Shown piece by piece: positions 1 to 64,000 of a stretch of DNA of 64,000 nucleotides. The position numbers and the translations under genes were made by a program. The notes beneath the pieces are model-generated. The model was given only the letters and a program-made list of their open reading frames with translations. It had not been told where the DNA came from and made no database searches. The stretch lies in the sequence record ON287376.1; one strand, written 5' to 3'. Positions within the stretch are counted from its first letter, which is position 1. Each line of letters opens with the position of its first letter.

Positions 1-26
1 ATTTAGTAATAACTGTAACTAATGGA

Positions 27-542
27 ATGAACAGTTTAACAGATACATTACGAGTAGAGCTGGATAACTTTCCAGTAGCTCGTATCAAGGGATGGGTAAA
101 GATCATCAGTGAACGATATGGATTAGCTACTCTACCTACGCTGTACTACATGGACTGGGGGAAGGTGGTTGATGACATTAACGAACACCCTCATACCGTT
201 CTCAATGTAGGAGGAGACAGCAGTATTACCTGGGAAGCGGGTAATACATGGCCAAAGGGTGTAAACTCTGATGGTACGTTATCGGCTGGACGTACCATTA
301 AGTTCCATCCAACCACATGGTCAGAAATCATGTTTGCTACTCAGGATAACTTTTTAGAAGTAGAAGGTTTCATTCTGGTAGATAAAACGGGTGCTGTATA
401 TGAGTACGGTATCTTAAATGAACGTAATTTCATTAACCTGGGTGGATTTGATTTCCTCTCTAGCGATTACAAAGCGTTTGCCTACCATCGTAGAGAAGGC
501 GTAGTCACCCTGATCGAACGCCATAGTCCACCAACCGCTTAA
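27..542 (+). CDS. Hypothetical protein (171 aa)
   Basis: ORF track; first of three co-oriented, closely spaced ORFs; no recognisable motif. Confidence 0.75.
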   Translation: MNSLTDTLRVELDNFPVARIKGWVKIISERYGLATLPTLYYMDWGKVVDDINEHPHTVLNVGGDSSITWEAGNTWPKGVNSDGTLSAGRTIKFHPTTWSEIMFATQDNFLEVEGFILVDKTGAVYEYGILNERNFINLGGFDFLSSDYKAFAYHRREGVVTLIERHSPPTA

Positions 543-559
543 TTAATTAGGAGCACGAC

Positions 560-850
560 ATGATTGAAGTAACTTGTGATTCAGTAGCAGATAACTTATT
601 CTCTGTAACATTGAGTAAGCCATCTGAGGGCAGGCTTAATTCTAGCTACTCTCGTAAAGTTTCTTTCCGTATCGATACGAAAGTATACTCCATTCGCTTA
701 GCGAGCATCTCTGCCGTTCACCAGGCTGCACGCAACGGCGGTGAAGGGGTGATTACTATCATCACCCAATCGGCGAAGTACACGTTCAACTACCGTAAGG
801 GCGGCCAGGAAGCAATCAATGAGTTCTTGGCTGCATGGGAACAGATCTGA
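560..850 (+). CDS. Small protein, possible bacterial PH-like (bPH) domain
   Basis: AGGAG RBS before ATG; pattern SIRLASISAVHQ...GVITIITQSAKYTF plus C-terminal helix resembles bPH domains (by eye). Confidence 0.7.
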   Translation: MIEVTCDSVADNLFSVTLSKPSEGRLNSSYSRKVSFRIDTKVYSIRLASISAVHQAARNGGEGVITIITQSAKYTFNYRKGGQEAINEFLAAWEQI

Positions 851-1104
851 TGGAATACTCCATTATCAACCCTAATGGGAAACTCCCCGTACTACGCATC
901 AAAGTCAGTGGTGTTTTGAGTCATTACTCGATTATGGGAATTACGGGTATCAGCTACGCCAAAATGGCCATGCCGTTAGGTACTGTACAAGTGACGATTG
1001 ACCGGGAAGGAACAAGTAATATCTTCCAGGTTCCGGCAAAAGATGTCCCATTAGTAGATGAGATCGTTACTCTCTGGGTAAATATCATCAACGGTATCAA
1101 GTAA
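850..1104 (+). CDS. Small protein (84 aa), possible bPH-like paralog of the upstream gene
   Basis: ATG overlaps upstream TGA (TGATG coupling); YSIMGITGISY...GTVQVTIDREGTSNIFQV plus helix pattern. Confidence 0.7.
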   Translation: MEYSIINPNGKLPVLRIKVSGVLSHYSIMGITGISYAKMAMPLGTVQVTIDREGTSNIFQVPAKDVPLVDEIVTLWVNIINGIK

Positions 1105-1119
1105 GTAATTTGTCATAAA

Positions 1120-1145
1120 CCCACCTACCCTAACCGGTAGGTGGG
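1120..1145 (+). terminator. Intergenic hairpin/terminator
   Basis: CCCACCTACC-CTAACC-GGTAGGTGGG, 10-bp perfect stem just after stop codon, preceded by CATA. Confidence 0.7.
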
Positions 1146-1227
1146 AGTTGTATTATCCTAAATCTTTTTCTTTTGTCCTTACGTTAAAATGTACGCATGT
1201 TTGACTTAATGTAGACATTAGGGAATT

Positions 1228-2142
1228 ATGAGGGAGTTTCGGAAAATGGCCGGGACAAAGAAATTAATCATTACACCAACCTTCAAACTAAAAAAGTTAT
1301 TGAAGGATATGGTAGGCTCAGAGCCAGGTTTTAATCTAGTCTGGCAAATGGCCGTAGACTACATGGTGAAATGCATCTTGTCTGGTGCCCGTAAAGAAAC
1401 GCTTCCCGAATTCATGCAGGAAGCATACGGCGAATTAGATGCTTCCACGAGTTATTACTTCGCAGATCTGTTGGGATTCAAATTGGTTGAGTCCTCGTAC
1501 AGAAAAGATTCATTTACATTCTCCTTGGCATTATCTGGGGAATCTAAAAACGTCCCTGATCTTTCTAAGGTTACGAAGATCTCTCGTACACCTTACGATA
1601 ACGGATGGATGAATGGCGTAGTTTGGTTCCGACCTGTACACTGCGCATTTTACTACGTTAAAGCAACCCGTAACCCATTAGCTGACTTTGTACAGGAAAG
1701 TGCATATCTGGTCGGCAAACACCACAAGGTGAATATCTACCAAAAGATATTTGATGCGGGTGATGATAAACGTATTAAAGGGATTTACTTTGAAGTAGCC
1801 GATCGGAAGGAATCCGAAGATGTAGGTAGTCAGATGTCTAACTACGTCAGAAACAATAGAGGGATCTACGAAGAGGGAGAAAGACGTGTCGGGGAATTAT
1901 TACCTGACCGTAAAGATCAACCCAATACCCAACACCAGGGGAATGGGAAGAAGCCTGACTTTGGTATCGGGAGAAATCAGGTATGTGTAAAAGGTAAGGA
2001 ATACCGTAATGTAGTTTCGTACCACAAAGAGACTCGTTTACCGATGCCGCAGATCTACCGTCGATTGAATTCCCGTCATCCTGAATGGATTGATTGGTTC
2101 TTCATCGGCTCTCCTAAAGATACTAGAAGGAAGTCAGTGTGA
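1228..2142 (+). CDS. Degenerate (probably inactive) GIY-YIG endonuclease-like protein with C-terminal NUMOD1-like HTH
   Basis: 46-aa gapless match by eye to the GIY-YIG core of 12732..14078, with catalytic positions substituted; C-terminal VCVKGKEYRNVV...IYRRLNSRHPEWIDWF module; true start may be ATG 1246 (AGGGAG RBS). Confidence 0.6.
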   Translation: MREFRKMAGTKKLIITPTFKLKKLLKDMVGSEPGFNLVWQMAVDYMVKCILSGARKETLPEFMQEAYGELDASTSYYFADLLGFKLVESSYRKDSFTFSLALSGESKNVPDLSKVTKISRTPYDNGWMNGVVWFRPVHCAFYYVKATRNPLADFVQESAYLVGKHHKVNIYQKIFDAGDDKRIKGIYFEVADRKESEDVGSQMSNYVRNNRGIYEEGERRVGELLPDRKDQPNTQHQGNGKKPDFGIGRNQVCVKGKEYRNVVSYHKETRLPMPQIYRRLNSRHPEWIDWFFIGSPKDTRRKSV

Positions 2143-2393
2143 AAGTATTGGAAAGTAAAGAAGGACACGGTGTTTTCCTTATCCAAACGTACAAGTGCGT
2201 TTTCGATGCAATCAAGTGGTTCGCAGACCAACTAGGTTCAGAAGACCTAGATGAAAGCATCTTAGAGAAATCACTGACCGGGATCGCTATAGAGACAGGG
2301 GTAAGCTTGTTTCCTGCGATCTTAGAAGTCATGGAGACGGACAAGGTAATGTCCTACCGAGTCATTAATCTCGATGGTCTTAAACTTAGCTAG
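2139..2393 (+). CDS. Hypothetical protein (84 aa)
   Basis: GTG start overlapping the upstream TGA, AGGAAG upstream; followed by hairpin. Confidence 0.65.
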   Translation: MKVLESKEGHGVFLIQTYKCVFDAIKWFADQLGSEDLDESILEKSLTGIAIETGVSLFPAILEVMETDKVMSYRVINLDGLKLS

Positions 2394-2395
2394 TC

Positions 2396-2430
2396 CATAA
2401 GCCGGCTGGGGAAACCTGGCCGGTCTATGT
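2396..2430 (+). terminator. Hairpin cassette flanked by CATA and CTATGT
   Basis: CATAA-GCCGGCTGGG-GAAA-CCTGGCCGGT-CTATGT. Confidence 0.65.
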
Positions 2431-2461
2431 TGTTTATGTACAATTAAGAGGAAACACCACC

Positions 2462-2620
2462 ATGCCTAGTACCAGTAAGAAACAAGAGCAATTCATGGCC
2501 GCCGCTGCCCACGACAAAGAGTTCGCTGAAGAAGCAGCCATTCCCCAGAAGGTTGCTAAAGAATTCCATAACGCCGATAAGCGTAAGAAGAACAAGAAAG
2601 CGATCTTGGCAAAACGTTGA
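2462..2620 (+). CDS. Small protein (52 aa, MPSTSKKQEQFMAAAAHDKEF...), absent from the ORF track
   Basis: AAGAGGA RBS; my translation MPSTSKKQEQFMAAAAHDKEFAEEAAIPQKVAKEFHNADKRKKNKKAILAKR*; resembles a small hypothetical family I recall from many phages. Confidence 0.8.
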   Translation: MPSTSKKQEQFMAAAAHDKEFAEEAAIPQKVAKEFHNADKRKKNKKAILAKR

Positions 2621-2766
2621 TTTAGATCTTTTTTTACGCAACAAGTTTAAGTATGTAGAAGCTGCATCAAGTAATCATTTAGTTCAATTAACTCCAGGGT
2701 CGATTGTCGGTAACTAAGTGAGATTCAGCTACAAGCGGGGATGGATCCCCACTAAGTATTGGAGAG

Positions 2767-2863
2767 CTTTAAGGGTACGATCTCAATCGTCCGGGTTGTG
2801 GAACAACTTCCGCACACTAGTGCGTTGGTTTAGGGTTCGACTCCCTACCGGAATGCCTTAAAG
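2767..2863 (+). ncRNA. tRNA-like cloverleaf embedded in a longer stem
   Basis: T arm TAGGG-TTCGACT-CCCTA (2831-2847); closing TCCGG/CCGGA; arms GTTGT-GGA-ACAAC and CGCAC-ACTA-GTGCG; outer stem CTTTAAGG/CCTTAAAG. Confidence 0.6.
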
Positions 2864-2934
2864 GTAGCGCATGATAAATGCGAGCAACTAACACGAGGCG
2901 ACATTACGCGCCTACTCCAATCAAAACGAATTAC

Positions 2935-3017
2935 GGGGGAGTTCCAGAGTGGTCAAATGGAGCAGACTGTAAATCTGTTGTCTTCGGACTTCGGTGGTTC
3001 GAATCCGCCCTCCCCCA
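2935..3017 (+). tRNA. trnY: tRNA-Tyr(GTA), canonical class II, CCA not encoded
   Basis: GGGGGAG/CTCCCCC acceptor, GCAGA-CTGTAAA-TCTGT anticodon arm, GTC-TTCG-GAC variable arm, GGTGG-TTCGAAT-CCGCC T arm, A73. Confidence 0.95.
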
Positions 3018-3025
3018 AGAATAAT

Positions 3026-3121
3026 GCGACGATTAGCTCAGTTGGATAGAGCGCGGTTATTGCCCCCTGGGCAAACATCGGAAACCGAGGCCCCGTGTTC
3101 AAATCACGGATCTGTCGCCCA
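3026..3121 (+). tRNA. Atypical tRNA: Arg-like D arm, 24-nt anticodon loop, G-1:C73, bulged acceptor, CCA encoded
   Basis: GCGAC-GAT/ATC-T-GTCGC + CCA; D arm GCTC-AGTTGGATA-GAGC; CGGTT/AACCG stem; T arm CCGTG-TTCAAAT-CACGG. Confidence 0.75.
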
Positions 3122-3127
3122 AACAAT

Positions 3128-3206
3128 GAACCGAGTAGCTCAACTGAATAGAGCACCGTCCTGCTAAGACGGAGGTTAGAGGTTTGAATCCTTTCTCTGG
3201 TTCCCA
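3128..3206 (+). tRNA. Atypical tRNA with GCT (Ser) anticodon on a class I body; G-1:C73, bulged acceptor, CCA encoded
   Basis: GAACC-GAG/CTC-T-GGTTC + CCA; CCGTC-CTGCTAA-GACGG anticodon arm; 5-nt variable loop; T arm AGAGG-TTTGAAT-CCTTT. Confidence 0.8.
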
Positions 3207-3212
3207 AACAAC

Positions 3213-3376
3213 GACACTGATCTCAAGAAGATCGGCAGCCTTACCCAACCGTGTCGCGGCGATCGCCAGCAATCGGTATTTAGTGCACGGTACGTAGACA
3301 AGCCTTTGAGCGAAGTTCCGCGTCCCGAGCCGCCGGCAGCCCATAAGCCTCAGTGAAATTCTGAGGGGTGTCACCA
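3213..3376 (+). ncRNA. 164-nt RNA with tRNA-like acceptor/T domain (6+6 bp) ending ACCA
   Basis: GACACT/GGTGTC + ACCA; CCTCAG-TGAAATT-CTGAGG; GATC-TCAAGAA-GATC 5' hairpin; internal ACCGTG/CACGGT helix. Confidence 0.6.
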
Positions 3377-3381
3377 AAGAT

Positions 3382-3445
3382 GTCCTCATTGCAGAGGGAG
3401 GTTGATTGTAGTCAGCCTGTTGTGAAACTAATCTGCAGTGGGGAC
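3382..3445 (+). ncRNA. Structured RNA element (14-bp closing helix with inner hairpin)
   Basis: GTCCTCATTGCAGA/TCTGCAGTGGGGAC, 14 bp including G-U pairs; inner GGTTGAT-TGTA-GTCAGCC. Confidence 0.5.
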
Positions 3446-3466
3446 GCCTTCCCTTTCTAAAGTTTT

Positions 3467-3552
3467 ATCGAGATAGTCTACTTAAACCTAGTGAGGAATT
3501 CGACGGCGGATACGTCCGTAAGACTGCGTAGGTTCGATCCCTACTCTCGATC
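3467..3552 (+). ncRNA. tRNA-like RNA with 23-nt D loop and 4-nt anticodon loop
   Basis: Perfect ATCGAGA/TCTCGAT acceptor; T8 A9; GTC/GAC D stem; GCGGA-TACG-TCCGT; GTAGG-TTCGATC-CCTAC T arm. Confidence 0.7.
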
Positions 3553-3568
3553 CGATTTAAAAGAACAA

Positions 3569-3696
3569 TGACGCCTGCACGTAAAAAGCAAACTGCGCCA
3601 GCTGGGCGCGGTGGGGGCTAAGTGCCAGCAACTGTTGTGGCGAGATCGCGGCAACAGCACCGGAAAGCCAGGTGCGATTCCTGGGGGCGTCACCCA
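3569..3696 (+). ncRNA. 128-nt tRNA-like RNA (8-bp acceptor + 5-bp T stem), ends C-CCA
   Basis: TGACGCCT/GGGCGTCA + CCCA; CCAGG-TGCGATT-CCTGG; internal hairpins ACTGCGCC/GGCGCGGT and CTGTTG...CAACAG. Confidence 0.65.
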
Positions 3697-3698
3697 AT

Positions 3699-3776
3699 TA
3701 GGTACGTAAGTCTCAAGTGGCCGCATTCATCTGCCCGCTGCCTAAAGACTTTGTGGAATGGATTCCGCGTACCTAA
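3699..3776 (+). ncRNA. tRNA-sized structured RNA with acceptor/T-like stack
   Basis: TAGGTAC/GTACCTA 7 bp abutting GTGGA-ATGGAT-TCCGC; AAGTCT/AGACTT inner helix. Confidence 0.45.
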
Positions 3777-3811
3777 AAACCAGTAAGTTAAACTAATAGG
3801 ACGATTCTACG

Positions 3812-4321
3812 ATGACTATCCTTAATCGCGATATGATCATGCAAGAACTCTTAAACTCAATAGATCCTGATGCAGGCCCATGTCTTGGGCTTAGCAGGGA
3901 AAAAGAGTTAGCCGAAATTTATACGCTAGGATTCAAGGCACCTCGCCAAACGGGGTCTACGTATTGGCTTATCGAAAAACTCATTGAGGATCGTAACTCA
4001 ATTGTAATTTTGATTAATAGCGACTTTAAAGAACACTTCCTAGCGGATGTTGAGAAATACCCTAAAATCATTTTCGACAAGTGTCTTAAATATGGACCAT
4101 CTGTTGAACGGGGTATTCTTAATGGCGACAAAGACAATATAATCGATCGTTGCTTCACTGCCAGGGAATTCTTAAACGCTGACCTAGAACGTCACCGCTA
4201 CGCCACATCGGTCTTCTTTGATGGCGCGTCGACGATTGCTAGTAAGATTAATCTTAATGCGTATTACCGAAAGTTGGCCAAAGAAGTAAAAGGTTATCCG
4301 GTTACTTGGCTGATTAACTAA
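3812..4321 (+). CDS. Degenerate P-loop (terminase-ATPase-like) domain protein
   Basis: AGGA RBS; APRQTGST resembles PRQxGKT Walker A with K>S; SVFFDGA resembles a Walker B lacking Glu. Confidence 0.6.
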   Translation: MTILNRDMIMQELLNSIDPDAGPCLGLSREKELAEIYTLGFKAPRQTGSTYWLIEKLIEDRNSIVILINSDFKEHFLADVEKYPKIIFDKCLKYGPSVERGILNGDKDNIIDRCFTAREFLNADLERHRYATSVFFDGASTIASKINLNAYYRKLAKEVKGYPVTWLIN

Positions 4322-4413
4322 AGAACACTTGATGTGCTGGTAAAGGTTTAGTCACCTTTTTTAAGATCGTCCGCTAATGATTGATACTAGCGCATCTTTT
4401 TTATTGAAGAATC

Positions 4414-4638
4414 CCGCCGATCGGGTAGCGTACGTCTGGCGTAGTCATTACTCTAATTGAGTGGGGCTACGAGGGGTTTACCAGTCGATCGGTGGTACCA
4501 AACTCTGAGCAGGTTGCAGCCGGCTGGAGTAAATAGGGGACTGCGAGTCCCCAGGTGCATAAAGGCCCAGAAATGGCGCCCGGCACAAGACGCAGCGCGT
4601 CGGTATCGAGAGGGGCTTCGGCCCCTCTCTTTATTTTC
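4414..4638 (+). ncRNA. Candidate orphan structured RNA ending in an intrinsic terminator
   Basis: CCGCCGATCG/CGATCGGTGG 10-bp helix enclosing the GTAGTC/GGCTAC hairpin; GGGGACT-GCG-AGTCCCC; GACGC-AGC-GCGTC; no RBS-supported ORF. Confidence 0.5.
4608..4637 (+). terminator. Rho-independent terminator
   Basis: GAGAGGGGC-TTCG-GCCCCTCTC followed by TTTATTTT. Confidence 0.85.
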
Positions 4639-4655
4639 TTCAACGGGAAACTGTT

Positions 4656-5132
4656 ATGAAATTCATACTGGCATTGAATCCTAAAGATCCGGCAATTAAA
4701 GGTTACGAATCAGATCTTCTTAAGATGATCCAGATTATGGATAAACGAGAAGCTACTTACTGGAAAGAGTCAGCTAACTTAGATATCCTTAGTCGTGAGA
4801 TGGAGTGTAAAACCTTAGAGGAACGTTGGGTAGACGATACTCAAATACTAATGCTCCTTGTGAGGGGTAATCCTGTAGGTTTCGTTGAGTACACGACCGC
4901 AGTAGTTAACGCTAGTTCTAAGTGGCTTTCTATATGTTATCTGTACGTACAACGAGAGTACAGAGGGTTTGGATATGGATCTGCACTAGTTGATCAAGTA
5001 AGGAACTTTGCCAAGATCCAACAAGTAGATCAATTGTCACTTTCAGTCAAGTCAAGAAATAAACGAGCCATTAAGTTTTACAAGAGATACGGTTTCTCGG
5101 AACAGACTAAGTACTTCTGTATGAAACCTTAA
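4656..5132 (+). CDS. GNAT family acetyltransferase
   Basis: LYVQREYRGFGYGSAL acetyl-CoA motif A; SVKSRNKRAIKFYKRYGF motif B. Confidence 0.9.
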   Translation: MKFILALNPKDPAIKGYESDLLKMIQIMDKREATYWKESANLDILSREMECKTLEERWVDDTQILMLLVRGNPVGFVEYTTAVVNASSKWLSICYLYVQREYRGFGYGSALVDQVRNFAKIQQVDQLSLSVKSRNKRAIKFYKRYGFSEQTKYFCMKP

Positions 5133-5146
5133 TTAGGAGAGTAACG

Positions 5147-5347
5147 ATGATTATCTTCCCTGGGATTACTGCGGTAGAGAAAAGTCAACTGAGCGTCGGT
5201 ACGCTCATTAATTATACCGGGCTAGGACTCAAGTTTAAATGTGATGTCTGCGAAGAGAAGTTAACCGTAAGCTATTACAAAGACAGTAAACCCGAAGATC
5301 GGATTATCTGTTCAAAGTGCAGCGGTTCTTCTTTCAGCACCTACTAA
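5147..5347 (+). CDS. Small zinc-ribbon protein
   Basis: AGGAG RBS; CDVC...CSKC double CxxC. Confidence 0.75.
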   Translation: MIIFPGITAVEKSQLSVGTLINYTGLGLKFKCDVCEEKLTVSYYKDSKPEDRIICSKCSGSSFSTY

Positions 5348-5350
5348 GCA

Positions 5351-5390
5351 AACATAGGGAGAGGGAAAACCCTCTCCCTCTATAATGTTT
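5351..5390. terminator. Bidirectional terminator between convergent genes
   Basis: AACATA-GGGAGAGGG-AAAA-CCCTCTCCC-TCTATAATGTT. Confidence 0.8.
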
Positions 5391-7314
5391 AAACGCCGTC
5401 AGGAATATTGAGCATGGAGTTAACCTGATCCGTAGACCACTCGAGAATATCGAATGTACGGGAGTTAATGTTCTCCTGGTCACCGGTATCTAAGACGAAC
5501 TCAAATACGAACGTAGGAGCGTCCTGATCAATCCTGTCAATACGACCTATCGCTTGTTCCATGTTGTAGCTACGGAACGGCACGTTCAATGCCAGGATGG
5601 TATTTGCCATTGTCATCGGTACGGCACTGGAAAGAGATTGGAATGTAGTAACCATCGCCCGCTCTTTACCCGTTTCGAACTTCTTGACTTCACTATCAGC
5701 AGTACCTTCAGAACTACCGTGAACTACCAGTGGTTGAATGCCTTTACCTTTAAGATATTTGGCACACTCATCAACTACCTTAACGTACGAAGTAAAGACG
5801 ACAGTTTTCTTCTCAGCCTCCTCGATATACTTCTCGATTTTAGCATGACGCATAACTGCCTCAACTGCTTCCTCACGCCGTTTGGATACAAGTGACCCAA
5901 GACACTCCCCTCTGACTTTCAATTCAACATACTTGATTACAGAGAGATAGGATCGCAGTTTCTTCCTACGTTCATTATCCAAAGCAGGTAAAAGAACATT
6001 CTTCTCGTACTTATTAACAAATACGATAGTGTCCCGGATTTTAGGATAATCAGTAGTCTTAACTATCACGTTGAACATCTTACGATAAAGCGCGAACTGT
6101 TGCTTCTGCTGAGGACTCTTCAACGCCTTCTCAAAGATGGCAAGGGACTCGTTGTAATACTTCAGAGCATTACCTCGCTGACCTTCCCAGTACTTCAAAC
6201 GATCCTTGATAAACTTCTCCATATCTTTCTTGAGAGTAGTCAACAAGAAAGGAGTTGGGTCGGGTATCTTAACAGGGACACGTTCGATCTTAGGTTCGGT
6301 TTTAACAACCTCAGCTTTGAAGACGATATTACCCAGACGATGACTAATGATGTCGAATACCTTATTACTGGACTTACCGTATAACTTACGGAAAGCCTCT
6401 GCAACATCATCGTTCATGAGCGGATCGATTGTCCTTAGCATGGTGATCGCTTCAGTACCGTATGCCTTAAGCGGGGTTGCCGATGCCCAAATAGTCGACA
6501 TGGGTTCGATGATCTTCCATGCTTCGTACATGATGTTATTTCGACCACTTGTCTCTTCGTTCAACGTGTGGGATTCATCGAGTATTAGCGTGACTTTCTT
6601 ACCACGGAACTTACTCGCAATCTCTTTGAAATAACGTAGGTCTTCTACGTGGAAGATCAGGAAAGGAGGGGGATTTCCTTTTAACTCTTTGTCCCGATCG
6701 TAGATCCAGTACTTAGGAGGATTACGAAAATCTTCCTTCATCGACTTTTCCCAAACACGATAGACCGCACGTTTGAGCGTTATGATAATCGTGAAGTCTG
6801 ACCCTAACATCTGGGACAGAGCCAGAGACGAATAGGTCTTACCTGTACCAGTTTTCATAGCCAGCGTATAGCCATGAAGACGGAATCTCGGCACTACGTT
6901 ATCGTATTTATCAAAGAACTCAACCTGGTGTTCCTTAGGCGTGAATTTGAACAACGATAACTTAGAACGATTAAGGATTGGATCGTGTTCTTCTTGAGTA
7001 CTCTTCAGCCAGGTGTTTTCTAACATGGCGTTTTTAACGGACACCAGAGATCGTTTGGAGGTCTTGTTTAACTTAGGGAACTCCAATAACTTGTCGACAA
7101 TGTAAACGAACTCTACTGCGAAGAAACTATAAAACTCAATCTCGTAGGGAGAGACTTTAATGAACATCGATTTGACGATCCTGTTTGTCCGCCACAGAGA
7201 ATAGATGTCCGCAAACATGTTCTTGGTTTTCAAAGCCGAAACAGTAATCTTCCCATTACTCTCCACGACCTTAACCGAACCAATTAAAGAACGAATTGGG
7301 TTAAGAATGCCCAT
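5389..7314 (-). CDS. Superfamily 2 (DEXH) helicase
   Basis: AMKTGTGKT Walker A; LILDESH motif II; ASATP motif III; EQAIGRIDRIDQ motif VI. Confidence 0.9.
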   Translation of the reverse strand: MGILNPIRSLIGSVKVVESNGKITVSALKTKNMFADIYSLWRTNRIVKSMFIKVSPYEIEFYSFFAVEFVYIVDKLLEFPKLNKTSKRSLVSVKNAMLENTWLKSTQEEHDPILNRSKLSLFKFTPKEHQVEFFDKYDNVVPRFRLHGYTLAMKTGTGKTYSSLALSQMLGSDFTIIITLKRAVYRVWEKSMKEDFRNPPKYWIYDRDKELKGNPPPFLIFHVEDLRYFKEIASKFRGKKVTLILDESHTLNEETSGRNNIMYEAWKIIEPMSTIWASATPLKAYGTEAITMLRTIDPLMNDDVAEAFRKLYGKSSNKVFDIISHRLGNIVFKAEVVKTEPKIERVPVKIPDPTPFLLTTLKKDMEKFIKDRLKYWEGQRGNALKYYNESLAIFEKALKSPQQKQQFALYRKMFNVIVKTTDYPKIRDTIVFVNKYEKNVLLPALDNERRKKLRSYLSVIKYVELKVRGECLGSLVSKRREEAVEAVMRHAKIEKYIEEAEKKTVVFTSYVKVVDECAKYLKGKGIQPLVVHGSSEGTADSEVKKFETGKERAMVTTFQSLSSAVPMTMANTILALNVPFRSYNMEQAIGRIDRIDQDAPTFVFEFVLDTGDQENINSRTFDILEWSTDQVNSMLNIPDGV

Positions 7315-7368
7315 TACAGTTTACCCGATAGTTGATTAGCCTAGACATAGAAAATCTCGAAAAGTATT

Positions 7369-7382
7369 CACGTATATATTAC
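7369..7382 (+). promoter_or_regulatory. phiKZ-type early promoter motif
   Basis: CACGTATATATTAC, identical at 12638-12651; TATATTAC core matches the phiKZ early consensus as I recall it. Confidence 0.65.
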
Positions 7383-7416
7383 AACCATGATAGAGGCCAT
7401 TAGTAGGTAATGTCAG

Positions 7417-8085
7417 ATGGGCAATCTAATAGTTAAGTTCGATTACCCAGCGGGTATACGGGCTAAGATAAAAGAATGGGTTAAGAATAATCCGTTCTTC
7501 GAAGCATTGATCTTTTCGATGGTAATCGAATCTAAGATCGATACCATGTTCGCTTGTCCTGAAATAGAAGGGCTCGCTGATAAGTTTAAAGGGAACTACG
7601 AATCCCTAGAGGATCATCTTGACGGTAAAGAATTCAGCCATGCTAAACCGACTGAATTAGGATTGGACGTAATAGCTAACAAGGATAAAGATAAACTCCT
7701 TGACTATTCTCCGATGAGGTCGATAAACGATATCCGTTTCTTCAAAGACCAAGAAGAGATGAAGAAGTGGTTTAAAGGCCCAGGTAAACACTTCTCCAGA
7801 TTTATCCTGATTTGTTCAACTGTGGTATTAAAGGAATATGGAGTAGTAAACTCCAATCAAGGAAACGACCTGGAAGAGTGTTTAAAGATCAACGGCAAGA
7901 TGTTCGATTACATCACAGCCAAGAAAGCACAGTGGGCAGTATTGAACTTTAACGTGAATGGAAATGAGGGAGCGATCAATAATTCGTCTAGAGTTATCGA
8001 ACGTTTAATCACCTTAACCATGAACGCTAAGAGAAAAGCACGCGGCAGAGACGCCGGTAAATTAATCGCACCAATCGAAAACTAA
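7417..8085 (+). CDS. Hypothetical protein (222 aa)
   Basis: ORF track; directly downstream of the early promoter motif. Confidence 0.75.
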   Translation: MGNLIVKFDYPAGIRAKIKEWVKNNPFFEALIFSMVIESKIDTMFACPEIEGLADKFKGNYESLEDHLDGKEFSHAKPTELGLDVIANKDKDKLLDYSPMRSINDIRFFKDQEEMKKWFKGPGKHFSRFILICSTVVLKEYGVVNSNQGNDLEECLKINGKMFDYITAKKAQWAVLNFNVNGNEGAINNSSRVIERLITLTMNAKRKARGRDAGKLIAPIEN

Positions 8086-8095
8086 GGAAATACAA

Positions 8096-8503
8096 ATGAA
8101 AAACATCACCAAAACTATCGCAGCTATCGCATTCGCAACCGGCGCTATGTTCGCAGCCAATAACGCATATGCCGCAGACGGCTACAAATCTCCAGATGTG
8201 AAATACGCCAAACCATGCGTAGCCGACGCTCGCCAGAAGGCGCAGCTTATGGCTAACACCTACCAGGAAATGAACCAGCTGGATTACGAAGCTGAACTGA
8301 AACTGGTCGACCCTACCTTCCCGGCGGCATTCCGCAATCCGGTACGCAAAGAGCAGTTCGTTCACCCGATCGAATTCAAAGTGCTGTTCGTCCGTGGTTT
8401 CGAAACACGTATCCGCGTGATGTACTCCAACTCCTCAGCCACTGATCCTAACATGTGTGTATTCCAGGGCATCGAATTCCTCGACCTGACCGACGCAAAC
8501 TAA
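8096..8503 (+). CDS. Predicted secreted/periplasmic protein
   Basis: AAGGA RBS; Sec signal peptide MKNITK-hydrophobic-AYA|A; two Cys in the mature part. Confidence 0.8.
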   Translation: MKNITKTIAAIAFATGAMFAANNAYAADGYKSPDVKYAKPCVADARQKAQLMANTYQEMNQLDYEAELKLVDPTFPAAFRNPVRKEQFVHPIEFKVLFVRGFETRIRVMYSNSSATDPNMCVFQGIEFLDLTDAN

Positions 8504-8530
8504 TTCTACCAATCCGAAATAGCGGTCTTA

Positions 8531-9073
8531 ATGGCCGCTAATAAATTTAAGGAGCTTAACGTGACTAAACGATTTATTCTGCTGAAGGACATTTTTGGAG
8601 AAAACTGGAAACGAGGTGGCGTAGTAGACTTAGCCGAAGTGGTCATGATTGCACCGGCTAATATCGCGGTACCGCGTACACTCGATGATATCCGCATCAT
8701 CACTCGTGGCGGTGCAGAAACTCGCATCATCGTTGAAGATTTAAATCAGTCCTCTATCGTAGCCGCTAACGATAAGTTGGTACAGGCCTTCATGGATTAC
8801 GTTACCGCTCAAGCAGAGGGGCCGGAACTTCCCCCGGAACAAATTAAACCAACACGGGAAGAAAAGCTGGCTCGGTTCAATGAAATGGTCATTGCTGAAA
8901 TTTCAAAGTTAACTGACTATGGTCGGTTAAGCGCATTTCACCTGAGCATTACTGAAACAACGGAGTGGAATCAAAAAGATCTCAACGATCTTGATTCCTT
9001 CCTTAAGTATCGTCCGGGTGCGTGGACTAACCAATATCGTAAAATCATGGAGTGCGAAGATGATCTTTGGTAA
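8531..9073 (+). CDS. Hypothetical protein (180 aa)
   Basis: ORF track; co-oriented operon. Confidence 0.75.
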   Translation: MAANKFKELNVTKRFILLKDIFGENWKRGGVVDLAEVVMIAPANIAVPRTLDDIRIITRGGAETRIIVEDLNQSSIVAANDKLVQAFMDYVTAQAEGPELPPEQIKPTREEKLARFNEMVIAEISKLTDYGRLSAFHLSITETTEWNQKDLNDLDSFLKYRPGAWTNQYRKIMECEDDLW

Positions 9074-9362
9074 CTACAAATCAGCCACGATCCAACGTTC
9101 AGACGTACCTGATCTGAAATCACTGTACATCATGGTACTGCTCAACTCTCACGCTGTCGACCATCTGGCTGAATACGCTATGGTGCGCGATGAGACAACC
9201 GTCGGCGTATTCGCTGTTAAACCAACTGGCGAGACTGTAGAAGACTCGCTCACCATTATTCGTTTAACCGGCGGGGCTGTTAAGTTCATCCTTTCCGAAT
9301 CCATGATTGAGTTTACCGTCGATCAATCCTTCCTCAAACGTTTTATCTCAGGAATTCAATAA
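9060..9362 (+). CDS. Hypothetical protein (~100 aa; start moved to ATG 9060)
   Basis: GGAG 7 nt before ATG 9060; overlaps the end of the upstream gene. Confidence 0.65.
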   Translation: MIFGNYKSATIQRSDVPDLKSLYIMVLLNSHAVDHLAEYAMVRDETTVGVFAVKPTGETVEDSLTIIRLTGGAVKFILSESMIEFTVDQSFLKRFISGIQ

Positions 9363-9838
9363 TGGCCAGAAAAGTAGAAGTTACTTCCCTTACCGATGAT
9401 GCCGGTGAACTAGCCTTAACGCTGACCTACGAAGGCCACTCGGAAACTGCGCGCTTTACCACCGAAGAGTTGAAACCTCTCGATGGATTAAAGTACGCGC
9501 TCTGCCTTTTATTTGCAGACGATTGGAAAGAAGAAGGTTTCATTCGCCGGATGCATATTACTGAGCTAGTAATCAAGTACGATATTACTATCTCTAAAGA
9601 AGCGGAGCTTGCGGCGATCCAGTTGAACAATGGTTTCAAAGAACTCTTCCGTGAATTCCCAGGCTCCGTCGGCAGCAAAGAAGACCGCGTTGACGCACTG
9701 ATCCAGGCTATGGTGGCGGACATCAACACTCGCGCCCTGCACAATCATCAACATGGCGATCCTTGGACTCTGGAAGACTGTAAGAAAGGTGCCGACCTGG
9801 GCCGCAAAGTAGCATTTCAGTTGAAAGAACTATTGTAA
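9362..9838 (+). CDS. Hypothetical protein (158 aa)
   Basis: TAATG translational coupling; followed by terminator. Confidence 0.75.
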   Translation: MARKVEVTSLTDDAGELALTLTYEGHSETARFTTEELKPLDGLKYALCLLFADDWKEEGFIRRMHITELVIKYDITISKEAELAAIQLNNGFKELFREFPGSVGSKEDRVDALIQAMVADINTRALHNHQHGDPWTLEDCKKGADLGRKVAFQLKELL

Positions 9839-9845
9839 CATAATC

Positions 9846-9871
9846 GCAGAGTACCCTTCGGGGTACTCTGC
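9846..9871 (+). terminator. Terminator hairpin (24-bp core duplicated at 14087-14110)
   Basis: GCAGAGTACCC-TTCG-GGGTACTCTGC. Confidence 0.8.
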
Positions 9872-9909
9872 TTCATCTAAAGTAACTATTTCTTTTTTTG
9901 GAGAATTCA

Positions 9910-10554
9910 ATGAAAACTAAAGTCGAACGTATAAAGGCTGTGTGCGATAAACTGAATCCCGAAAAAGAATACTTCTTTACTGGGATCGGTTCAACCGAAG
10001 TAACCGAAGACGAGTTCTCTTTAATGAAAATGCTCGCCTCAGTAATCTCAGTTACTTTCAGAATCGGAGTTCGTTCAGGCCGTGCTCCTGGATCAGACCA
10101 AGCCTTCCAAGCTGGCGTGGAGTATTCCAACCATAAATGTAGTTTGAACAATCTCCCCTTAGCGCCATTGGAGATTTATTTACCCTGGAAAAAGTTTGAG
10201 CTTGATAACCCGAATACCTCTAAGGATAATTCAATTTGGGAAATGGATCACTACGACAAAGCCTCAGAGATCTGCTCAACTATTCACCCTATCTTCGACA
10301 GACTCACGGATGCCCAACGTAAGTTCCATGTACGTAACGTTTATCAGACCTTAGGTAAAGACCTAAACTCTCCGTCCCTCTTTGTGCTCTATTGTGCAGA
10401 TGAGGATAAACACGGATTACCTAAGGGAGGAACTCGCACGGCTACTAAGTTAGCAGTAGATAGAAACATTCCTGTTTTGAACATCCGTGGTAAAACGCTA
10501 ACGTTTATAATGGACTGGGTTCTAGAGATACTGGAGAGTCGGTTGTTATGTTAA
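9910..10554 (+). CDS. SLOG superfamily (DprA/Smf-like) protein
   Basis: FTGIGS; VRSGRAPGSDQAF; EIYLPW; HVRNVYQTLG; KGGTRTATKLAVDRNIPVLN motifs typical of phage SLOG proteins. Confidence 0.8.
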   Translation: MKTKVERIKAVCDKLNPEKEYFFTGIGSTEVTEDEFSLMKMLASVISVTFRIGVRSGRAPGSDQAFQAGVEYSNHKCSLNNLPLAPLEIYLPWKKFELDNPNTSKDNSIWEMDHYDKASEICSTIHPIFDRLTDAQRKFHVRNVYQTLGKDLNSPSLFVLYCADEDKHGLPKGGTRTATKLAVDRNIPVLNIRGKTLTFIMDWVLEILESRLLC

Positions 10555-10585
10555 TTCGACAACCATGTGAAAAGGAATAACCAAA

Positions 10586-11455
10586 ATGTTAAGATCAAAA
10601 ATCTTAGCGCGCTCCGCAGTCAGCAACGAAAGTTTCCTCGACTCCTTGAGAGCCAAAAAAGAACCAGAAACTAAAACGTTGCTGACGATCCCAGAGAAGA
10701 CGATCGAAGCTACCGGGTATCTGGAAAAACACAAGAACGATGTCGAGAATAAACTCGGCTCCGCTGAGTGGGTAGCTGAGCATTCCGATATCTCAACGAT
10801 CAATCCGCTTTGGAGCCTGGTTCTCCTTAATGGGGAACTCCCAGAGAACATCGGTAAAGCGCTGACTGATAACTTCAAAGAAGCCATCGACTACGCCAAA
10901 GAAGGCGCGAAGGTACTCGAAGCTCGCAGTAAAGAGATCCGTGGCATCGAGAAGAAACTGGACGAAGACTACCAGGCCGATAAAATCGAGAACGCTTCTG
11001 CCGCTATCCAAAGCGCCTACTCGGACATCAAATGTCCACTGGAAGGCCTTAAGTTCGACAAGCCGATGCTCGGCGGTTTCGAAGTAGAGATGGACGGCGC
11101 CAAACGCAAGTACAAATTCCATGACGGTAAAGTCGCCCTGGAAGAACTACCTGCTGCCCAAGATATCGCCAAAGCGGTTAAAGTCGCTTTCGGTATCGTA
11201 GAAGAAGGTATGAAGTTCCTGAACGAATGGGACGACTACAAACTCTTCGACGTTCCCGGTATCGATACTTCCGAAGGTATCTGGCGCGACCAATCCGTCA
11301 AGCACAACAACAAAAAGACCCGCGAGATCTCCGACTTCATCGATAGTGAGGGTCATGTAGAAGTCGCTGAGCTGTTCTACGTATCTCCTCTGCGTGCTGC
11401 GATTGATTCTGCGGTGGCCTTTATCCGCATGGTCAACGAATCGAGCAAGAAGTAA
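10586..11455 (+). CDS. Putative internal head protein with prohead-protease site
   Basis: AAGGA RBS; N-terminal VSNE|S motif; C-terminal helix like the paralogs at 33-40 kb. Confidence 0.6.
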   Translation: MLRSKILARSAVSNESFLDSLRAKKEPETKTLLTIPEKTIEATGYLEKHKNDVENKLGSAEWVAEHSDISTINPLWSLVLLNGELPENIGKALTDNFKEAIDYAKEGAKVLEARSKEIRGIEKKLDEDYQADKIENASAAIQSAYSDIKCPLEGLKFDKPMLGGFEVEMDGAKRKYKFHDGKVALEELPAAQDIAKAVKVAFGIVEEGMKFLNEWDDYKLFDVPGIDTSEGIWRDQSVKHNNKKTREISDFIDSEGHVEVAELFYVSPLRAAIDSAVAFIRMVNESSKK

Positions 11456-11482
11456 CGCCAACCTAATGAAGAGTCGGACGAA

Positions 11483-12619
11483 ATGAAATACACTCGCGAA
11501 ATACTAAAGAATAAAACGCAGGGAGTTAACAACCCCTCCCAGCCAACTATGGAATCCTTCTCTCAATTCCTGGACAACCACATTACTTTAGAAGCAGCCT
11601 CTTCGGTCGCCAATGAGAGTAATGCGCTGATGGCGGGCATCCTTATTGACTCCATGGGATTAGGCGAATCTATCTCACTGGAATCTGAAAATGTAAACTA
11701 CGACGTTTCCCTGGAAGCTGCCAAAGAACAAAACCATGCCAATATGCAGAAGAAGGCATCTGAGTTCAACAGTGGCTTCATGGGTTGGTTGAGTAAAAAG
11801 TTCAGTGCCCGTGGCAAGCTGTTCAGCGAACTCGATGAACTCATCGAATATCTGGAAGGTAAAGAGGGCGAAATCTCCATCGATGGTAATGCCTTCAAAA
11901 TAGACTTCGGTGGCGGTAACGTAAAACAACTCATGGAAGATTTTGCCAAGGCCTACAAAACCCTTGCAGAACTACACATGACTCGCTGCTCTAAGTCAGT
12001 AGAAATGCTTAAGGGCGGTAGTAACCTGGCTGACGCCTATAAAGGCATCCTGGCCCCTTTCGTATCTGGCATGTCTCGTGTCGTTTCAGTAAAGACTGGT
12101 CAGCGCATGGGCGAAAGAGAAGTTCTGGGTGAAAAGGCTTTGTTTGTATATGCTAACAAAGGCCGTGTCGGTACCACTAACTTCATGGGTATCTACATTC
12201 CTGTTGATATCAACGATATCCGTAACAGAGCAGGTGAAGGCCTGAGTAACATCCGGGACGTAGCTCATTTCTACACCAAAATCTCCGAGAACACTTACGT
12301 CACGTTTGACGACTTCATGTCCCCAGCTCCGTTCGAATCGCCTAAGACGTTCCAGGAACTACTGGAAATCGTCAAAGCTTATCGTGCGGTTATGGACGAC
12401 GTAATGGATAACGGTCGTAGTAAAGCCCTGCAACGTTTGGTAGATGAAGAAAACAAAATCATCAAAAGCCAGAGGAAACCAGAAGCTGAGAAATTCGCCA
12501 GCTGGCAGATGTCAGCGAGTAACTTCTCTACGGCTAAGTTGTTCTTCGAGTCGTGCGAAACAGCCATGGTTAAAAAGTTCAAATCCCTGAAGCTAATGGC
12601 CAAGGCCGCAAGTAAATAA
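11483..12619 (+). CDS. Putative internal head protein, multiple S/T-x-E cleavage sites
   Basis: TMES, TLEA, SLES, SLEA clustered in the first ~80 aa. Confidence 0.65.
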   Translation: MKYTREILKNKTQGVNNPSQPTMESFSQFLDNHITLEAASSVANESNALMAGILIDSMGLGESISLESENVNYDVSLEAAKEQNHANMQKKASEFNSGFMGWLSKKFSARGKLFSELDELIEYLEGKEGEISIDGNAFKIDFGGGNVKQLMEDFAKAYKTLAELHMTRCSKSVEMLKGGSNLADAYKGILAPFVSGMSRVVSVKTGQRMGEREVLGEKALFVYANKGRVGTTNFMGIYIPVDINDIRNRAGEGLSNIRDVAHFYTKISENTYVTFDDFMSPAPFESPKTFQELLEIVKAYRAVMDDVMDNGRSKALQRLVDEENKIIKSQRKPEAEKFASWQMSASNFSTAKLFFESCETAMVKKFKSLKLMAKAASK

Positions 12620-12637
12620 GTAAAATGAATCTTCCGT

Positions 12638-12651
12638 CACGTATATATTAC
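12638..12651 (+). promoter_or_regulatory. phiKZ-type early promoter motif upstream of the GIY-YIG gene
   Basis: CACGTATATATTAC, exact copy of 7369-7382. Confidence 0.65.
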
Positions 12652-12731
12652 TCTAATGTAGGGGATTAGCTACCCCCTATTAAAAAATCTTAACCTTGGC
12701 TTTCTTAGCCTCCTTTGCAAAGGATTTTTAA

Positions 12732-14078
12732 ATGAGTAAAGTAATACTGGCGGAAGATTCCACCCTAATCAATAAAAGTAGTTTACTCCTGGGCCAACCA
12801 AGCCCAGGGGTTTATGACCTTCTGATGACGATTGCGATCAACGCACTTCGTAAGCCTGAGGTCTTATTACCTGGCGCCCTGAAGGACGTCACCGAGCTGT
12901 TCAATACCGAGCGATGGGGTAAGGAGGGGTCTATTCCTCTTGCCTCCCTGCCGCCTTCTATAACGTCTGTATCGGGAGCTGAATTCTCAATCAACACCAA
13001 AGAAACGATTTTCGAGGATGGTGATTACGAGAAGATCGTGGATATAATTCCGATTGACGACTTGATGGGAGATTTCGGATTCAACCGATCCGAGGGCGCT
13101 TTCGCTGGCGTCTATATCTTGACGTTCTCGAATAAACCGATCTCCTATATTGGATCGAGTGTAAATGTATTCAAACGTCTAAGGGAACATCGTAATAACC
13201 TGGCTGGCGATAGGCACTACAACAAGCGACTTCAGACCTTCTATAACCTGCACAAAGATGACCCTGTAGTTAGGATCAAAGTACAGGTTATTCGTACCAC
13301 TGAAACCCAGACTCCTTTCTGGTTAGAGAATGAGACTTTGAGTTACGTTAAACGTAAACAAGCCGTGTTCAATATCGGAGATACTGCTGAACTGCCTAAG
13401 CTGGGCGTTTCGGTAAGTGAGGAGACTAGGAGTAGGATGTCTGAGTCTGCCCTAGGTAAGAAACTCTCTAAGGTAACGCGGGATAAAATGGCGGCGGTTA
13501 GAAAAGGAAAGGTTAACTCTGAAGAACATGTGTTGAAAACAACTAAAGCCCTTAGTAAGGAAATAATGGGCGACGGGATTAAGTATCCGTCTGCATCTGC
13601 AGCGGGTCGTATTCTCGGCATCAACCAGTCTACCATCACACGTAGATTGAGTAGTAAAGGTTATCCTGGATGGTACCTAATTGGTTCTGAGCATGACCCT
13701 GATGTTAAGTCAGGTAAAATAGAACAGACCACCGAAAAGAACGCAGATAACTTAGGGTATCGTATTGACGGTAAAATATACTTTACCTCAACCGAAGCCG
13801 GTAATGAGCTAGGGTACTCTTCATCTACTGTTAAACGTAGAGCAGATGATCCCCGGTTCCCAACTTGGGAGAGGATTGAAATAAATGATCCAGCTAGATT
13901 AGTTAGATCAACCTCTAAAGCCGTGGTAGTCGACGGAGAACACTTCTTGTCCTTACGTATAGCGGCAGATTCACTAGGTGTTCACCCAAGGACAATTATC
14001 GATTGGATGAACCATCCAGTTAACCATCCCAACACGTATTATGTTGGATCGGATAAAGATCCTTTAATTAAGAAGTAG
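12732..14078 (+). CDS. Free-standing GIY-YIG homing endonuclease with NUMOD3 and three NUMOD1-like repeats
   Basis: GVYIL...YIGSS...KRLREH core; SEETRSRMSES/SKVTRDKM NUMOD3-like repeats; three DG.x.(F/Y).S...A...LG HTH modules. Confidence 0.9.
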   Translation: MSKVILAEDSTLINKSSLLLGQPSPGVYDLLMTIAINALRKPEVLLPGALKDVTELFNTERWGKEGSIPLASLPPSITSVSGAEFSINTKETIFEDGDYEKIVDIIPIDDLMGDFGFNRSEGAFAGVYILTFSNKPISYIGSSVNVFKRLREHRNNLAGDRHYNKRLQTFYNLHKDDPVVRIKVQVIRTTETQTPFWLENETLSYVKRKQAVFNIGDTAELPKLGVSVSEETRSRMSESALGKKLSKVTRDKMAAVRKGKVNSEEHVLKTTKALSKEIMGDGIKYPSASAAGRILGINQSTITRRLSSKGYPGWYLIGSEHDPDVKSGKIEQTTEKNADNLGYRIDGKIYFTSTEAGNELGYSSSTVKRRADDPRFPTWERIEINDPARLVRSTSKAVVVDGEHFLSLRIAADSLGVHPRTIIDWMNHPVNHPNTYYVGSDKDPLIKK

Positions 14079-14111
14079 AACATAGCCAGAGTACCCTTCG
14101 GGGTACTCTGG
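14079..14111. terminator. Bidirectional terminator between convergent genes
   Basis: AACATAG-CCAGAGTACCC-TTCG-GGGTACTCTGG. Confidence 0.8.
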
Positions 14112-14152
14112 ACTACTCTTCACGGTTACTTATTTTTTTTGGCTAGACGGGC

Positions 14153-15541
14153 CTAGAATAGGTCACGTCGCCAATTCCATTTCTCTGTCTTAACTGCCTT
14201 CCCGTGCATTGCGCTCATCATCAAACTCATGAAAACGTTACCGGTCTCGGTCGCTAATGAGCTCAGAGACTGCCTAGAATCGACGTAGCGCTCACCAAGG
14301 CACTTCACGCAGAAGTTACCATCAACTGTATTACAGAACTGCGGAGAACGCATTACAGTAGGTTTTCCGTAAAACTGCTCAATGTTTGTTGGAGTAACCT
14401 GAACCATCTTACCATTAACAAGTGCGTATGCCCAGAGATAGCCGGAAGCATTATCTGCATCGATGATGTGCTCGACTCCCAAGGTAGAACCGCAATCGTC
14501 TTCTGCAATGTTGGTGTTCAGGAAGAAGCGAGACAAGAACTTCGCAGCCTCACCACCCAGCGCTGTCAAGAAGCCACGGCTGTAAGAACCATCGATAAGT
14601 GAGTTAGCCATCTGCGGTAAACGTTTGATGTCCCATTGCTCTGCCAGGGAACGATCGATAACCGTGATCTTGTTGGGATCGTTAAAGTCACGTTCGATAC
14701 CGTGCATTACGTAGGACTTCATGCGCGTGATGTCAAAGTCTTTACCGTTCTTCAAGAACCCTTTCTCCGGGTCTTGATCCTGGAAGGCTTTATCCATATC
14801 TTTCAGCTCACCCATGATCTTCGCTACGACAGTTGCATCGTGGAGTTGATCCTTGTATTGCTCCAATAACTCGTTACGACGCTTGATGATATTTTTATCG
14901 GTCAAGATCGTGTAAGGAGTAGCAGCAGGGGCAGCCAATTGACACCAGCCAGTTACCGAGTAGGCAGCTTGGTAATATTTCTTTTCCAGATCGTCGGTGT
15001 AGATCTTGGTAGCGTCACGCTCTTCCCCTTGTTCAGGAGTAGAAGTAAGCAACTCAGCGATTTTAGATTCGATAGCACCGATCTTGATTTGACCAGCCAT
15101 GAAAGGAATCGTAGCACCGAAGCTGTGGCAGAGTATAGTTTGGTTCACTACCACGTTACCGTACCAGGTAGTCAGTTCCCGATCTACGTTTACCAGGTCG
15201 CCTTTGTTCAGTGTGATTTCATCTTTGAACCGGAAGAACGGATAGTTTAACCGGACTTCTTGGAGAGGTTCCCAGGCTTGCGTATCACGATCGAAGAAGA
15301 CCACGCGGTCATCGTCTTTGAAGAGTTGATACGGATAGCGTTCGAACGCATAGCGATCAGGTTCGTTGTCGTAGACAATCTTTCCGTAAGGATCCTGAAT
15401 CATTAGCTCTTTAGCCGTGATGAGGTTTTCTACCTCAGGACGATTAGGGAGCGCAACCATGGCGAAACATTCTACCATCCATTCCTTGTATTGGTAGGCA
15501 CCCGCACGGAGCGCCTTAAGGAAGTAATCTCGCTTAAGCAT
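14153..15541 (-). CDS. Split RNA polymerase beta-prime C-terminal subunit (virion RNAP; phiKZ gp80-like)
   Basis: IAEDDCGS; MRSPQFC...FCVKCLG zinc site; MSAMHG trigger-loop-like motif; start moved to ATG 15541, coupled to upstream stop. Confidence 0.88.
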   Translation of the reverse strand: MLKRDYFLKALRAGAYQYKEWMVECFAMVALPNRPEVENLITAKELMIQDPYGKIVYDNEPDRYAFERYPYQLFKDDDRVVFFDRDTQAWEPLQEVRLNYPFFRFKDEITLNKGDLVNVDRELTTWYGNVVVNQTILCHSFGATIPFMAGQIKIGAIESKIAELLTSTPEQGEERDATKIYTDDLEKKYYQAAYSVTGWCQLAAPAATPYTILTDKNIIKRRNELLEQYKDQLHDATVVAKIMGELKDMDKAFQDQDPEKGFLKNGKDFDITRMKSYVMHGIERDFNDPNKITVIDRSLAEQWDIKRLPQMANSLIDGSYSRGFLTALGGEAAKFLSRFFLNTNIAEDDCGSTLGVEHIIDADNASGYLWAYALVNGKMVQVTPTNIEQFYGKPTVMRSPQFCNTVDGNFCVKCLGERYVDSRQSLSSLATETGNVFMSLMMSAMHGKAVKTEKWNWRRDLF

Positions 15542-16376
15542 AGACAAACTCCGGGAGAGGCAGGGAAGCAATTTTACGGGTGACGGCTAACAGCTCAGCA
15601 CCGTTGTAGTAGAACTCCATCTTAGAAGCCACGTTGGTTCTGACTTCATCTGGAGGAGTATCCGAAGCAATTGCTGAGAACAGAGCGTACTTAGCAATCA
15701 GTTCGCTATCGGTCGGTTTGAGATAACCCAGGAAATAATCCAGGTAGTTATCCATAGGCTCGCCAATAATACCGCCTTCAGTAAAGTAGGTACGGGCAGA
15801 TTCGATTTGGAGTTCCTGAAGAGCCAAACGAACACGCTCAACCAGCAGAGCATCGGCACTAGGGATTTGTTCATCGAATTGATAAGCGAGGTCAGCAAAG
15901 GCATCTTTCCATTGACGAACCAAGGTAGTCGATACGTCTTCGATGAAATCGAGCAAGCGCTCTTGCTGAATCTCAGGACTCACCGTACCGAGGATACTGA
16001 CTACCGTTTCTTTGGCTGTCAGACCTTCATCAAGGAGATTACTGAGCGTAGCCATGTCTTCGTATTGGTCAACGCGGTAAAGTGCTTTAAGCGTATCGCC
16101 AAGCAGGAATAGCGCATCGCGATAATCCATGTCATCAGCCAGGTAAACGCCAAAGTCTTCGATACCTTCGGTAACAACCTGAATAAGGAAGTTATCCAAC
16201 TGTTCACGGTTGTTGGTGGTGTCGTAACTGTCCATGAACCCGACGAACTGACTGAGGTTCATTTCCATCAATGAGGGGTCTAATTGCATCAAGAAAGGGA
16301 GCAACCCTTTATATGCCGATACCCTTTCAGGCGAGTTAGTCTTTTCGACGTAACTCATTAAGTCTTCTAAGATCAC
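15534..16376 (-). CDS. Conserved virion protein (phiKZ gp79-like by size and synteny)
   Basis: 280 aa, co-oriented and overlapping the vRNAP beta-prime gene. Confidence 0.6.
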   Translation of the reverse strand: MILEDLMSYVEKTNSPERVSAYKGLLPFLMQLDPSLMEMNLSQFVGFMDSYDTTNNREQLDNFLIQVVTEGIEDFGVYLADDMDYRDALFLLGDTLKALYRVDQYEDMATLSNLLDEGLTAKETVVSILGTVSPEIQQERLLDFIEDVSTTLVRQWKDAFADLAYQFDEQIPSADALLVERVRLALQELQIESARTYFTEGGIIGEPMDNYLDYFLGYLKPTDSELIAKYALFSAIASDTPPDEVRTNVASKMEFYYNGAELLAVTRKIASLPLPEFVYA

Positions 16377-16410
16377 GTGATGACCCTCAACGTTATTGAA
16401 TAAATATTTA

Positions 16411-16425
16411 CATAGGTACCGTATG
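16411..16425. promoter_or_regulatory. Back-to-back TATG late-promoter motifs in a divergent spacer
   Basis: CATA-GGTACC-G-TATG quasi-palindrome between divergent genes. Confidence 0.5.
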
Positions 16426-16468
16426 AGATGTAGTCTTTTATATCAAAATTCTGATAAAGGAAAATAAG

Positions 16469-16882
16469 ATGCCAGTAAGCCGAAAACCTCGTAAGAAAAC
16501 GAAGGCGGTGAAAGCTACATCTCGCCCCGAAGTAACCAGGGAAAAAGTCCTGGAACAAATCGAAGTAATCCGCCAGAAGCTGATTGAAATTTATCAACTT
16601 CTCGCTTATTACACCAAGCTGAAAGAAGCCGGGACCGTACCGGAAGACCAGCTGGAGTTATTCTCCGAAAAGATTCATACGATTGGCCAAGAGTTCAACA
16701 CTTATGCGACCAGTCTGGCTAAGTTTAAGAAAGAAGTGGAAGCTTTGGAAATAGGCTCAGACTGCGACCACTTGCGCGAAGTACTTAGTGAGTACCTTGT
16801 CAGGATGTCAGCTTTCCTGGTGCCAATGGCAGAGTGTACTGATATTATCCTTAAAGTAGAAGGAAAGAAAGATGTCAACTGA
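16469..16882 (+). CDS. Hypothetical coiled-coil protein (137 aa)
   Basis: AAGGA RBS; basic N-terminus MPVSRKPRKKTK; helical heptads. Confidence 0.75.
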   Translation: MPVSRKPRKKTKAVKATSRPEVTREKVLEQIEVIRQKLIEIYQLLAYYTKLKEAGTVPEDQLELFSEKIHTIGQEFNTYATSLAKFKKEVEALEIGSDCDHLREVLSEYLVRMSAFLVPMAECTDIILKVEGKKDVN

Positions 16883-18617
16883 TTTAACTCCAGGCATGGA
16901 TGTAACCCCGCCTATCGACAACGAACAACCGGCAGCAGAACAAGTTATTGCTCCGGGAGTGGAAGTAGAAAAGAAGAACATCTTCGACGACTACGAAGTC
17001 GAAACTGATGAACTTCCACCAACTATGCAGGTTGAACAACCAGCGCCGGTTGAGAAAGAAACTCCGGTAGAAATCCCGGAAGCAGATGTACCGGTAAAAG
17101 AACCGGAGCCTATTGAGGATCCTATCTATCCGGTAGAAGACGGTACCCTGAAGATTCAAGGTGACGTCTATAAACTGATCGACTCCAAAACCGGCGTGCA
17201 GTCCGGCATGGTATTGTTGAACACCACGCGTGAAGACTTCAACAACAAAACCGAACGCATGAGCGAAGAAGAAAGTAACAACATGGAAATTCTTCCGTTC
17301 CTGCTGACTGGTACCAGTGCCCAAGACACCGCTTACCCAGGCGAAGGTCTGATCAAAGCTACAACTCGTATCGGTAGCCGCTGGCGTCAATACCTGACCC
17401 AGGCTAACGACTCAACGCAACTGGGCCCTCGTCGCCATCGCTTTGCGCTGACTAAAGAACAAGGCGCAGTAGTAAGTGGCCACGGTGCAGTAGACCTCTT
17501 CATGGCAGGTACTAACCTGGGTCGCTCCGTACAGATCCCTCTGTGGCATTCTGGCTTCTGGGTAACTCTGCGCGCACCAACGGGTGCTTACCTGGCAGAG
17601 ATCGACCGTGCTCTGGCTTTCTCCCGTGAAGAGATCGGCCTGGATACTAACGGTGCTGTTGGTTCTAACGATGCGTTGGTATTCGACGAAGTTCTGTTGG
17701 ACTCCGCATTGAAGTTGGTAACCAGCTCTACTCTGCCATTCTCCAAGAACCCATTGGAGCTGAAAGAGTTCATCGCTAAGAATGATATCCCGGTACTCAT
17801 CTGGGGTATGGCGATGGCTGCATTCCCTGACGGTACTCCGATTGCAATTCCATGCGCCGAGTGCCACGATGTACAAACTGTTCATGCAAACCCGCTGCGC
17901 ATGTTCTGGGTTGATGAGTCTCGCTTCACTGCGAAGCAACTGGCTCACATGGGCCGCACCAATAAAGTCCAAACGAAAGTTGAAGACTTGGTTAAGTACC
18001 ATGAAGAGTTCGAAATCCTGAACACTGCTAACTGGGAATACAACGGTCGTGTGTTCTACTTCAACGATCCGTCTGCAGATGAGTACCTGGTACGTGGCCG
18101 CGAGTGGATCAGTTCGATTAACCGCGCACTGTCAGAATCTCTGCGTTCTCAATACGATGATGCTGAGCACCGTGCCGCAGCAGTTCAGTCGGCGCTGTCT
18201 ACCGAAGACCTGTGCCGCTTTGCACATTACATCAAAGAGATCAAGGTCCCGTCCCAGGATCACGAAGGTGGTTACTACCTGATTCAGGACATGCCTACTA
18301 TCATTGATGTCCTCCGTCAACTGGCCGCAGACGCGAAAGGTTCCATGGAACTGATGGGCGCTATCAACGACTTCGTCAATGACTCCATTGGTGCGTTGGT
18401 TGGGTTCCCTAACGTCGCTTGTCCAAGCTGTGGTAAATACCACTTGAACAAGAAAGGAGAAAGCACGGTTATCGTTCCGTTTAACCCTGCCACCGGTTTT
18501 TTTACCCTTGCACAACACAGGATCCGCGTCTCGGGTGGAATACCACTGACAAACCTACAGACATTAGGAGTGAGCGCTTTGGTAACCAGGGTCTCGGAGA
18601 GCGGGCTGCCGGTATAA
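16872..18617 (+). CDS. Putative baseplate-hub/tail assembly chaperone (T4 gp26/gp51-like CxxC protein)
   Basis: AAGGAAAG RBS; acidic/Pro-rich N-terminus; IPCAECH and ACPSCGK zinc motifs. Confidence 0.5.
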   Translation: MSTDLTPGMDVTPPIDNEQPAAEQVIAPGVEVEKKNIFDDYEVETDELPPTMQVEQPAPVEKETPVEIPEADVPVKEPEPIEDPIYPVEDGTLKIQGDVYKLIDSKTGVQSGMVLLNTTREDFNNKTERMSEEESNNMEILPFLLTGTSAQDTAYPGEGLIKATTRIGSRWRQYLTQANDSTQLGPRRHRFALTKEQGAVVSGHGAVDLFMAGTNLGRSVQIPLWHSGFWVTLRAPTGAYLAEIDRALAFSREEIGLDTNGAVGSNDALVFDEVLLDSALKLVTSSTLPFSKNPLELKEFIAKNDIPVLIWGMAMAAFPDGTPIAIPCAECHDVQTVHANPLRMFWVDESRFTAKQLAHMGRTNKVQTKVEDLVKYHEEFEILNTANWEYNGRVFYFNDPSADEYLVRGREWISSINRALSESLRSQYDDAEHRAAAVQSALSTEDLCRFAHYIKEIKVPSQDHEGGYYLIQDMPTIIDVLRQLAADAKGSMELMGAINDFVNDSIGALVGFPNVACPSCGKYHLNKKGESTVIVPFNPATGFFTLAQHRIRVSGGIPLTNLQTLGVSALVTRVSESGLPV

Positions 18618-18658
18618 TCGAAACCTACCACGGCCTAGGGAGTCTTCAGAGTAAGATA

Positions 18659-18988
18659 ATGTTACGGCGTGCGTACGATCTGGATAACGGGATTTATTCA
18701 GAAGCCTACGACAAAGCGACACCTTACTCTATTATTGAGATGAACCAAGTGGAGGCAGCAGCTAACAAAGGTAAGTTCGTAGAGCTACTGGAGTTCTTCC
18801 GTCTTCATGAAGTGGGTAAGGAGCTAAATATGTCCTTTACTGAATTCATCAATCTCGATAACGACATAATCGAAACCATTAAGTTATGTTGCACGCGTTG
18901 GCGTTCAGAGGATGATAGTGCCACCCGTGAAGCATTGCAGAAAAGTGGGATCGACCCTAGGACGGGTAACCCTATTAAACCCGCGTAG
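18659..18988 (+). CDS. Small protein, possible tail assembly chaperone partner
   Basis: ELNMSFTEFINLD pattern reminiscent of tail chaperone C-terminal domains; directly follows the CxxC protein. Confidence 0.45.
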   Translation: MLRRAYDLDNGIYSEAYDKATPYSIIEMNQVEAAANKGKFVELLEFFRLHEVGKELNMSFTEFINLDNDIIETIKLCCTRWRSEDDSATREALQKSGIDPRTGNPIKPA

Positions 18989-19052
18989 CGATAATGCCGC
19001 TTGGAAACAGGCGGCTAATCCTATGTAATAAACATACCTCAAGGAATTTGCC

Positions 19053-19715
19053 ATGAGCAAAAACAGACAAGACCGTATGCGTAGCCGTATGGCTGAAGCA
19101 AACGAACTTTCGGATCAAGCCTCCAAAGTAGAGCAAGACCGAGTCAATACCCGCGAAGTACCGGAAGGCACCGACAGCGCTGCCAGCGTTGCTCAGGACT
19201 CTCCGATTGGTGTATCTGTACAAACAGCTGCCCCTGAGCAAACAGCTCAGGTTAAGACTGTTGCTGACGTTTACGCCGGTAAGAGCGACACTGTTCGTTC
19301 TATCATTATCCATCTGGAAACCTACACGCAGGAAATGGCGCCGGGCCGTTACATGACTCCTGACCAAATCCTGAGCAATCAGAAAATGCTGTTCCGCAAT
19401 CTGCAGCAACTGGTTAACCTGCCAGACGCCGGCGAGTTCGCTATCTGCTTCAGCCGCCTGCTGAAACTGGTAAACGAAAACCGCAACAAAGCATTCGCTA
19501 TCAACATGGTGATGCGTAACATGTCTGCGATGCCTCAGGGCGATAACCAGCTGAACAACTACCGTTTCTTCCTGGACACGGTAATCGCGTTCTCTGATCC
19601 GGCACATCGCCGTCTGAACATCAAAAAATGGAACCTGCAACAAGCGTCTCTGTTTGCCCTGCCGGCATTCCGTGATCGCCTGGCCGGATTCATTCGTGAG
19701 ATCTGCGGCGAGTAA
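19053..19715 (+). CDS. Conserved hypothetical protein (220 aa), highly expressed-type codon usage
   Basis: AAGGA RBS; upstream hairpin (18996-19015) plus CTATGT; CTG/AAC/TTC-rich codons. Confidence 0.75.
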   Translation: MSKNRQDRMRSRMAEANELSDQASKVEQDRVNTREVPEGTDSAASVAQDSPIGVSVQTAAPEQTAQVKTVADVYAGKSDTVRSIIIHLETYTQEMAPGRYMTPDQILSNQKMLFRNLQQLVNLPDAGEFAICFSRLLKLVNENRNKAFAINMVMRNMSAMPQGDNQLNNYRFFLDTVIAFSDPAHRRLNIKKWNLQQASLFALPAFRDRLAGFIREICGE

Positions 19716-19721
19716 TAACGT

Positions 19722-19766
19722 CATATCCCCTCCTACAGACTTCGCGGTCTGTAGGAGGGATTTATG
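19722..19766. terminator. Bidirectional terminator
   Basis: CAT-ATCCCCTCCTACAGAC-TTCGCG-GTCTGTAGGAGGGAT-TTATG, 15-bp stem with one bulge. Confidence 0.85.
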
Positions 19767-20277
19767 CGTTCGCTTTAACGAAGGTAGACTTTGCTGCGTA
19801 GAACCCTAACTTAGTCAGGAATCCCATTAGTGAGACTGAGGATAGGTACCCAGAGATTTCAACCATAGACCAATCTTCGGCGTGGATGAATCCATCGACC
19901 AGATAGCGTCCAGCTCCTTTGTTTCGATGCTCAGGTAGAACAAATACCCGATCAATAATAATTTTCTTAATACCTTCATCCGTTGTTTCCTTTCTTGCAT
20001 TAATGAAGCCAATTGGTAGCTCATTGTCATAAACAAAGTAATTGCGTCTAGTGACATCGTCACCCCAGTAATGAAGAATGTGTTCTCGATTGCCACCTAG
20101 GCTAAACGGTCGATAACCAACCGATTCCTCTATAGCGACTTGGTATTCCTTGTAGGCTTCCTTTGCCAGTCGTGCGTATTGCAACTCTCGACGAGAGCCA
20201 AGTATCTTTCCAGACACTTCACGAAAAACAAGTAGGGTGGAACCCACCCTACGTTGTGTTCTTAACAAAGTTCGCAT
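19762..20277 (-). CDS. GNAT family acetyltransferase
   Basis: IDRVFVLPEHRNKGAGRYLV motif A; FLTKLGF; start overlaps the DNA polymerase stop. Confidence 0.85.
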   Translation of the reverse strand: MRTLLRTQRRVGSTLLVFREVSGKILGSRRELQYARLAKEAYKEYQVAIEESVGYRPFSLGGNREHILHYWGDDVTRRNYFVYDNELPIGFINARKETTDEGIKKIIIDRVFVLPEHRNKGAGRYLVDGFIHAEDWSMVEISGYLSSVSLMGFLTKLGFYAAKSTFVKANA

Positions 20278-22022
20278 TAAGCGATACCTTTAGCTGCTTT
20301 GAATCGTTGCAGTAATTGCATAGCCGTCGGAGCGTTACAAACATTGACCATGATATCAACCGAGTTAACTTTACCAGAGACTAAGTTAAGACCTGCACGT
20401 CGTTGTTCTTCCATACTGACACCACGGATACGACACATTGCCCACTTGGTAGTTTCCTGAGACAAGTTCATCCAAACACCAGTAGACGGATAAGAAGACT
20501 TAACGTCGATATCCAGAACCCAACGAATGATCTTAGTGACCGAGTTAGGCATGTCTTCCAGTAGTTTGTTACCCATGTCAGGGTGAACCATGTGAGCCGA
20601 TAGCGTAGAGATCCAACCGTCCAACGGAACGAGATGTTTATCCATCTCTTTTTCCATCTTATCGGAAACACCACTCAAGATATAACCACGATCCAGTAAG
20701 TCGAAGTAGAAGTCATCTGCTAACTTACGGCCTTGAGAACCATAAGAGTGCAAATCACTGTAACCACATTGAGCCGGGAAGGTGGAACGTAAGTCGAGTG
20801 TTACTTCGTCCAACAATTGTGCACCGATGTTATCGAACATGTTGTACACGCAATAAAAGATCTTGTTGTGACGTTGCATGTGTTTGTGCCAGTCCAGGCC
20901 TGTCGCGCGTAGATCGCCATCGCCTTTTAACTTACCAAACCCAAAGGTCTTCTCCAAGATTTTACCCAAGGCATAAGAGGACTCTTTGTTAAGGTGTTTA
21001 CGTACAGCACGACGAACAGACATCTGGTCGACCCAGAAGAAGTTACTAGGGCAGTGAACTTTGTGCCAACGGTCACACGGGTCTTTTGACTCAGCAACAC
21101 CGTTTGCATCAAATACCTTAGCCGCACCTTCAATCAATTTGAAGTAACGGAAGTCCTTAGGAACTTTAGGATCGCAGAAGATCTCTTCTGGAGTAAAACC
21201 ACGACGCTCAATTGCCTGAATCATTTTACCGGTATCGTACGGTAAGTTCCAGATGGACAGCATGTCAGGCTTAAGAACGTTGTGCAATTTATCGAAGATC
21301 GCTTGAACTGCTTCGAACTCATCGTCGACAATCTCGACGTGGATATTAAAGTCGTGAACAATGCCACGTTTAGAGAAGAAGTCAAATCCTTCTTTACGAT
21401 TATCGATTTCATGCAGAATAGGTTTTACTTCACGCTCGTAACACGCCTTAACCTCTTCGACGAAGTTAGGGTTTGTTCCGGCGTAGTGTTTGGTAACGAA
21501 TTGATAAACTTCATTACCGCATGACACAGAGATCATGTTGATCTTGTTAGTACCGTAAGTCACATCGAATTCGATATCGAGGTGAGCAACACGATACTCT
21601 GACTTTAAGTCAGGATACTTGTTCATGTAAGCGTGCTTAAGAAGAACCGTAGAGGTTACATCCGTACCATAAAGGTAAGGGTTACGGTTTAACATCTTAA
21701 GGCCGCCACGCATTTTCAATTTACGTTGAATGTCACCGACCATTTCAGCCTGAGTACATTCATAACGACGAACGTTATCCAGTTTCTCCCAGACACGTTT
21801 GTCTTTGTGACGACGTTGAGATTCCAGCGTAATGAAATAAGGACGCTGGTAGTTACGGATGAAGCGAAGGTTAGGTAACTTACGTCCATCCTTCAAGTGA
21901 ACTACTTCTTTAATGACTACTAAGTCATCGGAATAACTATCTTGCTTTGGTGCGTAAGACGCGTGCTTGAACTCAAAACCAAGGATATCATCTTTGGTGA
22001 AAGCGGGTTTTACTTGAGACAT
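20277..22022 (-). CDS. Split family-B DNA polymerase, 3'-5' exonuclease + palm motif A part (phiKZ gp82-like)
   Basis: HLDIEFD (ExoI); IWNLPYD (ExoII); YNMFD (ExoIII); LDIDVKSSYPS (motif A). Confidence 0.88.
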   Translation of the reverse strand: MSQVKPAFTKDDILGFEFKHASYAPKQDSYSDDLVVIKEVVHLKDGRKLPNLRFIRNYQRPYFITLESQRRHKDKRVWEKLDNVRRYECTQAEMVGDIQRKLKMRGGLKMLNRNPYLYGTDVTSTVLLKHAYMNKYPDLKSEYRVAHLDIEFDVTYGTNKINMISVSCGNEVYQFVTKHYAGTNPNFVEEVKACYEREVKPILHEIDNRKEGFDFFSKRGIVHDFNIHVEIVDDEFEAVQAIFDKLHNVLKPDMLSIWNLPYDTGKMIQAIERRGFTPEEIFCDPKVPKDFRYFKLIEGAAKVFDANGVAESKDPCDRWHKVHCPSNFFWVDQMSVRRAVRKHLNKESSYALGKILEKTFGFGKLKGDGDLRATGLDWHKHMQRHNKIFYCVYNMFDNIGAQLLDEVTLDLRSTFPAQCGYSDLHSYGSQGRKLADDFYFDLLDRGYILSGVSDKMEKEMDKHLVPLDGWISTLSAHMVHPDMGNKLLEDMPNSVTKIIRWVLDIDVKSSYPSTGVWMNLSQETTKWAMCRIRGVSMEEQRRAGLNLVSGKVNSVDIMVNVCNAPTAMQLLQRFKAAKGIA

Positions 22023-22159
22023 GTAAACCTCATCGAATAAAATAAAAATCTTCTACACCAATAGACCAAGACATTTTTTCCTACACCACCCCGCAAGACG
22101 GCCCTTTCTTGTGTAGCCCTATTTCCTTTATTGTACCTCAAAGAGGCGAGGAATTTGTA

Positions 22160-23482
22160 ATGAATAACCAGTGGTTTAAACCGGCTTCAGTCGTCTCTGT
22201 AGAGGCAATTGATTTCCAAACAGCTGATGTCTTGTGCCGTGAACTTGAAGTTCTCGTAGAGGAATATCGTTTCTCTAAAAGCAAAGACGTTCCAGCTGCC
22301 GAACGTAATAAAGTTTTCTCTGACCTGGCCGCGAAAGTAATCGGCAAACGTATTAAGGCTAAGAAAGTTACCGTCGATGTTGTCAACGCTGACTCGACTT
22401 ATAACGCCTACGCCATGCCGCCAGATCTGGCTAAAAGCTCTGTTCTGATCAAAAGTTATTTCGGTCTGATGGAACAAGCATCTGCAGGTAAGAACGCAAT
22501 CAAACGCGACGCTAACGCAATCGGTTGGGTTGATCTGCGCAAAGTAGAACTGGGCGGTATCTTCCAAGAGATCCCAATCCGTCTCGGCGTGTACAGCGCA
22601 GTCATCGGTAACGAGTACATGACTCCAGCCGAAGCTGTCGGCGTAATCATGCACGAAGTAGGTCACATCTTTACCTACTACGAAATGCTTTCTACTGCAA
22701 TCTCCACCGCGCTGGTATTGCAGGATTCTGTTAGTCGCCTGATGAAAACCAACAGCGACGAGCAGCGTGTTAAACTTGTCCACAAACTGGAAACTGATTA
22801 CGACATCCGTTTCGAAAATGCGAACGAGTTGGTAACGGCTGAGTCCACCGAAGTCATGACGGTTAACATCATGTCTGAGCTCAACGAGAAGATTCGTTCT
22901 GAGTTTGGTTCTACCATCTACGATAAACGTAGCTGGGAATCTATCTCTGACCAATTCGCCTCTCGCATGGGCTGCACGGTAGCTCTGGCTACTGGCCTGG
23001 AGAAGATCCTCCGTATGGGTGAAGCCTCCTCGTTCATGTCCGGATTCTCGTTCTATTCCCTGGAAGTAATTAAGACCATTCTGTTCCTGGGATCAATGGG
23101 TCTGGGTATTGCAGTTGGCCCTGCCGGCATCGCACTGAACGTCTTTATCCTTTCCTTGATGGCCATCATCAACCCGCATGAGCGTCTTTACGACCGTCCG
23201 CGCGAACGTATCATCCGTATGCGTAACGAAGTTGTCCTGAAGATGAAGAACAAAGATATCCCGGTTGAAATCCGTAAATCTCTGGCCGAAGACCTTCAGG
23301 TTATCGACCACGTTCTGGAAGGTCTGACCGACCGTGAAACTTTCGTCGAGAAAGTATGGCTGCTGGTTTCGCCATCTACTCGCCGTCAGAAAAAGATTAC
23401 CAAGGAACTTCAGGAACTGGAGTCTCTGGTTAACAACAGCCTCTTTGCTCGTGCAAATTCATTAAAACTCCTGGAAGGGTAA
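22160..23482 (+). CDS. Virion head protein with HEXXH metallopeptidase motif and hydrophobic segment
   Basis: GAGGA RBS before ATG 22160; VSVE|A site; MHEVGH...ESISDQFASRMG; hydrophobic stretch ILFLGSMGLGIAVGPAGIALNVFILSLMAII. Confidence 0.7.
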   Translation: MNNQWFKPASVVSVEAIDFQTADVLCRELEVLVEEYRFSKSKDVPAAERNKVFSDLAAKVIGKRIKAKKVTVDVVNADSTYNAYAMPPDLAKSSVLIKSYFGLMEQASAGKNAIKRDANAIGWVDLRKVELGGIFQEIPIRLGVYSAVIGNEYMTPAEAVGVIMHEVGHIFTYYEMLSTAISTALVLQDSVSRLMKTNSDEQRVKLVHKLETDYDIRFENANELVTAESTEVMTVNIMSELNEKIRSEFGSTIYDKRSWESISDQFASRMGCTVALATGLEKILRMGEASSFMSGFSFYSLEVIKTILFLGSMGLGIAVGPAGIALNVFILSLMAIINPHERLYDRPRERIIRMRNEVVLKMKNKDIPVEIRKSLAEDLQVIDHVLEGLTDRETFVEKVWLLVSPSTRRQKKITKELQELESLVNNSLFARANSLKLLEG

Positions 23483-23488
23483 TTAACG

Positions 23489-23929
23489 ATGAACCGCCAA
23501 TTCGTTCAAGAAGTAACTGCTACACTGACTAAGCAGGTCGGTGTAAAACGCTCCGCAGTGAGCCAGGCTCTGCTGCTTACTCTGGCCTACGGCCTGCTGA
23601 TCCCGCCACAGATCTCGGAAGACCCAGCTGCTTATTACCAAGAACATTACGAAGACAAAGTACGTCGCTTCGTAAACGAGTTCAATGAGCGCTACCTGAT
23701 CGACGTGGGTATGGTTATCGAAGGTACTCGCCAAGTCTGGCTTGATCGTTACCGCGCCAACTATATCCACGACGAAGGTCAGATCACCGACTTCCTGGCA
23801 GGGAATAACCCAGGTCGTAAATATCTGATGAGCATGGATCAGACTCTGGAAGAATCTGCATCTATCGCTAAAGCGGCCGCTGTTCTTTACCCACAGATCT
23901 CCGCGTATCTGATGGGTATCGATAAATAA
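23489..23929 (+). CDS. Putative virion protein (146 aa)
   Basis: In the structural operon, 6-nt spacer from the upstream gene. Confidence 0.65.
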   Translation: MNRQFVQEVTATLTKQVGVKRSAVSQALLLTLAYGLLIPPQISEDPAAYYQEHYEDKVRRFVNEFNERYLIDVGMVIEGTRQVWLDRYRANYIHDEGQITDFLAGNNPGRKYLMSMDQTLEESASIAKAAAVLYPQISAYLMGIDK

Positions 23930-23944
23930 TAGAAGGATGAAATC

Positions 23945-24955
23945 ATGTCCTCAGCCTATCGTGCGTTGGATTCTAAAAGACCGCGCCTTTCTGGTCAGAC
24001 TTTAGTTGACCTGAGTGACCTGGTAAAACGACGTCAACACACGGCCGTAGGAGAGGGTGATTCCTTCGGTAATAACGTAGGGTCGGTGTTAACTTCACTG
24101 ACCTATATCGTTGACGGCCTGATGATATTCAGGAAAGTCGCCCCAGTCCTCTCAAAGCAGCGAGTGTTACTTTCTGAACTAACTGAACTTTTACAGTTTG
24201 TCAGAACCACTCGCCGTTTAACTGGAATTGAGTCTAACCCAGAACTACGGTCTTTAATCGATTCGCTGAATGTACATCGCACTTACTTCTTTGAAGGCAT
24301 CTGCGATAACTCAGCGACAGTTAAACCCTACCTTGATGCAGTTCTCTCAATGACCCGGTTAATCCCGGTTCTGAGCGATTGCAATAATTCGCTCTCAGCA
24401 GCCCTCATTTATCCTTTCATCGATGACTCAGATGAAGTTCTAGGTAATGCCTTAGAGACGCTTAAAAACGTTTCTGAGAACGCCTACAACGTTAATTACG
24501 AGTCGAGTGGCCCTAACCTATTCAAACTAGGTAAGACCCTTCCTGAGTTATGGGAAGAGGAACTGGTCAATACTCCATCGATCGAAATCTCGTGGGCTAA
24601 CGAGAAACCCAACTTAGGGATCGTTGATCAACTCTTTAACCAGATCGGATCAGCTCCGCTGGAATCTGCGATAAGATCACTAAGTCAAGTCAGATCCCTC
24701 TACACGGTTCGCCCTGTGAACGAGGAGATTAAAAACGTGCTCTCTAAAGAGTACGGTAAACTGGCTTTGTCATGGGAAGCGATTGCAGATCGCGTACAGA
24801 TTCTCTTGTACGTGGTATTGGGGATGTCTAACATCCTGGAGAAATCGGTAGAAGTGTCTGGCGTTTATTTGTTCCATCAGTTTGAAGAAGACGAGCCCAT
24901 GTTAAACCTGGTTACTGCAAGGTGCGAACACCTTTTAGGAAACAAGAATGGATGA
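23945..24955 (+). CDS. Hypothetical protein (336 aa), probable virion component
   Basis: AAGGA RBS; within the head-protein operon. Confidence 0.65.
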   Translation: MSSAYRALDSKRPRLSGQTLVDLSDLVKRRQHTAVGEGDSFGNNVGSVLTSLTYIVDGLMIFRKVAPVLSKQRVLLSELTELLQFVRTTRRLTGIESNPELRSLIDSLNVHRTYFFEGICDNSATVKPYLDAVLSMTRLIPVLSDCNNSLSAALIYPFIDDSDEVLGNALETLKNVSENAYNVNYESSGPNLFKLGKTLPELWEEELVNTPSIEISWANEKPNLGIVDQLFNQIGSAPLESAIRSLSQVRSLYTVRPVNEEIKNVLSKEYGKLALSWEAIADRVQILLYVVLGMSNILEKSVEVSGVYLFHQFEEDEPMLNLVTARCEHLLGNKNG

Positions 24956-26165
24956 GATAGTAAAGTCCGTTCCGGGTATCTTTAGCTTCATCGGTAGCGA
25001 CGGTCGTGATTTGCGCGATCTCGCTATGGAACTCAATGACTCCTGGTCGATGTACATCGTTAAACGTAACGGTGACAACGCTCGGTTGTCTGAGTTAGAA
25101 AAGACCCTGGAAAAAATTAAACGTGAAGGTGCCGACCGCCAGAGCATGACCGCCCTTGAGTCCATGTCTGACTTTGGCCCACTGAACCCGCGTTACCCGC
25201 TCTCTAGTTACACGCTGAAACCGTCTATGACTAACTCCAACGTTGCAGTTGAAGAAGTCAGTAGCCGTATCGTGGATGTTGTTAAGTCCATGATTAAGAA
25301 CTTAGTGGAGTTTATCCGCAAAGCGCTTAAGATGATTAAAGAGCACCTGCCTAAGTTCATGAACCGTCGTAAGCAGCAAGCTGAGAAAGTGACTGAACGC
25401 ATGGCGGAAGAAAAGCCAACTGACTTCGTGGCTAAAAACGAAGGCGAAGAAAACGATCAGCTCAAAGAGTTGGCTGGTAAGGTAGAAGGTGAGTTTAATC
25501 AGTTACTGAGTCACTTAACTGATTCTGCGGATCGGATGGTTGTTGAGTATAAACGTACTACCGATTCGTTCCACGGCTACCTGGTTGATGCAATTGATGA
25601 ACTGAGTGACATTACCCAGATCATCGAATCACTGCAAGCCAACCGCAATGTTACTGAAAAGCAAATTGCCGACGTCCCTGAAAAGATCGCGTACCAGATC
25701 AATGAGATCAACCGTTTCTCTTCTTACCTCGGTACCAAAGTCGAAGATAACCGCGAAGCGATGCGCGCTATCCGCGACTGGATCAGTACAGCAGAAGAAA
25801 AGAGTGAACGTCTTGACGCTTACGACTTCGATCGTATCAAGCGAATGATGCATCACTTGGAAGAACTGCTGACTAACGATAAAGGCGCACTGTTCTACAG
25901 CGACCGTACCGTTAGTGCGTTGAAAGAACTTGGCGATCGTCTCGAAGATTCCGCTAGCAAGATGAACGATGCAGCTGACCGGATGCATCCTGATGCCAAC
26001 AGCGATTGGCCGGATGTCCGTAAGCTGATCAACAGCGTTGCCGGGATTAACGAACTGCACACTCGTGTTATTCGTTTCTTCGAGTTCGGCGATACCTTCT
26101 ACAACCAAGGCTATCGTTTCTACGTTACCTTGGATGGCTGGTTGGCAAAAGCTGAGAAGAAATAA
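24948..26165 (+). CDS. Putative internal head protein
   Basis: TALE|S and VAVE sites followed by amphipathic helix VVKSMIKNLVEFIRKALKMI, as in the head paralogs. Confidence 0.65.
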   Translation: MDEIVKSVPGIFSFIGSDGRDLRDLAMELNDSWSMYIVKRNGDNARLSELEKTLEKIKREGADRQSMTALESMSDFGPLNPRYPLSSYTLKPSMTNSNVAVEEVSSRIVDVVKSMIKNLVEFIRKALKMIKEHLPKFMNRRKQQAEKVTERMAEEKPTDFVAKNEGEENDQLKELAGKVEGEFNQLLSHLTDSADRMVVEYKRTTDSFHGYLVDAIDELSDITQIIESLQANRNVTEKQIADVPEKIAYQINEINRFSSYLGTKVEDNREAMRAIRDWISTAEEKSERLDAYDFDRIKRMMHHLEELLTNDKGALFYSDRTVSALKELGDRLEDSASKMNDAADRMHPDANSDWPDVRKLINSVAGINELHTRVIRFFEFGDTFYNQGYRFYVTLDGWLAKAEKK

Positions 26166-26203
26166 ACATAGGCCAGAGGACCAAACGGTCCTCTGGCTAT
26201 GTT
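26165..26203. terminator. Bidirectional terminator with ACATAG/TATGTT flanks
   Basis: AACATAG-GCCAGAGGACC-AAAC-GGTCCTCTGGC-TATGTT. Confidence 0.85.
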
Positions 26204-26205
26204 GT

Positions 26206-29103
26206 TTAGTTGTAACGACGACCAGTGTGGTCACGCCAGTCAATCGCGATATCTTCACGAACCTGATAAGTACCGTCACCTGCGTATTCCAGCAAACGAC
26301 GAACTGTAGGCTGTACCGATTGGTCTACTGCAGTGAAGGTGTTAACCTCACGACCATTGCTCATGATGGTCATCTCAAAGCCACGAACGTTCTCATCACG
26401 TTGATCCTTAAACGCAGAGATGATATTCATGGTAGAGACAGTCTCTTTACGAAGCTCGGTGTTGATGATACGACTGATCGACTTACGTAACTCTTCACGA
26501 TACTTGGTATCACGCCAAGCAATATCGGTAAGGAGTACCTTGGTTTTGAACGACAGAGAACCAGAGATGAATTGGCTCTGACCATCATCCACGATAACTT
26601 CCACTGAACCCAAACTCTGTTTAGGGAAGAACGAGATGTTGGTTTGTTCCAGACGACCACGAGCAACTTCATTCAACCGAGGTAGGATGTCGTTAACTAC
26701 GCTATTAGGTAAGAATGCAGCATCTGATTTCTCAGAGGCACCGTCAGCGTAGTAGTAGTTACCGTCCATGACAAAGATATCGATAAGACGAATAGTCGGA
26801 CGAGCAGAAACCGGAACAGGCTGACCATTAGCATCCAGGACTGGATCCCCTGCTTTGAACTTGATGACTTGTTGGCCATCTTTATCCAATACAGGATCAC
26901 CGGCTTTGTGCTGCAGGATCAGTTTGAATTCACCGTTAACGATTTCGTACTTAGCCGTACCGTCAGGATTCATTTCAGGAACGTCTTCATCGTAGAACTG
27001 ATAAACGTTAGTGGCGTAGGTTTGATAAACGTAGCTACCTGCCAGAACACGGGAACCAGCCCAGAGGTTATCCAGGGATTTACCCAGCTCCAGAGTAACA
27101 CGTTCTTCCATTAACCCAACCGGATCCTTACCTACCAGGAACTTACCTACAATCAGATCAATAGCGGTCTGCTGTAAACCAGGAGGAGAGTAATCCGTCA
27201 CCACGTTAATCAGAGTGAACTCCTGTTCCAGCGGAAGTGGAAACTCACGTGGCGTTGCTTCGTACATCGCAAAGTTAGTAACAATGAGACGATCTTCACG
27301 GTCAATGTCGAAGTCAGTTTTGATCTCGAATGTCCAGATGACGTCTTTGTTAATAACTCCAGCGTAAGTACCGTTCAGATAAGCGTAGTCGGACTCACCT
27401 GGTGGAACGAATGCCAACTGCAGATAACGGTTAGCCGGATCGATAGCCAAGTATTTATCATCGACTGTAGTTTTAACAGTCAGACGATAACCGCCATCGA
27501 AACGAGTGATAGCGAACTCTTTCGTCGTGAGACTAATACCGGCACTAGCATTATCGCGAATAAAGCTACGGCGAATGATAGACGGGTTAGCCAAATAATA
27601 CGGACGCAGAGCGAAGTTGTTGTTCGTTGCATCCAGAACGTAGTGGAACGGAGAGTAAACGTAACTACCGCCATTCACTGCGTTGATCAACGACTCTGGA
27701 GTTTTGTTAATAACTTCAGGCCGCGCATTATCAGCTACAGTTTTCAGCACGCCATTCTCGAAGGAATAAAGAACCCTCGGAGACAACGTTATGCGATCAC
27801 CGTTATCGTAGACACCCTGCAAACCAGCCAGCTCAGTCATTGAGGTCTGAAGCGTACTGATCGCAGTTGCAATACCGGAAGAGAACGGAGAGTTATCTGG
27901 AACAGCCATGGAGGACGTTGCCAGGTACAGACGTTCGGTGATGTCATCGCGAGACTTCAGAATATCGAAGCCCGCCCGGTTCAGTTTCGCTTCAATCTGC
28001 GCAGGGGTGATTGGGATACTGATCTTCGTTGCGTTATTGATAACACGCTCACGTTGCTCTTCAAACGTCAATCCGTTCATACCGCCACGGATGGTATCAT
28101 CAGAGACAAAGACGTAAGAGAGGTTAGGTACCGCCGCAGAATAACCGTTGAGGGACGGGACATCCATATCGTCCCCCCAAATCACACCGAATGTCTCAGA
28201 AGCAAAGTTACTGAGATCCTGAACGATGTCGCCTTTGGTACTGTAAACGTCAACGCGCAACGTACCGGTGATTGAACGGTTAGTCAGATAGATCGGAGGG
28301 ATAGTCAAGTTAATGAAACCTTCCGCTACCTGGAGAATTGCCGTCGGGTTGTTTTCATCGTAGACTTGCAGGGAGTGGGTAGTAGACATTTCTGTCCAGT
28401 TACCTTCCTGGCCGAAGAAACAACGCGTGTAGAAGTATTGGTCGTTGAACGGAATAGCAAAGCGAGTCCGAACATCCATTACTTGTTCCAGCGTCACCGA
28501 ACGCTCCAGCTGATAAACCGGAATGTAGATCAACATGTACTTCGTACCCTGAGGGTCGTTGATCATTTCCCACTTCAGCATGTTATCGGTCAGCGTCTGA
28601 ATCGGGGAAGTTGCATCGGTGTTGTAGGATACCTGAATACCACCGTGCGGCAACTGACGAATCTCCAACGGGTAGAGTAAAGTCAGCGGAGTTCCGCTTG
28701 GGGTGATCTGAGTATAACGAGGAATGATCACTCGCTTAACCTCAGTATTCGGAATAACCTTCATCGCACGAATAACTTCGTCGTATGCAACGTAGTACAT
28801 CAGAGTTACTTTACCAGGACTACCGAAACGTTCCAGGTAATCTGCATCTGACATATGGCCGTACAAGTCAGAAAAGTTGTTGGCGAGTAAAGGATAGTGC
28901 CGGCGGTCGTTAGCCAAAGAAACGTTGATGTGCTCAACTGCTTGCGTGGCACTGACTTCAAGTAAGTGGACAACCGGAGAGTTAACGTCAGTCAAGACGT
29001 CCCCGTCCAACTTACTGGCTAAGAACTCCAAGCCAACTCGTTGAAAGGAAGCTGGGTTCCAGGGCGCTGCCCGGAGCTTAGCTTCTAAATCGTAATCAGC
29101 CAT
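26206..29103 (-). CDS. Baseplate wedge protein (baseplate-J/T4 gp6-like; phiKZ gp87-like)
   Basis: 965 aa; IRGGMNGLTFEEQRERV...ITPAQ resembles the baseplate-J GGxDxE...R motif; synteny. Confidence 0.65.
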   Translation of the reverse strand: MADYDLEAKLRAAPWNPASFQRVGLEFLASKLDGDVLTDVNSPVVHLLEVSATQAVEHINVSLANDRRHYPLLANNFSDLYGHMSDADYLERFGSPGKVTLMYYVAYDEVIRAMKVIPNTEVKRVIIPRYTQITPSGTPLTLLYPLEIRQLPHGGIQVSYNTDATSPIQTLTDNMLKWEMINDPQGTKYMLIYIPVYQLERSVTLEQVMDVRTRFAIPFNDQYFYTRCFFGQEGNWTEMSTTHSLQVYDENNPTAILQVAEGFINLTIPPIYLTNRSITGTLRVDVYSTKGDIVQDLSNFASETFGVIWGDDMDVPSLNGYSAAVPNLSYVFVSDDTIRGGMNGLTFEEQRERVINNATKISIPITPAQIEAKLNRAGFDILKSRDDITERLYLATSSMAVPDNSPFSSGIATAISTLQTSMTELAGLQGVYDNGDRITLSPRVLYSFENGVLKTVADNARPEVINKTPESLINAVNGGSYVYSPFHYVLDATNNNFALRPYYLANPSIIRRSFIRDNASAGISLTTKEFAITRFDGGYRLTVKTTVDDKYLAIDPANRYLQLAFVPPGESDYAYLNGTYAGVINKDVIWTFEIKTDFDIDREDRLIVTNFAMYEATPREFPLPLEQEFTLINVVTDYSPPGLQQTAIDLIVGKFLVGKDPVGLMEERVTLELGKSLDNLWAGSRVLAGSYVYQTYATNVYQFYDEDVPEMNPDGTAKYEIVNGEFKLILQHKAGDPVLDKDGQQVIKFKAGDPVLDANGQPVPVSARPTIRLIDIFVMDGNYYYADGASEKSDAAFLPNSVVNDILPRLNEVARGRLEQTNISFFPKQSLGSVEVIVDDGQSQFISGSLSFKTKVLLTDIAWRDTKYREELRKSISRIINTELRKETVSTMNIISAFKDQRDENVRGFEMTIMSNGREVNTFTAVDQSVQPTVRRLLEYAGDGTYQVREDIAIDWRDHTGRRYN

Positions 29104-30256
29104 TATTTTTTCCTAAGTCGATAATAGATTGATCGTAACCAAAACCTGCCAGTGGATCAGGTGGCATTTCTTCGTAGTGGTACAGAGGAACTGCAGACCC
29201 TACTCCACGTAGACGCTCGTAAACATCCTTCTCAATGAACCAGCATAATTCGTAAGTACAAGGGTGAATCAGCGGATACGAGTAGAAGTTACAGAGGTCA
29301 CGTTGTTCTGGAGTAACACGATAATAGTTGTTACTCTTAACCCGAATCTCTTCACGCGTTAACCGTGTTTTGTTAACGATTTCCAAGTCCGGATTAAATA
29401 GAGCAGTCGTTGTGTTGAATGCTTCAATCAACAACGGGTCATTATAGATAGCCCCGACGCTGTTAAATTGTACGGTCACTGTATCATTGCTGCGATCGTA
29501 GTTATCGTCGTTATCGAAGTTGAATGTACCGCCCTGAGGGTTAGTACTAGGGAACGAATAACCAGTCCCGGCTATCTGCTGAACAAAGCGACGAGTTGGG
29601 TCGAGAATTAAGCGATAAACTCGGCAGGTATAATCGATACAGTTACGATAACGATTTCGTGGCCATGGAACCATTTTCTTAGTACGGATGTTTTCCATGT
29701 AAGATTCCCAAACATCGAATAAACGAATGAATGGGTTACCGTCCATGTTAGTAAACGATGCCGTTAACTGAAAAGCTCCGCGAATACGATACGGGCCATC
29801 TGCCATAGTCCACTGCTCACCCAAAATACCTTCAGGTGACGTATAAGTACCAACGGCGTTATCAGGGAAACCAGACAGTGATTTCAGGCCGTTAGTCAGG
29901 ATACTAATAAATGCAGCCTTAGGATTGACGAGAGGAGTCGAATAACCAAAAGCCGGGTCGACACTACCATTAGGGTCTAAATACGCTCTAATGGCCGATG
30001 GGATCGTAATTGGGTCACTACTGATCAACGGAGTCAGGTGTCTATCTTGTGTAACATTATCGCGATGTAGGTTAAGGTCAGGCTTTGTAAAGAATGTCAG
30101 ACCAACCTGGTCTTTATTCGCCGCAACTACCGCACCGCGAGCACGATAATTATAACCAAAAAAGTTTTCGTAGACCTGACCGTACTTGGAACCAAGCCCG
30201 CCAGCCCTGAAAACCATATCTAGATTTTTACGAAGCGTATCGTCGTAAGACGCCAT
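29096..30256 (-). CDS. Tail-tube-fold baseplate protein (phiKZ gp88-like)
   Basis: FFTKPDLNL; FQLTASFTNMDG..IRLFDVWESYM; IDYTCRVYRLILD pattern of tube/tube-initiator folds. Confidence 0.6.
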   Translation of the reverse strand: MASYDDTLRKNLDMVFRAGGLGSKYGQVYENFFGYNYRARGAVVAANKDQVGLTFFTKPDLNLHRDNVTQDRHLTPLISSDPITIPSAIRAYLDPNGSVDPAFGYSTPLVNPKAAFISILTNGLKSLSGFPDNAVGTYTSPEGILGEQWTMADGPYRIRGAFQLTASFTNMDGNPFIRLFDVWESYMENIRTKKMVPWPRNRYRNCIDYTCRVYRLILDPTRRFVQQIAGTGYSFPSTNPQGGTFNFDNDDNYDRSNDTVTVQFNSVGAIYNDPLLIEAFNTTTALFNPDLEIVNKTRLTREEIRVKSNNYYRVTPEQRDLCNFYSYPLIHPCTYELCWFIEKDVYERLRGVGSAVPLYHYEEMPPDPLAGFGYDQSIIDLGKNNG

Positions 30257-30284
30257 TTTAAAAAACTCCTATAGAGGAAGCGAA

Positions 30285-31502
30285 ATGAAATTATCACTGA
30301 ACTTGCCGTTGACGCCTATGGATGTTGTAGGCGGGTTGAAGACAGGCGTAATCCCAGAAGCGATAGCATTGTCTACTGCTGCCAAAGTTGGCGCAAAGGT
30401 CGGCGGTGCAATCGTAGATAACTTTAAGGGTTCTGCTAGCGATATCTCGCAAGCTCGCGCACTGATGGCGGACTCCCTGATCGATTACGCTCAACCTACC
30501 CGTGTCGAACCACTGACCTTGGTAGATGCTGCTCTCTACCAGCAACCGTACATGGAAGATATTCTGCAATCTCTGCTGAACGTCTTCGCAGGCTACTACA
30601 CTCAAGCTATTGCGCTGAGCGCAGAAGTCGCTGGCGTTACTGTACTGAAACGCCTGGAACAATTTAACCCGCGCCGTGATCCGCGCAACTCTCTGGCTGA
30701 ATATGCGTTCGGTGCAATCACCAGCGTATCAACTGAATCGGCTCCGGCTGTTTCCAACGAAGCTTTCCGTTTCGGCCTGCCTGCACTGGAAAGTGAAGGT
30801 GGTCCAGGTAAGAAACCTTCTACCGTTGAACTGGCCAACCGTGAGACGCTGAACTCCCTGCGGGAAAACAGCAACCTGGCTGTTGGTAAGATGATCGAAG
30901 TTTCGGTCATTGTTGACGATAAGACCTTTAAGGTACCTGTCAACGTTCGGTTACATACCATCCCGGTTCCTTCGGTCGCCATGACCAACATTCTGACTGC
31001 CGGCGCACAAAACCGCAGCACCAAAGAACGTTACTACGAGATGAAAGCAGGTAACTTGCGTTTCCTGAAAGATTTCATCGGCGTGGGCGATCTGTTGGAT
31101 GCACACCGTAAGAAGATCCTGAAAGATCCTACCGGTCTGTACCTGAAGTCTTTGAACGACAAGCGCAACAACACCATTTCCGGTTTCCTGTCTGGTCGTC
31201 CGTCTGTAGCCCAGGCGTCCCAGATTAACGTGATCACTGAAGAGACGGCAATCGCCATCGAACGTGAATTGGGTATTAAACTGAATACCTCTCGCGGCCG
31301 CAGTATCATGGAAGACAACAGCTCTCAGATGCTCCTGGTCGTAGTTGATCGTGACTACAATCAAGTAACCATCTACCACCGCGGCGTTCCTGGCGCTACT
31401 GTTATGTCAGTGGATTCCATGAAAAACGCCGGTAAAGGTAATGGCCCTGACGTCATGAAGCTGTTTGAAATGTACAAGCAGACTAAAGCCCCTACTTTCT
31501 AA
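30285..31502 (+). CDS. Internal head protein (phiKZ gp89-like)
   Basis: GAGG RBS; internal VSTE|S, VSNE|A, PALE|S site cluster; synteny. Confidence 0.65.
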   Translation: MKLSLNLPLTPMDVVGGLKTGVIPEAIALSTAAKVGAKVGGAIVDNFKGSASDISQARALMADSLIDYAQPTRVEPLTLVDAALYQQPYMEDILQSLLNVFAGYYTQAIALSAEVAGVTVLKRLEQFNPRRDPRNSLAEYAFGAITSVSTESAPAVSNEAFRFGLPALESEGGPGKKPSTVELANRETLNSLRENSNLAVGKMIEVSVIVDDKTFKVPVNVRLHTIPVPSVAMTNILTAGAQNRSTKERYYEMKAGNLRFLKDFIGVGDLLDAHRKKILKDPTGLYLKSLNDKRNNTISGFLSGRPSVAQASQINVITEETAIAIERELGIKLNTSRGRSIMEDNSSQMLLVVVDRDYNQVTIYHRGVPGATVMSVDSMKNAGKGNGPDVMKLFEMYKQTKAPTF

Positions 31503-31513
31503 AGGAACCGAAA

Positions 31514-32428
31514 ATGAAATTAAGTGGATTCTTCAAATCGTTGGTTCCTAACTTCGAGCGCTCTCGTGTACTCGATGAACTGGAACTGGCTCGTCGTCAA
31601 CTGATAGAGGAAACTCTGCCGGTATTCAAAGACACTGCTGAACAGAAAGTCTTCCCAGGCCCGAACCCATTCAAGTCTGCCCAGGTTAAGCGCATCAACT
31701 CCGTATTCATGCGCGAAGCAAACACGCGCATCAACATGGTCGAAGCGTTGGCTCGCATCCTGAGCTCAATGGCTGAAGGGATGCCTGAACTGGAAACTTA
31801 CGTTGAGAACTCTTTCAAGAGCAACAGCGTAGTTAAAGCCGGCCTGACTTACAACAAGATCACCCTGATCCGTTTGATTGGTCTGACTGAGTTCTTCTGC
31901 CAATATAGCCGCCGTGTACTCCTGTACATCTACGGTAAAGAAATCCCTGCCGCTTCTCGCGATCAAGCAGGTATGCCAGAACCCTTCACCAAAGGTGAAG
32001 TGAAATGGCTGGAAGATAACCTGGTTAACTTCTCTCGTTGTGCGAAAGTATTCGCTCAGCCAATGCGCCAGATCCTGAACACCCTGGATGCCGTTCCGGA
32101 TATCGTTTACGACCCGGATAAAGAAGCTGATGTTGAAGCTACTATCGGCCAAGCCAAAGTCGACCCGCTGCGTCTGCAGACTGGTTGGGTTCCGGTTGTT
32201 TCCGATCTGATCTGGTGGATTGGTTCTGGTATCGTAGAATACCAGGCTAACCGTTACAATGCAGCCAAAGAAGAAAAGACTGCACTGGAACTCCGTCTGG
32301 CTCAGTTGCGCGGTGCACGTAACGGTAACAACGACGCGGCACAAGACCGTACTATCGAAGTTACCGAGAAACGTCTGCGCGACCTGAACTATAAACTGGT
32401 TAAGTGGGAAAAGGAATACGGCATCTGA
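31514..32428 (+). CDS. Internal head protein (phiKZ gp90-like)
   Basis: AAGGA RBS; 304 aa with C-terminal coiled coil; synteny. Confidence 0.65.
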   Translation: MKLSGFFKSLVPNFERSRVLDELELARRQLIEETLPVFKDTAEQKVFPGPNPFKSAQVKRINSVFMREANTRINMVEALARILSSMAEGMPELETYVENSFKSNSVVKAGLTYNKITLIRLIGLTEFFCQYSRRVLLYIYGKEIPAASRDQAGMPEPFTKGEVKWLEDNLVNFSRCAKVFAQPMRQILNTLDAVPDIVYDPDKEADVEATIGQAKVDPLRLQTGWVPVVSDLIWWIGSGIVEYQANRYNAAKEEKTALELRLAQLRGARNGNNDAAQDRTIEVTEKRLRDLNYKLVKWEKEYGI

Positions 32429-32429
32429 T

Positions 32430-32969
32430 ATGAAGCTGCAATCTTTCCAATATACGCCGATGGGCTTTCGTAGCCCATTATACGGCGAGCAAAAAACTGA
32501 GCCTGTTCCAGACCAACTGATCATGGAGTCTTGGCAACAGATGCTCACGGATCGGGGTGAAGCTACGAACGCTTGGGCTTTTCGCCGTAAAGTCATTAAC
32601 CGCGCATTAGACCGTCTGCGTTATTTCCCGGACTGGTTGGCTGCTCAGGATAACAACACCAAGTTGTCCAAGCAGATGCGTGCGTTTCTCGAAGATACCG
32701 TAACTTACATCAACACGGGCAAACGCCCGATGTCTCTTACGGTTCGGATAGCCTGCTTGGCTACTGAGCGATCGATGGATAACATACCCACGTTTATCCC
32801 GTCGCGCCACACGCCGTCACTGCGTAAAATGCTGACCGTAAAGGCAGAAGATTACATGTGGCACTGGTTGAAGCACGATGGTGGCTTTAACGATATGGTA
32901 TGTACGCTTAACGTACTCTTCGGCGATATCGACGCCGAGGCTTATAGTACACGAAATCTTAGTATCTGA
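32430..32969 (+). CDS. Virion protein (phiKZ gp91-like by synteny)
   Basis: 1-nt spacer from upstream stop; same operon. Confidence 0.6.
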   Translation: MKLQSFQYTPMGFRSPLYGEQKTEPVPDQLIMESWQQMLTDRGEATNAWAFRRKVINRALDRLRYFPDWLAAQDNNTKLSKQMRAFLEDTVTYINTGKRPMSLTVRIACLATERSMDNIPTFIPSRHTPSLRKMLTVKAEDYMWHWLKHDGGFNDMVCTLNVLFGDIDAEAYSTRNLSI

Positions 32970-32980
32970 GGAGTTAATCG

Positions 32981-35254
32981 ATGAAGTTTACAAAAAGTAT
33001 TCTGGCTAAGCGCGCTTCCGCCCCGGCCGTAGAGTCTGAAGTAATTGATCAGGCTAAAATCGATCAGTTGGCTGAAAAGAACGCTGACATCGATGAAGTC
33101 GCTACCGGCGGCGAAGGTATCCAAACTGCAGAGCAGAAACCAGATACTACCAAAGACATCACTATGTCTGAAGTAGACCAGGTCGTCGCTGGCGAATCGG
33201 ATCCTAAAAACGTAGTTGGCGAACAGTCCGACGAGAAAGCTCCAGTTGTCAAAGACGCTGGCGCAGATCTGCCGGGTGCTGTAGGTAAAGGTGACGAAGT
33301 TGCTGATAATAAAGGCAACACCGAAGTTCCGGATACCGAGAACGAAGACGAAACCGGCACCGCCCCAACTGAAACCAAACCAGACCCAGAAGCAGACAGC
33401 AACGAAGCTGTTGCCACTGGCGAAGAAACTGCTCCGTCTAAAGAAGACGCGGCCGCTGCTGTTGCAGCTGACCTGGAAGCAGATCCGGTAGATTCCCCGG
33501 TAACTGAAGAAGAAGGCACCGAAGCCTCTGCTGACGATACTGCCGAAGCCGCCGAAGAAGAAGCTAACCTGGACAACGCCGAAGCCGGTGCAGATACTGA
33601 AAGCGATCCGGCCAACAGCGCTGAAGGCGAAGCTACCGAAGCCGAAGACCAACCAGGCGAAGAAGGCGCAGCTGAAGCTGCCGCTGAAGTTTCAGACGCT
33701 CCTGTAGAAGTGGCCGCTGTAGAAGTTGACCCAACCGAAGCAGGTGATACCACTGCAGCTGACGAAGTCGACGCTATCGCAGTTGGCGACGACGTAGTTG
33801 TTCCGGTTGAAGTTAACGAACCAGGTGAACCTGTTGTTGCCGAAGTCCAGTTCGAAGAGCCTGTTGGCGAAACCGAAATCGTTGTTGCTACTGGCGCCGC
33901 GACTGATGGTACTGCTGATACCACGGCTGCTATCGTAGCTGAACCTGAAGCCGCACCGGTTGCTGTAGTAGAAGGCCCGGAAGCTACCCCTGACTTCGTT
34001 GCTGTTGCTGACGCCACCGATGGCGTTGTTCCAGCGGCTACCGAAGTAGACGAAGCGTTCGAATCTGCCGACGTTATCGAAACCGATATCGTTGAGCAAG
34101 AGCCTACCTACGAAATCCTGAGCGAAGCCGTACAGACCTACCCAGAAGTTGTAGCTGTACTGGACAACGCACTGGCTAACGGCGGGATCTCTGTAGAAGC
34201 TGCTGCCCTGCTGAACATCTTCACTCAACGTGACGGTATCCCGGCTGGCATGAACGTCGCTACTGAGTCCTACGGCGGTTACGCTCGTTCTCAGACCCGC
34301 ATCGCGCTGGAGAGCATCAAAGAGTCTCTGCGTCAATGGTGGGCTGACCTGGTTAAGTGGGCTAAAGAGCAACGCGATCGTCTGGCTGCGTGGCTGAAGT
34401 CTCTGTTTGATGCAAGCGCTGCTATGCGTAAAGAAGCAGAAGCAATCATCAAAGATGCAGAAGGCCTGACCACCGACGCTACTGGCGACATCGAAGTTAA
34501 AGATCCTTCCGCTCTGGTTAAGGACGGCGCGATCTCTACCGATATCGCTCGTGACGTAACTGAGCTGGCTCAACTGATCGGACGCGTATACGTTCCACTG
34601 GGCAACGCCTGCATGGAAGGTTGTGGCAAAGCTGCTACCGTAATCGCTGATCTGAAAGGCGACGAAGAGAAAGGCGCCGTTGCAACTGAAATCGCTCGTG
34701 CATTCGAATCGGCCGACGCTGCGTTCCGTTCTAAACTGAACGAACCAGGTGCGACTGACGGCTTCCGTCAATCCAAAGTTCAGATCGGTGAACGTGTACT
34801 GCGCGGTAAAGTTGGTGACCATAACTCCGACGTAACTCTGTCTGACTTCGCCACCGGCGACGAGTGCCTGGCATTCGTACCAGTAACCGAAGAAACTCCG
34901 GCTGACCTGACTGTCAAAGCTCTGAAACTGGGCGATGCGGTTGATACTGCGAAAGCGGTACTGGCTCTGCTGGACGCTATCGAAGAAACCAAGAAGATGG
35001 AAGCACCGTGCAAAACTGCAGCTGATAAAGTTGACGCTGCCGGCGAACATCTGGTTAAACTGGCCGAAGAAGACAGCACCAACAGCGAGCTGGTAAGCGA
35101 ACTGCGTTCTGTCGTGATGTCTCTGCAAAAAGAGATGTCTACTCCGTTCTCTCGCTCCATGAAGTACTTCGCGGCTGTTGCTCGCGCTGCACTGAGTGCC
35201 GCTCGTCAGTCTCTGCCTAAAGCAGGTGCTGCTGAACAAAGCGAAGAAGCGTAA
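32981..35254 (+). CDS. Abundant internal head protein (phiKZ gp93/SPN3US gp53-54 family) with ~385-aa acidic propeptide
   Basis: GAGGAG RBS; Ala/Glu/Asp-rich N-half; VATE|S...IALE|SIKESLRQWW family motif. Confidence 0.75.
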   Translation: MKFTKSILAKRASAPAVESEVIDQAKIDQLAEKNADIDEVATGGEGIQTAEQKPDTTKDITMSEVDQVVAGESDPKNVVGEQSDEKAPVVKDAGADLPGAVGKGDEVADNKGNTEVPDTENEDETGTAPTETKPDPEADSNEAVATGEETAPSKEDAAAAVAADLEADPVDSPVTEEEGTEASADDTAEAAEEEANLDNAEAGADTESDPANSAEGEATEAEDQPGEEGAAEAAAEVSDAPVEVAAVEVDPTEAGDTTAADEVDAIAVGDDVVVPVEVNEPGEPVVAEVQFEEPVGETEIVVATGAATDGTADTTAAIVAEPEAAPVAVVEGPEATPDFVAVADATDGVVPAATEVDEAFESADVIETDIVEQEPTYEILSEAVQTYPEVVAVLDNALANGGISVEAAALLNIFTQRDGIPAGMNVATESYGGYARSQTRIALESIKESLRQWWADLVKWAKEQRDRLAAWLKSLFDASAAMRKEAEAIIKDAEGLTTDATGDIEVKDPSALVKDGAISTDIARDVTELAQLIGRVYVPLGNACMEGCGKAATVIADLKGDEEKGAVATEIARAFESADAAFRSKLNEPGATDGFRQSKVQIGERVLRGKVGDHNSDVTLSDFATGDECLAFVPVTEETPADLTVKALKLGDAVDTAKAVLALLDAIEETKKMEAPCKTAADKVDAAGEHLVKLAEEDSTNSELVSELRSVVMSLQKEMSTPFSRSMKYFAAVARAALSAARQSLPKAGAAEQSEEA

Positions 35255-35283
35255 TAGTACCTCGACCATCACGTAGTAAAGAT

Positions 35284-35321
35284 CAGGGAGGGAGGTTTCT
35301 CCCTCCCTGGTTTTCTATGTT
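35284..35321 (+). terminator. Terminator hairpin followed by CTATGT
   Basis: CAGGGAGGGAG-GTTT-CTCCCTCCCTG-GTTTTCTATGTT. Confidence 0.75.
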
Positions 35322-35349
35322 CATCCTCCTCCTCTAGGGCAGAGAAATC

Positions 35350-36804
35350 ATGAAGATTAATCGCTATCGTCAGACATTGGCAAGTCGTCCAAGTGTGTCT
35401 GTCGAATCAGATTCACAAGACGTCCACATCATCGATCATCAAGGCGAGCTAGTTCCAAAAGACACTGGCCCGGTTAAAATCCCAGATGGTACATTCGCAC
35501 CACAGCACATTGCTAATCTGGACATTCCGAAAGATATGGACTTCTCCTCTATCGTTGAAGAAACCGATTTCAACGACAAGATCAAAACCTACGAAGGCGT
35601 CGTCAACACTATCGAGAAAAACATGCCGCGCGGTGTGTCACTCGAAGCCGCTACATTCCTTAATCTCTTCGCAGAGAAAGAAGGTATCCCGGTGCAGATG
35701 TATGTTTCTAACGAATCGTACGATACTTTGGGTAGTAGCCAAAGTGCCGTTGCGCTGGAAGGCTTTAAAGAAGCTATCCGTGAGTGGTGGGCGCGTTTCC
35801 GCGAATGGCTGAAGAACATGGGTCAGCACCTGGAACAATGGGCGCAGCGTGTACTTACTGGTGCAGACCGTCTGGTAAGTCGTGCCCAGATCATTCTGGA
35901 TAATGCCGATGACCGTACTCCAGGGGACGATCGCATTAAGTCCAACCGTATCGGTAAACTGGCAATTGACGGACAAGTCACCGACGTACCGCGTCATCTG
36001 CGTGACCTGGCTAATATCTGCCGTGCTTCCTTCATCGATATTCAGAAAGCTGCTATCGACAACGGGAAAACTATCGCCAGCCTGGTTGCTTCTGTAGATC
36101 CAGCCAACGCTGACTCTGTAGGTAACACTGCAGATAAGATCAACAAAACCATTGAGCCGCCAATTAACTCAATGTCTTCATTCATGAAGAAGTCGGAAGA
36201 TCCTAGTATCGCCGAAATCTTACTGCGTGGTAACGAAGGTATCTTTGCTGAGACTTACATTTCAGACAAGCTGCTGGGTAACTGCACTATCGCTGCTGTA
36301 CACGTTAAAGCGAATGAGTCGGCTCAGCCGGTAGAGTACATGCGCAACGTGGCTAACGCAGTCCGTAACTGGCGCATTGAGTTCCTGGACGATACGGAAG
36401 AGTCTAAGAAATGGAACATGGGTACTTCCGGTGTAAACGAAGAAGAAGAGAACGAATTTAATCGTCTCTCTGCTGCCGATTGTCGTGCAGTTGCCGAGTC
36501 TGTTAAGAACATCGGTGAAGTTCTCCGTGGCTTGGAAGGTTTGGTATCCGATCGTCAGAGTACGCTGAATGAATTGAACCGTGCTGGTTCTCATCTTCAG
36601 AACGTGAATGGTGACGACGAAGACCAGAACGTAGGTTCCGTTGTTTCGTCTCTTCGTACCATCGCCAGCTCCGTTGCTTCCCGTCTGTCTGGCCCAAGTA
36701 CCAAACTGGCTTCTTACTTCGGTAACATGGCACGTATCTCTCTGGAGTATGCCGAGAAGTCCCTGAAAGCCAAGTCGACAGATCTGTCTGGCGTTGCTGA
36801 ATAA
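35350..36804 (+). CDS. Internal head protein paralog
   Basis: VSVE|S, VSLE|A, VSNE|S, VALE|GFKEAIREWW; LAIDG; C-terminal YFGNMARISLEYAEKSL. Confidence 0.75.
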   Translation: MKINRYRQTLASRPSVSVESDSQDVHIIDHQGELVPKDTGPVKIPDGTFAPQHIANLDIPKDMDFSSIVEETDFNDKIKTYEGVVNTIEKNMPRGVSLEAATFLNLFAEKEGIPVQMYVSNESYDTLGSSQSAVALEGFKEAIREWWARFREWLKNMGQHLEQWAQRVLTGADRLVSRAQIILDNADDRTPGDDRIKSNRIGKLAIDGQVTDVPRHLRDLANICRASFIDIQKAAIDNGKTIASLVASVDPANADSVGNTADKINKTIEPPINSMSSFMKKSEDPSIAEILLRGNEGIFAETYISDKLLGNCTIAAVHVKANESAQPVEYMRNVANAVRNWRIEFLDDTEESKKWNMGTSGVNEEEENEFNRLSAADCRAVAESVKNIGEVLRGLEGLVSDRQSTLNELNRAGSHLQNVNGDDEDQNVGSVVSSLRTIASSVASRLSGPSTKLASYFGNMARISLEYAEKSLKAKSTDLSGVAE

Positions 36805-36811
36805 AAACAAA

Positions 36812-36835
36812 TAGGGCGAGTTAATCCTCGCCCTA
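36812..36835 (+). terminator. Intergenic hairpin
   Basis: TAGGGCGAG-TTAATC-CTCGCCCTA. Confidence 0.65.
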
Positions 36836-36862
36836 AGATCAACTTTAAGATGGTAAGAAGAA

Positions 36863-38065
36863 ATGATCGATAAAATTGCAAGTGATGCAGACAACCTGAA
36901 CGAGATGCGAATCGCGTTGGAATCATTCGGTGAAACTATTCCGGAAGATGCCAAAGAGATTGCCAACCTTTACTTGGGTAATCCAACAGGTACTGAGGTA
37001 TCGGTTGAGTCTGTCAAGGACAAAGCTAAAGAGCTCATCAAACGTCTGATCAAATGGCTGCAGGAAATGTACGCCAAGGCAAAAGACTGGATGCGCCAAT
37101 ACAACCCTTCGATATTGAAACTGAAGCATCGTTTGGAGAAAGCGAAGACTGCCGTTTCAGAAGGAGAGTTCCGCCACGGTGAAGTGAAGTTCCGCTCAGC
37201 TAATCGTTTAGCAGTAGACGGTACTTTGGGTGATGGTATTGCATTCCGCCTGAACCAGGCCGTTGACATGATCAACAGTTTCTACATCGACTCTCGTAAA
37301 GACTCTGTGGCAACTGTTAAGAAGTTGATTGCCATGGCCGAAGACTTCATTACTGAGCACCCTGGCCATAGCGAAGGGCTTCGTGACGATACTGTCGAGT
37401 TCCGTAAGGAAATGATAGAGGCCCTCAAACCTCTTGCTAATCGCATCGAGAATACTTTCAAAGGATATCGTCAATCTAATGAAGTAGTTCGTCGTCTTGG
37501 TTTACCGAGTTCCTTTAACGTTAAGTTCGATGATGCTCACATGGTTTCATCCGAGCTTATGCCGGGTAACTACGCTATCTTTACGCTGATGGTTAACCAT
37601 ACTCCGATCATCCGGTTTAATGATGAAGGCGTCACCGAAACTCAAGCCATTGGCCGTCTTAGCGACGCATTGAAATATCTATACCCACATCTCGCTCATG
37701 TAGCGGATCAGGGTAAAGATATTCGTGCAGCTGAAGCCTTGGATAAGAAAGGTGCGGAAGATGTATTGAAGGAAGTCGAGAAGATCATTCAGATTAAAGA
37801 GTCCTTCTCTAAATTCCCGGCAGCCGAACTTATTCGTGACGTGACCAGAATGGCGGAGAAAGCACTTAAGAGCGACTACTACGTCTACGAGGCGATTAAT
37901 ATCTCTCGCGGCCTGATTGCTCTGATTAACTTCGACTCTGGTAAAGTCATGAGCTACCTGACGTCTTTAGCCAACGCCGCACTGGACTACGTAAACGCAT
38001 CGCTGGGTCAGGTCACGGAAGAGGAAGTCGTACCAAACTACCCAGCACTAACTCATAAGGCTTAA
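36863..38065 (+). CDS. Internal head protein paralog
   Basis: IALE|S, VSVE|SVKDKAKELIKRLIKW; LAVDG; YLTSLANAALDYVNASL. Confidence 0.75.
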   Translation: MIDKIASDADNLNEMRIALESFGETIPEDAKEIANLYLGNPTGTEVSVESVKDKAKELIKRLIKWLQEMYAKAKDWMRQYNPSILKLKHRLEKAKTAVSEGEFRHGEVKFRSANRLAVDGTLGDGIAFRLNQAVDMINSFYIDSRKDSVATVKKLIAMAEDFITEHPGHSEGLRDDTVEFRKEMIEALKPLANRIENTFKGYRQSNEVVRRLGLPSSFNVKFDDAHMVSSELMPGNYAIFTLMVNHTPIIRFNDEGVTETQAIGRLSDALKYLYPHLAHVADQGKDIRAAEALDKKGAEDVLKEVEKIIQIKESFSKFPAAELIRDVTRMAEKALKSDYYVYEAINISRGLIALINFDSGKVMSYLTSLANAALDYVNASLGQVTEEEVVPNYPALTHKA

Positions 38066-38067
38066 CA

Positions 38068-39249
38068 ATGAGCATCCTGGAAGATAAAACGGGGATTGTC
38101 CCTCCGCATATGCAGAAGCGGTTAAATGAACTGCACTCTCTGGAAGTGGCCTGTGAAGATTGCGATTGCGAATCGGGTATGTCTCCGGACGCGTATGAGA
38201 TCTTAGCAGAGATGGCTCCAAGTTACGATATGGTTCTTCCACCTGCGCCAGAAGGCGACGGCCTGGGTATGAAACAAATCGCACTGGAATCCATCCGTTC
38301 CACCCTGAAACAATGGTGGGAACAACTCAAGGCTTGGGTTATCAAAATGCGCCGTACTATCATGTCCTGGGTACGTACTACCCTGCAAGGCATTGACGGT
38401 TTGGTTAAGCACGCTGATATCCTTCGTAAGTCGGTAGAAGCCAACAGTAACTTTGGCGGTAGCGATGTTGAAATCAAACACGCCAATCTATTGGCCATTG
38501 ACGGTCAGCCGGTCAACGACTTGGCTCGTCAGTTGGAAGAGCTGCGTAAGATCAACGAAGTCGGGATGGAACGTTTCACTAAGCAAGGCCAGACCTCTGC
38601 GCGTGATTTGACTAACGACTTGACCAAGTTGGATTTCCGTCAGGCGAGTAAAGCGGTAGAAGGTTACGTAGATGCATTCACAATCATCTGCAAGACCAAA
38701 GTAAACCCGAATGTATCAGAAGATCTTTTCGGTATGGATCCCCGTGAAGTAGACGAGCTGCGTATGTCGGATACTTTCCTGGGTAACTACTGCTTCGTGT
38801 CGGTGAAAGCTAAACGCGATACTCACTACACGAACTCCGAGATCGAGAACCTCCAAGCGGTAGTCGATTACGCTAAGCGTTCTAAAATCCGTTTCTATCA
38901 GGACGGTAATAAAGAAACTTACGAAGGCTCCCTGCCATCCGTAGATCAGCGCACAGCGGTTTCAATCATTGATGCAGCTGTGAACCTGGCTAAGTCTGTA
39001 AAAGCCTCTAACAGCCAACGCCAGGCCGAAGAACGACTGGAAAACGAATTCCTCAAGAAGGCCGACGCAGCAGCTAAAGTCTATCTGGAAGAAGACGCTG
39101 ACGCGGCTCAGGCTCGTGCAGTACGTTCCCTGTTCTCCGTTGTGCTGACCATGATCAACGGTTTAGGTTTCCACTTCAGCGATTACCTGATCTCTACGGC
39201 CAAGTCTTCTTTGGCTTACGTAAACGAACTGAACAACGCAGAGGCTTAA
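38068..39249 (+). CDS. Internal head protein paralog
   Basis: IALE|SIRSTLKQWW; LAIDG; YLISTAKSSLAYVNEL. Confidence 0.75.
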   Translation: MSILEDKTGIVPPHMQKRLNELHSLEVACEDCDCESGMSPDAYEILAEMAPSYDMVLPPAPEGDGLGMKQIALESIRSTLKQWWEQLKAWVIKMRRTIMSWVRTTLQGIDGLVKHADILRKSVEANSNFGGSDVEIKHANLLAIDGQPVNDLARQLEELRKINEVGMERFTKQGQTSARDLTNDLTKLDFRQASKAVEGYVDAFTIICKTKVNPNVSEDLFGMDPREVDELRMSDTFLGNYCFVSVKAKRDTHYTNSEIENLQAVVDYAKRSKIRFYQDGNKETYEGSLPSVDQRTAVSIIDAAVNLAKSVKASNSQRQAEERLENEFLKKADAAAKVYLEEDADAAQARAVRSLFSVVLTMINGLGFHFSDYLISTAKSSLAYVNELNNAEA

Positions 39250-39250
39250 G

Positions 39251-40486
39251 ATGGACGAGGGTTTTGAGATTAACGTCTCCCCTTACGATCTTCTGTTAGC
39301 TGAATCTGAATCTGAACGAATCAGTTTGGAGTCGGAAGCTATTGATGATGAAATCCAAGAGATCGGTCGTCGCACTGATCTTTACGATGAAGTCGAAGAA
39401 GGCGTAGATCACGAAGGGGACGTGACGCAACATGAGCTAGCACTCATCAGTCAAGCTACTGCTGCGTTGTTTGGCGATATCAACAACGGCGGAATGCCGT
39501 CGATGGAATCGGCAGATGGTACTATCTCCATGGAAGCGTTTGCTGACCTAGCGCGTAACATGAAAGTTTCTGCCCGCGACCTGTTGGTTCGTCTGTGGAG
39601 ACTGATTACCGATTTCTGGGAAAACATGGGTACGCGTGTCTCTGGCGTTTCTGCTGGCGCTAATGCAACTCGTGAACGTGCTAAAGATATCATCGGTATT
39701 CAACCGAAGGTATCCAAGTTCGACTCAGGTATCACCGCTGCACGTTACCTTAACTTCCGCGGTAAGAAGACTGATAAGTTCTCTAGCATCTACGAGAGCT
39801 TAAAAGAACTCGAGCACACAGTGGAGTCATTGATGAGCACTTGGGCAATCGACGTTGTTAAGTCCGGCGATGAAGTACTCCGTATCCTGAACAAAACTCT
39901 GAGTTCAACCAACCCAGAGAATGCACAGGAGATCGAGACTAGCCTACTTAGCGCTAACGACATCACTAGCCAGCTAATGGCGAGTGTTCACCCTAACCTT
40001 CGTAAGGAAGTCCAATTACCCGCTAACGGTACGTTGGTCTTCAATCTGATCGATTCTAAAGATGTACGCTCCCAAGTTAATAAAGCTCGCGCACTTCAAC
40101 GCTCAGGCTTTACCTTTAACTCAGGTGTTGTTGAAACCGAAGGGGCAACTGAAGTAGATGTCTTTACGGTAGATCAGATTCGTGAACTCATGGATGTCAG
40201 CCTGCGCATTACTGAGATCATCCGTCGTTACCGCGAACGTAACAAATTGAACAAACTGGCAGAGGATACTCTGACGTTAGTGCGTTCAGCTAAAGTCATG
40301 TCTGGTAACCTGGAAAACGATATCTCAGACAACCGTCAGGGAGCAGCTAAGAATGCATTGTACAACTACGGTAATGCTTACGCTTCATGGAGCCGCCAGC
40401 CTACCTTACCGATTATCTCGTTGACAATCACTTACCTGCGCATCGTACAGTCCATGTGCAACCGTTCGATTAACGCTTACTTGTAA
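39251..40486 (+). CDS. Internal head protein paralog (more divergent)
   Basis: ISLE|S, PSME|S, ISME|A followed by a Trp-containing amphipathic helix. Confidence 0.7.
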   Translation: MDEGFEINVSPYDLLLAESESERISLESEAIDDEIQEIGRRTDLYDEVEEGVDHEGDVTQHELALISQATAALFGDINNGGMPSMESADGTISMEAFADLARNMKVSARDLLVRLWRLITDFWENMGTRVSGVSAGANATRERAKDIIGIQPKVSKFDSGITAARYLNFRGKKTDKFSSIYESLKELEHTVESLMSTWAIDVVKSGDEVLRILNKTLSSTNPENAQEIETSLLSANDITSQLMASVHPNLRKEVQLPANGTLVFNLIDSKDVRSQVNKARALQRSGFTFNSGVVETEGATEVDVFTVDQIRELMDVSLRITEIIRRYRERNKLNKLAEDTLTLVRSAKVMSGNLENDISDNRQGAAKNALYNYGNAYASWSRQPTLPIISLTITYLRIVQSMCNRSINAYL

Positions 40487-40487
40487 A

Positions 40488-40521
40488 GCATAGAGGAGAG
40501 GGTTAATTCCCTCTCCTTTTT
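40488..40521 (+). terminator. Rho-independent terminator
   Basis: GCATAG-AGGAGAGGG-TTAATT-CCCTCTCCT-TTTT. Confidence 0.85.
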
Positions 40522-40574
40522 ATTTTACGTATCGGAGGCTTTCTTTGAAGTTAACTTCTTTTAAGGAATCTAGT

Positions 40575-41651
40575 ATGAACGTAGCTGTAGTGCTGTCCCT
40601 GAACAATGGACCGATGTCTATTAGTTTCATCGCACCTAACAATGCACCGACCATTGAAGATATTTTCAAAGGTAAAGGTCAATTCGCCGAAGTAGGCTCA
40701 ACAGACGTAGGCTTCAGTTATCTGACCCCTACCGATAATTTCCTGACCATGATGGATCTCTACGGTAACCATTGTGGTACCAAACTGACGGAGCAAGAGA
40801 TCGATCAGCATTTCGTTGCTACCGTAACCAAAAAACTCACCAGCGCCGGTTATATCCTGTATCCCGAAACTCCAGATACCCTGGCAGCTCCGTCTACCGA
40901 TCCGCGTATCCTGCGTGGCGTATTTAACGACTTCGTCATTGAGTCCAGTAAACTCGAAGACGATAAAATCGAATACCGCGTATCGGCCGGGGAAACAACG
41001 TTCTTCATCGTCGGTATCAATAGTCAAGAAGGTGCCCGTGGCGTTTCTGCAATGATCGATGACTACGTCGAATCTCTGCGTTTCCTGCAAACCAACCTGG
41101 ACGAAACCGCGGACATGTTCCCTAGCGAAACCGCTGTTGCAGAAGTTGCAGCACCTAAAGTGGAAGAGCAAGTCCCCGTTCAACAGGAAGAAAACTACCT
41201 GACCAGCCTGGTCAGCGAGCTGGGTGCCGACGAACCTAAAAGTAACACCAAATCTTTCGTTGACTCTCTGGTAGAAAAAGTTGCAGAGCCGGCTAAACCA
41301 GTAAAGCAGGAAAGTCCCGCCGAAGTAAACGAAAACGTCGTTAACCGCGCCGTTCTTCTGGTGGCACGTCGGGGCGAACCATGTTCTCTGGAAGTTATCT
41401 TCACCGGGAACGATGCTGCCGCAATGAAGGACATGAACTTCCTAGGCTACGTCACCGACGCCATCAAAGGCCATGGTCAAGCCGTCTACGTCGCGTCAGA
41501 TGATCGCCACATCCTGATCTTGGACGATAAGCTGGCTAAGAACTACCTGCTGCTGTTGACCAACGCCGTTAAAGACATGAAGCTGAATGTCCAAATCGAC
41601 CGCCGTTCTCCAGAACAGGAACCGCTGCGTACCGACACCGTTTACCTGTAA
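40575..41651 (+). CDS. Hypothetical protein (~358 aa)
   Basis: AAGGA RBS before ATG 40575; low-complexity linker between two domains. Confidence 0.7.
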   Translation: MNVAVVLSLNNGPMSISFIAPNNAPTIEDIFKGKGQFAEVGSTDVGFSYLTPTDNFLTMMDLYGNHCGTKLTEQEIDQHFVATVTKKLTSAGYILYPETPDTLAAPSTDPRILRGVFNDFVIESSKLEDDKIEYRVSAGETTFFIVGINSQEGARGVSAMIDDYVESLRFLQTNLDETADMFPSETAVAEVAAPKVEEQVPVQQEENYLTSLVSELGADEPKSNTKSFVDSLVEKVAEPAKPVKQESPAEVNENVVNRAVLLVARRGEPCSLEVIFTGNDAAAMKDMNFLGYVTDAIKGHGQAVYVASDDRHILILDDKLAKNYLLLLTNAVKDMKLNVQIDRRSPEQEPLRTDTVYL

Positions 41652-41659
41652 TATATTGA

Positions 41660-41692
41660 GAATGCGGGCCCTTAGGGGTTCGCATTCTTATG
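41660..41692 (+). promoter_or_regulatory. Hairpin followed by TATG (terminator plus late promoter candidate)
   Basis: GAATGCGGGCCC-TTAG-GGGTTCGCATTC-TTATG upstream of the neck genes. Confidence 0.5.
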
Positions 41693-41739
41693 ACATCCCG
41701 CCCAATACGGCGCGAGCCCGGCGAACAGGAAATGAATTT

Positions 41740-43290
41740 ATGCCCCAGTTAGCGCTTCCTATCCCTGACGTCTATGCGTCCGTAACAAGACGAGTTAACG
41801 TCAGTATCATTCGTGCTATCATGAATGTGACGGGTATCAAAGACGATACCTTTATTGAATTCGCAGGTGAGAATGAAGCAGTACCGACTTGGTTGACTAC
41901 GTTGGATCAAAAGGTCTATAACGAGAACAACACCGCCAAGTTCCCATTCTACCAAAAAATAAAAGTCGATTACCAAGAAGAGGTGAACGACGATCCGATT
42001 CTCTCTACCGCCTATCACTACAACGATTTGATGCTGGCATGGAACGACCCTAAGAGAAAGATTAACGTCTCTCCGTTCCGTGAGCAAGTGAAGGCCACGC
42101 TTAACTTTACTTATCGTACTATCGATAAGAACGCTGCCCAAAACTGGCGTAGCATGATGCGTCGTAAGATCATGCGTCACTTCATTGACGAAACATTCAA
42201 CGCTGCATTCTACTACGTTATGCCAGTACAGGTAGTTGCCATGTTAGCTATCTTCCATGAAATGAAAGAGAAGATTGCAGGTGACGGCGATACGTTTGAA
42301 GATTACCTGAAGAATAACGCTGTAGGTGATCTCGCCACAATGGTGGATAACGCAGGTCGAAATGCGACTTACGTTTTCCGTGAGCAGCAGCTGGATATTT
42401 TGGGTAACTTCGAATTCTCTGCGCCGCCTATCGAAGAGAAACTACCTGACGGCAACTGCTATGATATTACCTTTACGTATCGTTTCAGTTATGACCGGCC
42501 AATCGGCATGATCGTGAAGTATCCTTTGGTCATCCACAATCAGTTGATTCCACCCGGACTTCGTAAAGACCGTGGGTTGTATTCTCCTGCTGACCAACGT
42601 GGTTTGAGCAGTGGTTCTACTCGTCGTTATTACGAGCTGTTCAAGAACTTCACTTGGTCTGCAGCTGACCCAATCTTTAACATCATCCCGTTCTACGATG
42701 ATTGGATGCCTACGCAAGTTGTGGCGGATACCTCGCCAATTGCGCAGTTCCTCATTCGTGTCGATCAGGATAACCCCAAAAAGGTTATTAACCTGAGAGA
42801 GCTCGGGAAGAACAAGTTTAACGAACAGTTCCTCGAATACATCCGTGATCAACGACTCATGGTTCCTCGAGCAACTGCGTGCGCAGCCCATATCTCGGTC
42901 TATGAAAATGACAGACCAATTGATCAACGGGATATCTTCATTGATGAAGACCTGAATATTTTCTGTCAGTACGACCTTGACGTTAAGTCGGTCTACCATG
43001 TCCGAGTGAACGTTTTCACTCAGCTACTCAACCTACAGCCATTTGCAGTTCGGTATCTCCAGGAACACCCAGATACCCTGAACATGATTGTGGATGCATT
43101 GGATCCATTCTTCCTTAAGAACGGCGGAGTGTACCCTAAAGCCCTGAATGGTAAGTTTGTTACCATGGATGAATATTTCCGGGTAGCCAGAGAGTTGCGC
43201 GTAACCGCAGAACGGTTCTACTCATTAACGTATAAGTCGATTATCCTGCCAACTGTGCTAGGGTATCACTTCCAGGTTGTCAAGGAGTAA
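41740..43290 (+). CDS. Virion neck/tail-junction protein (phiKZ gp98-like)
   Basis: AGGA RBS before ATG 41740 (track start lies inside the upstream gene); size and synteny. Confidence 0.6.
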   Translation: MPQLALPIPDVYASVTRRVNVSIIRAIMNVTGIKDDTFIEFAGENEAVPTWLTTLDQKVYNENNTAKFPFYQKIKVDYQEEVNDDPILSTAYHYNDLMLAWNDPKRKINVSPFREQVKATLNFTYRTIDKNAAQNWRSMMRRKIMRHFIDETFNAAFYYVMPVQVVAMLAIFHEMKEKIAGDGDTFEDYLKNNAVGDLATMVDNAGRNATYVFREQQLDILGNFEFSAPPIEEKLPDGNCYDITFTYRFSYDRPIGMIVKYPLVIHNQLIPPGLRKDRGLYSPADQRGLSSGSTRRYYELFKNFTWSAADPIFNIIPFYDDWMPTQVVADTSPIAQFLIRVDQDNPKKVINLRELGKNKFNEQFLEYIRDQRLMVPRATACAAHISVYENDRPIDQRDIFIDEDLNIFCQYDLDVKSVYHVRVNVFTQLLNLQPFAVRYLQEHPDTLNMIVDALDPFFLKNGGVYPKALNGKFVTMDEYFRVARELRVTAERFYSLTYKSIILPTVLGYHFQVVKE

Positions 43291-43295
43291 TTGAC

Positions 43296-44648
43296 ATGTC
43301 CTTGTTCGATGAAGATGAAAAAGCTTCCAGTATCAATCCCCCGCAGGTGCTTCCTAACGAAACGCCCTTTAAGGGGATCTCGATCGATACGCAATACACT
43401 CCGGTATCTACGATGCTCACTGCTATCGAAGGCCGTAGTTGGATTGTCGATTACTTCTCTCAGGTACTTAATGGTGACGATGAGACTTCTAGTCACCAGA
43501 TGACCCGCTTGGGGATTCACCAGCAATACAACCTGATTCAGAACCTGGAATTGATGGTAACCGATCCGTTACCGGCTAACCCAACTTACGATACGACCAA
43601 TAACGAGTTTACTGGCCGTGGCGTAGCTAACATGTACCCAGGCGTTCGCCCTAACGTAGGTGACATGTTTACTGCCTCTCTTCTGGATGGCAAGTTAGGG
43701 TTGTTCCAAGTCACTGAGAACATTCAGCAGAGAACCATCTACCGGCAAACGACATTCACGATTGAATACGTATTGAAATCAATACTGTCTCGTCGTGAGT
43801 TCGAAGTGATGATGAGTAAGGTTCAACGTACTTACCATTTCCACAAGTCGTTCCTGGATAGCGGGATTAACCCAATCCTAACCGATGAAGCCCATAACGC
43901 CGTAGAGGAGTTTGAGTCGATTCGTAAACGCTTACCTCGCCAGTACATGACGCAGTACTTCAATAAGGAGTACGGTACTCTCCTGGTTCCCGATCAAGGT
44001 CAACGTCCGGTCTACGATCCGTTCTTGACTAAGTTCGTTACTAACCTCTGGTCACGTTTGGAAGTGGGTACGTTTAACGGGATGAACAACCTGAACGTAA
44101 TGGACGGGATTATCCGTGAGTTCAGGACGATCTACGATGCATTGCTCCACAACGACCCGTATTTGATCGATGTAGTAGAAGCGAAGATCCCTATCGTCGA
44201 TACATCAACGTTCTTCCGTAACCCGTATTACGGCCCGGCCTGGTATGTAGGTATTCCTTTTGTCTTCTATCCGAAGAGCAATCCGGATGACTACATGTAC
44301 AGCATGAGTGAAGCAGTACCGAAAGCCAAGGTATTGCAGCCAGGTAAAATTCCTGAACGTAACGGCCCTCCGCGTGACCCTGATGCGAAGCCTTCTATTG
44401 AGAATGGCATCAAGTTAGTTAACGCTGACGAGTACTACGTATTCAGTGCTGACTTCTACAGCAAGTCAGAAAGTCAATCGGCATTAGAAACGCTGGTATG
44501 GCAAACTCTGGATAACGGATCTATTGATGCTAAGACATTAATCGGTCTGTTCAAAGACTCCAGGGATTGGTCTAATCTGGAAAGGTTCTATTACCTACCG
44601 ATCATGTTTGCAATCATACCGGCCGCATTACGAGGTCTTCCATCATGA
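43296..44648 (+). CDS. Virion neck protein (phiKZ gp99-like)
   Basis: AAGGAG RBS; MYPGVRPNVGDMF...GLFQV head-closure-like beta pattern; synteny. Confidence 0.6.
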   Translation: MSLFDEDEKASSINPPQVLPNETPFKGISIDTQYTPVSTMLTAIEGRSWIVDYFSQVLNGDDETSSHQMTRLGIHQQYNLIQNLELMVTDPLPANPTYDTTNNEFTGRGVANMYPGVRPNVGDMFTASLLDGKLGLFQVTENIQQRTIYRQTTFTIEYVLKSILSRREFEVMMSKVQRTYHFHKSFLDSGINPILTDEAHNAVEEFESIRKRLPRQYMTQYFNKEYGTLLVPDQGQRPVYDPFLTKFVTNLWSRLEVGTFNGMNNLNVMDGIIREFRTIYDALLHNDPYLIDVVEAKIPIVDTSTFFRNPYYGPAWYVGIPFVFYPKSNPDDYMYSMSEAVPKAKVLQPGKIPERNGPPRDPDAKPSIENGIKLVNADEYYVFSADFYSKSESQSALETLVWQTLDNGSIDAKTLIGLFKDSRDWSNLERFYYLPIMFAIIPAALRGLPS

Positions 44649-45214
44649 CGAAATCTGCAGGCGAACTTATCTTCAGCAAATACTTCAACGTAGAGATGTA
44701 CGAATACGATGCAGTAGATGAAACGATGATAGGTCGGCGCGGTAGTTTCACGACAGGTTCCCCTTACCTGGATCAGATGGCATCTAAACGCCGTACTCGC
44801 GTATGGCGTACCATCAACCAGCTTCTGGATCTTTATCAGGCAGGTTCTGAGTTCACTATGGTCGATGGCATGAAAGCTATCACCCAGATGCACGAGATCA
44901 TCCAGGAGCACATCCACGACGTTGAGATGTACATGAAGTCCATGGCAAGTAGCATGTACTCAGAAGACCCCGAGGTTACTCAGGAGCGCCTGCGTGACCT
45001 CCAGTCATTGGACGAACTGGGTCGGCACATCTACAACAAAGTTCGTACCTCTAAGATGCCTGAGGTTCATAGCGTCTTCCGCGGTTACATTGACTTTAGC
45101 CCAACGTTGATCAAGCCGGCCTCGTCGATTGAGATTAAACGCGCAGCTGACTACATCCCTGTTACTGAGCGTATCAAGTACGCTCCTGTACGTAAAAGGA
45201 ACTTCTATAAATGA
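44645..45214 (+). CDS. Conserved hypothetical protein (phiKZ gp100-like by synteny)
   Basis: ATGA overlap with upstream stop. Confidence 0.6.
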   Translation: MTKSAGELIFSKYFNVEMYEYDAVDETMIGRRGSFTTGSPYLDQMASKRRTRVWRTINQLLDLYQAGSEFTMVDGMKAITQMHEIIQEHIHDVEMYMKSMASSMYSEDPEVTQERLRDLQSLDELGRHIYNKVRTSKMPEVHSVFRGYIDFSPTLIKPASSIEIKRAADYIPVTERIKYAPVRKRNFYK

Positions 45215-46545
45215 ACTCCGCCCTGTTGAGAAAACAGGCAATGGAAATAACCGGGTCGGGGAGCTATCCCCGATTCCGATTCCGTCTTATTTTCACATTG
45301 CCTAGACGTAAGTTGGAAGTAACTCGGGTTATTGAAAAGTACACAGAAGCAGATTACGTATCTAGCTTTACCCACGATACGGAAATGCGTATTGCGGTTA
45401 TCACATCGGATTACAATCTGTTGTACGCTAACCGTGACAACCTGAATGCAGTGCTCATTCAGGAACAAGTAGACCCGGTTTCCAGCACACCGATCACCTC
45501 TGGCCTTCGTTACAATACGCAGTTTAAAGTTATCCTTAAAGATAACACTGTGGCTCAGATGTCTTCTGACTCATCGTTAACGACTGCACCGTATTCTGAC
45601 GGTAAAGATGAACTGAGGATGGTAAGGATTCAATTAGTGGATCCCATCGCCGTCTCAATGAATACAAAGTACGCCCAGGGCATTTTCCGTTATGCTAAAC
45701 CATCGGACGTACTTAAAGGGATGATCCTCTCCCAAACTAAGATCGACTCAGATCAAGGATTACCGCCGTTATTATCGCTAGACATGGTTGATCCAGAGAA
45801 CGACGGTCAAAGCGATATCGTTGGTGATGTTATCATCGAGAACGGAACTCGTATGGTAGGGTTGGCTGCATTTATCCAGGATCAGATCACGGGTATCTAC
45901 AACCACGGTATTGGGTCATTCATCCAGAACCAACGTTGGTACATCTACCCGATCTTTAACACGAGACGGTACACGAAGACTACCCGACGTTTGACTATCA
46001 TTCAGAGTACTTCTCTAATGATCCCTGCGTCAGATCGTTCGTTTAAAATGGTAGGGAATGACATTACGGTAGTTTGTGCTGGTGCAGTTAAGATGCAGGA
46101 CTTGTCCGTATCAAACAGCATAAACGGTGAAACCGCCATGCACTTCACTCGTGCAAGCGGCTTCTTGGATAACCCTACTATTAACGACAACAACCAGTCC
46201 GTCTACAACCGTCAAGAGATCAGTGCCGACATTACCGCTGAACCTCGTAAGGATAAACGGACAATGGCTAACGTTAAAGGCGTGACCGATAACTTGGCTA
46301 GAGTCCAATCTGAACTTGCCTCTAAACGAGGTATGGTTATGGTAACGACTTGGCAACGTTCCGATATCCGGTTACTTACCCCTGGGATGCCCGTAAGAGT
46401 TTATTACGACAACGGCGGTAATGTGACCGCGTTAGAAGGTGTACTCATCCAAGCTAACGAACAATGGACTGGGGAACAACCTGGACTGCTGGCCAATACG
46501 ATGAAAAGTGCCGCTGCACTATTCCTCTACCTCGAGAAGGTTTGA
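45211..46545 (+). CDS. Baseplate hub protein (phiKZ gp101-like)
   Basis: C-terminal LLTPGMPVRVYY...LEGVLI hub-like beta barrel; synteny. Confidence 0.55.
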   Translation: MNSALLRKQAMEITGSGSYPRFRFRLIFTLPRRKLEVTRVIEKYTEADYVSSFTHDTEMRIAVITSDYNLLYANRDNLNAVLIQEQVDPVSSTPITSGLRYNTQFKVILKDNTVAQMSSDSSLTTAPYSDGKDELRMVRIQLVDPIAVSMNTKYAQGIFRYAKPSDVLKGMILSQTKIDSDQGLPPLLSLDMVDPENDGQSDIVGDVIIENGTRMVGLAAFIQDQITGIYNHGIGSFIQNQRWYIYPIFNTRRYTKTTRRLTIIQSTSLMIPASDRSFKMVGNDITVVCAGAVKMQDLSVSNSINGETAMHFTRASGFLDNPTINDNNQSVYNRQEISADITAEPRKDKRTMANVKGVTDNLARVQSELASKRGMVMVTTWQRSDIRLLTPGMPVRVYYDNGGNVTALEGVLIQANEQWTGEQPGLLANTMKSAAALFLYLEKV

Positions 46546-46557
46546 GATATATATCAC
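46544..46557 (+). promoter_or_regulatory. Variant early promoter motif
   Basis: GAGATATATATCAC resembling CACGTATATATTAC, upstream of the GNAT. Confidence 0.35.
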
Positions 46558-46596
46558 TCCTTTGAATATTAACTTTAGCAAATCAGTTTAACGAAT

Positions 46597-47151
46597 ATGT
46601 ATACTTTGCGTCTTTTCGATAGTTCCGTCAACGAAGTGGAAATGTTAGAATTAATCACTTCTCACAAAACGTCACTCGATCGTTTGATTGGCACCCTGAA
46701 CAAGTACCACGAAAAGTTGAACGGTATTGTAGTCGACTCAGAATCATTCTACGACCACATGTCCGAGCTTAGTTCTACCACAGGTTCTTACCTTTTAGCA
46801 GTAGTTTTGTACAAGGAAATCCCAGTTGCTTTCTGCACGGCCTTGTACGAGAACGGAGAGCTCCTTATAGAGCGTTTGTTCGTCGATGAGGATCATCGCC
46901 TAGGTGAGATAGGAAAAACGCTCTACGAGGCTTTGGTGGCGCTTTCTGAACCAACGTACATTAAGGCCTTCTGCGTTAACGGGAATAATAAAGGTGCTGC
47001 CTTCTTTGAATCCATCGGTTTCGTTATGAGTCCGACAGAAAGCTCTCGTCGCTGCAAGGTATTCGAGAAGAAACCTCAACAAGAGGATTTTATCCTAAAT
47101 GAAATTCCCCGAGAACAAAGCCAACGTCAAGAAAGTAACCGACTTAATTAG
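46597..47151 (+). CDS. GNAT family acetyltransferase
   Basis: IERLFVDEDHRLGEIGKTL motif A; NNKGAAFFESIGF motif B. Confidence 0.8.
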   Translation: MYTLRLFDSSVNEVEMLELITSHKTSLDRLIGTLNKYHEKLNGIVVDSESFYDHMSELSSTTGSYLLAVVLYKEIPVAFCTALYENGELLIERLFVDEDHRLGEIGKTLYEALVALSEPTYIKAFCVNGNNKGAAFFESIGFVMSPTESSRRCKVFEKKPQQEDFILNEIPREQSQRQESNRLN

Positions 47152-47938
47152 TGCTTCCCTTGCGCGTGCAAAGTCCCAACTCCAACCAGGTCGTGTTGAA
47201 GTCATCAGTGAAGTTACTCCCTTCGAACGCGATCCCTGGAAGCTGATTAGTTCACGCTTCGTTGGATTCGAATTACCCGATGGCTATATCGTGCCACGGA
47301 TGGTTCAAGGGACTAAGACTTATCAACCCGATCCCGATCGTATCTCAATGGCTCGAGAGGGTCTTAAGGAAATGAAACTGGCCTTGTTAGGTTTAGGTAT
47401 TCAGTTCCATGAGAACGATTCGGAAACCAACCACGAAGTATTCTGGGAAAACGTTTATACTTGGACAAGTGAAATTGTCTGGGTAGATAAAGTCGTACCT
47501 GAAGACATCGTTTGTAAAGTCCTGTTCGACAAAGCTCCTCCTGTTATCGCTAACCGCATCTCAGGAACCGCTATCGGCGACGTAAGTAAATTATTACGCG
47601 GGATGGTATTTTATGACAAAGCTACATTAGTTGCAAAGTTCCCAGATTATCTCGAGTTGCCTACGAACATGTTTATGGTCGATGGGTTAAAGGTTTCAGT
47701 ATTCCGTACGGGCAATGGTTACGCAAACGGCACAACGCCTGTTGCGATTAATAACTTAGCTGCAGCGGAATCCGTGTCGCGTTCTGTAGTTGGATATTTA
47801 AACCTCCAGCTTACGGAAACAGAACGTGGCACTTACCTACAACAGAGTTGGTTTGCGAGAATTTCCGCCTTGGCGCAATCGTCGGTGTTCGGGAATCTCT
47901 ACTGGAGCTATGTACTACGTGGCCTTGGTAAACAGTAA
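47099..47938 (+). CDS. Hypothetical protein (279 aa)
   Basis: GAGGA upstream; overlaps the GNAT 3' end by 53 nt; followed by a hairpin/T-tract. Confidence 0.7.
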   Translation: MKFPENKANVKKVTDLISASLARAKSQLQPGRVEVISEVTPFERDPWKLISSRFVGFELPDGYIVPRMVQGTKTYQPDPDRISMAREGLKEMKLALLGLGIQFHENDSETNHEVFWENVYTWTSEIVWVDKVVPEDIVCKVLFDKAPPVIANRISGTAIGDVSKLLRGMVFYDKATLVAKFPDYLELPTNMFMVDGLKVSVFRTGNGYANGTTPVAINNLAAAESVSRSVVGYLNLQLTETERGTYLQQSWFARISALAQSSVFGNLYWSYVLRGLGKQ

Positions 47939-48004
47939 GACTTAAGATTTTGGAGGAGGGGTAAAACCTTCCTCCACCTTTTTTACTGAGCGAGTATGTA
48001 AAAA

Positions 48005-48187
48005 ATGAGCACTCAATCGAACGGCGTAATTCTTTCTTTCCATGTGGATGCTTCCGGTGAAACAGAACTGGCTCCGCGTGCGTACCAAGAATCTATCCTC
48101 CATTACCGTTTTAACATGGAATGGGATACGATCAACAAAATGTCCGACCAAGAAGTCGAGGCAATGTTCCTGAAGTTAACCGACTAA
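48005..48187 (+). CDS. Small hypothetical protein (60 aa)
   Basis: Preceded by GTATGT; followed by hairpin GCAGGGG-TTAATT-CCCCTGC. Confidence 0.55.
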   Translation: MSTQSNGVILSFHVDASGETELAPRAYQESILHYRFNMEWDTINKMSDQEVEAMFLKLTD

Positions 48188-48244
48188 AGGCAGGGGTTAA
48201 TTCCCCTGCTCTATTTTGCACTTTTATTAATAGAGGAAAGAACC

Positions 48245-48814
48245 ATGTCCAACGTATTCAGCATCAGTGATTTATTGAAGATCCATCAGGAAGAGGTTAT
48301 CGCAGATCCTAAAGTAGTAGAGATGGATCCAATGAAATCAATAGAGGCTCTCCTCGGCAATCTGGAGCGCGTGTGTGATGATATCCATACGTCGGTAAGG
48401 AAGTTTGCAGAAGATAACGTAGGGTCGGTTGTACGGCTTTCCAAGCGTGCTGGTACAGAAGACTACATTCGCAAGCAGTTAGTTCATCTGCAGATCCTTT
48501 CAATGAACAAGGCTAAGAAGCTCTCTACGCGTCAACTGGCCGACTTCATTAAGAAGGCTTACTGGCGTATTGAACAAGCAGAACGTCGCATTGTACGTAA
48601 CCTGGATAAGATTGGTCAGGAATACGGATATGACGAACGCCAGGCTGCTGAAGAAAAAGCTTTGGCTGAAGTTGACCAAGGTAAAGTTGTCAATCTCCCC
48701 ATCGCCCAAGATACTAAGTTCAACATGAATACCTTATCTCCTTACGATCGCATTTATCGTAACAGCGTAGATAATCCTCAGAACGGCGAAGCTGGAAGAG
48801 ACTTCGGCGACTAA
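48245..48814 (+). CDS. Hypothetical protein (189 aa)
   Basis: GAGGA RBS; helical. Confidence 0.75.
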   Translation: MSNVFSISDLLKIHQEEVIADPKVVEMDPMKSIEALLGNLERVCDDIHTSVRKFAEDNVGSVVRLSKRAGTEDYIRKQLVHLQILSMNKAKKLSTRQLADFIKKAYWRIEQAERRIVRNLDKIGQEYGYDERQAAEEKALAEVDQGKVVNLPIAQDTKFNMNTLSPYDRIYRNSVDNPQNGEAGRDFGD

Positions 48815-48816
48815 CC

Positions 48817-48860
48817 AACATAGCTCCCTCCTCTACCTTCACGGGTAGAGGAGGGCTGTG
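48817..48860. terminator. Bidirectional terminator
   Basis: AACATAGCT-CCCTCCTCTACC-TTCACG-GGTAGAGGAGGG-CTGTG. Confidence 0.8.
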
Positions 48861-48882
48861 ACCGCAGTCACTCTTTTATTTT

Positions 48883-50442
48883 TTAGTGTGGTTGGAAGTC
48901 ATTGATATCTTCGAATGATTGGTGCCAACCTGCGCCGCCGCCCTCACTGGCAGTTTGTGCTCCAGGTTTCTTCATGGAGAGATCTTCCCCATCGATATCA
49001 TCAGGAATACCGATTTCAGTAAAGCGATAAGTACAACGTTGATGCTCTAACGGAGTGTTATCCACACCACGGTGTTTACCACGACCAATGTTGAGGTAAG
49101 CTACACCGTCAACGATTTGTTTCTGAATGTTGATCTCCATGTCAACTTCTTGCGCGATCGTCTTACATTCGTTGTAGTACGCTCGGTTAAGAATTTCATT
49201 CAGGAACTGGTTAGGTCGATCACGTTCAATCGCAAGTGCTTCGGTAGACAACTGGTGAGGGGTAATGAACAGAACGTTGTGCAGTACCATGAAGTTACGA
49301 GTACGCTTGAACAACGCTTGTTTATCACGACCGGTAATCCCGCCGTTATCGAAACCCTTAGTTGACATCATCGCCAGGTAGTCGAACGTACAGACAATAA
49401 TCTCGTAGTTGTCTGCTTCCAAACCCAACACCAAAGATTGCAGTGAATCGAAAGTGAACTCATCTGGGTTAATACGGAACATCAAGAAGTGCCAGCCGTT
49501 CTCAGCAAACTTGTCGTGCATATACTGAGCAGCTTCATTCGGATCAATATCCTTCAAAGCGATCGGACGACCAATGGTCGGTTCGATACATTGCTTGTAC
49601 ATGGTACGGATGTTGATCGGAAGGTCGTTCTCAGAAGAGATGAGTACGATAGCCGGTTTCTTATCCGGGTTCTGCAACTTAGGCTTGTTGTATAAAGCAG
49701 CCCCTTTGGTCATCATCATTGTCAGACCAGATTTAAAGTGGTGCTGTAAACCACCTACCAGGATTGCTTCACCACGACGACCACCACCTTGTTCACCGAA
49801 CATTCGGTTAAGGCCTTGTAGACCGAACTTGATGATCTCTTCTTTAGATACCTGCTTCTTAGCTTTCTCAAACATGGCACGTACTGAGTCCACGTTTGTA
49901 AAGTCAACGAAGTCCATTACACCCGGAGCGTTCTGTGGAGAGTCATTCTTCTCCATGGCGTAATGTTCAAACTGGTTAACCATCGAACGAGCAATTTCGT
50001 TTAGTTCGAAGTCACCTTCTCCGTAGAGAATCTTTTTGGTGTAATCTGCCAGCTTGAGTTTAAACTCTGACTTACGAGAAAACTCGTTCAAGTCCATGAT
50101 CAATGTACGGCAATGACGTTTGATCGCCTCTTCATCCATCTTGGCGTTCAGACCTTGCTCTATCATGTCTATGATAGAAGGTTCTTCGCTAGCCAGGATA
50201 CGGACGTTCTGAGAGATCAACTCTTTGCTCTGAGCCAAAGAAGGGTTAGCTGACATTTTTAGAATCAAGGTCTTCAGTGAGTTGAAGATCTCGATGGTTT
50301 GTTCTGTGTCAGATAAACCTTTCTCTACCTTAACATCTTTGAGGACACGCTTTACTAAACTCTTACTATCGCTACCCGCCTTAGCTTGGGTTTCCCAGTA
50401 CAACAACATCAGAGCATTTACAATAAGCAGTCGGTAGTTCAT
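48883..50442 (-). CDS. dnaB: DnaB-like replicative helicase (phiKZ gp118-like)
   Basis: GAGG RBS before ATG 50442; variant Walker A GGLQHHFKS; TFDYL Walker B; ITPHQL motif; IGRGKHRG arginine finger. Confidence 0.85.
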   Translation of the reverse strand: MNYRLLIVNALMLLYWETQAKAGSDSKSLVKRVLKDVKVEKGLSDTEQTIEIFNSLKTLILKMSANPSLAQSKELISQNVRILASEEPSIIDMIEQGLNAKMDEEAIKRHCRTLIMDLNEFSRKSEFKLKLADYTKKILYGEGDFELNEIARSMVNQFEHYAMEKNDSPQNAPGVMDFVDFTNVDSVRAMFEKAKKQVSKEEIIKFGLQGLNRMFGEQGGGRRGEAILVGGLQHHFKSGLTMMMTKGAALYNKPKLQNPDKKPAIVLISSENDLPINIRTMYKQCIEPTIGRPIALKDIDPNEAAQYMHDKFAENGWHFLMFRINPDEFTFDSLQSLVLGLEADNYEIIVCTFDYLAMMSTKGFDNGGITGRDKQALFKRTRNFMVLHNVLFITPHQLSTEALAIERDRPNQFLNEILNRAYYNECKTIAQEVDMEINIQKQIVDGVAYLNIGRGKHRGVDNTPLEHQRCTYRFTEIGIPDDIDGEDLSMKKPGAQTASEGGGAGWHQSFEDINDFQPH

Positions 50443-50496
50443 TCTGTCCTCTATAGTCTTACTATGTGCACGCATCCATTACCATCGGAGGAATTT

Positions 50497-51063
50497 ATGC
50501 GTATCGATTCTGTGAGTCGGCTGCGAGTAGGTATTGTACCTTCGTGGCTCGCGGAAATAGTTTCCATGACACCAGACCTGGAGTTTTCCGATCTGTTGGT
50601 GTTCCATGAATTAGCTGACACTAAAAGTTCTATATTATCAAAAGACGAAGTATTAATTTATGCGTTGACGCAACGCTATCTCAATACATTTGCCGAAGAT
50701 GTTTTTTCTGACACCATTGCACTCAGTAATACTATGGAAAACAGTGCGTTCATTAATGATCACGCTGCCCGTATGTTGGCGTTGGAAAAAGAGACGCTGC
50801 TGAAAGATCAAATGGCGCAGGGTAAAGATCAACTGGGTATCTCCGGTAACCAAGATCTTATCCTGGGCAAAGAGTTCTACGTCCCGCTGATGCAGGGAAC
50901 CGAGACTTTACTTCTTATAGGGAGTAAATCCGCCGTTTATGAAGATAAACGCGCTTTCCTGAATGCAGTAGTCGAAGCCATTGCCGGATCCGTCTCTTAC
51001 CCAGACTTCCGTCATTACAACTTCTTCAGAGAGTACTTGAAGTACGCGATCACTAAATACTGA
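50497..51063 (+). CDS. Virion protein upstream of MCP (phiKZ gp119-like by synteny)
   Basis: GGAGG RBS before ATG 50497; divergent from dnaB. Confidence 0.6.
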   Translation: MRIDSVSRLRVGIVPSWLAEIVSMTPDLEFSDLLVFHELADTKSSILSKDEVLIYALTQRYLNTFAEDVFSDTIALSNTMENSAFINDHAARMLALEKETLLKDQMAQGKDQLGISGNQDLILGKEFYVPLMQGTETLLLIGSKSAVYEDKRAFLNAVVEAIAGSVSYPDFRHYNFFREYLKYAITKY

Positions 51064-51182
51064 TCCGCACATTCCCAAATAGTATGTAACTGCTATTACA
51101 GCATTGTTATGTAAAAAGTGCATATACTGTGCTGTTAATCAATTCAGTTCCTAAATAACGTTATTTAAAGGAAAGAACCACA

Positions 51183-53477
51183 ATGGCAAGACCATCGAAA
51201 AGCGCACTGCGCGGCAACCTGACCAAAAATCTGGTTGAGAAAATCCACAATGCGGTAATGCGCAACGTAAACAGCCTGGGCGAAGGCTCTGCCGCTGGCG
51301 TGATGTCCGTATCTCTGGAAAGCTACAACGACCTGGGTGTTAACGCTGCTGACGTTGACAGCACCCTGGATAACCTGACCCAGGATCTGGCCGAAGCGCA
51401 AAGCGATGCGGTTGGTGCAGTAAACGCAATCGAGCAAGGTCAGTCTGACGGCGCCATCGTTCATGGCGGCGAGTTCATCGAAGAGAACGGTAACAAAGTA
51501 GCTGTTGAAGCTGCCGCTGTTCTGGCGATGTCCTTCAAAAACCCAGGCGCTTACTACAAGGACGGTTATTCTAACCCGGCCTTCGAAAGCGGCGTTATCG
51601 TCCACAACATGGTTTCCTCCGGTGCCAACGGCGCCATCGCGACTCTGCCGGAAAGCAGCCGTCCGTCGTTCGAATCCTTCGACGAAAAAGAAACCGAAAA
51701 ATGGCGTGAACACAGCTACGCTATCAACATGATGGCCGCTAAACAGCACCCATTCGCTGAACTGTTCTACCGCACTCAGATCATCACTCCTGACCAGGCC
51801 GGCTTCGTAATGTCTATCCGCCGTAACATGGTCTGGGAAACCTACCAGGGTACTGGTCTGAAAGGCGACGCCGTTAAATTCCAAAAACGTAACATCCTGC
51901 AAGGTCTGCTGGACTACACCGTTCTGGAAAGCAACAGCACCGAACTGATCCCGTGCATCCACACCGGCGAGAACGATGACCAGTTCATCGACCCAGCCCT
52001 GGTTGCGCCGCGCAAAGTTGTTCAGTCCAACGAAGAGTTCGAAACCAACTACCTGAAATTCGGTGTTGGCTTCAACCTGCCAATGCTGGCACAGACTCCT
52101 TCCCGTCTGCAGAAAGGTTCTCCAACCTTCTCCGACTCTCTGGACAGCCGTATCGCGCTGAAAGATCTGCTGGTAACCGTTTCCAAAGGCGGCACCAAAG
52201 AAAACGTGAACTTCTTCGTGAACCGCGACCAGTACGCCGCGTACACCGCAACTCGCGAATACAACTTCCGTCAAATGCAGCTGAAATTCCTGTCGACCGT
52301 TTCTGTTAACGCAGAAACCAAAACCGTTGAAGGCGCGGAATCCGCTAACCTGAAAGGTCTGATCGACGCTGGCTACAGCATGGAACTGGCTGTTGGTATC
52401 GACGGCGAAGTAAACGTTGAAACCGGCTCCGGCGAAACCTACGCACGTCCTCTGAAAATCGCTAAGATCTTCGACAAAGACGGCGTTGAAATCGCACTGT
52501 CCGACGCGCGCGTTGCCGCTCTGATCGCTGGCCTGACTTTCGAAGCTGCGGGTTACACCCTGGAAGCTCGTCTGACCAACATCAACCAACTGGAACTGGG
52601 CCTGGCAATCGACTCCGACGTGATGAAACACGGCTTCATGATCCCAACTCTGCCGCCGCTGGTTATCATCAAGCCGGCTCTGCAAGACGAAGAGAAAGTG
52701 TATCCGCGCATCGAAGCGCTGACCACTGCTTACCGTGTGCAGATGCGTAACAACGCAGTAACTACCCTGCTGAACCGCCGCGATACTCTGAAAGCCTACC
52801 TGGGCGTTGGCGTACCGCACCCGATCGAATCTAACCAAGGCCTGGAAGGTGTCGGCCAATACTACGTGCGTCCGTACTACATGGAAGCCGAAGTAGACAT
52901 CCTGAAAGATCTGAACAACCTGACCTCGGCTGCTAAGCAGACTGACATTCAGGGTCTGTTGGTTAGCAAGATCAACGAAATGGTTTACACCGCTGACCAG
53001 CTGACTGGTTACACCGCTGCTCTGGAAGCTGCCTTCCCAGGCCGTACTCCTAAGCCGCACGTAGCTATCGGTACCGACATGCGTCTGCCGCAGTACCTGC
53101 AGATTCCTGGCGACGACCGTACCGTTGGTATTGGTTACGACTACACCATCGCTCGTATCTCCGACCTGCGCATGAAAGATCAGATCATCATGACCTTCGT
53201 GCTGCCGAACGTTGACGAGCCGCACCCGCTGCAGCACGGCGTACTGGGCCTGATTCCGGAATACCTGGTTAACTTCCAGATGATCCGTAACCAGCGCATC
53301 GGTAACGAAATCCGTCTGACTCCGCGCTACCGTTACTTCAACTTCCTGCCGATCATGCTGTCTATCACCGTGAAAAACCTGGAAGAAGCAATTGCGGCGC
53401 GTACCGCTCAGGCTAACGATGTTAAAGTCGTTAACGCCGACGAGTTTGGTAAAGGCGGCGAAGCTCCGAAACCTTGA
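51183..53477 (+). CDS. Major capsid protein (phiKZ gp120-like)
   Basis: 764 aa; extreme optimal codon bias; AAGGA RBS; propeptide with SLE/AFE/SFE sites (PSFE|S at residue 164); HK97-like C-terminus EIRLTPRYRYFNFLPIM; located between DnaB and RNAP beta. Confidence 0.9.
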   Translation: MARPSKSALRGNLTKNLVEKIHNAVMRNVNSLGEGSAAGVMSVSLESYNDLGVNAADVDSTLDNLTQDLAEAQSDAVGAVNAIEQGQSDGAIVHGGEFIEENGNKVAVEAAAVLAMSFKNPGAYYKDGYSNPAFESGVIVHNMVSSGANGAIATLPESSRPSFESFDEKETEKWREHSYAINMMAAKQHPFAELFYRTQIITPDQAGFVMSIRRNMVWETYQGTGLKGDAVKFQKRNILQGLLDYTVLESNSTELIPCIHTGENDDQFIDPALVAPRKVVQSNEEFETNYLKFGVGFNLPMLAQTPSRLQKGSPTFSDSLDSRIALKDLLVTVSKGGTKENVNFFVNRDQYAAYTATREYNFRQMQLKFLSTVSVNAETKTVEGAESANLKGLIDAGYSMELAVGIDGEVNVETGSGETYARPLKIAKIFDKDGVEIALSDARVAALIAGLTFEAAGYTLEARLTNINQLELGLAIDSDVMKHGFMIPTLPPLVIIKPALQDEEKVYPRIEALTTAYRVQMRNNAVTTLLNRRDTLKAYLGVGVPHPIESNQGLEGVGQYYVRPYYMEAEVDILKDLNNLTSAAKQTDIQGLLVSKINEMVYTADQLTGYTAALEAAFPGRTPKPHVAIGTDMRLPQYLQIPGDDRTVGIGYDYTIARISDLRMKDQIIMTFVLPNVDEPHPLQHGVLGLIPEYLVNFQMIRNQRIGNEIRLTPRYRYFNFLPIMLSITVKNLEEAIAARTAQANDVKVVNADEFGKGGEAPKP

Positions 53478-53544
53478 ACTCTCGGAGAGGCGTTTGAGAA
53501 CCCTCTTAGCGGGTTCGATCCTGCCTAGGCCACAAGCCAGTAAT

Positions 53545-53574
53545 CCAGGGACCTTCGGGTCCCTGGTTTATTTT
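53545..53574 (+). terminator. Rho-independent terminator after MCP
   Basis: CCAGGGACC-TTCG-GGTCCCTGG-TTTATTTT. Confidence 0.85.
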
Positions 53575-53600
53575 GCCCTATTTCCATATCGACTTAAGTT

Positions 53601-53614
53601 CATGTATATATTAC
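53601..53614 (+). promoter_or_regulatory. phiKZ-type early promoter motif
   Basis: CATGTATATATTAC (13/14 match to the other two copies), upstream of the nvRNAP operon. Confidence 0.65.
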
Positions 53615-53699
53615 TACCTTGGAGTTGTGATGGAGTCGCGATCCATTACTAAGTTCTAACAGATCTGTTTCAACAAATTCTATTGGGGGTAGCATTACC

Positions 53700-54737
53700 G
53701 TGACACTTAAGAAGAGCACATGGAGAACAAACAGTACTATCCTGAACCCTAAACGGTTGGATGTACTGAATAAGGAACTGGAGGCATCTCAAGTAACAAT
53801 CGAAGTACGAGTTGTTAACTTGTTGAACCATCCGGTTATGGTTAAAGAAAACACTGGCAATCGTCATGTAGTAAATCCAAAGAACGTACCTGCCGCTGGT
53901 CGCTGTATTGCGATCAGTGTTGTATTTTCTTACGCCAACAGCTTAGTTAAAATTAACGCTGACCACGATTACTCTGAGGAGTACATTCACGATGTGCTCG
54001 AACGGTATAAGGGATTTGCTAGCGTCCATGTCGATGACACGGATGTTTTCAATCGCTTTAATCGTAACTATTCTCGTCTGGTAATGGCTTTCGACGAGCG
54101 TAATCTGAAGTCCTTAGGTAATCTGCTGGAGATTGCAGAATGGGGTATTAGTATCGACTGTAGCAGAGATGCGGCGACTAGAACCCTGGAGTCTGAATTT
54201 ATCGAGGCTCATTTACCGAATGTGAAACCCGATAATGATTGTCGTTATAGTGGCGTATGTGTCACTTTAAACGATCCTGATAATCGGCTACCAAGAGCAT
54301 TCTATCGGATTGGCAGTGAGGTATTCGAGATAGACCTAGATCGAACAGCCGGTTGTGAGCCGGGCGTCGAGCTGGCTGCTTGGAACATCATGATGCCGTC
54401 GATGGTGCCGATGGAAGAAACCCGAATGAAGTTCTCTATCGACGAAGCATTGTCAGGGGAAAATCCATTGGGGTTGAAAGTATTCACATCTTTGGAAGAG
54501 GCTTATGCTTCTCCAGAAAACGAACTCAAACGAGTTAAGGACGAAGTAGCGAAAGAGAAAGTCAAACAGCGAGATGATAAGCGTACCAGTGTTCGAGAAG
54601 AAAAGCTGAAATTCGGTCATGGTATCCTTAAGATCTTTAATGAGGCCGTGAAGACTACGTTACCGATATTAGTGAGTTGGGGAGCCAAGTTGTTTGGTAT
54701 CTTTAAACGTTCTTCTTCAATAATGGCTTTAATCTAA
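53700..54737 (+). CDS. Conserved hypothetical protein with coiled coil and amphipathic C-terminus
   Basis: GTG start with GGGGT upstream; first gene after the early motif. Confidence 0.7.
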   Translation: MTLKKSTWRTNSTILNPKRLDVLNKELEASQVTIEVRVVNLLNHPVMVKENTGNRHVVNPKNVPAAGRCIAISVVFSYANSLVKINADHDYSEEYIHDVLERYKGFASVHVDDTDVFNRFNRNYSRLVMAFDERNLKSLGNLLEIAEWGISIDCSRDAATRTLESEFIEAHLPNVKPDNDCRYSGVCVTLNDPDNRLPRAFYRIGSEVFEIDLDRTAGCEPGVELAAWNIMMPSMVPMEETRMKFSIDEALSGENPLGLKVFTSLEEAYASPENELKRVKDEVAKEKVKQRDDKRTSVREEKLKFGHGILKIFNEAVKTTLPILVSWGAKLFGIFKRSSSIMALI

Positions 54738-54754
54738 CTGTGGAGTAATCGATT

Positions 54755-56368
54755 GTGGATAATCGCTTGTATCAAGACATCATAGCAGACCTTCCTCAGT
54801 TTAACCCCGATATCGCAAAGGGTTATTCTGTAAAGGACATGGAAGACGCGGAGGAGTATATCCATCGTATCTTCGAATGTGCTTCTGCTGACTTCCCGCC
54901 TATCTTCAAATTTGTGGGACTCCGTAGACTAACGCCTGAAGAGGAACAGCGTGAAATCGAACGGACTAGCGAGCGAATCCCGGAACGTGATGTCTCTCAG
55001 ACAGACGTTTACATGTGTGAGGCTATCTTCGACTTCGACGGTCAGAAGGTAACTCGTAATATCAACCTGCCGTATATGCGTGAAGCTGGTACGATCTTCC
55101 TGCGCGGAAGTCGTAGCACAATTCACCCGATCCTAGCCGACCTGGTGTTCAGCGTCTCCGACCTCGGTTTGTTTACGATGTTGTTGAGAGCTAAGTTTAC
55201 CCTTACCCGCACCAACTATGGTGTCCTGAAGGATGGTGAGTCTATTACTCACTTCGTGGTAGCTGGGAACATTTACCAGAGCAAAGAGAGTGTTGCGGAT
55301 TCCCGCAAGGCCAACAAAGTCGAATCGACTATTGGCCATTACCTGTTTTGCAAGTATGGCGTTACCGAGACATTCAAACGGTATTATGACACTGATGTCA
55401 TTATCGAAGAGAAGCGTCCGGGACTATCGGAGATCTATCCGGTAGAGGACTATGTAATGTTTACGACTATGGGTTTGCCGCCTCTCGAAAAACGACGCCG
55501 CGAACAGTCGGATTGGACTCCGACTAATCTAGTACTCATTATCCCTCGGGACAAATGTGAGGAACATCCAGGGGTATCTCTTCTGGCCACTCACTTCTTC
55601 TACGTAATCGATCAGTTCCCAAGCCGTTTCACTTTGGAACACATCGATCAAGATGGCACCTGGCGCATCGCAATGGGGTATATTTTACACCGCGCCAAAG
55701 AGAACGAAGGTAAGCTGCTTAACGAAATCGATAAGCACTTAAACTCGCTCGACCGTTACGTCGACTATGAAACAAAACGTCACCTGGAAATGGAAGGTAT
55801 TCAGGTAGACAATCTGTACGATCTGTTCGTTCATGTACTTGACACGATTACAAGTCGTATTGTTAACGATAACTCTGGCCGTATGTGGGGTAAGCATTTA
55901 TTAGTTAAACGTTATGCACTGTCCGGTATTACTGAAGCGATCTTTAACTTCACCTGGCAGCTGGAAAAAGAACGTGATTCTCTGACGTTCCGTAGACTGC
56001 GTTGGACATTGTCCCGCATGATTACTCCAGATGCATTCCTGGGTATCCAAAGTAAACACGGGGAATTGGGTTCCGTCCAATATCCTGGTGATTGCATGAT
56101 CTTCAAACACACCTGCGTCTCTATTCGTCAGATGAACGCGGTGACGGGCAAAGGTAAAACGAAGAGCTTCAAACCTAACGAGCTCGCCTATCAACTCGAC
56201 GGCTCTATTGCCGAAGCGGGCTCTGCCTGTAACTTTGCGAAAGGTTCTCCTGATGGCCGTAGTCGTCTTAACATGTTCCTCCACATCGACAAAAATGGAC
56301 GTATCGTCCGTAACCCAGATCTGGTGGAACTTATCGACCAAGCCCAGAAAGAAATTTCGAAATACTAA
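54755..56368 (+). CDS. Non-virion RNA polymerase beta subunit, N-terminal part (phiKZ gp123-like)
   Basis: GGAG RBS + GTG; NLPYMREAGTIFLRG (beta GTFxING-like); SPDGRSRLNMFLHIDKNG fork-loop region. Confidence 0.8.
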   Translation: MDNRLYQDIIADLPQFNPDIAKGYSVKDMEDAEEYIHRIFECASADFPPIFKFVGLRRLTPEEEQREIERTSERIPERDVSQTDVYMCEAIFDFDGQKVTRNINLPYMREAGTIFLRGSRSTIHPILADLVFSVSDLGLFTMLLRAKFTLTRTNYGVLKDGESITHFVVAGNIYQSKESVADSRKANKVESTIGHYLFCKYGVTETFKRYYDTDVIIEEKRPGLSEIYPVEDYVMFTTMGLPPLEKRRREQSDWTPTNLVLIIPRDKCEEHPGVSLLATHFFYVIDQFPSRFTLEHIDQDGTWRIAMGYILHRAKENEGKLLNEIDKHLNSLDRYVDYETKRHLEMEGIQVDNLYDLFVHVLDTITSRIVNDNSGRMWGKHLLVKRYALSGITEAIFNFTWQLEKERDSLTFRRLRWTLSRMITPDAFLGIQSKHGELGSVQYPGDCMIFKHTCVSIRQMNAVTGKGKTKSFKPNELAYQLDGSIAEAGSACNFAKGSPDGRSRLNMFLHIDKNGRIVRNPDLVELIDQAQKEISKY

Positions 56369-56400
56369 TTTAAATCTTAAGTCTTGCTAGGAGTAGTAAA

Positions 56401-58584
56401 ATGAGTGACTATAAATTTTCCGATCGTGACGTTGCTAATTTCGTTAAAGAAATCCTCGACACTGAATCTCGCCGTAATGAACTGATCGGCTATCTGGACG
56501 ATCTGACTCGTGATCGTCGTTCAGATGTTGGTGAGAAGCTGATGCGTTATGCAATCAGCGCTTATGCTCTGGAATATAACCGTACTAAGAAGTCTTCCGA
56601 AGACATCGTGTACGATCTGGTTCTGTGGTATGCAGCTGCCCGTGCAGCAGACGACCGTGGGTTCACTCGTAACCTGAGCAATGCTGAAATGGATGACCTG
56701 GCCGATATGGGTCGCATGGCTCTGGAGATCATCGATGAGCTGGCAGAGATGAACGAATCTCGTGGCCGTGGTTATGGTCGTGATGATCGTCGTGGTGGTG
56801 GCCGTGAAAGTTCCTTCGGTCGCGCAGCACGCGAACAAGATCGTCGCGGTTATTCTGCCGGTGGTTCTCGTGGTTATGGCGGCGGTCGTCAGGAAGGTTA
56901 TCGTTCCGACTATAGCTCTGCTGCAGCCCGTGGTGTAGATCAACGTGCTCCGCAACGTCCAGTCTATGGCGAACGTACCCATGCTCGAGAAGAGGCTCAG
57001 CCACGCGTCAAAACTGCATTGGATGTTATGGCAGAGATGCACCTGAAACGCCGTCAAGCTGAAGCGGGCATTCAGGAACCGGAACCTCAACCACGTCGTC
57101 AGGAACGTCGTGTAGAGGAACCAACTCGCCGTGAACTTGCAACTCGTAATCCAGTAGACGCAGTTCGTCGTAACCATGTACCTGCTTACGAGCGTGTAAC
57201 TCCTGAAACCATCACCAGCAAACCAGAGTGGACTGCTGACCCGAATGGCCCAGTAGCAGGTAACGCTGACTTCATCCCAGATGACATCGGTCAGTGGGGC
57301 ACTACTGAAAGCGGTAAAGTTCTGCCAAGTCCTGAGCGTCCTATCACTCAGTACGAAATCCTGAACAACTGCTATGACCTGAACGATATCGAAGTTGTGG
57401 AAGCAATTCCAGAACGTCCACGTTTCAGTTGCAACGGTGCAGCCCCTTCCTGGGAAGCTGATGAAGTAGCGCCACAATGGAGCATCAGCAAAGACGGTTA
57501 TCGTGTACTGGCTTTCCGTAAACTGTCTGAAGAGGAAAAAGAGAAAGTGCGTAAAGAAATCCACACTATGCCGGAAATCATCGGCGTACGTAATGGCCCA
57601 GGTAAATCTCATCCACAACGCGAAGCTATTCTGCTGGCAGCTGGTAAAACCACCCGCTTCAATCTGGAAGAAGCACGTCGTCGTGAAGAAGAAGCTCGTA
57701 AAGAGTGGGAAGACGTTGTAGCTGTTCTGAAAGCAGAAAACGAAACTCTGCCAGAAGAAGAGCAAAAACCAATCCCGGATCTGGATCTGAGCGATTACAA
57801 ACCGACTATCGACGAAACTGTGAAAGTAGGTAAAGTGATCAAGGCATTCGGCCACGATGCGCTGGAAGTTAAGATCATGGATCTGCGTACTGAGCTGGAT
57901 ACCGAATCCTCTCTGGATCTGCGTACTGAAAACTATCGTCCTCTGCACGATGCCGGTTCCGCTGAAGCAGCGCGTGAAATGATCGAAGGTCTGCGTGGTC
58001 TGGTGATCACTGGTTCTCCGGTCTCTAACGTAACTCTGCCGCAGATGCTGCGTAGCTTCGAAAATCGCGTAGATGGTCTGCCAGGTCATCTGATCGTGTT
58101 CATCAAGCGCCACATCGTGAATGTCATCAACGATATCCTGGGCATGGAAATGGGCAGTACTCTGACCATCGACGACGTTAACGATCTGCGTACTATCGAA
58201 GCAGATATGGTTAAAATCGCCGGTGAAGAGTTCGCTGCTAAGTTCTCCGAAACGGTTAACGAAAACATCCGTCGTTTCGAGTTCCTGACTACTGGTGAAG
58301 ATATGGGTAAACCAACCTATATCGTTAGCAAGAAATCTTCCGGCGTTCTGACCCTGCCGATGACTATTGCTGACATCAGCATGAAGAAACGTCCTGGTAT
58401 CAAACTGATGTCTACCACGGTAAACCGTGATAGTGCACCAAAACTGTATCAAGCCCTGAACATGATGAACATGGCTCACGGTGGTTTCAACAAAGAGCTG
58501 TATCTGACCGACGGCACCTGGGTTACTGTAACCAAAGATGCTATGGCTAAAGGTCAGTTCGTACTGGCTTACAAAACCGCATAA
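56401..58584 (+). CDS. Conserved 727-aa protein with RGG/RG-rich disordered region
   Basis: AGGAG RBS; GRGYGRDDRRGGGR...GGSRGYGGGR segment; strong codon bias. Confidence 0.8.
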   Translation: MSDYKFSDRDVANFVKEILDTESRRNELIGYLDDLTRDRRSDVGEKLMRYAISAYALEYNRTKKSSEDIVYDLVLWYAAARAADDRGFTRNLSNAEMDDLADMGRMALEIIDELAEMNESRGRGYGRDDRRGGGRESSFGRAAREQDRRGYSAGGSRGYGGGRQEGYRSDYSSAAARGVDQRAPQRPVYGERTHAREEAQPRVKTALDVMAEMHLKRRQAEAGIQEPEPQPRRQERRVEEPTRRELATRNPVDAVRRNHVPAYERVTPETITSKPEWTADPNGPVAGNADFIPDDIGQWGTTESGKVLPSPERPITQYEILNNCYDLNDIEVVEAIPERPRFSCNGAAPSWEADEVAPQWSISKDGYRVLAFRKLSEEEKEKVRKEIHTMPEIIGVRNGPGKSHPQREAILLAAGKTTRFNLEEARRREEEARKEWEDVVAVLKAENETLPEEEQKPIPDLDLSDYKPTIDETVKVGKVIKAFGHDALEVKIMDLRTELDTESSLDLRTENYRPLHDAGSAEAAREMIEGLRGLVITGSPVSNVTLPQMLRSFENRVDGLPGHLIVFIKRHIVNVINDILGMEMGSTLTIDDVNDLRTIEADMVKIAGEEFAAKFSETVNENIRRFEFLTTGEDMGKPTYIVSKKSSGVLTLPMTIADISMKKRPGIKLMSTTVNRDSAPKLYQALNMMNMAHGGFNKELYLTDGTWVTVTKDAMAKGQFVLAYKTA

Positions 58585-58666
58585 TCCACTTAATATGTAG
58601 CGTGTGCTCTCGTCGGTGATCCGGCGAGGGCTTCACGTCAACTATGAGAGACCCAAGGAGGTCCAA

Positions 58667-59032
58667 ATGAACACCAATTATACTACCGCTAGTAACGTCC
58701 TTTCTTTCGTTCAAAACCTGTATGCGGACGAAGCACGCCGCTACGGCATTAAGGTAGCGCGTCACTCTGACGTAGAACTGAACCAGTTCTTTAAAGTAAT
58801 GGATCTTAACGGTCTGTTGAAAGATGCACTGGACAGCGTTGTGAAATACATCCAGACTTACGAGTCTGTTCACAATGCCGGTGAGAAGTACAAATCCATC
58901 CTCCTGCCTGATGCTGTAGGTTCCGCTTACCGCACCATGCTGTTGATCACTCGTCTGACTAAAGAAGGTTACAACGTTAACTTTGCTGTAGAAGACGAAA
59001 ACGGTTTCAGTTCCCTGCTGAAGACTAAATGA
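58667..59032 (+). CDS. Hypothetical protein (121 aa)
   Basis: AGGAGGT RBS before ATG 58667; upstream hairpin (58605-58630) and CTATG. Confidence 0.75.
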   Translation: MNTNYTTASNVLSFVQNLYADEARRYGIKVARHSDVELNQFFKVMDLNGLLKDALDSVVKYIQTYESVHNAGEKYKSILLPDAVGSAYRTMLLITRLTKEGYNVNFAVEDENGFSSLLKTK

Positions 59033-59038
59033 CAAAAT

Positions 59039-59066
59039 AGAGTAGAGGCCATTTGGCCTCTACTCT
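59039..59066. terminator. Bidirectional terminator
   Basis: AGAGTAGAGGCC-ATTT-GGCCTCTACTCT between convergent genes. Confidence 0.85.
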
Positions 59067-59096
59067 GTGTCAGCTATTCAGCTTTTCTTTTTTTGC

Positions 59097-61895
59097 TCAG
59101 GGTGGTGCCAGGTTGTCGTCTTCAGCGGCTTGGAACGGATCTTCGTTTGCACGGTCACCGCCAAATTCATCTTCACGACTACCAAAGTCATTACCACTCA
59201 GGTCACCCTCGCCGAAGTCTTCGAACTCGTCTGAACCCGTATCGAATTCTGAGTCACTGGAGCTATTGTCGCTACCCCAATCACTACCGCCTCCGAAACC
59301 GCCTTGGTTAGCATTTTCAATTGCTTGACTCAAGTCAGGGTTAGTTTCCTTCGTAACTTCCAAACGGTTCTCACGGAGCTGACGAATAACTGCAGCGGTG
59401 TCACCCAGGTTATGTACCAGGTTAGCCATGTGCGCATTCAGCTCTTTAGAGAAGTCAATCGCAGGGTTATCTTCGCTACCTACACGAGTCAGTTCACTCA
59501 GACCAAAGTCCATCCCCGTCTTAGCCAGGTACTCACGTTTGAAGTAAGCGGCCACGTTAGCTTTGAGGTGATTGATCTTATCTTGGTCTTCGTCGCCCAG
59601 AGAAGGCCCGATGAGTTCTGGCGAGATGTAGTTCTCAACCATGTCATCAATCCATTGAGAGACTTTGTCGTATTCTTCTTTCTGGTTCTCGATCCGGTTA
59701 GATTCAGGACGAGGAAGTTCCAGATAAAGGACGCGGAAGAACTCTTCAATGGCATCGGTATATTGCAGTGAGTATGGGTTACCCATATCGTTGCAACGGT
59801 ACTCTTCTGGGAGCTGGTCGTTGTGTTCACGGAAGATCTCTTGGATACGGCCAACCAACGTACCGTCAGACAAGGTATAGGACTTAACAAACTTCTTACC
59901 GTGTTTGCAAGTGTCATCCTGAATCATCATGATACGTTTTGCATAAAGCTGGTTGGTTGTCCAGCGGGAGATAGCAAAGTCTGCCTGGGTAGTCATGTCC
60001 ACCATTTCTGGTGTTACGAACAGACCCATGTATTGCTGACGTTGCAACTCACGAGAGAACTCTGGATCGATTTGTTGACGTTGAGATTGGAACTCAGAAA
60101 CATCGACAGTCGTGTTAGGCATACGCGGGTTACCTTGGACTTCAATAACCACACCCATGGAACGAATAACACGGAACATCTCAGCAGCAGACGTTACGTC
60201 TGTTGGAGTACCGCCAGCCTGTTGACGCATGAATTCATCGATCATGACGTGATACGCTTTGTCCGGATCAGGGTCACGAGGGTCAATGTTCATGGTAACT
60301 TTAGTACGGCCAACTGCGTTCTTAACCCCAGCCATGAAGTTAGCAAAAGTTGTCATTGCACGCAGAGCGGATACTTGCTTGATGTCATCCATCAAGGATT
60401 TACCCATGCCGTTCTTGTCGTAGTCGTATGCAAAGTACGCAACGTTCTCAACAGGTACGAATACCATATGGGTACGTTGGTTAGCAAACTTACGGAACAG
60501 GAACAGACGCATGATATCTTCGTTCCAGCCCAACTTAACGTTACGGCCGAGCAAACCGTTTTTAATACGGTTAAGTACGTTCTCTTCCAGAACCTGGTCG
60601 AAGATACGCACACGCTCAGCGGCGTTAGTTTTATCGGCATCGTAGCAAAGACCGGAACCCAACATCTTAGTCTGTTGAATAAGTGAAGAGGTCTGGTTCA
60701 TCTGACTGTCGCCGTTAAGACCATTGTTACCGTTCTTAACAGCACGAGCGATCTCGTCGGTTACATCCAACGGGTGACCAAGTTCATCCAGGAGAATAAT
60801 GTAACCTAAGTGGTTGCGAGGCTCACCTTTAGGGAAGCACGGAATACAAGATTCACTTGGTACTTTAATAACCAGCGGGTGACCAATAGAAGAACGAGAA
60901 GCTTCAGCCGCCGTTGTCATTACCTTAACACGTTCCATCGCACTACCGTTGTCGCGATAGAGACTGTTGGCAAGGGTGCGGATCTCCTTGATATGACCGT
61001 TACCGCCGCTAAAGGACTCGTTGGAAATACGAGTAGTCGAACGGAAAGAACGGTTCATTCGCTTCTGGTTGATCCGGTCACGAACCTTACCTAAACCGAG
61101 AACTGCAATGTTATCGGTAATGGTACATGCGTCGTTGATACGCGTAGGCGTTTCACGGTCACCGGCTGGGTTCCAGAAGAAGTTTTCCATGCTAGGAGTA
61201 CTGACTTCACGTCGCTTCTCTTTCTTGGCTTCTTCTTCAGTAAGACCTGGGTCGCCCAAGATACCTTTACCGGTATGTTTCAACGTACCGTCTTTAAACT
61301 GTGATGCAATGTGGGCCGCGTACATTTCGTCGGTCATTGCGGCAGATTCGTTAGAGACGCCGTTATAGGTACGGTCGTTGATGATATCGTCGATTACTGC
61401 TTCAGGAACGATAACGCCAATCCAAGCACCGTAGTCGAACAATGCTTCACCGATGATCTCCGGCAGTTTATCGCGGAGAGGGTAATAACCACCATCACCG
61501 AAATGTTCGCGGATAACTTCCGTGATTTCATTCAGTATAGTAGGACGAATTTCTGAATCTTCTGTTTTAAAGACCAGCTCGCCGTCGAACATGTCTACAG
61601 GAGAAAGGGTGGTGGAAATGATCATTTGTTTGATCAGTTTCAAATCGCTACTCAGCTGCAGGATAGTTTCTGCATCCAAGTTCTTCTGAGCACGGTTTCC
61701 GACGATGTGGTCGAAAATAGTCTCATTATGTACCTTAACACCTTCACCCTGGCTATGATCACCGGTTAAATGGTCACGTACCATCTTCGTCATGATAGAC
61801 GTGGCAGCAGGCGTATTTTCTAACCATTTCGTGGGTTTACTCCGAACACTCGTATCGGGACCACTACTGGTAAGAGTAGGTTTCTTCATTATCAT
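59097..61895 (-). CDS. Portal protein (phiKZ gp129-like)
   Basis: 932 aa; N-terminal VSNE/PSME/ISNE sites; AYDYDKNGMGKSL and RTKVTMNIDPRDPDP portal-like segments; acidic C-tail; synteny. Confidence 0.75.
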   Translation of the reverse strand: MIMKKPTLTSSGPDTSVRSKPTKWLENTPAATSIMTKMVRDHLTGDHSQGEGVKVHNETIFDHIVGNRAQKNLDAETILQLSSDLKLIKQMIISTTLSPVDMFDGELVFKTEDSEIRPTILNEITEVIREHFGDGGYYPLRDKLPEIIGEALFDYGAWIGVIVPEAVIDDIINDRTYNGVSNESAAMTDEMYAAHIASQFKDGTLKHTGKGILGDPGLTEEEAKKEKRREVSTPSMENFFWNPAGDRETPTRINDACTITDNIAVLGLGKVRDRINQKRMNRSFRSTTRISNESFSGGNGHIKEIRTLANSLYRDNGSAMERVKVMTTAAEASRSSIGHPLVIKVPSESCIPCFPKGEPRNHLGYIILLDELGHPLDVTDEIARAVKNGNNGLNGDSQMNQTSSLIQQTKMLGSGLCYDADKTNAAERVRIFDQVLEENVLNRIKNGLLGRNVKLGWNEDIMRLFLFRKFANQRTHMVFVPVENVAYFAYDYDKNGMGKSLMDDIKQVSALRAMTTFANFMAGVKNAVGRTKVTMNIDPRDPDPDKAYHVMIDEFMRQQAGGTPTDVTSAAEMFRVIRSMGVVIEVQGNPRMPNTTVDVSEFQSQRQQIDPEFSRELQRQQYMGLFVTPEMVDMTTQADFAISRWTTNQLYAKRIMMIQDDTCKHGKKFVKSYTLSDGTLVGRIQEIFREHNDQLPEEYRCNDMGNPYSLQYTDAIEEFFRVLYLELPRPESNRIENQKEEYDKVSQWIDDMVENYISPELIGPSLGDEDQDKINHLKANVAAYFKREYLAKTGMDFGLSELTRVGSEDNPAIDFSKELNAHMANLVHNLGDTAAVIRQLRENRLEVTKETNPDLSQAIENANQGGFGGGSDWGSDNSSSDSEFDTGSDEFEDFGEGDLSGNDFGSREDEFGGDRANEDPFQAAEDDNLAPP

Positions 61896-61948
61896 GATTT
61901 ACCAAATCCTTATTTCTCTCATGTGTTCGCATAAAGACAGGAGGCCGC

Positions 61949-64000
61949 ATGGCGGATACCACGCAACGATTGTACGTTGATGGCGCAATGAGTCTAGCGC
62001 AGACGATGACAATCAAGTTCAACGCCGGTGCGGTAGCGATCAACAATTATTTAACCGAAATAGGTTACACCGTTGACCCTAATGTTCCATCCACTTGGCG
62101 TTACTACATGAACCTTGCTGGCAAGTATCATGTCAGTAATCAGCAAATGAAAGTGACCTCCTTGGACACCTTGGAGGAGATTGACTTCACATATGATAAC
62201 CTCTTAATCCACCGAGCTACTAAAGCAGCCTATAAGTACGGTTCCCGTTACTACAATGAACTTGTAGAACAATACCCAGAACAGGAATTGTTAATTCGGG
62301 GTGTTTTATGGCCAGTGGATATTGACAAGGCGATCGATGCCAAGGACTTCACTATCCTTTATTACGATAGTGACGAGGTTGATCCCAATGAAACGTATTT
62401 GATCCAGGATCTCCAAGAATGGATTTACCGGTTTACGTATCGTTGGTATCTAGTATTCGCTGCAGCTGTACAAAAATATTACCCGGCGACGTTTTTTGGG
62501 ACTTTATTTATTCACCTAGTAGGTGAGATAATCAGTATTCGTGAGAACTATTGCCGTACTCAATACGTGCATAGCTATCACCTTTGGGCGTACCTTGGTT
62601 CCCATGGCCGTCTGAATGCGTACAAGGATTACGTCAACATTACCCAGGCGTTGTGGTTGTACCGTAATATTCGCTACATCGATAACCACGCCGGTAAAAC
62701 GACTACCTTCGATGATCTTATCCTTAATATCTTGACAGCCCGTAACATCCCGCTGACAGCTTATTTCCTGCGCCATAACTCTAAGGATGTTCCTGAGTCT
62801 ATTCTTCCTGAAGGGGAAGTAGCTAAGGATCCTAAGAACTACCTGGCAGAGTCCGTTCAGGGTATCGAACGAATCTCAATTGGGGAAGCTCTGGATAACG
62901 AAGTTAACTCGGCTAAGGATAACGATAAGTATCTGGCCAAGCAGAAAATCGATGTTCCTATTCGAGTGGCTAACGCCATTACCGGTGAGCTGCCTACTAA
63001 GGTGCTCGAGTCGGTCATGATTGACCGTTCTGATTCTGTACCGCACAAGTTTGTTGATACGTTAATGGGTGAGTGGATCTATCTGGCGACTGAAGGTCGT
63101 TACGTAGCGAACATCACCATCCCTAACCCGGCTACGCAAGAAGCCATGTCGATGACGGTAAGGGAAGCCTTGATCCTTTGGGTCTACTGTGCGATGCGTC
63201 AGTTTGAAATGGTACTGGAAGACGTCCCTGATCTGACAGCCTGGTTTGTGCAACGTCTAGCAGCTCCTGAGTTCTCTGAACTGCGTGGTGTGTGCGAACC
63301 TAAGTATGTTAGTGAATCGGCTATCCTGATGGCTCTGACTGAGCATACCCCGGTGTCCACTATTATCTCGACTGAAGCGTTCTACAACACAGTAGCTCAG
63401 ATTCAAAGTAACATTAACGCCCATCGCGTCATGTACACACGTCAGCAAGACTTCCGTGCTCGTGGTCAGATGGAAGTGATGACCAATCGCTTTTACATCA
63501 ACAAGAAATGTCAGTTGTCAGCTACACCGATTAAATACGCAGACTGGTTCCACACCAAGAACTGGGATATGGAGTTGAGTTCCCCAGAAGCGTATTCCGA
63601 TTTCTGTTTCCAGTTAATAGAAGTTGCAACGGGTGCTAACTTGCGCTCGACAATATCGGTGTCCGATGTACACAGCGCCATGATAGCGATCATGACTCAA
63701 CTGTCCAGTTACTCTGTACAGTACGTCCACAAAACTAACGCTTCTCCAAACATCATTGTTGATAACCTGGCGATTCGTTTTGGTGGCATTGAGTCCCGCC
63801 CTAGCGCTGACTTTAAAATTGACCAACGCGTTGAAATCATTAACCAGTACCAACGTGGTAAACTCTCTCCTGACAAGTCTGCATTTGAAGGGATTGAGAT
63901 TGGCTCGAAGTATATTCATGCACCGCACTTCTACCGTGTGTTCTCGTCCGTGGACTTCCTGCCAGATACCCATGTTGCTACTCGTCACCAGATTGAGATC
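61949..64000 (+). CDS. Baseplate wedge-type virion protein, partial (runs off the window; absent from the ORF track)
   Basis: AGGAGG RBS, ATG 61949 (MADTTQRLYVDG...); frame open in the parts I translated (first ~270 codons and last ~33); ALWLYRNIRYIDNHAGKTTTF resembles P2 gpI/T4 gp7-type motif. Confidence 0.75.
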   Translation, partial: MADTTQRLYVDGAMSLAQTMTIKFNAGAVAINNYLTEIGYTVDPNVPSTWRYYMNLAGKYHVSNQQMKVTSLDTLEEIDFTYDNLLIHRATKAAYKYGSRYYNELVEQYPEQELLIRGVLWPVDIDKAIDAKDFTILYYDSDEVDPNETYLIQDLQEWIYRFTYRWYLVFAAAVQKYYPATFFGTLFIHLVGEIISIRENYCRTQYVHSYHLWAYLGSHGRLNAYKDYVNITQALWLYRNIRYIDNHAGKTTTFDDLILNILTARNIPLTAYFLRHNSKDVPESILPEGEVAKDPKNYLAESVQGIERISIGEALDNEVNSAKDNDKYLAKQKIDVPIRVANAITGELPTKVLESVMIDRSDSVPHKFVDTLMGEWIYLATEGRYVANITIPNPATQEAMSMTVREALILWVYCAMRQFEMVLEDVPDLTAWFVQRLAAPEFSELRGVCEPKYVSESAILMALTEHTPVSTIISTEAFYNTVAQIQSNINAHRVMYTRQQDFRARGQMEVMTNRFYINKKCQLSATPIKYADWFHTKNWDMELSSPEAYSDFCFQLIEVATGANLRSTISVSDVHSAMIAIMTQLSSYSVQYVHKTNASPNIIVDNLAIRFGGIESRPSADFKIDQRVEIINQYQRGKLSPDKSAFEGIEIGSKYIHAPHFYRVFSSVDFLPDTHVATRHQIEI

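Follow-up and report, generated by a model that had tools for sequence, protein, structure and literature searches.

A conserved, probably nuclease-dead relative of I-TevI-type GIY-YIG homing endonucleases in a clade of jumbo phages

Homing endonucleases are usually viewed as selfish passengers that decay after fixation. Domesticated LAGLIDADG proteins, e.g. WhiA regulators and intron maturases, have lost catalysis and kept nucleic-acid binding; they belong to another nuclease superfamily with cellular or organellar hosts and serve here as an analogy only. I-TevI, the GIY-YIG homing endonuclease of the phage T4 td intron (PDB 1ln0 and 1mk0 for the catalytic part, 1i3j for the DNA-binding part), is also a transcriptional autorepressor, its DNA-binding domain being enough to repress the I-TevI promoter (PMC2988022). 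T4 SegB is a free-standing GIY-YIG endonuclease whose gene lies in a tRNA gene cluster (PMC2988022; PMC13096335). The PLE satellite of Vibrio cholerae encodes CapR, a repressor that originated from the DNA-binding domain of a homing endonuclease (PMC8096241).

The window analysed here is a stretch of 64,000 nucleotides from the Serratia jumbo phage vB_SmaM-Kodama (ON287376.1, 275 kb, Moabitevirus). Its numbering is that of the record, whose positions 1-6000 are matched at 100% by the first 6 kb of the window. Over the same 6 kb, identity is ~98% to Moabite, 2050HW, Haymo, BUCT660, Yaphecito and Pectobacterium phage ParM-25. An open reading frame occupies 1228-2142; in the record it bears the name KODAMA_00040, is classed as a hypothetical protein and begins at ATG 1246. 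The original prediction, made from the sequence alone, described it as a domesticated, nuclease-dead paralog of a GIY-YIG endonuclease encoded 11 kb away. It is very likely that KODAMA_00040 is inherited vertically and derives from an I-TevI-type GIY-YIG homing endonuclease whose nuclease activity it has lost. The best explanation overall, that this descendant has been kept as a DNA-binding protein, is put forward with moderate confidence.

The locus differs from each of the described systems. KODAMA_00040 has no equivalents of Tyr6, Gly19, Arg27, His31, Glu75 and Asn90 of I-TevI, lacks the zinc finger (its linker, residues 215-250, has no Cys/His cluster and one Cys only) and carries an added domain of ~115 aa in front. 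I-TevI is intron-encoded, whereas KODAMA_00040 is not and is fixed in the genome; it is also undetected by the Pfam GIY-YIG and I-TevI_DNA-bd models. SegB resembles it as a free-standing GIY-YIG gene at a phage tRNA cluster and is a plausible model for the ancestor of KODAMA_00040. SegB is an active and mobile nuclease, however, whereas the KODAMA_00040 family appears inactive by sequence and is vertically inherited, a distinction drawn on these properties. CapR is similar in that it descends from an endonuclease and has been retained to bind specific DNA sequences and repress transcription, a role that is only predicted for KODAMA_00040. CapR amounts to just the N-terminal DNA-binding domain of T5orf172-type proteins, the nuclease domain having been lost, whereas KODAMA_00040 appears to keep a dead nuclease fold together with a C-terminal I-TevI-type helix-turn-helix (HTH).

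Gene limits, relatives and inheritance

The true start of KODAMA_00040 is more likely ATG 1246 than the upstream in-frame ATG 1228. The methionine at 1246 is the start in all homologues; ATG 1228 sits within a -10-like hexamer, and its counterpart in contig L004 is not in frame. The short gene that follows, KODAMA_00050, is probably co-transcribed with KODAMA_00040 and has been conserved in L004 and Totoro; the Klebsiella-phage clade has in its place a small CxxC...CxxC ORF with undetectable similarity. KODAMA_00050 was considered as a conserved partner and rejected, as the downstream small ORFs of the two clades are not homologous. The hairpin after the preceding gene marks the upstream limit of the transcription unit and is present, with changes, in Totoro and in the L004 contig. 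Among 24 listed runs, none of RNA from an infection was found. The features of the locus are summarized in Table 1. The family is annotated in none of the records examined, being "hypothetical" throughout, and a literature search found no published account of it.

Table 1. Features of the KODAMA_00040 locus and of the endonuclease gene 11 kb away (residue numbers follow the ORF beginning at 1228)
Feature	Position	Strand	Details
Terminator-like hairpin, end of preceding gene	1120..1145	+	Consensus scan; 10-bp stem, 7 G-C pairs
Ultra-conserved upstream block, candidate promoter/operator	1165..1237	+	Alignment of three lineages
KODAMA_00040 CDS (predicted nuclease-dead GIY-YIG/HTH protein)	1246..2142	+	298 aa from ATG 1246
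N-terminal domain	1246..1593	+	Residues 7-122; strand-helix-helix-helix, then three strands
Degenerate GIY-YIG domain (predicted)	1609..1869	+	Residues 128-214
Polar/basic linker	1870..1977	+	Residues 215-250; one helix, then disorder
C-terminal I-TevI/NUMOD1-type HTH (predicted) and short basic tail	1978..2139	+	HTH residues 251-293; hhalign
KODAMA_00050	2139..2393	+	84-aa ORF; 4-nt overlap with KODAMA_00040 stop codon
Terminator-like hairpin closing the KODAMA_00040/KODAMA_00050 two-gene unit	2401..2424	+	Consensus scan
I-TevI-like GIY-YIG homing endonuclease, apparently intact	12732..14078	+	448 aa; annotated "endonuclease"; Moabite gp094 family

Relatives of KODAMA_00040 were found by tblastn at 99-100% protein identity in nine Moabitevirus-type records, at 79% in Totoro and at ~22% full-length identity in 13 Klebsiella jumbo-phage records, including FBKp24 (Maaswegvirus) and KpLz-2_45 (Siatvirus). 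A word-index search and an exhaustive profile search of 1.84 billion representatives added P0007 (54%), P0008 and P0009 (~23%), the two kinds of search together giving five real relatives only. A further candidate, P0010, was rejected as a repeat-protein artefact, and a scan of IMG/VR yielded no further loci of the family. The family is small, confined to one clade of jumbo phages and present in one copy per genome.

The frame is intact and full-length in every genome, including lineages just 22% identical. Between Kodama and Totoro, pN is 0.13 and pS 0.72 (saturated), giving a pN/pS of ~0.19 and a dN/dS of ~0.06, and within the gene constraint is strongest in the HTH (pN 0.02). KODAMA_00040 is under strong purifying selection. 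The homologue, a small ORF, a tRNA array, a GNAT acetyltransferase and, on the other strand, an SNF2 helicase follow one another in the same order in Moabitevirus, Maaswegvirus, Siatvirus and two metagenomic contigs. HNH genes interrupt the tRNA arrays of Totoro and KpLz-2_45. KODAMA_00040 does not behave as a mobile element, as it occupies the same syntenic position, in single copy, in every genome of the three genera. It is a fixed, selected and vertically inherited gene, neither mobile nor decaying.

Domain architecture, predicted fold and former active site

The ~115-aa N-terminal domain is modelled confidently by AF2. No relatives of this domain were detectable, and a Protein Atlas search with it and with the N-terminal domain of the 12732-14078 endonuclease returned nothing usable. 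The linker varies in length and sequence across the family, with AF2 pLDDT below 50 from residue 226, and Pfam NUMOD3 has no match in the protein. The C-terminal NUMOD1-like HTH of the original prediction holds at the profile level: hhalign aligns it with the first HTH of the 12732-14078 endonuclease family (probability 88-91%) and also with the C-terminal HTH of unrelated GIY-YIG endonucleases. Its score of 31.6 compares with 8.9 +/- 2.3 for column shuffles, and 0/100 shuffles reach it. The HTH region is modelled poorly (pLDDT 30-55), so that its assignment comes from profile similarity. The order of modules is thus an extra N-terminal domain, a GIY-YIG core, a variable linker and a NUMOD1/I-TevI-type HTH, with hhalign spanning core and HTH. 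By these profiles and models, KODAMA_00040 appears to be built like the T4 homing endonuclease I-TevI with the cutting residues missing.

The GIY-YIG core was first proposed from a gapless alignment of two 46-aa strings, which are present at residues 130-175 of ORF 1228-2142 and 126-171 of ORF 12732-14078 with the 8 identities reported and a BLOSUM62 sum of 11. This alignment is the best of 259 ORF windows against the GIY-YIG segment of the neighbour, and 8.7% of shuffled queries equal it. By itself it is not significant and, on its own, is a guess. BLASTP between the two proteins gives no significant match. Pfam, PHROGs and NCBIfam detect no domain in KODAMA_00040 (PF01541 has no match at E<=10), and PADLOC assigns no family to it or its relatives, a weak "HEase" match to residues 231-290 of P0008 being the one hit. 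Searches of PDB sequences with the KODAMA_00040 sequence and profile gave chance matches only.

Profile comparison recovers the similarity. The alignments of the KODAMA_00040 family are shallow (5-7 sequences, Neff ~2.4); with 5 sequences of this family against 7 of the 12732-14078 endonuclease family, hhalign gave a probability of 91%, E 1.1e-6 and a score of 54.3 over 191 columns (106-298 versus 98-327). It places GVVWF onto GVYIL, which reproduces the register of the original prediction. The GIY-YIG pieces alone align at a probability of 68-71% (E ~4e-5), with a score of 31.7 against 10.5 +/- 1.9 for column shuffles, none of 100 reaching the observed value. The GIY-YIG and HTH pieces each lie ~10 sd above column shuffles, and cross-domain control pairs all remain at or below 10% probability. 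Against eight unrelated phage GIY-YIG homing endonucleases, an alignment that omits the neighbour's family and includes one crAss-like protein (cr109) with two table-11 in-frame stops written as "*", the probability is 94.6%, E 6.6e-8 and the score 59.0, with core and HTH both covered.

Structure prediction, named in the original prediction as a check, points the same way. With an alignment of 4 close sequences, AF2 models the N-terminal domain alone with confidence, and the central domain has pLDDT below 50 and no fold match. With a 5-sequence alignment that adds P0008 and P0009 and contains no canonical GIY-YIG member, residues 130-215 reach pLDDT 77-92 in the order strand-strand-helix-helix-strand-helix, a three-stranded sheet flanked by helices. 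Residues 128-214 of the model superpose, nearly without gaps, on residues 2-88 of I-TevI. Foldseek returns 1mk0 (probability 0.96, TM 0.64, E 0.14), and the top matches of the model in BFVD are almost all phage GIY-YIG endonucleases. KODAMA_00040 is therefore predicted, from profiles and model, to have a GIY-YIG fold closest to that of I-TevI. The outcome that would have refuted the original prediction, a structure prediction lacking this fold, did not arise.

It might be argued that the likeness to GIY-YIG is a modelling artefact, or that the gene is a decaying, functionless remnant of a homing endonuclease. Phages often carry degenerate endonuclease genes, and the single-sequence and HMM searches detect no domain. 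Three independent lines nevertheless agree on the fold, namely two different hhalign targets and AF2 with VIA and Foldseek, which argues that the resemblance is not a product of modelling. A remnant is also at odds with the frame being intact in the most distant lineages and with the low pN/pS obtained despite saturated synonymous sites. Either version is extremely improbable.

The residues required for cutting are replaced in the proposed nuclease-dead descendant. In the hhalign and structural registers, Y6, G19, R27 and H31 of I-TevI correspond to V132, K145, D153 and E157, E75 to G200/S201 and N90 to E215/216, whereas Y17 and H40 correspond to Y143 and H166. The Kodama protein thus reads GVV instead of GIY and YVK instead of YIG, and the substitutions named at the outset (GIY to GVV, YIG to YVK, Arg to Asp and loss of the later Glu and Asn, here Gly/Ser and Glu) hold in both registers. 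Among seven family members, the column of the first Tyr (Y6) contains V/I/L, that of the Gly (G19) K/L/D/E and that of the Arg (R27) D/S/A; the Glu (E75) column contains G/N/K/S in the hhalign register or S/A/H/Q/K in the structural register. The catalytic Tyr, Gly, Arg and Glu are absent at their own columns in 7/7 members, and the second Tyr of the YIG motif is mostly kept. No conserved acidic residue is found at or beside the position of the metal-binding Glu in the seven members. Since the metal-binding Glu and the Arg are gone in every member, including lineages just 22% identical, the simplest reading is that inactivation of the family is old. Judged by these replacements, KODAMA_00040 presumably no longer cuts DNA.

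GIY-YIG active sites tolerate some variation. The family conserves G130, P136, R148, P150, Q156, L161, H166 and Q172, and the invariant Arg148, Gln156 and His166 persist near the former active site, where residual or altered chemistry may occur. The protein could then still be a nuclease, with a non-canonical active site formed by the conserved Arg148, Gln156, His166 and Tyr143. Several polar residues near the former site are indeed invariant in 7/7 sequences, and divergent GIY-YIG relatives that lack the canonical motif, the T5orf172 proteins of ICP1, have been proposed to be active (PMC8096241). The replacement of the general-base Tyr and of the Arg in every member, and the want of a conserved acidic residue at or beside the Glu position, speak against it. 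L161, H166 and Q172 may be plain fold residues because I-TevI keeps them as L35, H40 and Q46. The gene is moreover fixed and syntenic, unlike the patchily distributed genes of mobile endonucleases. Retained nuclease activity is very unlikely, and the domesticated, nuclease-dead protein originally predicted fits both the replaced catalytic Tyr, Arg and Glu and the selected, stably inherited gene.

Comparison with the endonuclease 11 kb away

The 12732-14078 endonuclease has its own 120-aa N-terminal extension, three HTH modules and a NUMOD3. It matches Pfam GIY-YIG (4.4e-8), NUMOD1 and I-TevI_DNA-bd and PHROG 314 "homing endonuclease", and its family profile matches I-TevI 1mk0 at E 9e-12. Y6, Y17, G19, R27, H31, H40, E75 and N90 of I-TevI are kept as Y128, Y139, G141, R149, H153, H162, E199 and N214. 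The two Kodama proteins are alike in the GIY-YIG core and the first HTH, which are homologous, and in carrying an extension of ~120 aa before the GIY motif. They differ in that all catalytic residues, three HTH modules and NUMOD3 are found in the neighbour, and their extensions are not detectably related.

An N-terminal extension shared by the two proteins, with the motif G..PG..L....A....K, had been part of the original prediction and does not survive comparison. The motif is found in neither protein as written and requires variable spacers, and PG is conserved in neither family. The N-terminal domain of KODAMA_00040 and the first 118 residues of the neighbour show no profile similarity (hhalign probability 0.3-0.4%), and including the ~20-aa segment before GIY does not raise the hhalign score. 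Of the proposed paralogy, the GIY-YIG and HTH homology is real. The family scores better against unrelated endonucleases (59.0) than against the neighbour's family (54.3), and the homology is thus to I-TevI-type endonucleases generally rather than specifically to the 12732-14078 gene.

A dedicated partnership had also been suggested, in which KODAMA_00040 would act as a dominant-negative or "immunity" protein, occupying the target site of the 12732-14078 endonuclease or binding the enzyme and so protecting phage DNA. Both proteins combine GIY-YIG and an I-TevI-type HTH with an extra N-terminal domain, and each of the ten Moabitevirus records has both genes. In BFVD, the KODAMA_00040 model finds its best match in the neighbour's 2050HW orthologue, a frameshifted fragment of 304 aa (280 columns, E 7.6e-4), but with an rmsd of 19 A and a TM of 0.29. 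By tblastn, the full-length form of the neighbour is confined to Moabitevirus, and no relative of it was found in the Klebsiella jumbo phages, which keep the KODAMA_00040 family at the same place. The lack of profile similarity between the N-terminal domains, and a family that is no closer to the neighbour than to other endonucleases, also tell against a partnership.

The two genes have different histories among close phages. Between Kodama and Moabite, the first ~450 nt of the neighbour are 96-100% identical and the rest, encoding the nuclease and DNA-binding part, shows 58-76% nucleotide identity. Divergent patches also occur in the adjoining RNA-polymerase-alpha-like gene, and a gene of 378 aa (11483-12619) just upstream of the endonuclease in Kodama is absent from Moabite. 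Recombination between close strains has made the neighbour a mosaic, and recombination boundaries that fall at nuclease genes have been described before (PMC10448857). KODAMA_00040 is 99.7-100% identical among the same phages (99.7% between Kodama and Moabite), which is unlike co-evolving partners. The partnership is most improbable.

Upstream block, tRNA array and possible role

The block upstream of KODAMA_00040 is almost invariant across Kodama, Totoro and L004. It contains a sigma-70-like match, TTGACT-17-AATTAT, at 1201-1229, and a ribosome-binding site, GAGGGAG, precedes ATG 1246. No exact match between the first 16 kb of the window and contig L004 is longer than the 55 nt at 1180-1234, which exceed any within the tRNA genes though the Kodama and L004 proteins are just 56% identical. 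The block occurs once in the 64-kb window, and a role as a general phage promoter motif was rejected given this uniqueness and the lack of enrichment of the 10-mer TTAATGTAGA. No RNA element was indicated in the block, with a fold that is not significant (z -1.1) and no Rfam match. In FBKp24 and KpLz-2_45, a piece of it, TTA[A/G]TGTAGA, recurs ~30 nt ahead of the start codon; chance sharing of a 10-mer is not unlikely. The block is read here as a candidate gene-specific promoter/operator, although a strong promoter of the ordinary kind, followed by a leader under constraint and with no operator for KODAMA_00040, could also account for it.

The tRNA array downstream provides another possible role. 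KODAMA_00040 might serve the adjacent array of tRNAs and tRNA-like RNAs by regulating its transcription or by binding or processing RNA. [quoted passage not shown] The whole region, including the GNAT and helicase genes, is collinear, so that adjacency may reflect inheritance only and the synteny does not show a functional link. Free-standing endonuclease genes are known to settle in clusters of tRNA genes (T4 segB, PMC2988022; compare the HNH genes in the Totoro and KpLz-2_45 arrays), and the position of KODAMA_00040 may thus be a relic of the homing site of its ancestor. The hairpin at 2401-2424 stands between the gene pair and the array. No repeated motif is common to the upstream block and the array, and a search for repeats linking the block or the gene to the array gave short, chance-level matches only. 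Service to the array is decidedly unlikely.

The explanation preferred here remains a nuclease-dead descendant kept for DNA binding. The autorepression by I-TevI and the analogy with CapR make sequence-specific DNA binding through the HTH the most likely role. KODAMA_00040 would bind a specific DNA sequence via its HTH, most likely as a transcriptional regulator, with the dead GIY-YIG domain and the N-terminal domain giving further contacts to DNA or protein. That it is a DNA-binding regulator is, by analogy, an evenly balanced proposition. Binding of the protein to the invariant block that precedes its gene would amount to autoregulation, comparable to the repression of the I-TevI promoter by I-TevI; this is a tentative and rather doubtful extension. 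A broader role can be imagined, in which a deep jumbo-phage clade (Moabitevirus, Maaswegvirus and Siatvirus) relies on the family as a core regulator, the dead GIY-YIG fold and novel N-terminal domain having been recruited alongside the HTH for control of a key stage of infection. The protein might then act on its own ultra-conserved promoter, on the adjacent tRNA-like RNA array or on a protein partner contacted via the N-terminal domain. This broader role is unlikely.

Endonuclease domestication as such is already known from I-TevI autorepression, CapR and the LAGLIDADG derivatives, and no new class of biology is implied. What is new is a conserved viral protein that pairs a predicted dead GIY-YIG fold with a new N-terminal domain. 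A fold and a predicted DNA-binding role can now be assigned to a gene called "hypothetical" in every record examined, and the invariant 55 nt upstream of it provide a candidate operator. KODAMA_00040 would also represent a natural nuclease-dead I-TevI-like scaffold. If the core-regulator role were true, it would be the first described viral nuclease-dead GIY-YIG transcription factor. If the preferred reading is true, a whole I-TevI-type chassis has been kept under strong selection, with the nuclease fold retained and the active site lost, and would have persisted since before three jumbo-phage genera split while gaining a new N-terminal domain.

Breaks around the active endonuclease gene

Between the phages Kodama and Moabite (window 12676-14600 against Moabite locus L013), the gene for the active GIY-YIG endonuclease is a mosaic. 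Over its first ~450 nt, where the N-terminal extension and the beginning of the GIY-YIG domain are encoded, the two phages share 96-100% identity; over the other ~900 nt they share only 58-76%. The adjoining RNA-polymerase-alpha-like gene shows patches of 66-84% identity in its 3' part. From these alignments, the identity break within the endonuclease gene resembles the edge of a recombination or co-conversion tract at the nuclease gene. On the upstream side (window 11476-12640), KODAMA_00200 (378 aa) directly precedes the endonuclease gene and has no counterpart at the same place in Moabite, where the endonuclease gene comes immediately after an 870-nt gene; an indel therefore adjoins the nuclease gene. 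The orthologue in phage 2050HW (G001:C1:273700-275300) is broken into two fragments by a frameshift within the first HTH; either the gene is truly disrupted there or the sequence contains an error.

Surroundings of the dead-nuclease gene

A small ORF, kept across Moabitevirus-like lineages at 84-90 aa, overlaps the dead-nuclease gene at its stop codon. Its place is taken in the Klebsiella-phage clade by a 51-61-aa CxxC...CxxC zinc-ribbon-like ORF, and similarity between the two ORFs is undetectable. Immediately upstream of its dead-nuclease homologue, the Klebsiella phage FBKp24 carries a 38-aa ORF and a tRNA annotated as a suppressor (anticodon TTA; treated in PMC8386662); Kodama has no counterpart of either at that place.

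The tRNA array

ARAGORN detected no tRNA beyond tRNA-Tyr and tRNA-Ser in window 2400-3800. Compared with the distantly related metagenomic contig L004, this region is 88-95% conserved, in blocks, throughout its non-coding stretch.

Features in the window and in related phage loci
Feature	Sequence	Coordinates	Strand
Small ORF	window	2139-2393	
tRNA-Tyr	window	2935-3017	
tRNA-Ser	window	3128-3206	
Blocks conserved in L004	window	2923-3017; 3023-3060; 3122-3211; 3349-3560	
KODAMA_00200	window	11483-12619	
RNA-polymerase-alpha-like gene	window	14153-15541	minus
HNH gene in tRNA array	Totoro (L003)	7769-8374	
HNH gene in tRNA array	KpLz-2_45 (L005)	8935-9390	
CxxC...CxxC ORF	FBKp24 (L002)	8891-9061	
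CxxC...CxxC ORF	KpLz-2_45 (L005)	6903-7058	
CxxC...CxxC ORF	Klebsiella-phage clade (L006)	3113-3298	
Suppressor tRNA	FBKp24 (L002)	7608-7687	
304-aa fragment (extension, GIY-YIG, linker)	2050HW (L014)	117-1031	
143-aa fragment	2050HW (L014)	1033-1464	

HNH endonuclease genes are found within the tRNA arrays of Totoro and KpLz-2_45, and the Totoro gene occupies the site of tRNA-Tyr in Kodama. Judged by these insertions, the array is evidently a place where homing-endonuclease genes land repeatedly across the clade of Kodama-related phages.

What the first reader, a model, noticed from the sequence alone, without database searches (positions are those of the whole stretch)
2650..3780. Tandem array of one canonical tRNA plus eight non-canonical, mostly tRNA-like structured RNAs
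Seen: over ~1.1 kb nearly every base belongs to a folded element. Most are separated only by short A-rich spacers (AGAATAAT, AACAAT, AACAAC, AAGAT, AAGAACAA), and a TATG motif sits at 2652. Only tRNA-Tyr is canonical. Most others keep a stacked acceptor + T-arm (four end in CCA) but have rebuilt D and anticodon arms. Inference: a polycistronic precursor processed into tRNA mimics. These could act as decoys or competitors for host tRNA-targeting defences (anticodon nucleases, tRNA-modifying toxins) or for synthetases/EF-Tu, rather than as decoders. Standard tRNA finders would report one to three genes and miss the system.
Basis: partly seen in the sequence, partly recalled or inferred. Interest (0 to 1): 0.88.

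Follow-up and report, generated by a model that had tools for sequence, protein, structure and literature searches.

The report
Phage array of tRNA-like RNAs
A 1.1-kb gene-free stretch of a giant Serratia phage is packed with about ten small folded RNA genes: one normal tRNA, two odd tRNAs and several tRNA-shaped RNAs, three of which belong to RNA families conserved in many unrelated phages and whose function nobody knows.

Summary
The window is Serratia jumbo phage Kodama (Moabitevirus). In detail: 2655-3774 carries no conserved ORF, is GC-enriched, and about 91% of its bases lie in 11 co-oriented folded elements separated by the quoted A-rich spacers.

The partition needs correcting. It has a four-helix core with a tRNA-like domain inserted in one helix. 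This core defines a family with more than 100 members in phage contigs, almost always inside tRNA arrays, with strong covariation (14 of 22 pairs) and no Rfam 15 match.

E10 (3467-3551) recurs at 82-86% identity in T4-like and other jumbo phages. E8 (3213-3376) recurs in Erwinia jumbo phages. Both show compensatory changes. E11 and E12 were found only in Moabitevirus, E6 only in Kodama.

The "tRNA-Ser" is a class-I tRNA with a bulged 8-bp acceptor stem, so it is not a normal Ser tRNA.

Neutral pseudogene decay is refuted for the conserved families. The decoy idea remains untested.

Best reading: these are tRNA-operon small stable RNAs, matured through their acceptor/T-arm handle as T4 RNA C and D are, with conserved "payload" parts of unknown function.

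The parts
2655..2732 (+). E1: 78-nt extended hairpin RNA with no T arm, found only in Moabitevirus
   Evidence: MFE z = -2.27. The Totoro copy carries about ten substitutions. By my hand reading of the two sequences, most changes that fall in helices keep pairing: A-U to G-C, wobble to Watson-Crick, and a loop changed to UUCG. No homolog outside the genus.
2737..2750 (+). E2: short GC hairpin GGGGA-UGGA-UCCCC
   Evidence: Read directly from the sequence. Identical in all relatives. Role unknown.
2758..2921 (+). U3: 164-nt RNA. P1 2758-2764/2915-2921; J 'AG'; P2 2767-2774/2856-2863; 81-nt insert 2775-2855, made of a small hairpin 2778-2789 and a tRNA-like domain 2790-2852 (T arm 2831-2847); 'GUAG'; P3 2868-2882; conserved J3/4 AGCAACUAACACGA 2883-2896; P4 2897-2912; 'UA'
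   Evidence: The MFE fold recovers P1-P4 (z = -2.67, 0 of 200 shuffles). RNAalifold on 5 phages recovers the same helices, with 19 of 46 pairs compensated. On 28 core sequences, 14 of 22 pairs are compensated and the covariation score is 0.547, against 0.119 for shuffles and 0.03-0.07 for slid partners. The family was found in IMG/VR, metagenomes and 3 bacterial genomes. The tRNA-like domain gives a sub-threshold mascRNA-like hit of 30.1 bits.
2935..3017 (+). tRNA-Tyr (GUA), canonical, long variable arm, no encoded CCA
   Evidence: ARAGORN and Rfam, 53.6 bits. A second allele with many compensatory changes occurs in ParM25, 2050HW, BUCT660 and Moabite. Haymo has an 8-nt deletion of the anticodon loop. 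Totoro has an HNH nuclease gene replacing the 3' two-thirds.
3026..3121 (+). E6: tRNA-like, with a canonical D arm and T arm, a 24-nt 'anticodon loop' that holds its own hairpin, an 8-bp acceptor with a bulged U, and a CCA end. Present only in Kodama
   Evidence: Found by relaxed ARAGORN only. Fold (z = -0.43). Absent from all relatives and from the phage collection.
3128..3206 (+). E7: aberrant class-I tRNA with anticodon GCU (3163-3165), called 'tRNA-Ser'. It has no long variable arm. G3128 pairs with the discriminator C, there is a bulged U in the acceptor 3' strand, and the end is CCA
   Evidence: Rfam 47.5 bits and ARAGORN. Nearest relatives by nhmmer are phage tRNA-Arg(UCU) genes. The T stem covaries. 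Position 33 (3162) is U, C or A among close relatives. The bulged base is U or A. Totoro carries a chimeric copy with a broken acceptor.
3213..3376 (+). E8: 164-nt tRNA-like RNA. Acceptor GACAC/GUGUC + ACCA, T arm CUCAG-UGAAAUU-CUGAG, a hairpin in the D-arm position, a repeated GCAGCC motif and a large variable central domain
   Evidence: Fold. Relatives: Moabite L006 1390-1510, Erwinia Seoulvirus L009 3191-3307, and the 240-kb IMG/VR contig L148. The T loop is invariant, the T stem (A-U to C-G) and the acceptor (GACACUG to GGUACCU) are compensated, and the payload is 114-215 nt.
3382..3446 (+). E9: 65-nt long hairpin (about 22 bp with an internal loop), followed by a pyrimidine-rich tract
   Evidence: MFE z = -4.64, 0 of 200 shuffles. 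All 3 helix substitutions in Moabite are wobble to Watson-Crick changes. The G-U pairs show that the + strand is the folded strand.
3467..3551 (+). E10: 85-nt tRNA-like RNA. 7-bp acceptor, canonical T arm GUAGG-UUCGAUC-CCUAC, and one central arm (GUCU/AGAC) that carries a 27-nt conserved strand and a CGGA-UACG-UCCG hairpin. No D stem, no anticodon loop and no encoded CCA
   Evidence: 82-86% homologs, unannotated and always inside tRNA clusters, in Klebsiella jumbo phage N1M2, Shewanella SXP01, and dozens of T4-like Jiaodavirus, Slopekvirus and Gelderlandvirus phages. Compensatory changes occur in all four helices.
3569..3696 (+). E11: 128-nt expanded cloverleaf. 8-bp acceptor + C + CCA, a long arm I, a hairpin arm II, and T arm CCAGG-UGCGAUU-CCUGG
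   Evidence: MFE z = -2.86. Arm II is replaced by unrelated sequence in ParM25, 2050HW and BUCT660 but still folds as a hairpin at the same place. Found only in Moabitevirus.
3700..3774 (+). E12: 75-nt three-arm RNA. 7-bp closing stem AGGUACG/CGUACCU, a central arm, and a GUGGAA-UGGA-UUCCGC hairpin in the T-arm position. No CCA
   Evidence: MFE z = -2.18. One G-C to A-U compensation in Totoro, and a 14-nt tandem duplication tolerated in the central loop of BUCT660. Found only in Moabitevirus.

Best explanation
The stretch is the tRNA-array locus of this jumbo-phage lineage. Here it is filled mostly with genes for small, stable, structured RNAs that are not decoders.

Shown:
- All elements lie on the + strand, 3-20 nt apart, with no ORF and no sigma-70 promoter or terminator between them.
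- In sister genera the equivalent tRNA-array locus, which contains the same U3 RNA, holds 11-14 canonical tRNAs.
- Three of the elements (U3, E8, E10) belong to RNA families kept in unrelated phages, always inside tRNA arrays, with compensatory base-pair changes.

Inferred mechanism:
- The array is transcribed as one or a few precursors.
- The coaxial acceptor/T-arm stack kept by E6, E7, E8, E10 and E11, and in weaker form by E12 and the U3 insert, serves as a handle for host RNase P, 3' trimming and the CCA enzyme. The RNAs would then be excised and stabilised like tRNAs, as bacteriophage T4 does for RNA C and RNA D.
- The long E9 duplex may be an RNase III-type cut site or a terminator.
- The working parts would be the non-tRNA 'payloads'. 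These are the invariant 27-nt strand of E10, the J3/4-P4 core of U3, and the UGAAAUU loop and GCAGCC motifs of E8. Most likely they bind a conserved host or phage factor of the translation or tRNA-metabolism machinery.

In short, the phage appears to use natural 'tRNA scaffolds' to express other RNAs. The molecular target is not known.
For: Identity and synteny.

Non-coding, GC-rich, densely folded.

U3 family:
- 34 of 36 unique IMG/VR members have perfect P1 and P2 at fixed positions.
- 97.5% of cells are paired, 14 of 22 pairs are compensated, and 0 of 500 shuffles reach the score.
- An independent RNAalifold run recovers the same helices.
- 85 CM hits in 80 metagenome loci.
- 55 of 84 copies have a tRNA within 500 nt, and every nearest tRNA is on the same strand.
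- Only 3 true copies in 185,579 bacterial species genomes.
- Its own sigma-70-like promoter in phiEa104, ending 12 nt before P1.

E10 family.

E8 family.

The array is more conserved than its surroundings. In Totoro, U3 is 100% and E8-E12 98.4% identical, while the downstream protein is 42% identical and E1 is 89.8%.

The canonical tRNAs are the labile parts: the Tyr deletion, the HNH insertion, and the E6/E7 chimera.

Similar long acceptor + T-arm RNAs sit in the arrays of Machinavirus, N1M2 and JD18.

T4 precedent: rnaC and rnaD are annotated in the T4 tRNA cluster, with roles unknown (PMC3014915).
Against: - There are no expression, end-mapping or processing data for any of these RNAs.
- Single-sequence folding energies are unremarkable for E6, E7, E8 and E10 (z = -0.4 to -1.1).
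- E11, E12, E1 and E6 have no homologs outside the genus (E6 none outside Kodama), so selection on them rests on a handful of substitutions.
- In Moabite and Yaphecito a 12-nt deletion destroys the T arm of the U3 insert, and some U3 family members have no insert at all. The tRNA-like handle is therefore not essential for U3.
- U3 has no CCA, and its closing helix would keep the two halves together after an RNase P cut.
- The P1 and P2 strands used in alignment A1 were located by a script that required complementarity. That inflates 'percent paired', though not the number of pair types.
- The near-identity of the array among phages could partly reflect recent recombination or homing rather than purifying selection.
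Confidence: 0.6

Rival explanations
1. Anti-defence decoys. The tRNA-like RNAs would soak up or distract host effectors that attack tRNAs. Candidates are anticodon nucleases and enzymes that modify or cleave the acceptor/CCA end. They might also compete for synthetases or EF-Tu.
For: The acceptor/T-arm/CCA end is kept while the rest is rebuilt. Position 33 of E7 takes three states among near-identical phages, and tRNA-Tyr is being lost, replaced or invaded by an HNH gene. Both are signs of conflict at this locus.
Against: None of E8, E10, E11, E12 or U3 presents a 7-nt anticodon loop, so they are poor mimics of anticodon-nuclease substrates. The most conserved nucleotides are non-tRNA payload sequences. 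The same families occur in phages of very different hosts, including soil and freshwater contigs, which argues for a universal partner rather than a sporadically distributed defence system.
Confidence: 0.2
2. Neutral relics. The non-canonical elements would be decaying tRNA pseudogenes left after the 11-14-tRNA array seen in sister genera shrank.
For: Sister genera have full arrays at the equivalent tRNA-array locus, which also contains U3. E6 is unique to Kodama. Totoro's E7 has a broken acceptor. Moabite's U3 insert lost its T arm. Indels are frequent.
Against: U3, E8 and E10 are conserved with compensatory changes in unrelated phage families. Their interiors are not degraded tRNA sequence but conserved novel sequence. 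In Totoro, U3 is 100% and E8-E12 98.4% identical while the adjacent gene has diverged to 42% amino-acid identity. It is the true tRNAs that decay.
Confidence: 0.08
3. Cis-acting processing or regulatory devices. U3 would be a self-cleaving ribozyme or ligand or protein sensor, and E9 a processing site or terminator, that shape maturation or dosage of the neighbouring tRNAs rather than acting in trans.
For: U3 sits 8-20 nt from a tRNA in many arrays. It has a compact four-helix junction with a near-invariant 14-nt joining strand, as ribozymes and aptamers do. Several paralogous copies occur in one array. HDV-like 'theta' ribozymes next to phage tRNAs are a precedent (PMC10879173). E9 is a very stable duplex.
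Against: There is no match to any ribozyme or riboswitch family in Rfam 15. The topology does not fit HDV-like ribozymes, because the strand that would form P1 pairs with upstream sequence, not downstream. In phiEa104, U3 has its own promoter and is followed by another promoter, which suits a stand-alone gene.
Confidence: 0.1
4. DNA-level feature. The region would be a recombination or homing hot spot, or a replication or packaging signal, whose inverted repeats merely look like RNA folds.
For: There is an HNH nuclease inside the array in Totoro, and alleles are exchanged as cassettes. T4 SegB drives preferred inheritance of its tRNA region (PMC2330249).
Against: G-U pairs and wobble to Watson-Crick substitutions are strand-specific to the + strand. 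T loops and acceptor/T-arm geometry are RNA features. The orientation always matches that of neighbouring tRNAs.
Confidence: 0.02

Closest known systems
Bacteriophage T4 small stable RNAs C and D (species 1 and 2; rnaC, rnaD)
   Same: They are non-tRNA RNAs of about 120-140 nt encoded in line with the phage tRNA genes on the same strand, a few nt apart. rnaC has a canonical T arm and rnaD ends in CCA. Their function is unknown after 50 years (PMC3014915). A homing endonuclease gene sits in the same cluster in both (segB in T4, HNH in Totoro).
   Different: No detectable sequence homology: the E10 HMM and BLAST find nothing in the T4 region, and the U3 model does not hit it. Here the non-tRNA RNAs outnumber the tRNAs by about 8 to 1-3, and they include families spread far beyond T4-like phages.
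Bacterial and phage Y RNA-like RNAs (YrlA, Rfam RF02553)
   Same: The design is modular: a closing stem formed by the 5' and 3' ends plus a tRNA-like module. One U3 family member (L079) even has the permuted T-arm-then-D-arm order seen in YrlA. RtcB-like ligase genes lie near U3 in 3 of 35 loci.
   Different: The best YrlA score in the region is 18.7 bits against a threshold of 69, and that hit falls elsewhere. The short U3 variants give no hit either. The conserved U3 core (P3, J3/4, P4) has no counterpart in YrlA. No Ro/TROVE gene was looked for or found.
mascRNA / MALAT1-type tRNA-like elements (RF01684)
   Same: The U3 insert (2790-2852) has the same reduced cloverleaf: a short acceptor, no D stem, a T arm and a non-standard anticodon arm. 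It scores 30.1 bits.
   Different: The score is below the gathering threshold of 42.5. mascRNA is a eukaryotic family, so the resemblance is convergent shape and not homology.
GOLLD and ROOL large phage RNAs
   Same: They are phage-borne, lie next to or around tRNA genes, and have unknown function. A GOLLD lies in the same array as a U3 relative in L031.
   Different: They are 400-800 nt multimer-forming RNAs. There is no GOLLD or ROOL hit in the window, and the U3 core is only 80 nt.
HDV-like theta ribozymes next to phage tRNAs (PMC10879173)
   Same: They are small structured RNAs immediately flanking tRNAs in phage genomes.
   Different: There is no HDV-family hit, and the U3 helices are nested differently. 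Catalysis was not tested.
tmRNA tRNA-like domain
   Same: Acceptor + T arm + CCA with the anticodon arm replaced by a large domain, as in E8 and E11.
   Different: ARAGORN finds no tmRNA. There is no G3-U70 pair and no tag reading frame, and the RNAs are 130-165 nt, not about 360.

Membership tests
Canonical tRNA (Rfam RF00005 / ARAGORN) | Scores above the curated threshold, with a full cloverleaf and a 7-nt anticodon loop | tested here: met
   Met only for 2935-3017 (53.6 bits) and 3128-3206 (47.5 bits). E6 appears only with relaxed ARAGORN settings. U3, E8, E10, E11 and E12 give no hit even at E <= 10.
tRNA-Ser (bacterial) | Long variable arm (class II), as in the true tRNA-Ser(GCU) of sister phages | tested here: not met
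   E7 has a 5-nt variable region. The Machinavirus tRNA-Ser(GCU) genes are 84-88 nt with a long arm. E7's nearest relatives are tRNA-Arg(UCU) genes.
T4 rnaC/rnaD | Sequence homology to the T4 genes | tested here: not met
   The E10 HMM, BLAST and nhmmer with E1, E2, E6-E9, E11 and E12, and the U3 model give no hit in T4 locus L016.
T4 rnaC/rnaD | Encoded within a phage tRNA cluster, co-oriented, non-decoding, with tRNA-like termini | tested here: met
T4 rnaC/rnaD | Excised from the tRNA precursor by RNase P and accumulating as stable RNA | not testable with these tools
   Needs RNA end-mapping and RNase P assays.
YrlA / Y RNA | Match to the RF02553 covariance model (Ro-binding stem plus tRNA-like module) | tested here: not met
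   18.7 and 15.4 bits against a threshold of 69, and both hits span tRNA junctions, not U3. No hit on short U3 variants.
tmRNA | Detected by ARAGORN or Rfam; G3-U70 pair; tag ORF | tested here: not met
   The acceptor stems read GACAC.., UGACGCC.. and AUCGAGA...
Known self-cleaving ribozymes and riboswitches (Rfam 15) | Any covariance-model match to the U3 core | tested here: not met
   No hit at gathering thresholds. None at E <= 10 on the Kodama copy or at E <= 0.5 on six loci with short-insert variants.
U3 family (defined here) | P1 - AG - P2 - (insert) - GKAG - P3 - AGNAANUAACACGA - P4 (GGCGN..NCGCC) - UA - P1', located in a tRNA array | tested here: met
   The window copy at 2758-2921 has every feature.

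The most novel reading that the evidence does not exclude
The 80-nt four-helix core of U3 would be a previously undescribed, widespread class of phage RNA. It could be a new small ribozyme or a high-affinity binder of a universal translation or tRNA-metabolism factor, and it uses one helix as a docking site for tRNA-like modules. Together with E8 and E10 it would show that phages routinely use the acceptor/T-arm minihelix as a natural 'tRNA scaffold' to make and stabilise effector RNAs, some of which counter tRNA-directed host immunity. That would also give a function to the 50-year-old orphan T4 RNAs C and D by analogy.
Probability: 0.25. Interest if true: 0.9.

Novelty: new variant of a known kind. 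Interest (0 to 1): 0.72.

Why it matters
Phage tRNA arrays are annotated as lists of tRNAs with unexplained gaps between them. This locus shows that the gaps hold conserved RNA genes.

One family (U3) has more than 100 members across soil, freshwater and enterobacterial phages. It has textbook covariation, no Rfam entry, and no literature hit found by sequence search.

Another family (E10) sits unannotated in dozens of sequenced T4-like Klebsiella and Salmonella phages.

Because relatives occur in tractable phages (FelixO1-like Erwinia and Salmonella phages, T4-like Klebsiella phages), the old question of what the non-tRNA RNAs of phage tRNA operons do becomes directly testable.

It also matters for annotation. 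Spurious small ORFs and a mis-called 'tRNA-Ser' and 'tRNA-Asn' are currently deposited over these RNAs.

Tried and rejected
- Rfam at gathering and permissive thresholds on the window, on 15 U3 loci and on 6 short-variant loci gave only tRNAs, one GOLLD, and sub-threshold mascRNA and YrlA hits.
- Using the downstream 169-aa gene as an anchor for related loci failed, because it is confined to the genus plus a few distant hits.
- A search for a conserved protein neighbour of U3 found none. The best candidate was an RtcB-like ORF in 3 of 35 loci, identified from a remembered motif and not checked against Pfam.
- Homology of E10 to T4 rnaC or rnaD is not detectable. A short shared motif (AGUNAGGAAUU), seen by eye, was dropped.
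- The resemblance of the E10 strand GGAAUUCGACGG to the tmRNA D-loop analogue comes from memory only. The topology differs, there is no G3-U70 pair, and there is no tmRNA hit, so it was rejected.
- The 8-nt complementarity of U3 J3/4 to a conserved 16S rRNA segment is also from memory. By my rough estimate it is at chance level, so it was not pursued.
- An HDV-like fold for the U3 3' module is topologically impossible.
- Pattern scans for E11 and E12 relatives in IMG/VR returned only ordinary tRNAs sharing the T arm or random matches.
- The E8 T-arm pattern returned mostly chance hits and one true relative, L148.
- The sigma-70 promoter and terminator scan found nothing convincing inside the array. 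The TATG-containing 10-mer is not a repeated motif in the window.
- The MAFFT alignment of E10 was out of structural register at its 5' end, so pair counts were made on a hand-registered alignment.
Full report
**Where we are.** The window is bases 1-64000 of Serratia phage vB_SmaM-Kodama (ON287376.1, 275 kb, genus Moabitevirus). The finding lies in the 1.19-kb stretch between a 52-aa CDS (2462-2620) and a 169-aa CDS (3812-4321). The record annotates only tRNA-Tyr and "tRNA-Ser" there.

- ARAGORN and Rfam find only 2935-3017 (tRNA-Tyr, 53.6 bits) and 3128-3206 (47.5 bits). With relaxed settings ARAGORN adds 3027-3121 and two weak calls.
- Nearly the whole stretch nevertheless folds into discrete units. 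Eleven elements cover about 91% of 2650-3780.
- GC rises to 0.50-0.54 against 0.40-0.45 in the flanks.
- Close relatives differ here by 1-, 8- and 14-nt indels (plus one of 12 nt), so the region is not coding. The small ORFs annotated over it in phage Moabite are most likely spurious.
- A strict search for a 5-bp T arm with a T-loop-like heptaloop, followed directly by a strand that pairs perfectly over 7 bp with upstream sequence, finds three elements in this 1.1 kb. It finds four unconvincing hits in the remaining ~127 kb of both strands.
- Four elements end in CCA.

**Corrected anatomy (all on the + strand).**
- E1, 2655-2732: a long hairpin.
- E2, 2737-2750: a GC hairpin.
- U3, 2758-2921.
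- tRNA-Tyr, 2935-3017.
- E6, 3026-3121.
- E7, 3128-3206.
- E8, 3213-3376.
- E9, 3382-3446: a very stable hairpin (z = -4.64).
- E10, 3467-3551.
- E11, 3569-3696.
- E12, 3700-3774.

The main correction concerns 2758-2921.
- A 7-bp helix P1 (AUUGGAG/CUCCAAU) closes it.
- After "AG" comes an 8-bp P2 (CUUUAAGG/CCUUAAAG).
- P2 encloses an 81-nt insert, made of a small hairpin plus a reduced tRNA-like domain with a canonical T arm. That domain gave the sub-threshold mascRNA-like hit.
- Then follow "GUAG", hairpin P3, a 14-nt strand AGCAACUAACACGA, hairpin P4 (GGCGA..GCGCC), "UA", and the 3' strand of P1.
- The single-sequence MFE fold already recovers all four helices (z = -2.67, 0 of 200 shuffles).

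**U3 is a member of a large, apparently undescribed phage RNA family.**
- BLAST showed the whole unit at about 74% identity inside the canonical tRNA arrays of Erwinia jumbo phages (Machinavirus, Seoulvirus). Its 3' half also appears in about 85-kb FelixO1-like Ounavirinae and other phages. In those phages the embedded domain is sometimes annotated "tRNA-Undet" or "tRNA-OTHER".
- A 15-nt pattern from J3/4 retrieved 93 IMG/VR loci, of which 36 were unique true members. In 34 of them a script found perfect P1 and P2 helices at fixed positions relative to the conserved junctions.
- On 28 core sequences, 97.5% of cells pair and 14 of 22 pairs show double (compensatory) changes. The covariation score is 0.547, against 0.119 for shuffles (0 of 500 reach it) and 0.03-0.07 when partners are slid.
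- The P1 and P2 strands had been chosen for complementarity, so an independent check matters. RNAalifold on five full-length phage copies recovers the same helices and the tRNA-like insert, with 19 of 46 pairs compensated.
- A covariance model built from the core finds one copy in the window. It finds none in T4, JD18, N1M2 or SXP01, and 85 copies in 80 metagenome loci, with up to three paralogues per array.
- Of 84 copies, 55 have an ARAGORN tRNA within 500 nt, often only 8-20 nt away. Every nearest tRNA is on the same strand.
- Only three true copies exist in one genome from each of 185,579 bacterial species, all beside tRNAs.
- The insert in P2 is variable, 5 to 148 nt. In 17 of 31 members it ends with a T arm 8-9 nt before P2', meaning it is an embedded tRNA-like domain. 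In others it is unrelated, and in L084 it is absent, leaving an autonomous 82-nt four-helix, cloverleaf-topology RNA.
- In phiEa104 a TTGACA-17-TAAATT promoter-like site ends 12 nt before P1, and another promoter follows the RNA.
- No Rfam 15 family matches the core, even in short variants. A full-text search for its conserved sequence found nothing relevant.
- No protein gene is consistently adjacent.

**E10 and E8 are also cross-family RNAs.**
- E10 has a 7-bp acceptor, a canonical T arm and a single central arm. It occurs at 82-86% identity in Klebsiella jumbo phage N1M2, Shewanella phage SXP01, and dozens of T4-like Klebsiella, Enterobacter and Salmonella phages. It is always unannotated and always inside tRNA clusters.
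- Its helices show compensatory changes: acceptor A-U/G-C, central helix C-G/U-A and U-A/G-C, inner hairpin G-C/A-U, T stem G-C/U-A and U-A/C-G/A-U. Its roughly 26-nt internal strand is nearly invariant. The selected part is therefore the non-tRNA part.
- E8 has relatives in Moabite (a diverged allele), in the Erwinia Seoulvirus pEa_SNUABM_29, and in a 240-kb IMG/VR contig. The unusual T loop UGAAAUU is invariant, T stems and acceptor stems are compensated, and the payload ranges from 114 to 215 nt.
- Similar long acceptor + T-arm RNAs that tRNA finders miss occur in the arrays of Machinavirus, N1M2 and JD18.
- E11, E12 and E1 were found only in Moabitevirus. Their few substitutions are mostly structure-compatible. 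Arm II of E11 is replaced by unrelated sequence that still forms a hairpin.
- E6 is unique to Kodama.

**The two odd tRNAs.**
- E7 is annotated tRNA-Ser(GCU) but has no long variable arm. By nhmmer it resembles phage tRNA-Arg(UCU) genes.
- Both E6 and E7 have the same unusual end. A 5' G pairs with the discriminator C, and a 7-bp acceptor is interrupted by a bulged U in the 3' strand, followed by CCA (read from the sequence).
- The bulge model is supported by Moabite, where the bulged U is A and all pairs are kept.
- From established knowledge, a G-1:C73 pair is the hallmark of tRNA-His, and A20/C35/U36 is the ArgRS identity set. What E7 is charged with, if anything, cannot be said.
- Position 33 of E7 is normally an invariant U. 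Among otherwise near-identical phages it is U, C or A. The D-loop and T-loop partners 19 and 56 are A/U in Kodama and G/C in Totoro.

**Evolutionary behaviour.** Among eight Moabiteviruses the true tRNAs are the unstable parts:
- tRNA-Tyr exists as two alleles. It lost its anticodon loop in Haymo, where it was then annotated "tRNA-Asn". In Totoro it is replaced by an HNH nuclease gene.
- Totoro's E7 is a chimera with the 5' strand of E6.

By contrast U3 is 100% identical in six of the seven other phages, and E8-E12 are 98.4% identical in Totoro. Totoro's downstream protein is only 42% identical and its E1 89.8%. This fits strong constraint, cassette exchange by homing, or both. In T4, SegB drives inheritance of the tRNA region in the same way (PMC2330249).

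**How it most likely works.**

Shown:
- This is a dense, co-oriented set of RNA genes at the lineage's tRNA-array locus.
- Several of the RNAs are under selection for structure and for specific non-tRNA sequence.

Inferred:
- They are transcribed with the tRNAs.
- The acceptor/T-arm stack, plus CCA where encoded, lets host RNase P, 3' exonucleases and the CCA enzyme excise and stabilise them. This is what happens to T4 RNA C and D, whose roles are still unknown.
- The conserved payloads then act by binding some conserved factor.
- E9 may be an RNase III-type site or a terminator that splits the array.

The decoy hypothesis is possible but unsupported. None of the conserved RNAs mimics an anticodon loop, and the families occur across very different hosts. 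An acceptor-end sponge remains conceivable. Neutral pseudogene decay is excluded for U3, E8 and E10.

**Comparison with the known.**
- By context and design these RNAs work like T4 RNA C and D, and partly like tRNA-module Y RNAs.
- They are not members of those families, nor of the tmRNA, mascRNA, GOLLD/ROOL or HDV-like ribozyme families. Every sequence or model test failed.
- I rate the array a new variant of a known kind, namely non-decoding stable RNAs in phage tRNA operons. The U3 core is a candidate new RNA class.

**Limits.**
- There are no expression or processing data.
- The pattern-based retrieval biases apparent conservation of J3/4. Diverged paralogues show that ACGAGGCG..CGCCUAC is the truly invariant part.
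- The shuffle controls do not correct for phylogeny.
- The literature library is incomplete, so "undescribed" means not in Rfam 15 and not found by the searches I could run.

Noticed in passing
L008 (Totoro) 1813-2418: An HNH nuclease gene sits inside the RNA array, replacing most of tRNA-Tyr. Just downstream is a chimeric E6-5'/E7 element with a broken acceptor stem. This looks like a homing event, comparable to segB in the T4 tRNA cluster.
   Followed up: partly
L002 (Haymo) 1135-1214: The 'tRNA-Asn(gtt)' annotated in Haymo is the tRNA-Tyr gene with an 8-nt deletion that removes the anticodon loop. It is probably a mis-call of a dead or remodelled gene.
   Followed up: partly
L006 (Moabite) ~1690-1990, between E10 and E11: Moabite and Yaphecito carry an extra ~300-nt insert in the array, and a diverged, longer E8 allele. 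Small ORFs (CPT_Moabite_075, 078-080) are annotated over these RNA regions and are probably spurious.
   Followed up: no
L013 (Klebsiella phage JD18) 1677-2601: The RefSeq record annotates nothing in this 925-nt gap. ARAGORN finds tRNA-Arg, tRNA-Leu and tRNA-Thr there. The gap also holds the E10 homolog, a 127-nt tRNA-like RNA (1688-1814), and a ~230-nt unknown segment ending in a terminator-like hairpin.
   Followed up: partly
window 3162 (position 33 of E7): The normally invariant U33 is U, C or A in otherwise near-identical phages. The tertiary partners 19 and 56 switch together: A/U in Kodama, G/C in Totoro.
   Followed up: partly
window 4322-4655: A 334-nt gap between CDSs coincides with a local GC rise to 0.485 against ~0.40 in the flanking windows. 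It might hold another structured RNA.
   Followed up: no
L079 ~4620-4800; L039, L083, L084: One U3 relative carries a permuted tRNA-like module (T arm before D arm), as in YrlA Y RNAs. An ORF that looks RtcB-like lies near U3 in three loci; I identified it from a remembered motif and did not check it against Pfam.
   Followed up: partly
L031 1814-2183: A GOLLD RNA (206 bits) lies in the same tRNA array as a U3 family member.
   Followed up: no
L217, L213, L239, L251, L254, L266: Several metagenomic contigs carry two or three diverged U3 paralogues in one tRNA array.
   Followed up: partly
L010 2885-3034: A 150-nt Machinavirus element is a tRNA whose anticodon region holds a long insert containing a second T-arm-like hairpin, effectively a 'tRNA within a tRNA'.
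   Followed up: no

Follow-up and report, generated by a model that had tools for sequence, protein, structure and literature searches.

Two adjacent tRNA genes of Serratia phage Kodama with a bulged 8-bp acceptor stem and a tRNA-His-type end

The base pair G-1:C73 is the major identity element for HisRS (PMC4357726, PMC3064791). In bacterial tRNA-His, which has the anticodon GUG, an encoded G-1 pairs with C73 at the end of a continuous 8-bp acceptor helix, CCA follows, and the leader ends with U before the G. For bacterial RNase P, A(-2)U(-1) is the preferred sequence at the cleavage site, the acceptor stem grows longer when bases of the leader pair with the 3' end, and an AAU-G leader is the optimal context for a G that is kept on the mature RNA (PMC10731613). 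The G-1 end is also known from tRNAs that do not have a His anticodon. Mukai et al. 2017 (PMC5389517) described acidobacterial G-1 tRNAs encoded in polycistrons with other irregular tRNA-like RNAs at toxin-antitoxin loci; for E. coli HisRS, those with the Thr anticodon GGU were better substrates than tRNA-His itself, but no His was inserted in vivo and the RNAs were not used in translation (PMC5389517).

An 8-bp acceptor is likewise known among tRNA-Sec and allo-tRNAs, whose acceptor/T-stem layouts are 8/5, 8/4 and 9/3, and some of their 8/4 species have a single bulged base at position 51a, in the T stem. In phages, tRNA genes have been implicated in counter-defence: T5 tRNA-Tyr acts against Retron-Eco7 PtuAB and T5 tRNA-Lys against PARIS, and anticodon-loop variants are part of this picture (PMC11555353, PMC11464382, PMC10264068). 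Homing endonucleases reside in phage tRNA clusters, where they drive preferential inheritance and amplify tRNA genes, as described for SegB of T4/T6 (PMC2330249, PMC13096335). Here we describe two adjacent tRNA genes of a jumbo phage, called tRNA1 and tRNA2, that by their sequences appear to combine the end of tRNA-His, the body of tRNA-Arg and the irregular G-1 design of Mukai et al.

The RNA cluster and its two unusual tRNAs

The window analysed here, a stretch of 64,000 nucleotides (bases 1-64000), comes from Serratia phage vB_SmaM-Kodama (ON287376.1), a jumbo phage of 275 kb belonging to the genus Moabitevirus. The region at ~2650-3750 is occupied by a + strand cluster of tRNAs and of structured RNAs that resemble tRNAs. 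No CDS is annotated at 2650-3750 in Kodama, and in the relatives there is one short hypothetical ORF, in Moabite only. The region is dense in structured RNAs that have acceptor/T-arm-like modules at their ends, and a mascRNA-like match was obtained at 2788-2855 (E = 0.0025). No sigma-70 promoters were found in the cluster, as is to be expected of a phage with its own RNA polymerases. The only GenBank entries in the Kodama cluster are tRNA-Tyr (2935-3017) and a "tRNA-Ser" (3128-3206), the latter being tRNA2; default ARAGORN and Rfam made the same two calls, and tRNA1 is unannotated. A nearby GNAT protein was considered as an aminoacyl-tRNA acetyltransferase toxin and rejected, its matches being to generic GNATs only. 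The features of the cluster to which we refer are as follows.

2935..3017, + strand: tRNA-Tyr(GUA), canonical, without encoded CCA; upstream neighbour in the cluster (ARAGORN, Rfam, GenBank)
3020..3025, + strand: leader AATAAT, abutting the 5' side of tRNA1 and ending A(-2)U(-1) before the G that pairs with C73 (sequence)
3026..3121, + strand: tRNA1, tRNA-Arg(UCG)-like, with bulged 8-bp acceptor, G-1:C73, encoded CCA and a 17-nt anticodon-loop insertion (MFE fold, ARAGORN intron mode, D-arm matches)
3060-3074, + strand: hairpin UUGCCC-CCU-GGGCAA of tRNA1 (RNAfold)
3062..3078, + strand: the 17-nt insertion in the anticodon loop of tRNA1 (placement per ARAGORN)
3113, + strand: bulged U of tRNA1, between pairs 5:68 and 4:69 (sequence, fold, alignment)
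3122..3127, + strand: spacer and leader AACAAT, from the CCA of tRNA1 to G-1 of tRNA2 (sequence)
3128..3206, + strand: tRNA2, read as a tRNA-Arg(UCU) body with G34, with bulged 8-bp acceptor, G-1:C73 and encoded CCA; "tRNA-Ser" in GenBank (ARAGORN, Rfam, fold, 8 orthologues)
3162, + strand: position 33 of tRNA2; U in Kodama, C in four relatives, A in one
3163-3165, + strand: anticodon GCU of tRNA2 (ARAGORN)
3198, + strand: bulged U of tRNA2, between pairs 5:68 and 4:69; A in Moabite and Yaphecito

The first-pass annotation had proposed that the acceptors of the two adjacent tRNAs are 8-bp helices with G-1:C73 and a U bulged between positions 68 and 69, and this description is exact. In tRNA1 the 5' strand GCGACGAT (3026-3033) pairs with ATC[T]GTCGC (3110-3118), followed by CCA at 3119-3121; in tRNA2 the 5' strand GAACCGAG (3128-3135) pairs with CTC[T]GGTTC (3195-3203), followed by CCA at 3204-3206. 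The RNAfold MFE structure of each RNA is a cloverleaf with an 8-bp acceptor and one bulged U on the 3' strand, in agreement with the proposal. Pairs -1, 4, 5 and 6 are the same in both tRNAs, and pairs 1, 2, 3 and 7 are changed on both sides and remain Watson-Crick, also as proposed. When five haplotypes of tRNA2 were aligned with tRNA1, pairs were formed in 95.8% of cells in the bulged 8-bp register versus 64.3% in the canonical 7-bp register of Rfam, and the unpaired cells of the bulged register all came from the recombinant Totoro copy described below. The pair G-1:C73 is G:C in 6/6 aligned sequences, with the encoded CCA directly after it, and the bulge lies five pairs below the helix end in both tRNA1 and tRNA2. 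Allowing G.U pairs would let the adjacent C take the bulged position instead; the A bulge of Moabite and Yaphecito leaves no room for this alternative.

The rest of the L-shape is in place. Both RNAs have a complete core (U8, A14, G18, A21, the 19:56 pair, T54, U55 and A58), and the Levitt pair is G15:C48 in tRNA1 and A15:U48 in tRNA2. What tRNA1 and tRNA2 have in common is the acceptor, T and D half; the anticodon region differs. The comparator phage tRNA-Arg genes have ordinary 7-bp acceptors, and on this comparison of sequences the odd acceptor end is specific to tRNA1 and tRNA2.

The two RNAs resemble bacterial tRNA-His in the encoded G-1 paired with C73, the CCA that follows and the U that ends the leader. 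They differ from it in their anticodons (GCU in tRNA2, a disrupted UCG in tRNA1), in the Arg-type body and in the bulge that interrupts the acceptor, and comparison with phage tRNA-His revealed no relationship in sequence (61% identity over 82 nt, E = 0.1); an origin of tRNA2 from the tRNA-His of the relatives was rejected on these values. The likeness to the RNAs of Mukai et al. is one of design only, since those are acidobacterial, have another body, include some with an 8/4 acceptor/T-stem and are found at toxin-antitoxin loci instead of in a lytic jumbo phage, with no acceptor bulge reported. The 8-bp acceptor is shared with tRNA-Sec and allo-tRNA, and the 13 bp of the acceptor-T branch with bacterial tRNA-Sec. 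Unlike these, however, tRNA1 and tRNA2 lack a free discriminator and a long variable arm, and their D stem is of 4 bp instead of 6; the Sec-type 8-bp register produces mismatches, and the bulge is in the 3' strand of the acceptor and not at 51a.

For tRNA2, the score on Rfam RF00005 was 47.5 bits (threshold 29), and two acceptor pairs are mismatched in the 7-bp register that the model imposes. The best BLAST neighbours of the D arms of tRNA1 and tRNA2 were phage tRNA-Arg genes, and the D loops (AACUGAAUA and AGUUGGAUA) belong to an Arg-type D arm with A20. In one metagenome scan, the only exact matches to a 26-nt pattern of tRNA2, which takes in the D arm and the 5' side of the anticodon stem and contains one R code, were bacterial tRNA-Arg(TCT) genes. 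These genes carry ...CCGTCCTTCTAAGACGG... together with a 7-bp acceptor, A73 and CCA; the rest of the tRNA2 anticodon stem agrees with these genes by eye. Because the pattern matched tRNA-Arg(TCT) genes only, we read tRNA2 from its sequence as a tRNA-Arg(UCU) body in which position 34 is G, hence the anticodon GCU. Both RNAs thus share the Arg-type D arm and A20 with bacterial and phage tRNA-Arg(UCU) and tRNA-Arg(UCG), and tRNA2 also shares C35 and U36; unlike tRNA-Arg, which has a 7-bp acceptor and A73 or G73, both have C73, an extra G-1 pair and a bulge, tRNA2 has G34 in place of U34, and tRNA1 has a 17-nt insertion with a hairpin. The elements A20, C35 and U36 are identity elements of E. 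coli ArgRS, and because the body of tRNA2 keeps all three, ArgRS would be a candidate alternative enzyme for its charging. The term "new tRNA-like class" used in the first-pass annotation is an overstatement, given that D-arm BLAST, the 26-nt pattern and ARAGORN all mark tRNA1 and tRNA2 as recognisable tRNA-Arg derivatives.

The GenBank label of tRNA2 is a different matter. Its variable loop is 5 nt (AGGUU), so it lacks the long variable arm that is the main SerRS determinant, whereas the genuine phage tRNA-Ser(GCU) genes of ChrisDB and pEa_SNUABM_4 are 90 nt long and have this arm. Because the variable loop is so short, a tRNA-Ser assignment is untenable, and the annotation is wrong in all Moabitevirus records. 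An origin of tRNA2 from the tRNA-Ser(GCU) of the relatives was also rejected, the D arm being of type I and not type II.

Default ARAGORN made no call on tRNA1, and Rfam RF00005 did not match it even at E <= 10. With introns allowed, ARAGORN returned tRNA-Arg(tcg) with a 17-nt "intron", and the anticodon is UCG only if these 17 nt are skipped. In the RNAfold structure the insertion forms a UUGCCC/GGGCAA hairpin within the anticodon loop, a motif of which the window holds no second copy. We know of no route by which bacteria or phages remove such an insertion from an anticodon loop, and for that reason tRNA1, folded as predicted, could not present a normal anticodon as transcribed.

The design was also sought elsewhere. 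A custom scan for a T arm and a 7- or 8-bp acceptor, with or without one bulge, followed by CCA found the bulged G-1:C73 arrangement in tRNA1 and tRNA2 only. It was not found in the syntenic clusters of Erwinia Machinavirus, Seoulvirus, Salmonella SA002, pEa_SNUABM_37 and AH06; those of Erwinia Machinavirus hold 10-11 normal tRNAs, including a normal tRNA-His and a long-arm tRNA-Ser(GCU). Exact and degenerate patterns of the 5' and 3' parts of both RNAs retrieved from IMG/VR phage 2050HW itself and otherwise chance or normal tRNA-Arg matches, and the metagenome scan with the tRNA2 pattern gave normal bacterial tRNA-Arg(TCT) genes without a bulged acceptor. In the literature searched we found no description of a phage tRNA-Arg body that combines G-1:C73 with a conserved bulge of one base in the 3' strand of the acceptor. 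So far, the bulged G-1:C73 design appears to be confined to one phage genus.

Conservation and loss in the genus Moabitevirus

The comparative sample consisted of the 8 sequenced Moabitevirus genomes, which contain 5 haplotypes of tRNA2. The gene is present in all eight, and in seven the 8-bp acceptor, the bulge, the encoded CCA and all four stems are intact. This answers the question raised in the first-pass annotation of whether homologues retain the bulge: 7/8 genomes do, and the bulged base itself shifts, being U in five of the seven and A in Moabite and Yaphecito, with the flanking pairs unchanged. Both G34 and G-1:C73 are fixed in 8/8 genomes. At least 13 substitutions separate the five haplotypes, of which nine are at unpaired positions and four make up two compensated pairs, so that 22/22 pairs are kept. 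In the T stem, pairs were changed on both sides at 49:65 (A-U to G-C) and at 53:61 (G-C to A-U), and the tertiary pair 19:56 is G:C in Totoro, A.C in Moabite and Yaphecito and A:U in the Kodama/Haymo/2050HW group. Random sets of 13 substitutions kept all 22 pairs in 0.05% of 200,000 trials. Because the natural substitutions keep every pair, unlike almost all of the random sets, this comparison of sequences indicates that tRNA2 is under selection for tRNA shape. The T-loop positions T54, U55, R57 and A58 are kept and the variable positions vary. The 8 genomes agree in the anticodon GCU and at positions 32, 37 and 38, but their total divergence is too low for this to weigh much. Position 33 is almost always U in elongator tRNAs; among the orthologues of tRNA2 it is U, C or A.

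It had been argued at the outset that the shared structure reflects selection and not decay. That argument stands for the orthologues of tRNA2, in which substitutions preserve the structure. It may not extend to the likeness between the acceptors of tRNA1 and tRNA2, as the odd acceptor may stem from the common descent of two paralogues and not from independent selection.

The cluster has a history of loss. A complete tRNA1 is found only in Kodama; a 5' remnant is present in Totoro, and the gene is missing from 6/8 genomes. In Haymo the absence is clean, and in 2050HW, BUCT660, ParM-25, Moabite and Yaphecito tRNA-Tyr is directly followed by tRNA2. In Totoro, an HNH endonuclease gene takes the place of the 3' half of tRNA-Tyr. 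The HNH stop codon is followed by AATAATGCGACGA, which corresponds to the tRNA1 leader and 5' strand, and this segment is joined to a tRNA2 body and 3' strand. The acceptor of this chimera is broken, with two mismatches and one G.U. The Totoro arrangement shows that tRNA1 once existed in a second lineage and that loss of a proper tRNA2 acceptor was tolerated. The absence of tRNA1 from 6/8 genomes, together with this broken acceptor, argues that the function of these genes is dispensable. Other members of the cluster are affected as well. The tRNA-Tyr of Haymo, wrongly labelled tRNA-Asn in its annotation, has lost 8 nt from the anticodon arm, which indicates that genes in the cluster do decay, and 11 nt are missing from a neighbouring tRNA-like element in Moabite.

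Between Kodama and ParM-25 the RNA cluster is 95.0% identical and the surrounding 20 kb 99.0%, whereas between Kodama and Totoro the cluster is 96.7% identical, the flanks 80.5% and the adjacent protein 42%. These identities mark the cluster, at the sequence level, as a mobile hot spot of recombination and divergence. Relatives of the Totoro HNH endonuclease often adjoin or overlap tRNA-Arg genes in other phages; the one such case examined, in Bas91, was considered as the donor of tRNA1 and rejected, being unrelated to tRNA1.

One hypothesis that accounts for much of this history is that tRNA1 and tRNA2 are decaying relics of an eroding, once larger cluster. Both would then be pseudogenes of tRNA-Arg, with a bulge that arose as a tolerated insertion of 1 nt and with G34 and the hairpin as disabling changes, and G-1:C73 would have come about as a side effect of the AAU-G leader. 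The many canonical tRNAs kept in the syntenic Erwinia clusters are consistent with such erosion, as are the deletion in the Haymo tRNA-Tyr, the 11 nt lost in Moabite and, in Totoro, the truncation of tRNA-Tyr by the HNH gene and the broken tRNA2 acceptor. U33 is not conserved in tRNA2, most relatives have no tRNA1, and a tRNA-Arg(UCU) is not needed in a phage in which AGR makes up 0-2% of Arg codons. Decay, however, would not be expected to leave the four stems of tRNA2 intact in 7/8 genomes, with compensatory changes at 49:65 and 53:61 and covarying tertiary pairs, when random sets of equal size keep the fold in so few trials; nor would it keep the four T-loop positions while variable positions vary, or fix G34 and G-1:C73 in 8/8 genomes. 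We regard the relic hypothesis as unlikely, but as a serious rival.

Processing, charging and proposed mode of action

There are three copies of the motif AAYAATG in 3020-3570, and each marks the 5' boundary of an RNA element: tRNA1, tRNA2 or a third one at 3569. A CAAT-G leader precedes every orthologue of tRNA2, and AAU likewise stands before G-1 in the genuine tRNA-His of the related Erwinia phage ChrisDB. In view of these leaders, the preference of RNase P noted above and the ChrisDB context, it is reasonable to infer from the sequences that G-1 is retained on mature tRNA1 and tRNA2.

We infer, with a probability of about 0.4, that tRNA1 and tRNA2 are accessory, structurally selected tRNA mimics that are probably histidylated and that engage a host factor through the acceptor end and not the ribosome. 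The cluster would be transcribed as one precursor. Host RNase P would cut after the AAU leader, 5' of the G, as it does in bacterial pre-tRNA-His, and the product would be a bulged 8-bp helix without a free discriminator. Because this acceptor end is the major HisRS identity set, both RNAs would probably be histidylated whatever their anticodon, for which the G-1 tRNAs with the anticodon GGU (PMC5389517) are a direct precedent. They would be poor decoders or non-decoders, tRNA1 because of the hairpin in its anticodon loop and tRNA2 because of its variable position 33 and the combination of a Ser anticodon with an Arg body. The mimics would instead engage a host protein that reads the acceptor end, for which HisRS, an end-modifying toxin and an anti-phage nuclease are candidates. 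We place the action at this end because the acceptor, T and D half is what the two RNAs share, and the anticodon is disabled or odd. Recombination associated with homing endonucleases would shuffle the cluster, and the genes would be conditionally useful and dispensable.

A more specific version of this proposal is that the two genes form a hybrid-identity tRNA family, with an Arg body, a His-type bulged end and a Ser or disabled anticodon, which RNase P matures with G-1 in place and HisRS charges. Its members would serve in counter-defence or host takeover by way of the acceptor end and not the anticodon loop, either by diverting, as decoys or sinks, a host factor that recognises acceptor ends, such as an end-modifying toxin or an anti-phage tRNA nuclease, or by deliberate miscoding at AGY. 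We consider this version doubtful.

Other explanations and biological meaning

Alternatively, tRNA2 might be a working decoder with a switched identity, charged by ArgRS or HisRS, that reads Ser AGY codons and so causes deliberate mistranslation or partial recoding. Natural mistranslating tRNAs are on record (PMC5389517, PMC7609411). The complete cloverleaf and tertiary core of tRNA2 (47.5 bits on RF00005), the invariant GCU and positions 32, 37 and 38, and the ArgRS elements A20, C35 and U36 would all suit a decoder. Against it, AGY use in Kodama is ordinary (15.5 per 1000 codons), and in a small sample of 35 AGY codons from 5 protein pairs these codons correspond to Ser, Ala and Gly residues, and not to Arg or His, in the aligned ChrisDB homologues; a reassignment of AGY to Arg or His was rejected on this small sample. 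Given this alignment, the ordinary use of AGY and the near absence of AGR, nothing points to recoding, and a tRNA-Arg(UCU) is not required. In addition, U, C and A all occur at position 33 of tRNA2, the G-1 tRNAs that Mukai et al. tested are charged but unused in translation, and tRNA1 has the same acceptor design yet cannot decode. A decoding role is therefore improbable.

Another scenario is that tRNA1 and tRNA2 serve mainly as processing punctuation, that is, as RNase P and RNase Z entry sites that free neighbouring small RNAs from one precursor. There are parallels in mascRNA, which serves MALAT1 in this way, and in the tRNAs of mitochondrial transcripts. The near lack of CDS in 2650-3750 and its packing with structured RNAs, the mascRNA-like match at 2788-2855 and the recurrent AAYAAT-G leader are all in keeping with this scenario. 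Punctuation has no need, however, for G-1:C73, a bulge, an encoded CCA or a preserved elbow, and the neighbouring RNAs are unchanged in relatives without tRNA1, so that we think this scenario very improbable. Least probable of all is an effect at the DNA level, in which the bulge insertion, position 33 and the acceptor variants are target-site or immunity alleles of a homing endonuclease and effects on RNA are incidental: the HNH gene inserted in the Totoro cluster, the HNH relatives next to tRNA-Arg genes in other phages, the divergence and recombination of the cluster and the precedent of T4 SegB (PMC2330249, PMC13096335) fit such an effect, but it leaves the compensatory stem changes and covarying tertiary pairs unexplained, and no cleavage site is known.

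We return, then, to tRNA mimics that act through the acceptor end. Like the anti-defence phage tRNAs, tRNA1 and tRNA2 are accessory genes clustered with homing endonucleases; they have a tRNA-Tyr neighbour, and position 33 varies. To our knowledge, the known counter-defence phage tRNAs all act by replacing a cleaved decoder. They are functional decoders that take the place of cleaved host tRNAs, whereas here decoding looks compromised and it is the acceptor end that is distinctive. The conserved and selected feature in this phage genus is the altered acceptor, namely, the HisRS identity pair and the bulge, on an Arg-type body with a wrong or disabled anticodon. If the two RNAs are processed and charged as predicted, they would provide a natural test of how a bulged 8-bp helix behaves with RNase P, HisRS and EF-Tu, direct attention to a host target that recognises the ends of tRNAs, and represent a natural, phage-encoded case of tRNA identity switching without decoding.

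tRNA-like and structured RNAs of the cluster

Apart from tRNA-Tyr and the two tRNA-Arg derivatives with bulged acceptors (tRNA1 and tRNA2), the cluster and its counterparts in the Erwinia relatives (sequences L012, L013 and L014) contain the following structured elements.

2761-2925, + strand: structured RNA of about 165 nt, kept across Moabitevirus and Erwinia phages (homologues at L013:2107-2273, L012:2214-2380 and L014:2318-2481)
3213-3378, + strand: RNA of about 166 nt with the closing stem GACAC(U)/GGUGUC
3467-3549, + strand: tRNA-like element whose acceptor has 7 bp (ATCGAGA/TCTCGAT), with the T arm GTAGG-TTCGATC-CCTAC
3569-3702, + strand: RNA of 134 nt that folds very stably (-60 kcal/mol, z = -2.5)
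L013:2792-2880 and L012:2806-2895: unannotated tRNA-like gene of Erwinia phages

Like tRNA1 and tRNA2, the 3569-3702 RNA has an 8-bp acceptor and C73. Its closing stem of 8 bp, TGACGCCT/GGGCGTCA, adjoins a T-arm-like hairpin (CCAGG-TGCGATT-CCTGG) and is followed by C-CCA, and the AACAAT leader lies directly 5' of the RNA, as it does at tRNA2. The RNA is kept in Haymo, Moabite and Totoro. A similar arrangement is seen in the 3213-3378 RNA, where the closing stem adjoins the T-arm-like hairpin CCUCAG-UGAAAUU-CUGAGG and A-CCA follows; unrelated sequence takes the place of this segment in Moabite and Yaphecito. The element at 3467-3549, which was called by no tool, lacks normal D and anticodon arms, and about 70 nt of it are 90% identical to sequence of the distant Shewanella phage SXP01. 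Taken together, the 3213-3378 RNA and the other elements of the cluster are reminiscent of the stable non-tRNA RNAs from the T4 tRNA cluster.

Copies of the 2761-2925 RNA in Moabitevirus are about 74% identical to those in Erwinia phages of the genera Machinavirus and Seoulvirus. RNAalifold predicted 49 pairs, 13 of which covary, and a single-stranded GAGCAACUAACACGAGGCG is invariant. The RNA itself matched no Rfam family. A three-arm tRNA-like domain inside it, at 2788-2855, with the T loop GGUUCGACUCC, gave a mascRNA-like match in Rfam (E = 0.0025). The Moabite copy has lost part of the T arm through an 11-nt deletion.

The Erwinia tRNA-like gene has a long variable arm and a CAU anticodon loop. 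Its acceptor can be drawn in two ways, with 7 bp that include two G.U pairs or with 8 bp and a bulged U, and the gene is followed not by CCA but by GCC or CCC. Irregular tRNA-like genes are, therefore, found in the clusters of the relatives as well.

Arginine codons and a neighbouring acetyltransferase gene

In sampled genes of Kodama and the related Erwinia phage ChrisDB (window ORFs matched to ChrisDB), AGA and AGG together make up only 0-2% of the Arg codons and CGT alone 68%. Downstream of the RNA cluster, at a distance of about 900 nt, lies an acetyltransferase gene.

4656-5132, + strand: GNAT acetyltransferase gene

Its matches were generic (RimI-like; polyamine or aminoglycoside acetyltransferases), and no named tRNA-acetylating toxin family was among them.

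Mosaic structure of the cluster

Identity was compared between the cluster (window 2600-3650) and its flanks (window 1-20000). Kodama and ParM-25 are 95.0% identical in the cluster and 99.0% in the flanks, and for Moabite the values are 89.4% and 97.2%. Against the distant Totoro, the cluster is 96.7% identical and the flanks only 80.5%, and the 169-aa protein neighbouring the cluster only 42%. The cluster is thus a mosaic, diverged above its flanks relative to close relatives and far below them relative to Totoro. This contrast in sequence identity implies that the cluster was recently exchanged between co-circulating phages. The same host strain yielded Kodama and Totoro, both from one type of source (sewage, Germany).

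Alleles and lesions of tRNA-Tyr

Kodama tRNA-Tyr (2935-3017) ends in ...CTCCCCC-A-AGAAT and does not encode CCA, whereas tRNA1 and tRNA2 do; Moabite and 2050HW carry an allele unlike that of Kodama, with an encoded CCA. The Haymo gene (L002, 835-914) has an 8-nt deletion in the anticodon arm (TAAATCTG) and is labelled tRNA-Asn(gtt) in the database. In Totoro (L004, 826-1516), an inserted HNH endonuclease gene truncates tRNA-Tyr after the D arm, and its ORF ends in the spacer 5' of the tRNA1 5' strand. The Retron-Eco7 PtuAB and Septu defences target tRNA-Tyr, and infection by T5 and T6 is rescued by phage tRNA-Tyr (PMC11555353, PMC13096335). Such a role as defence target or rescuer may be the reason why tRNA-Tyr is the sole canonical tRNA kept in the Kodama cluster.
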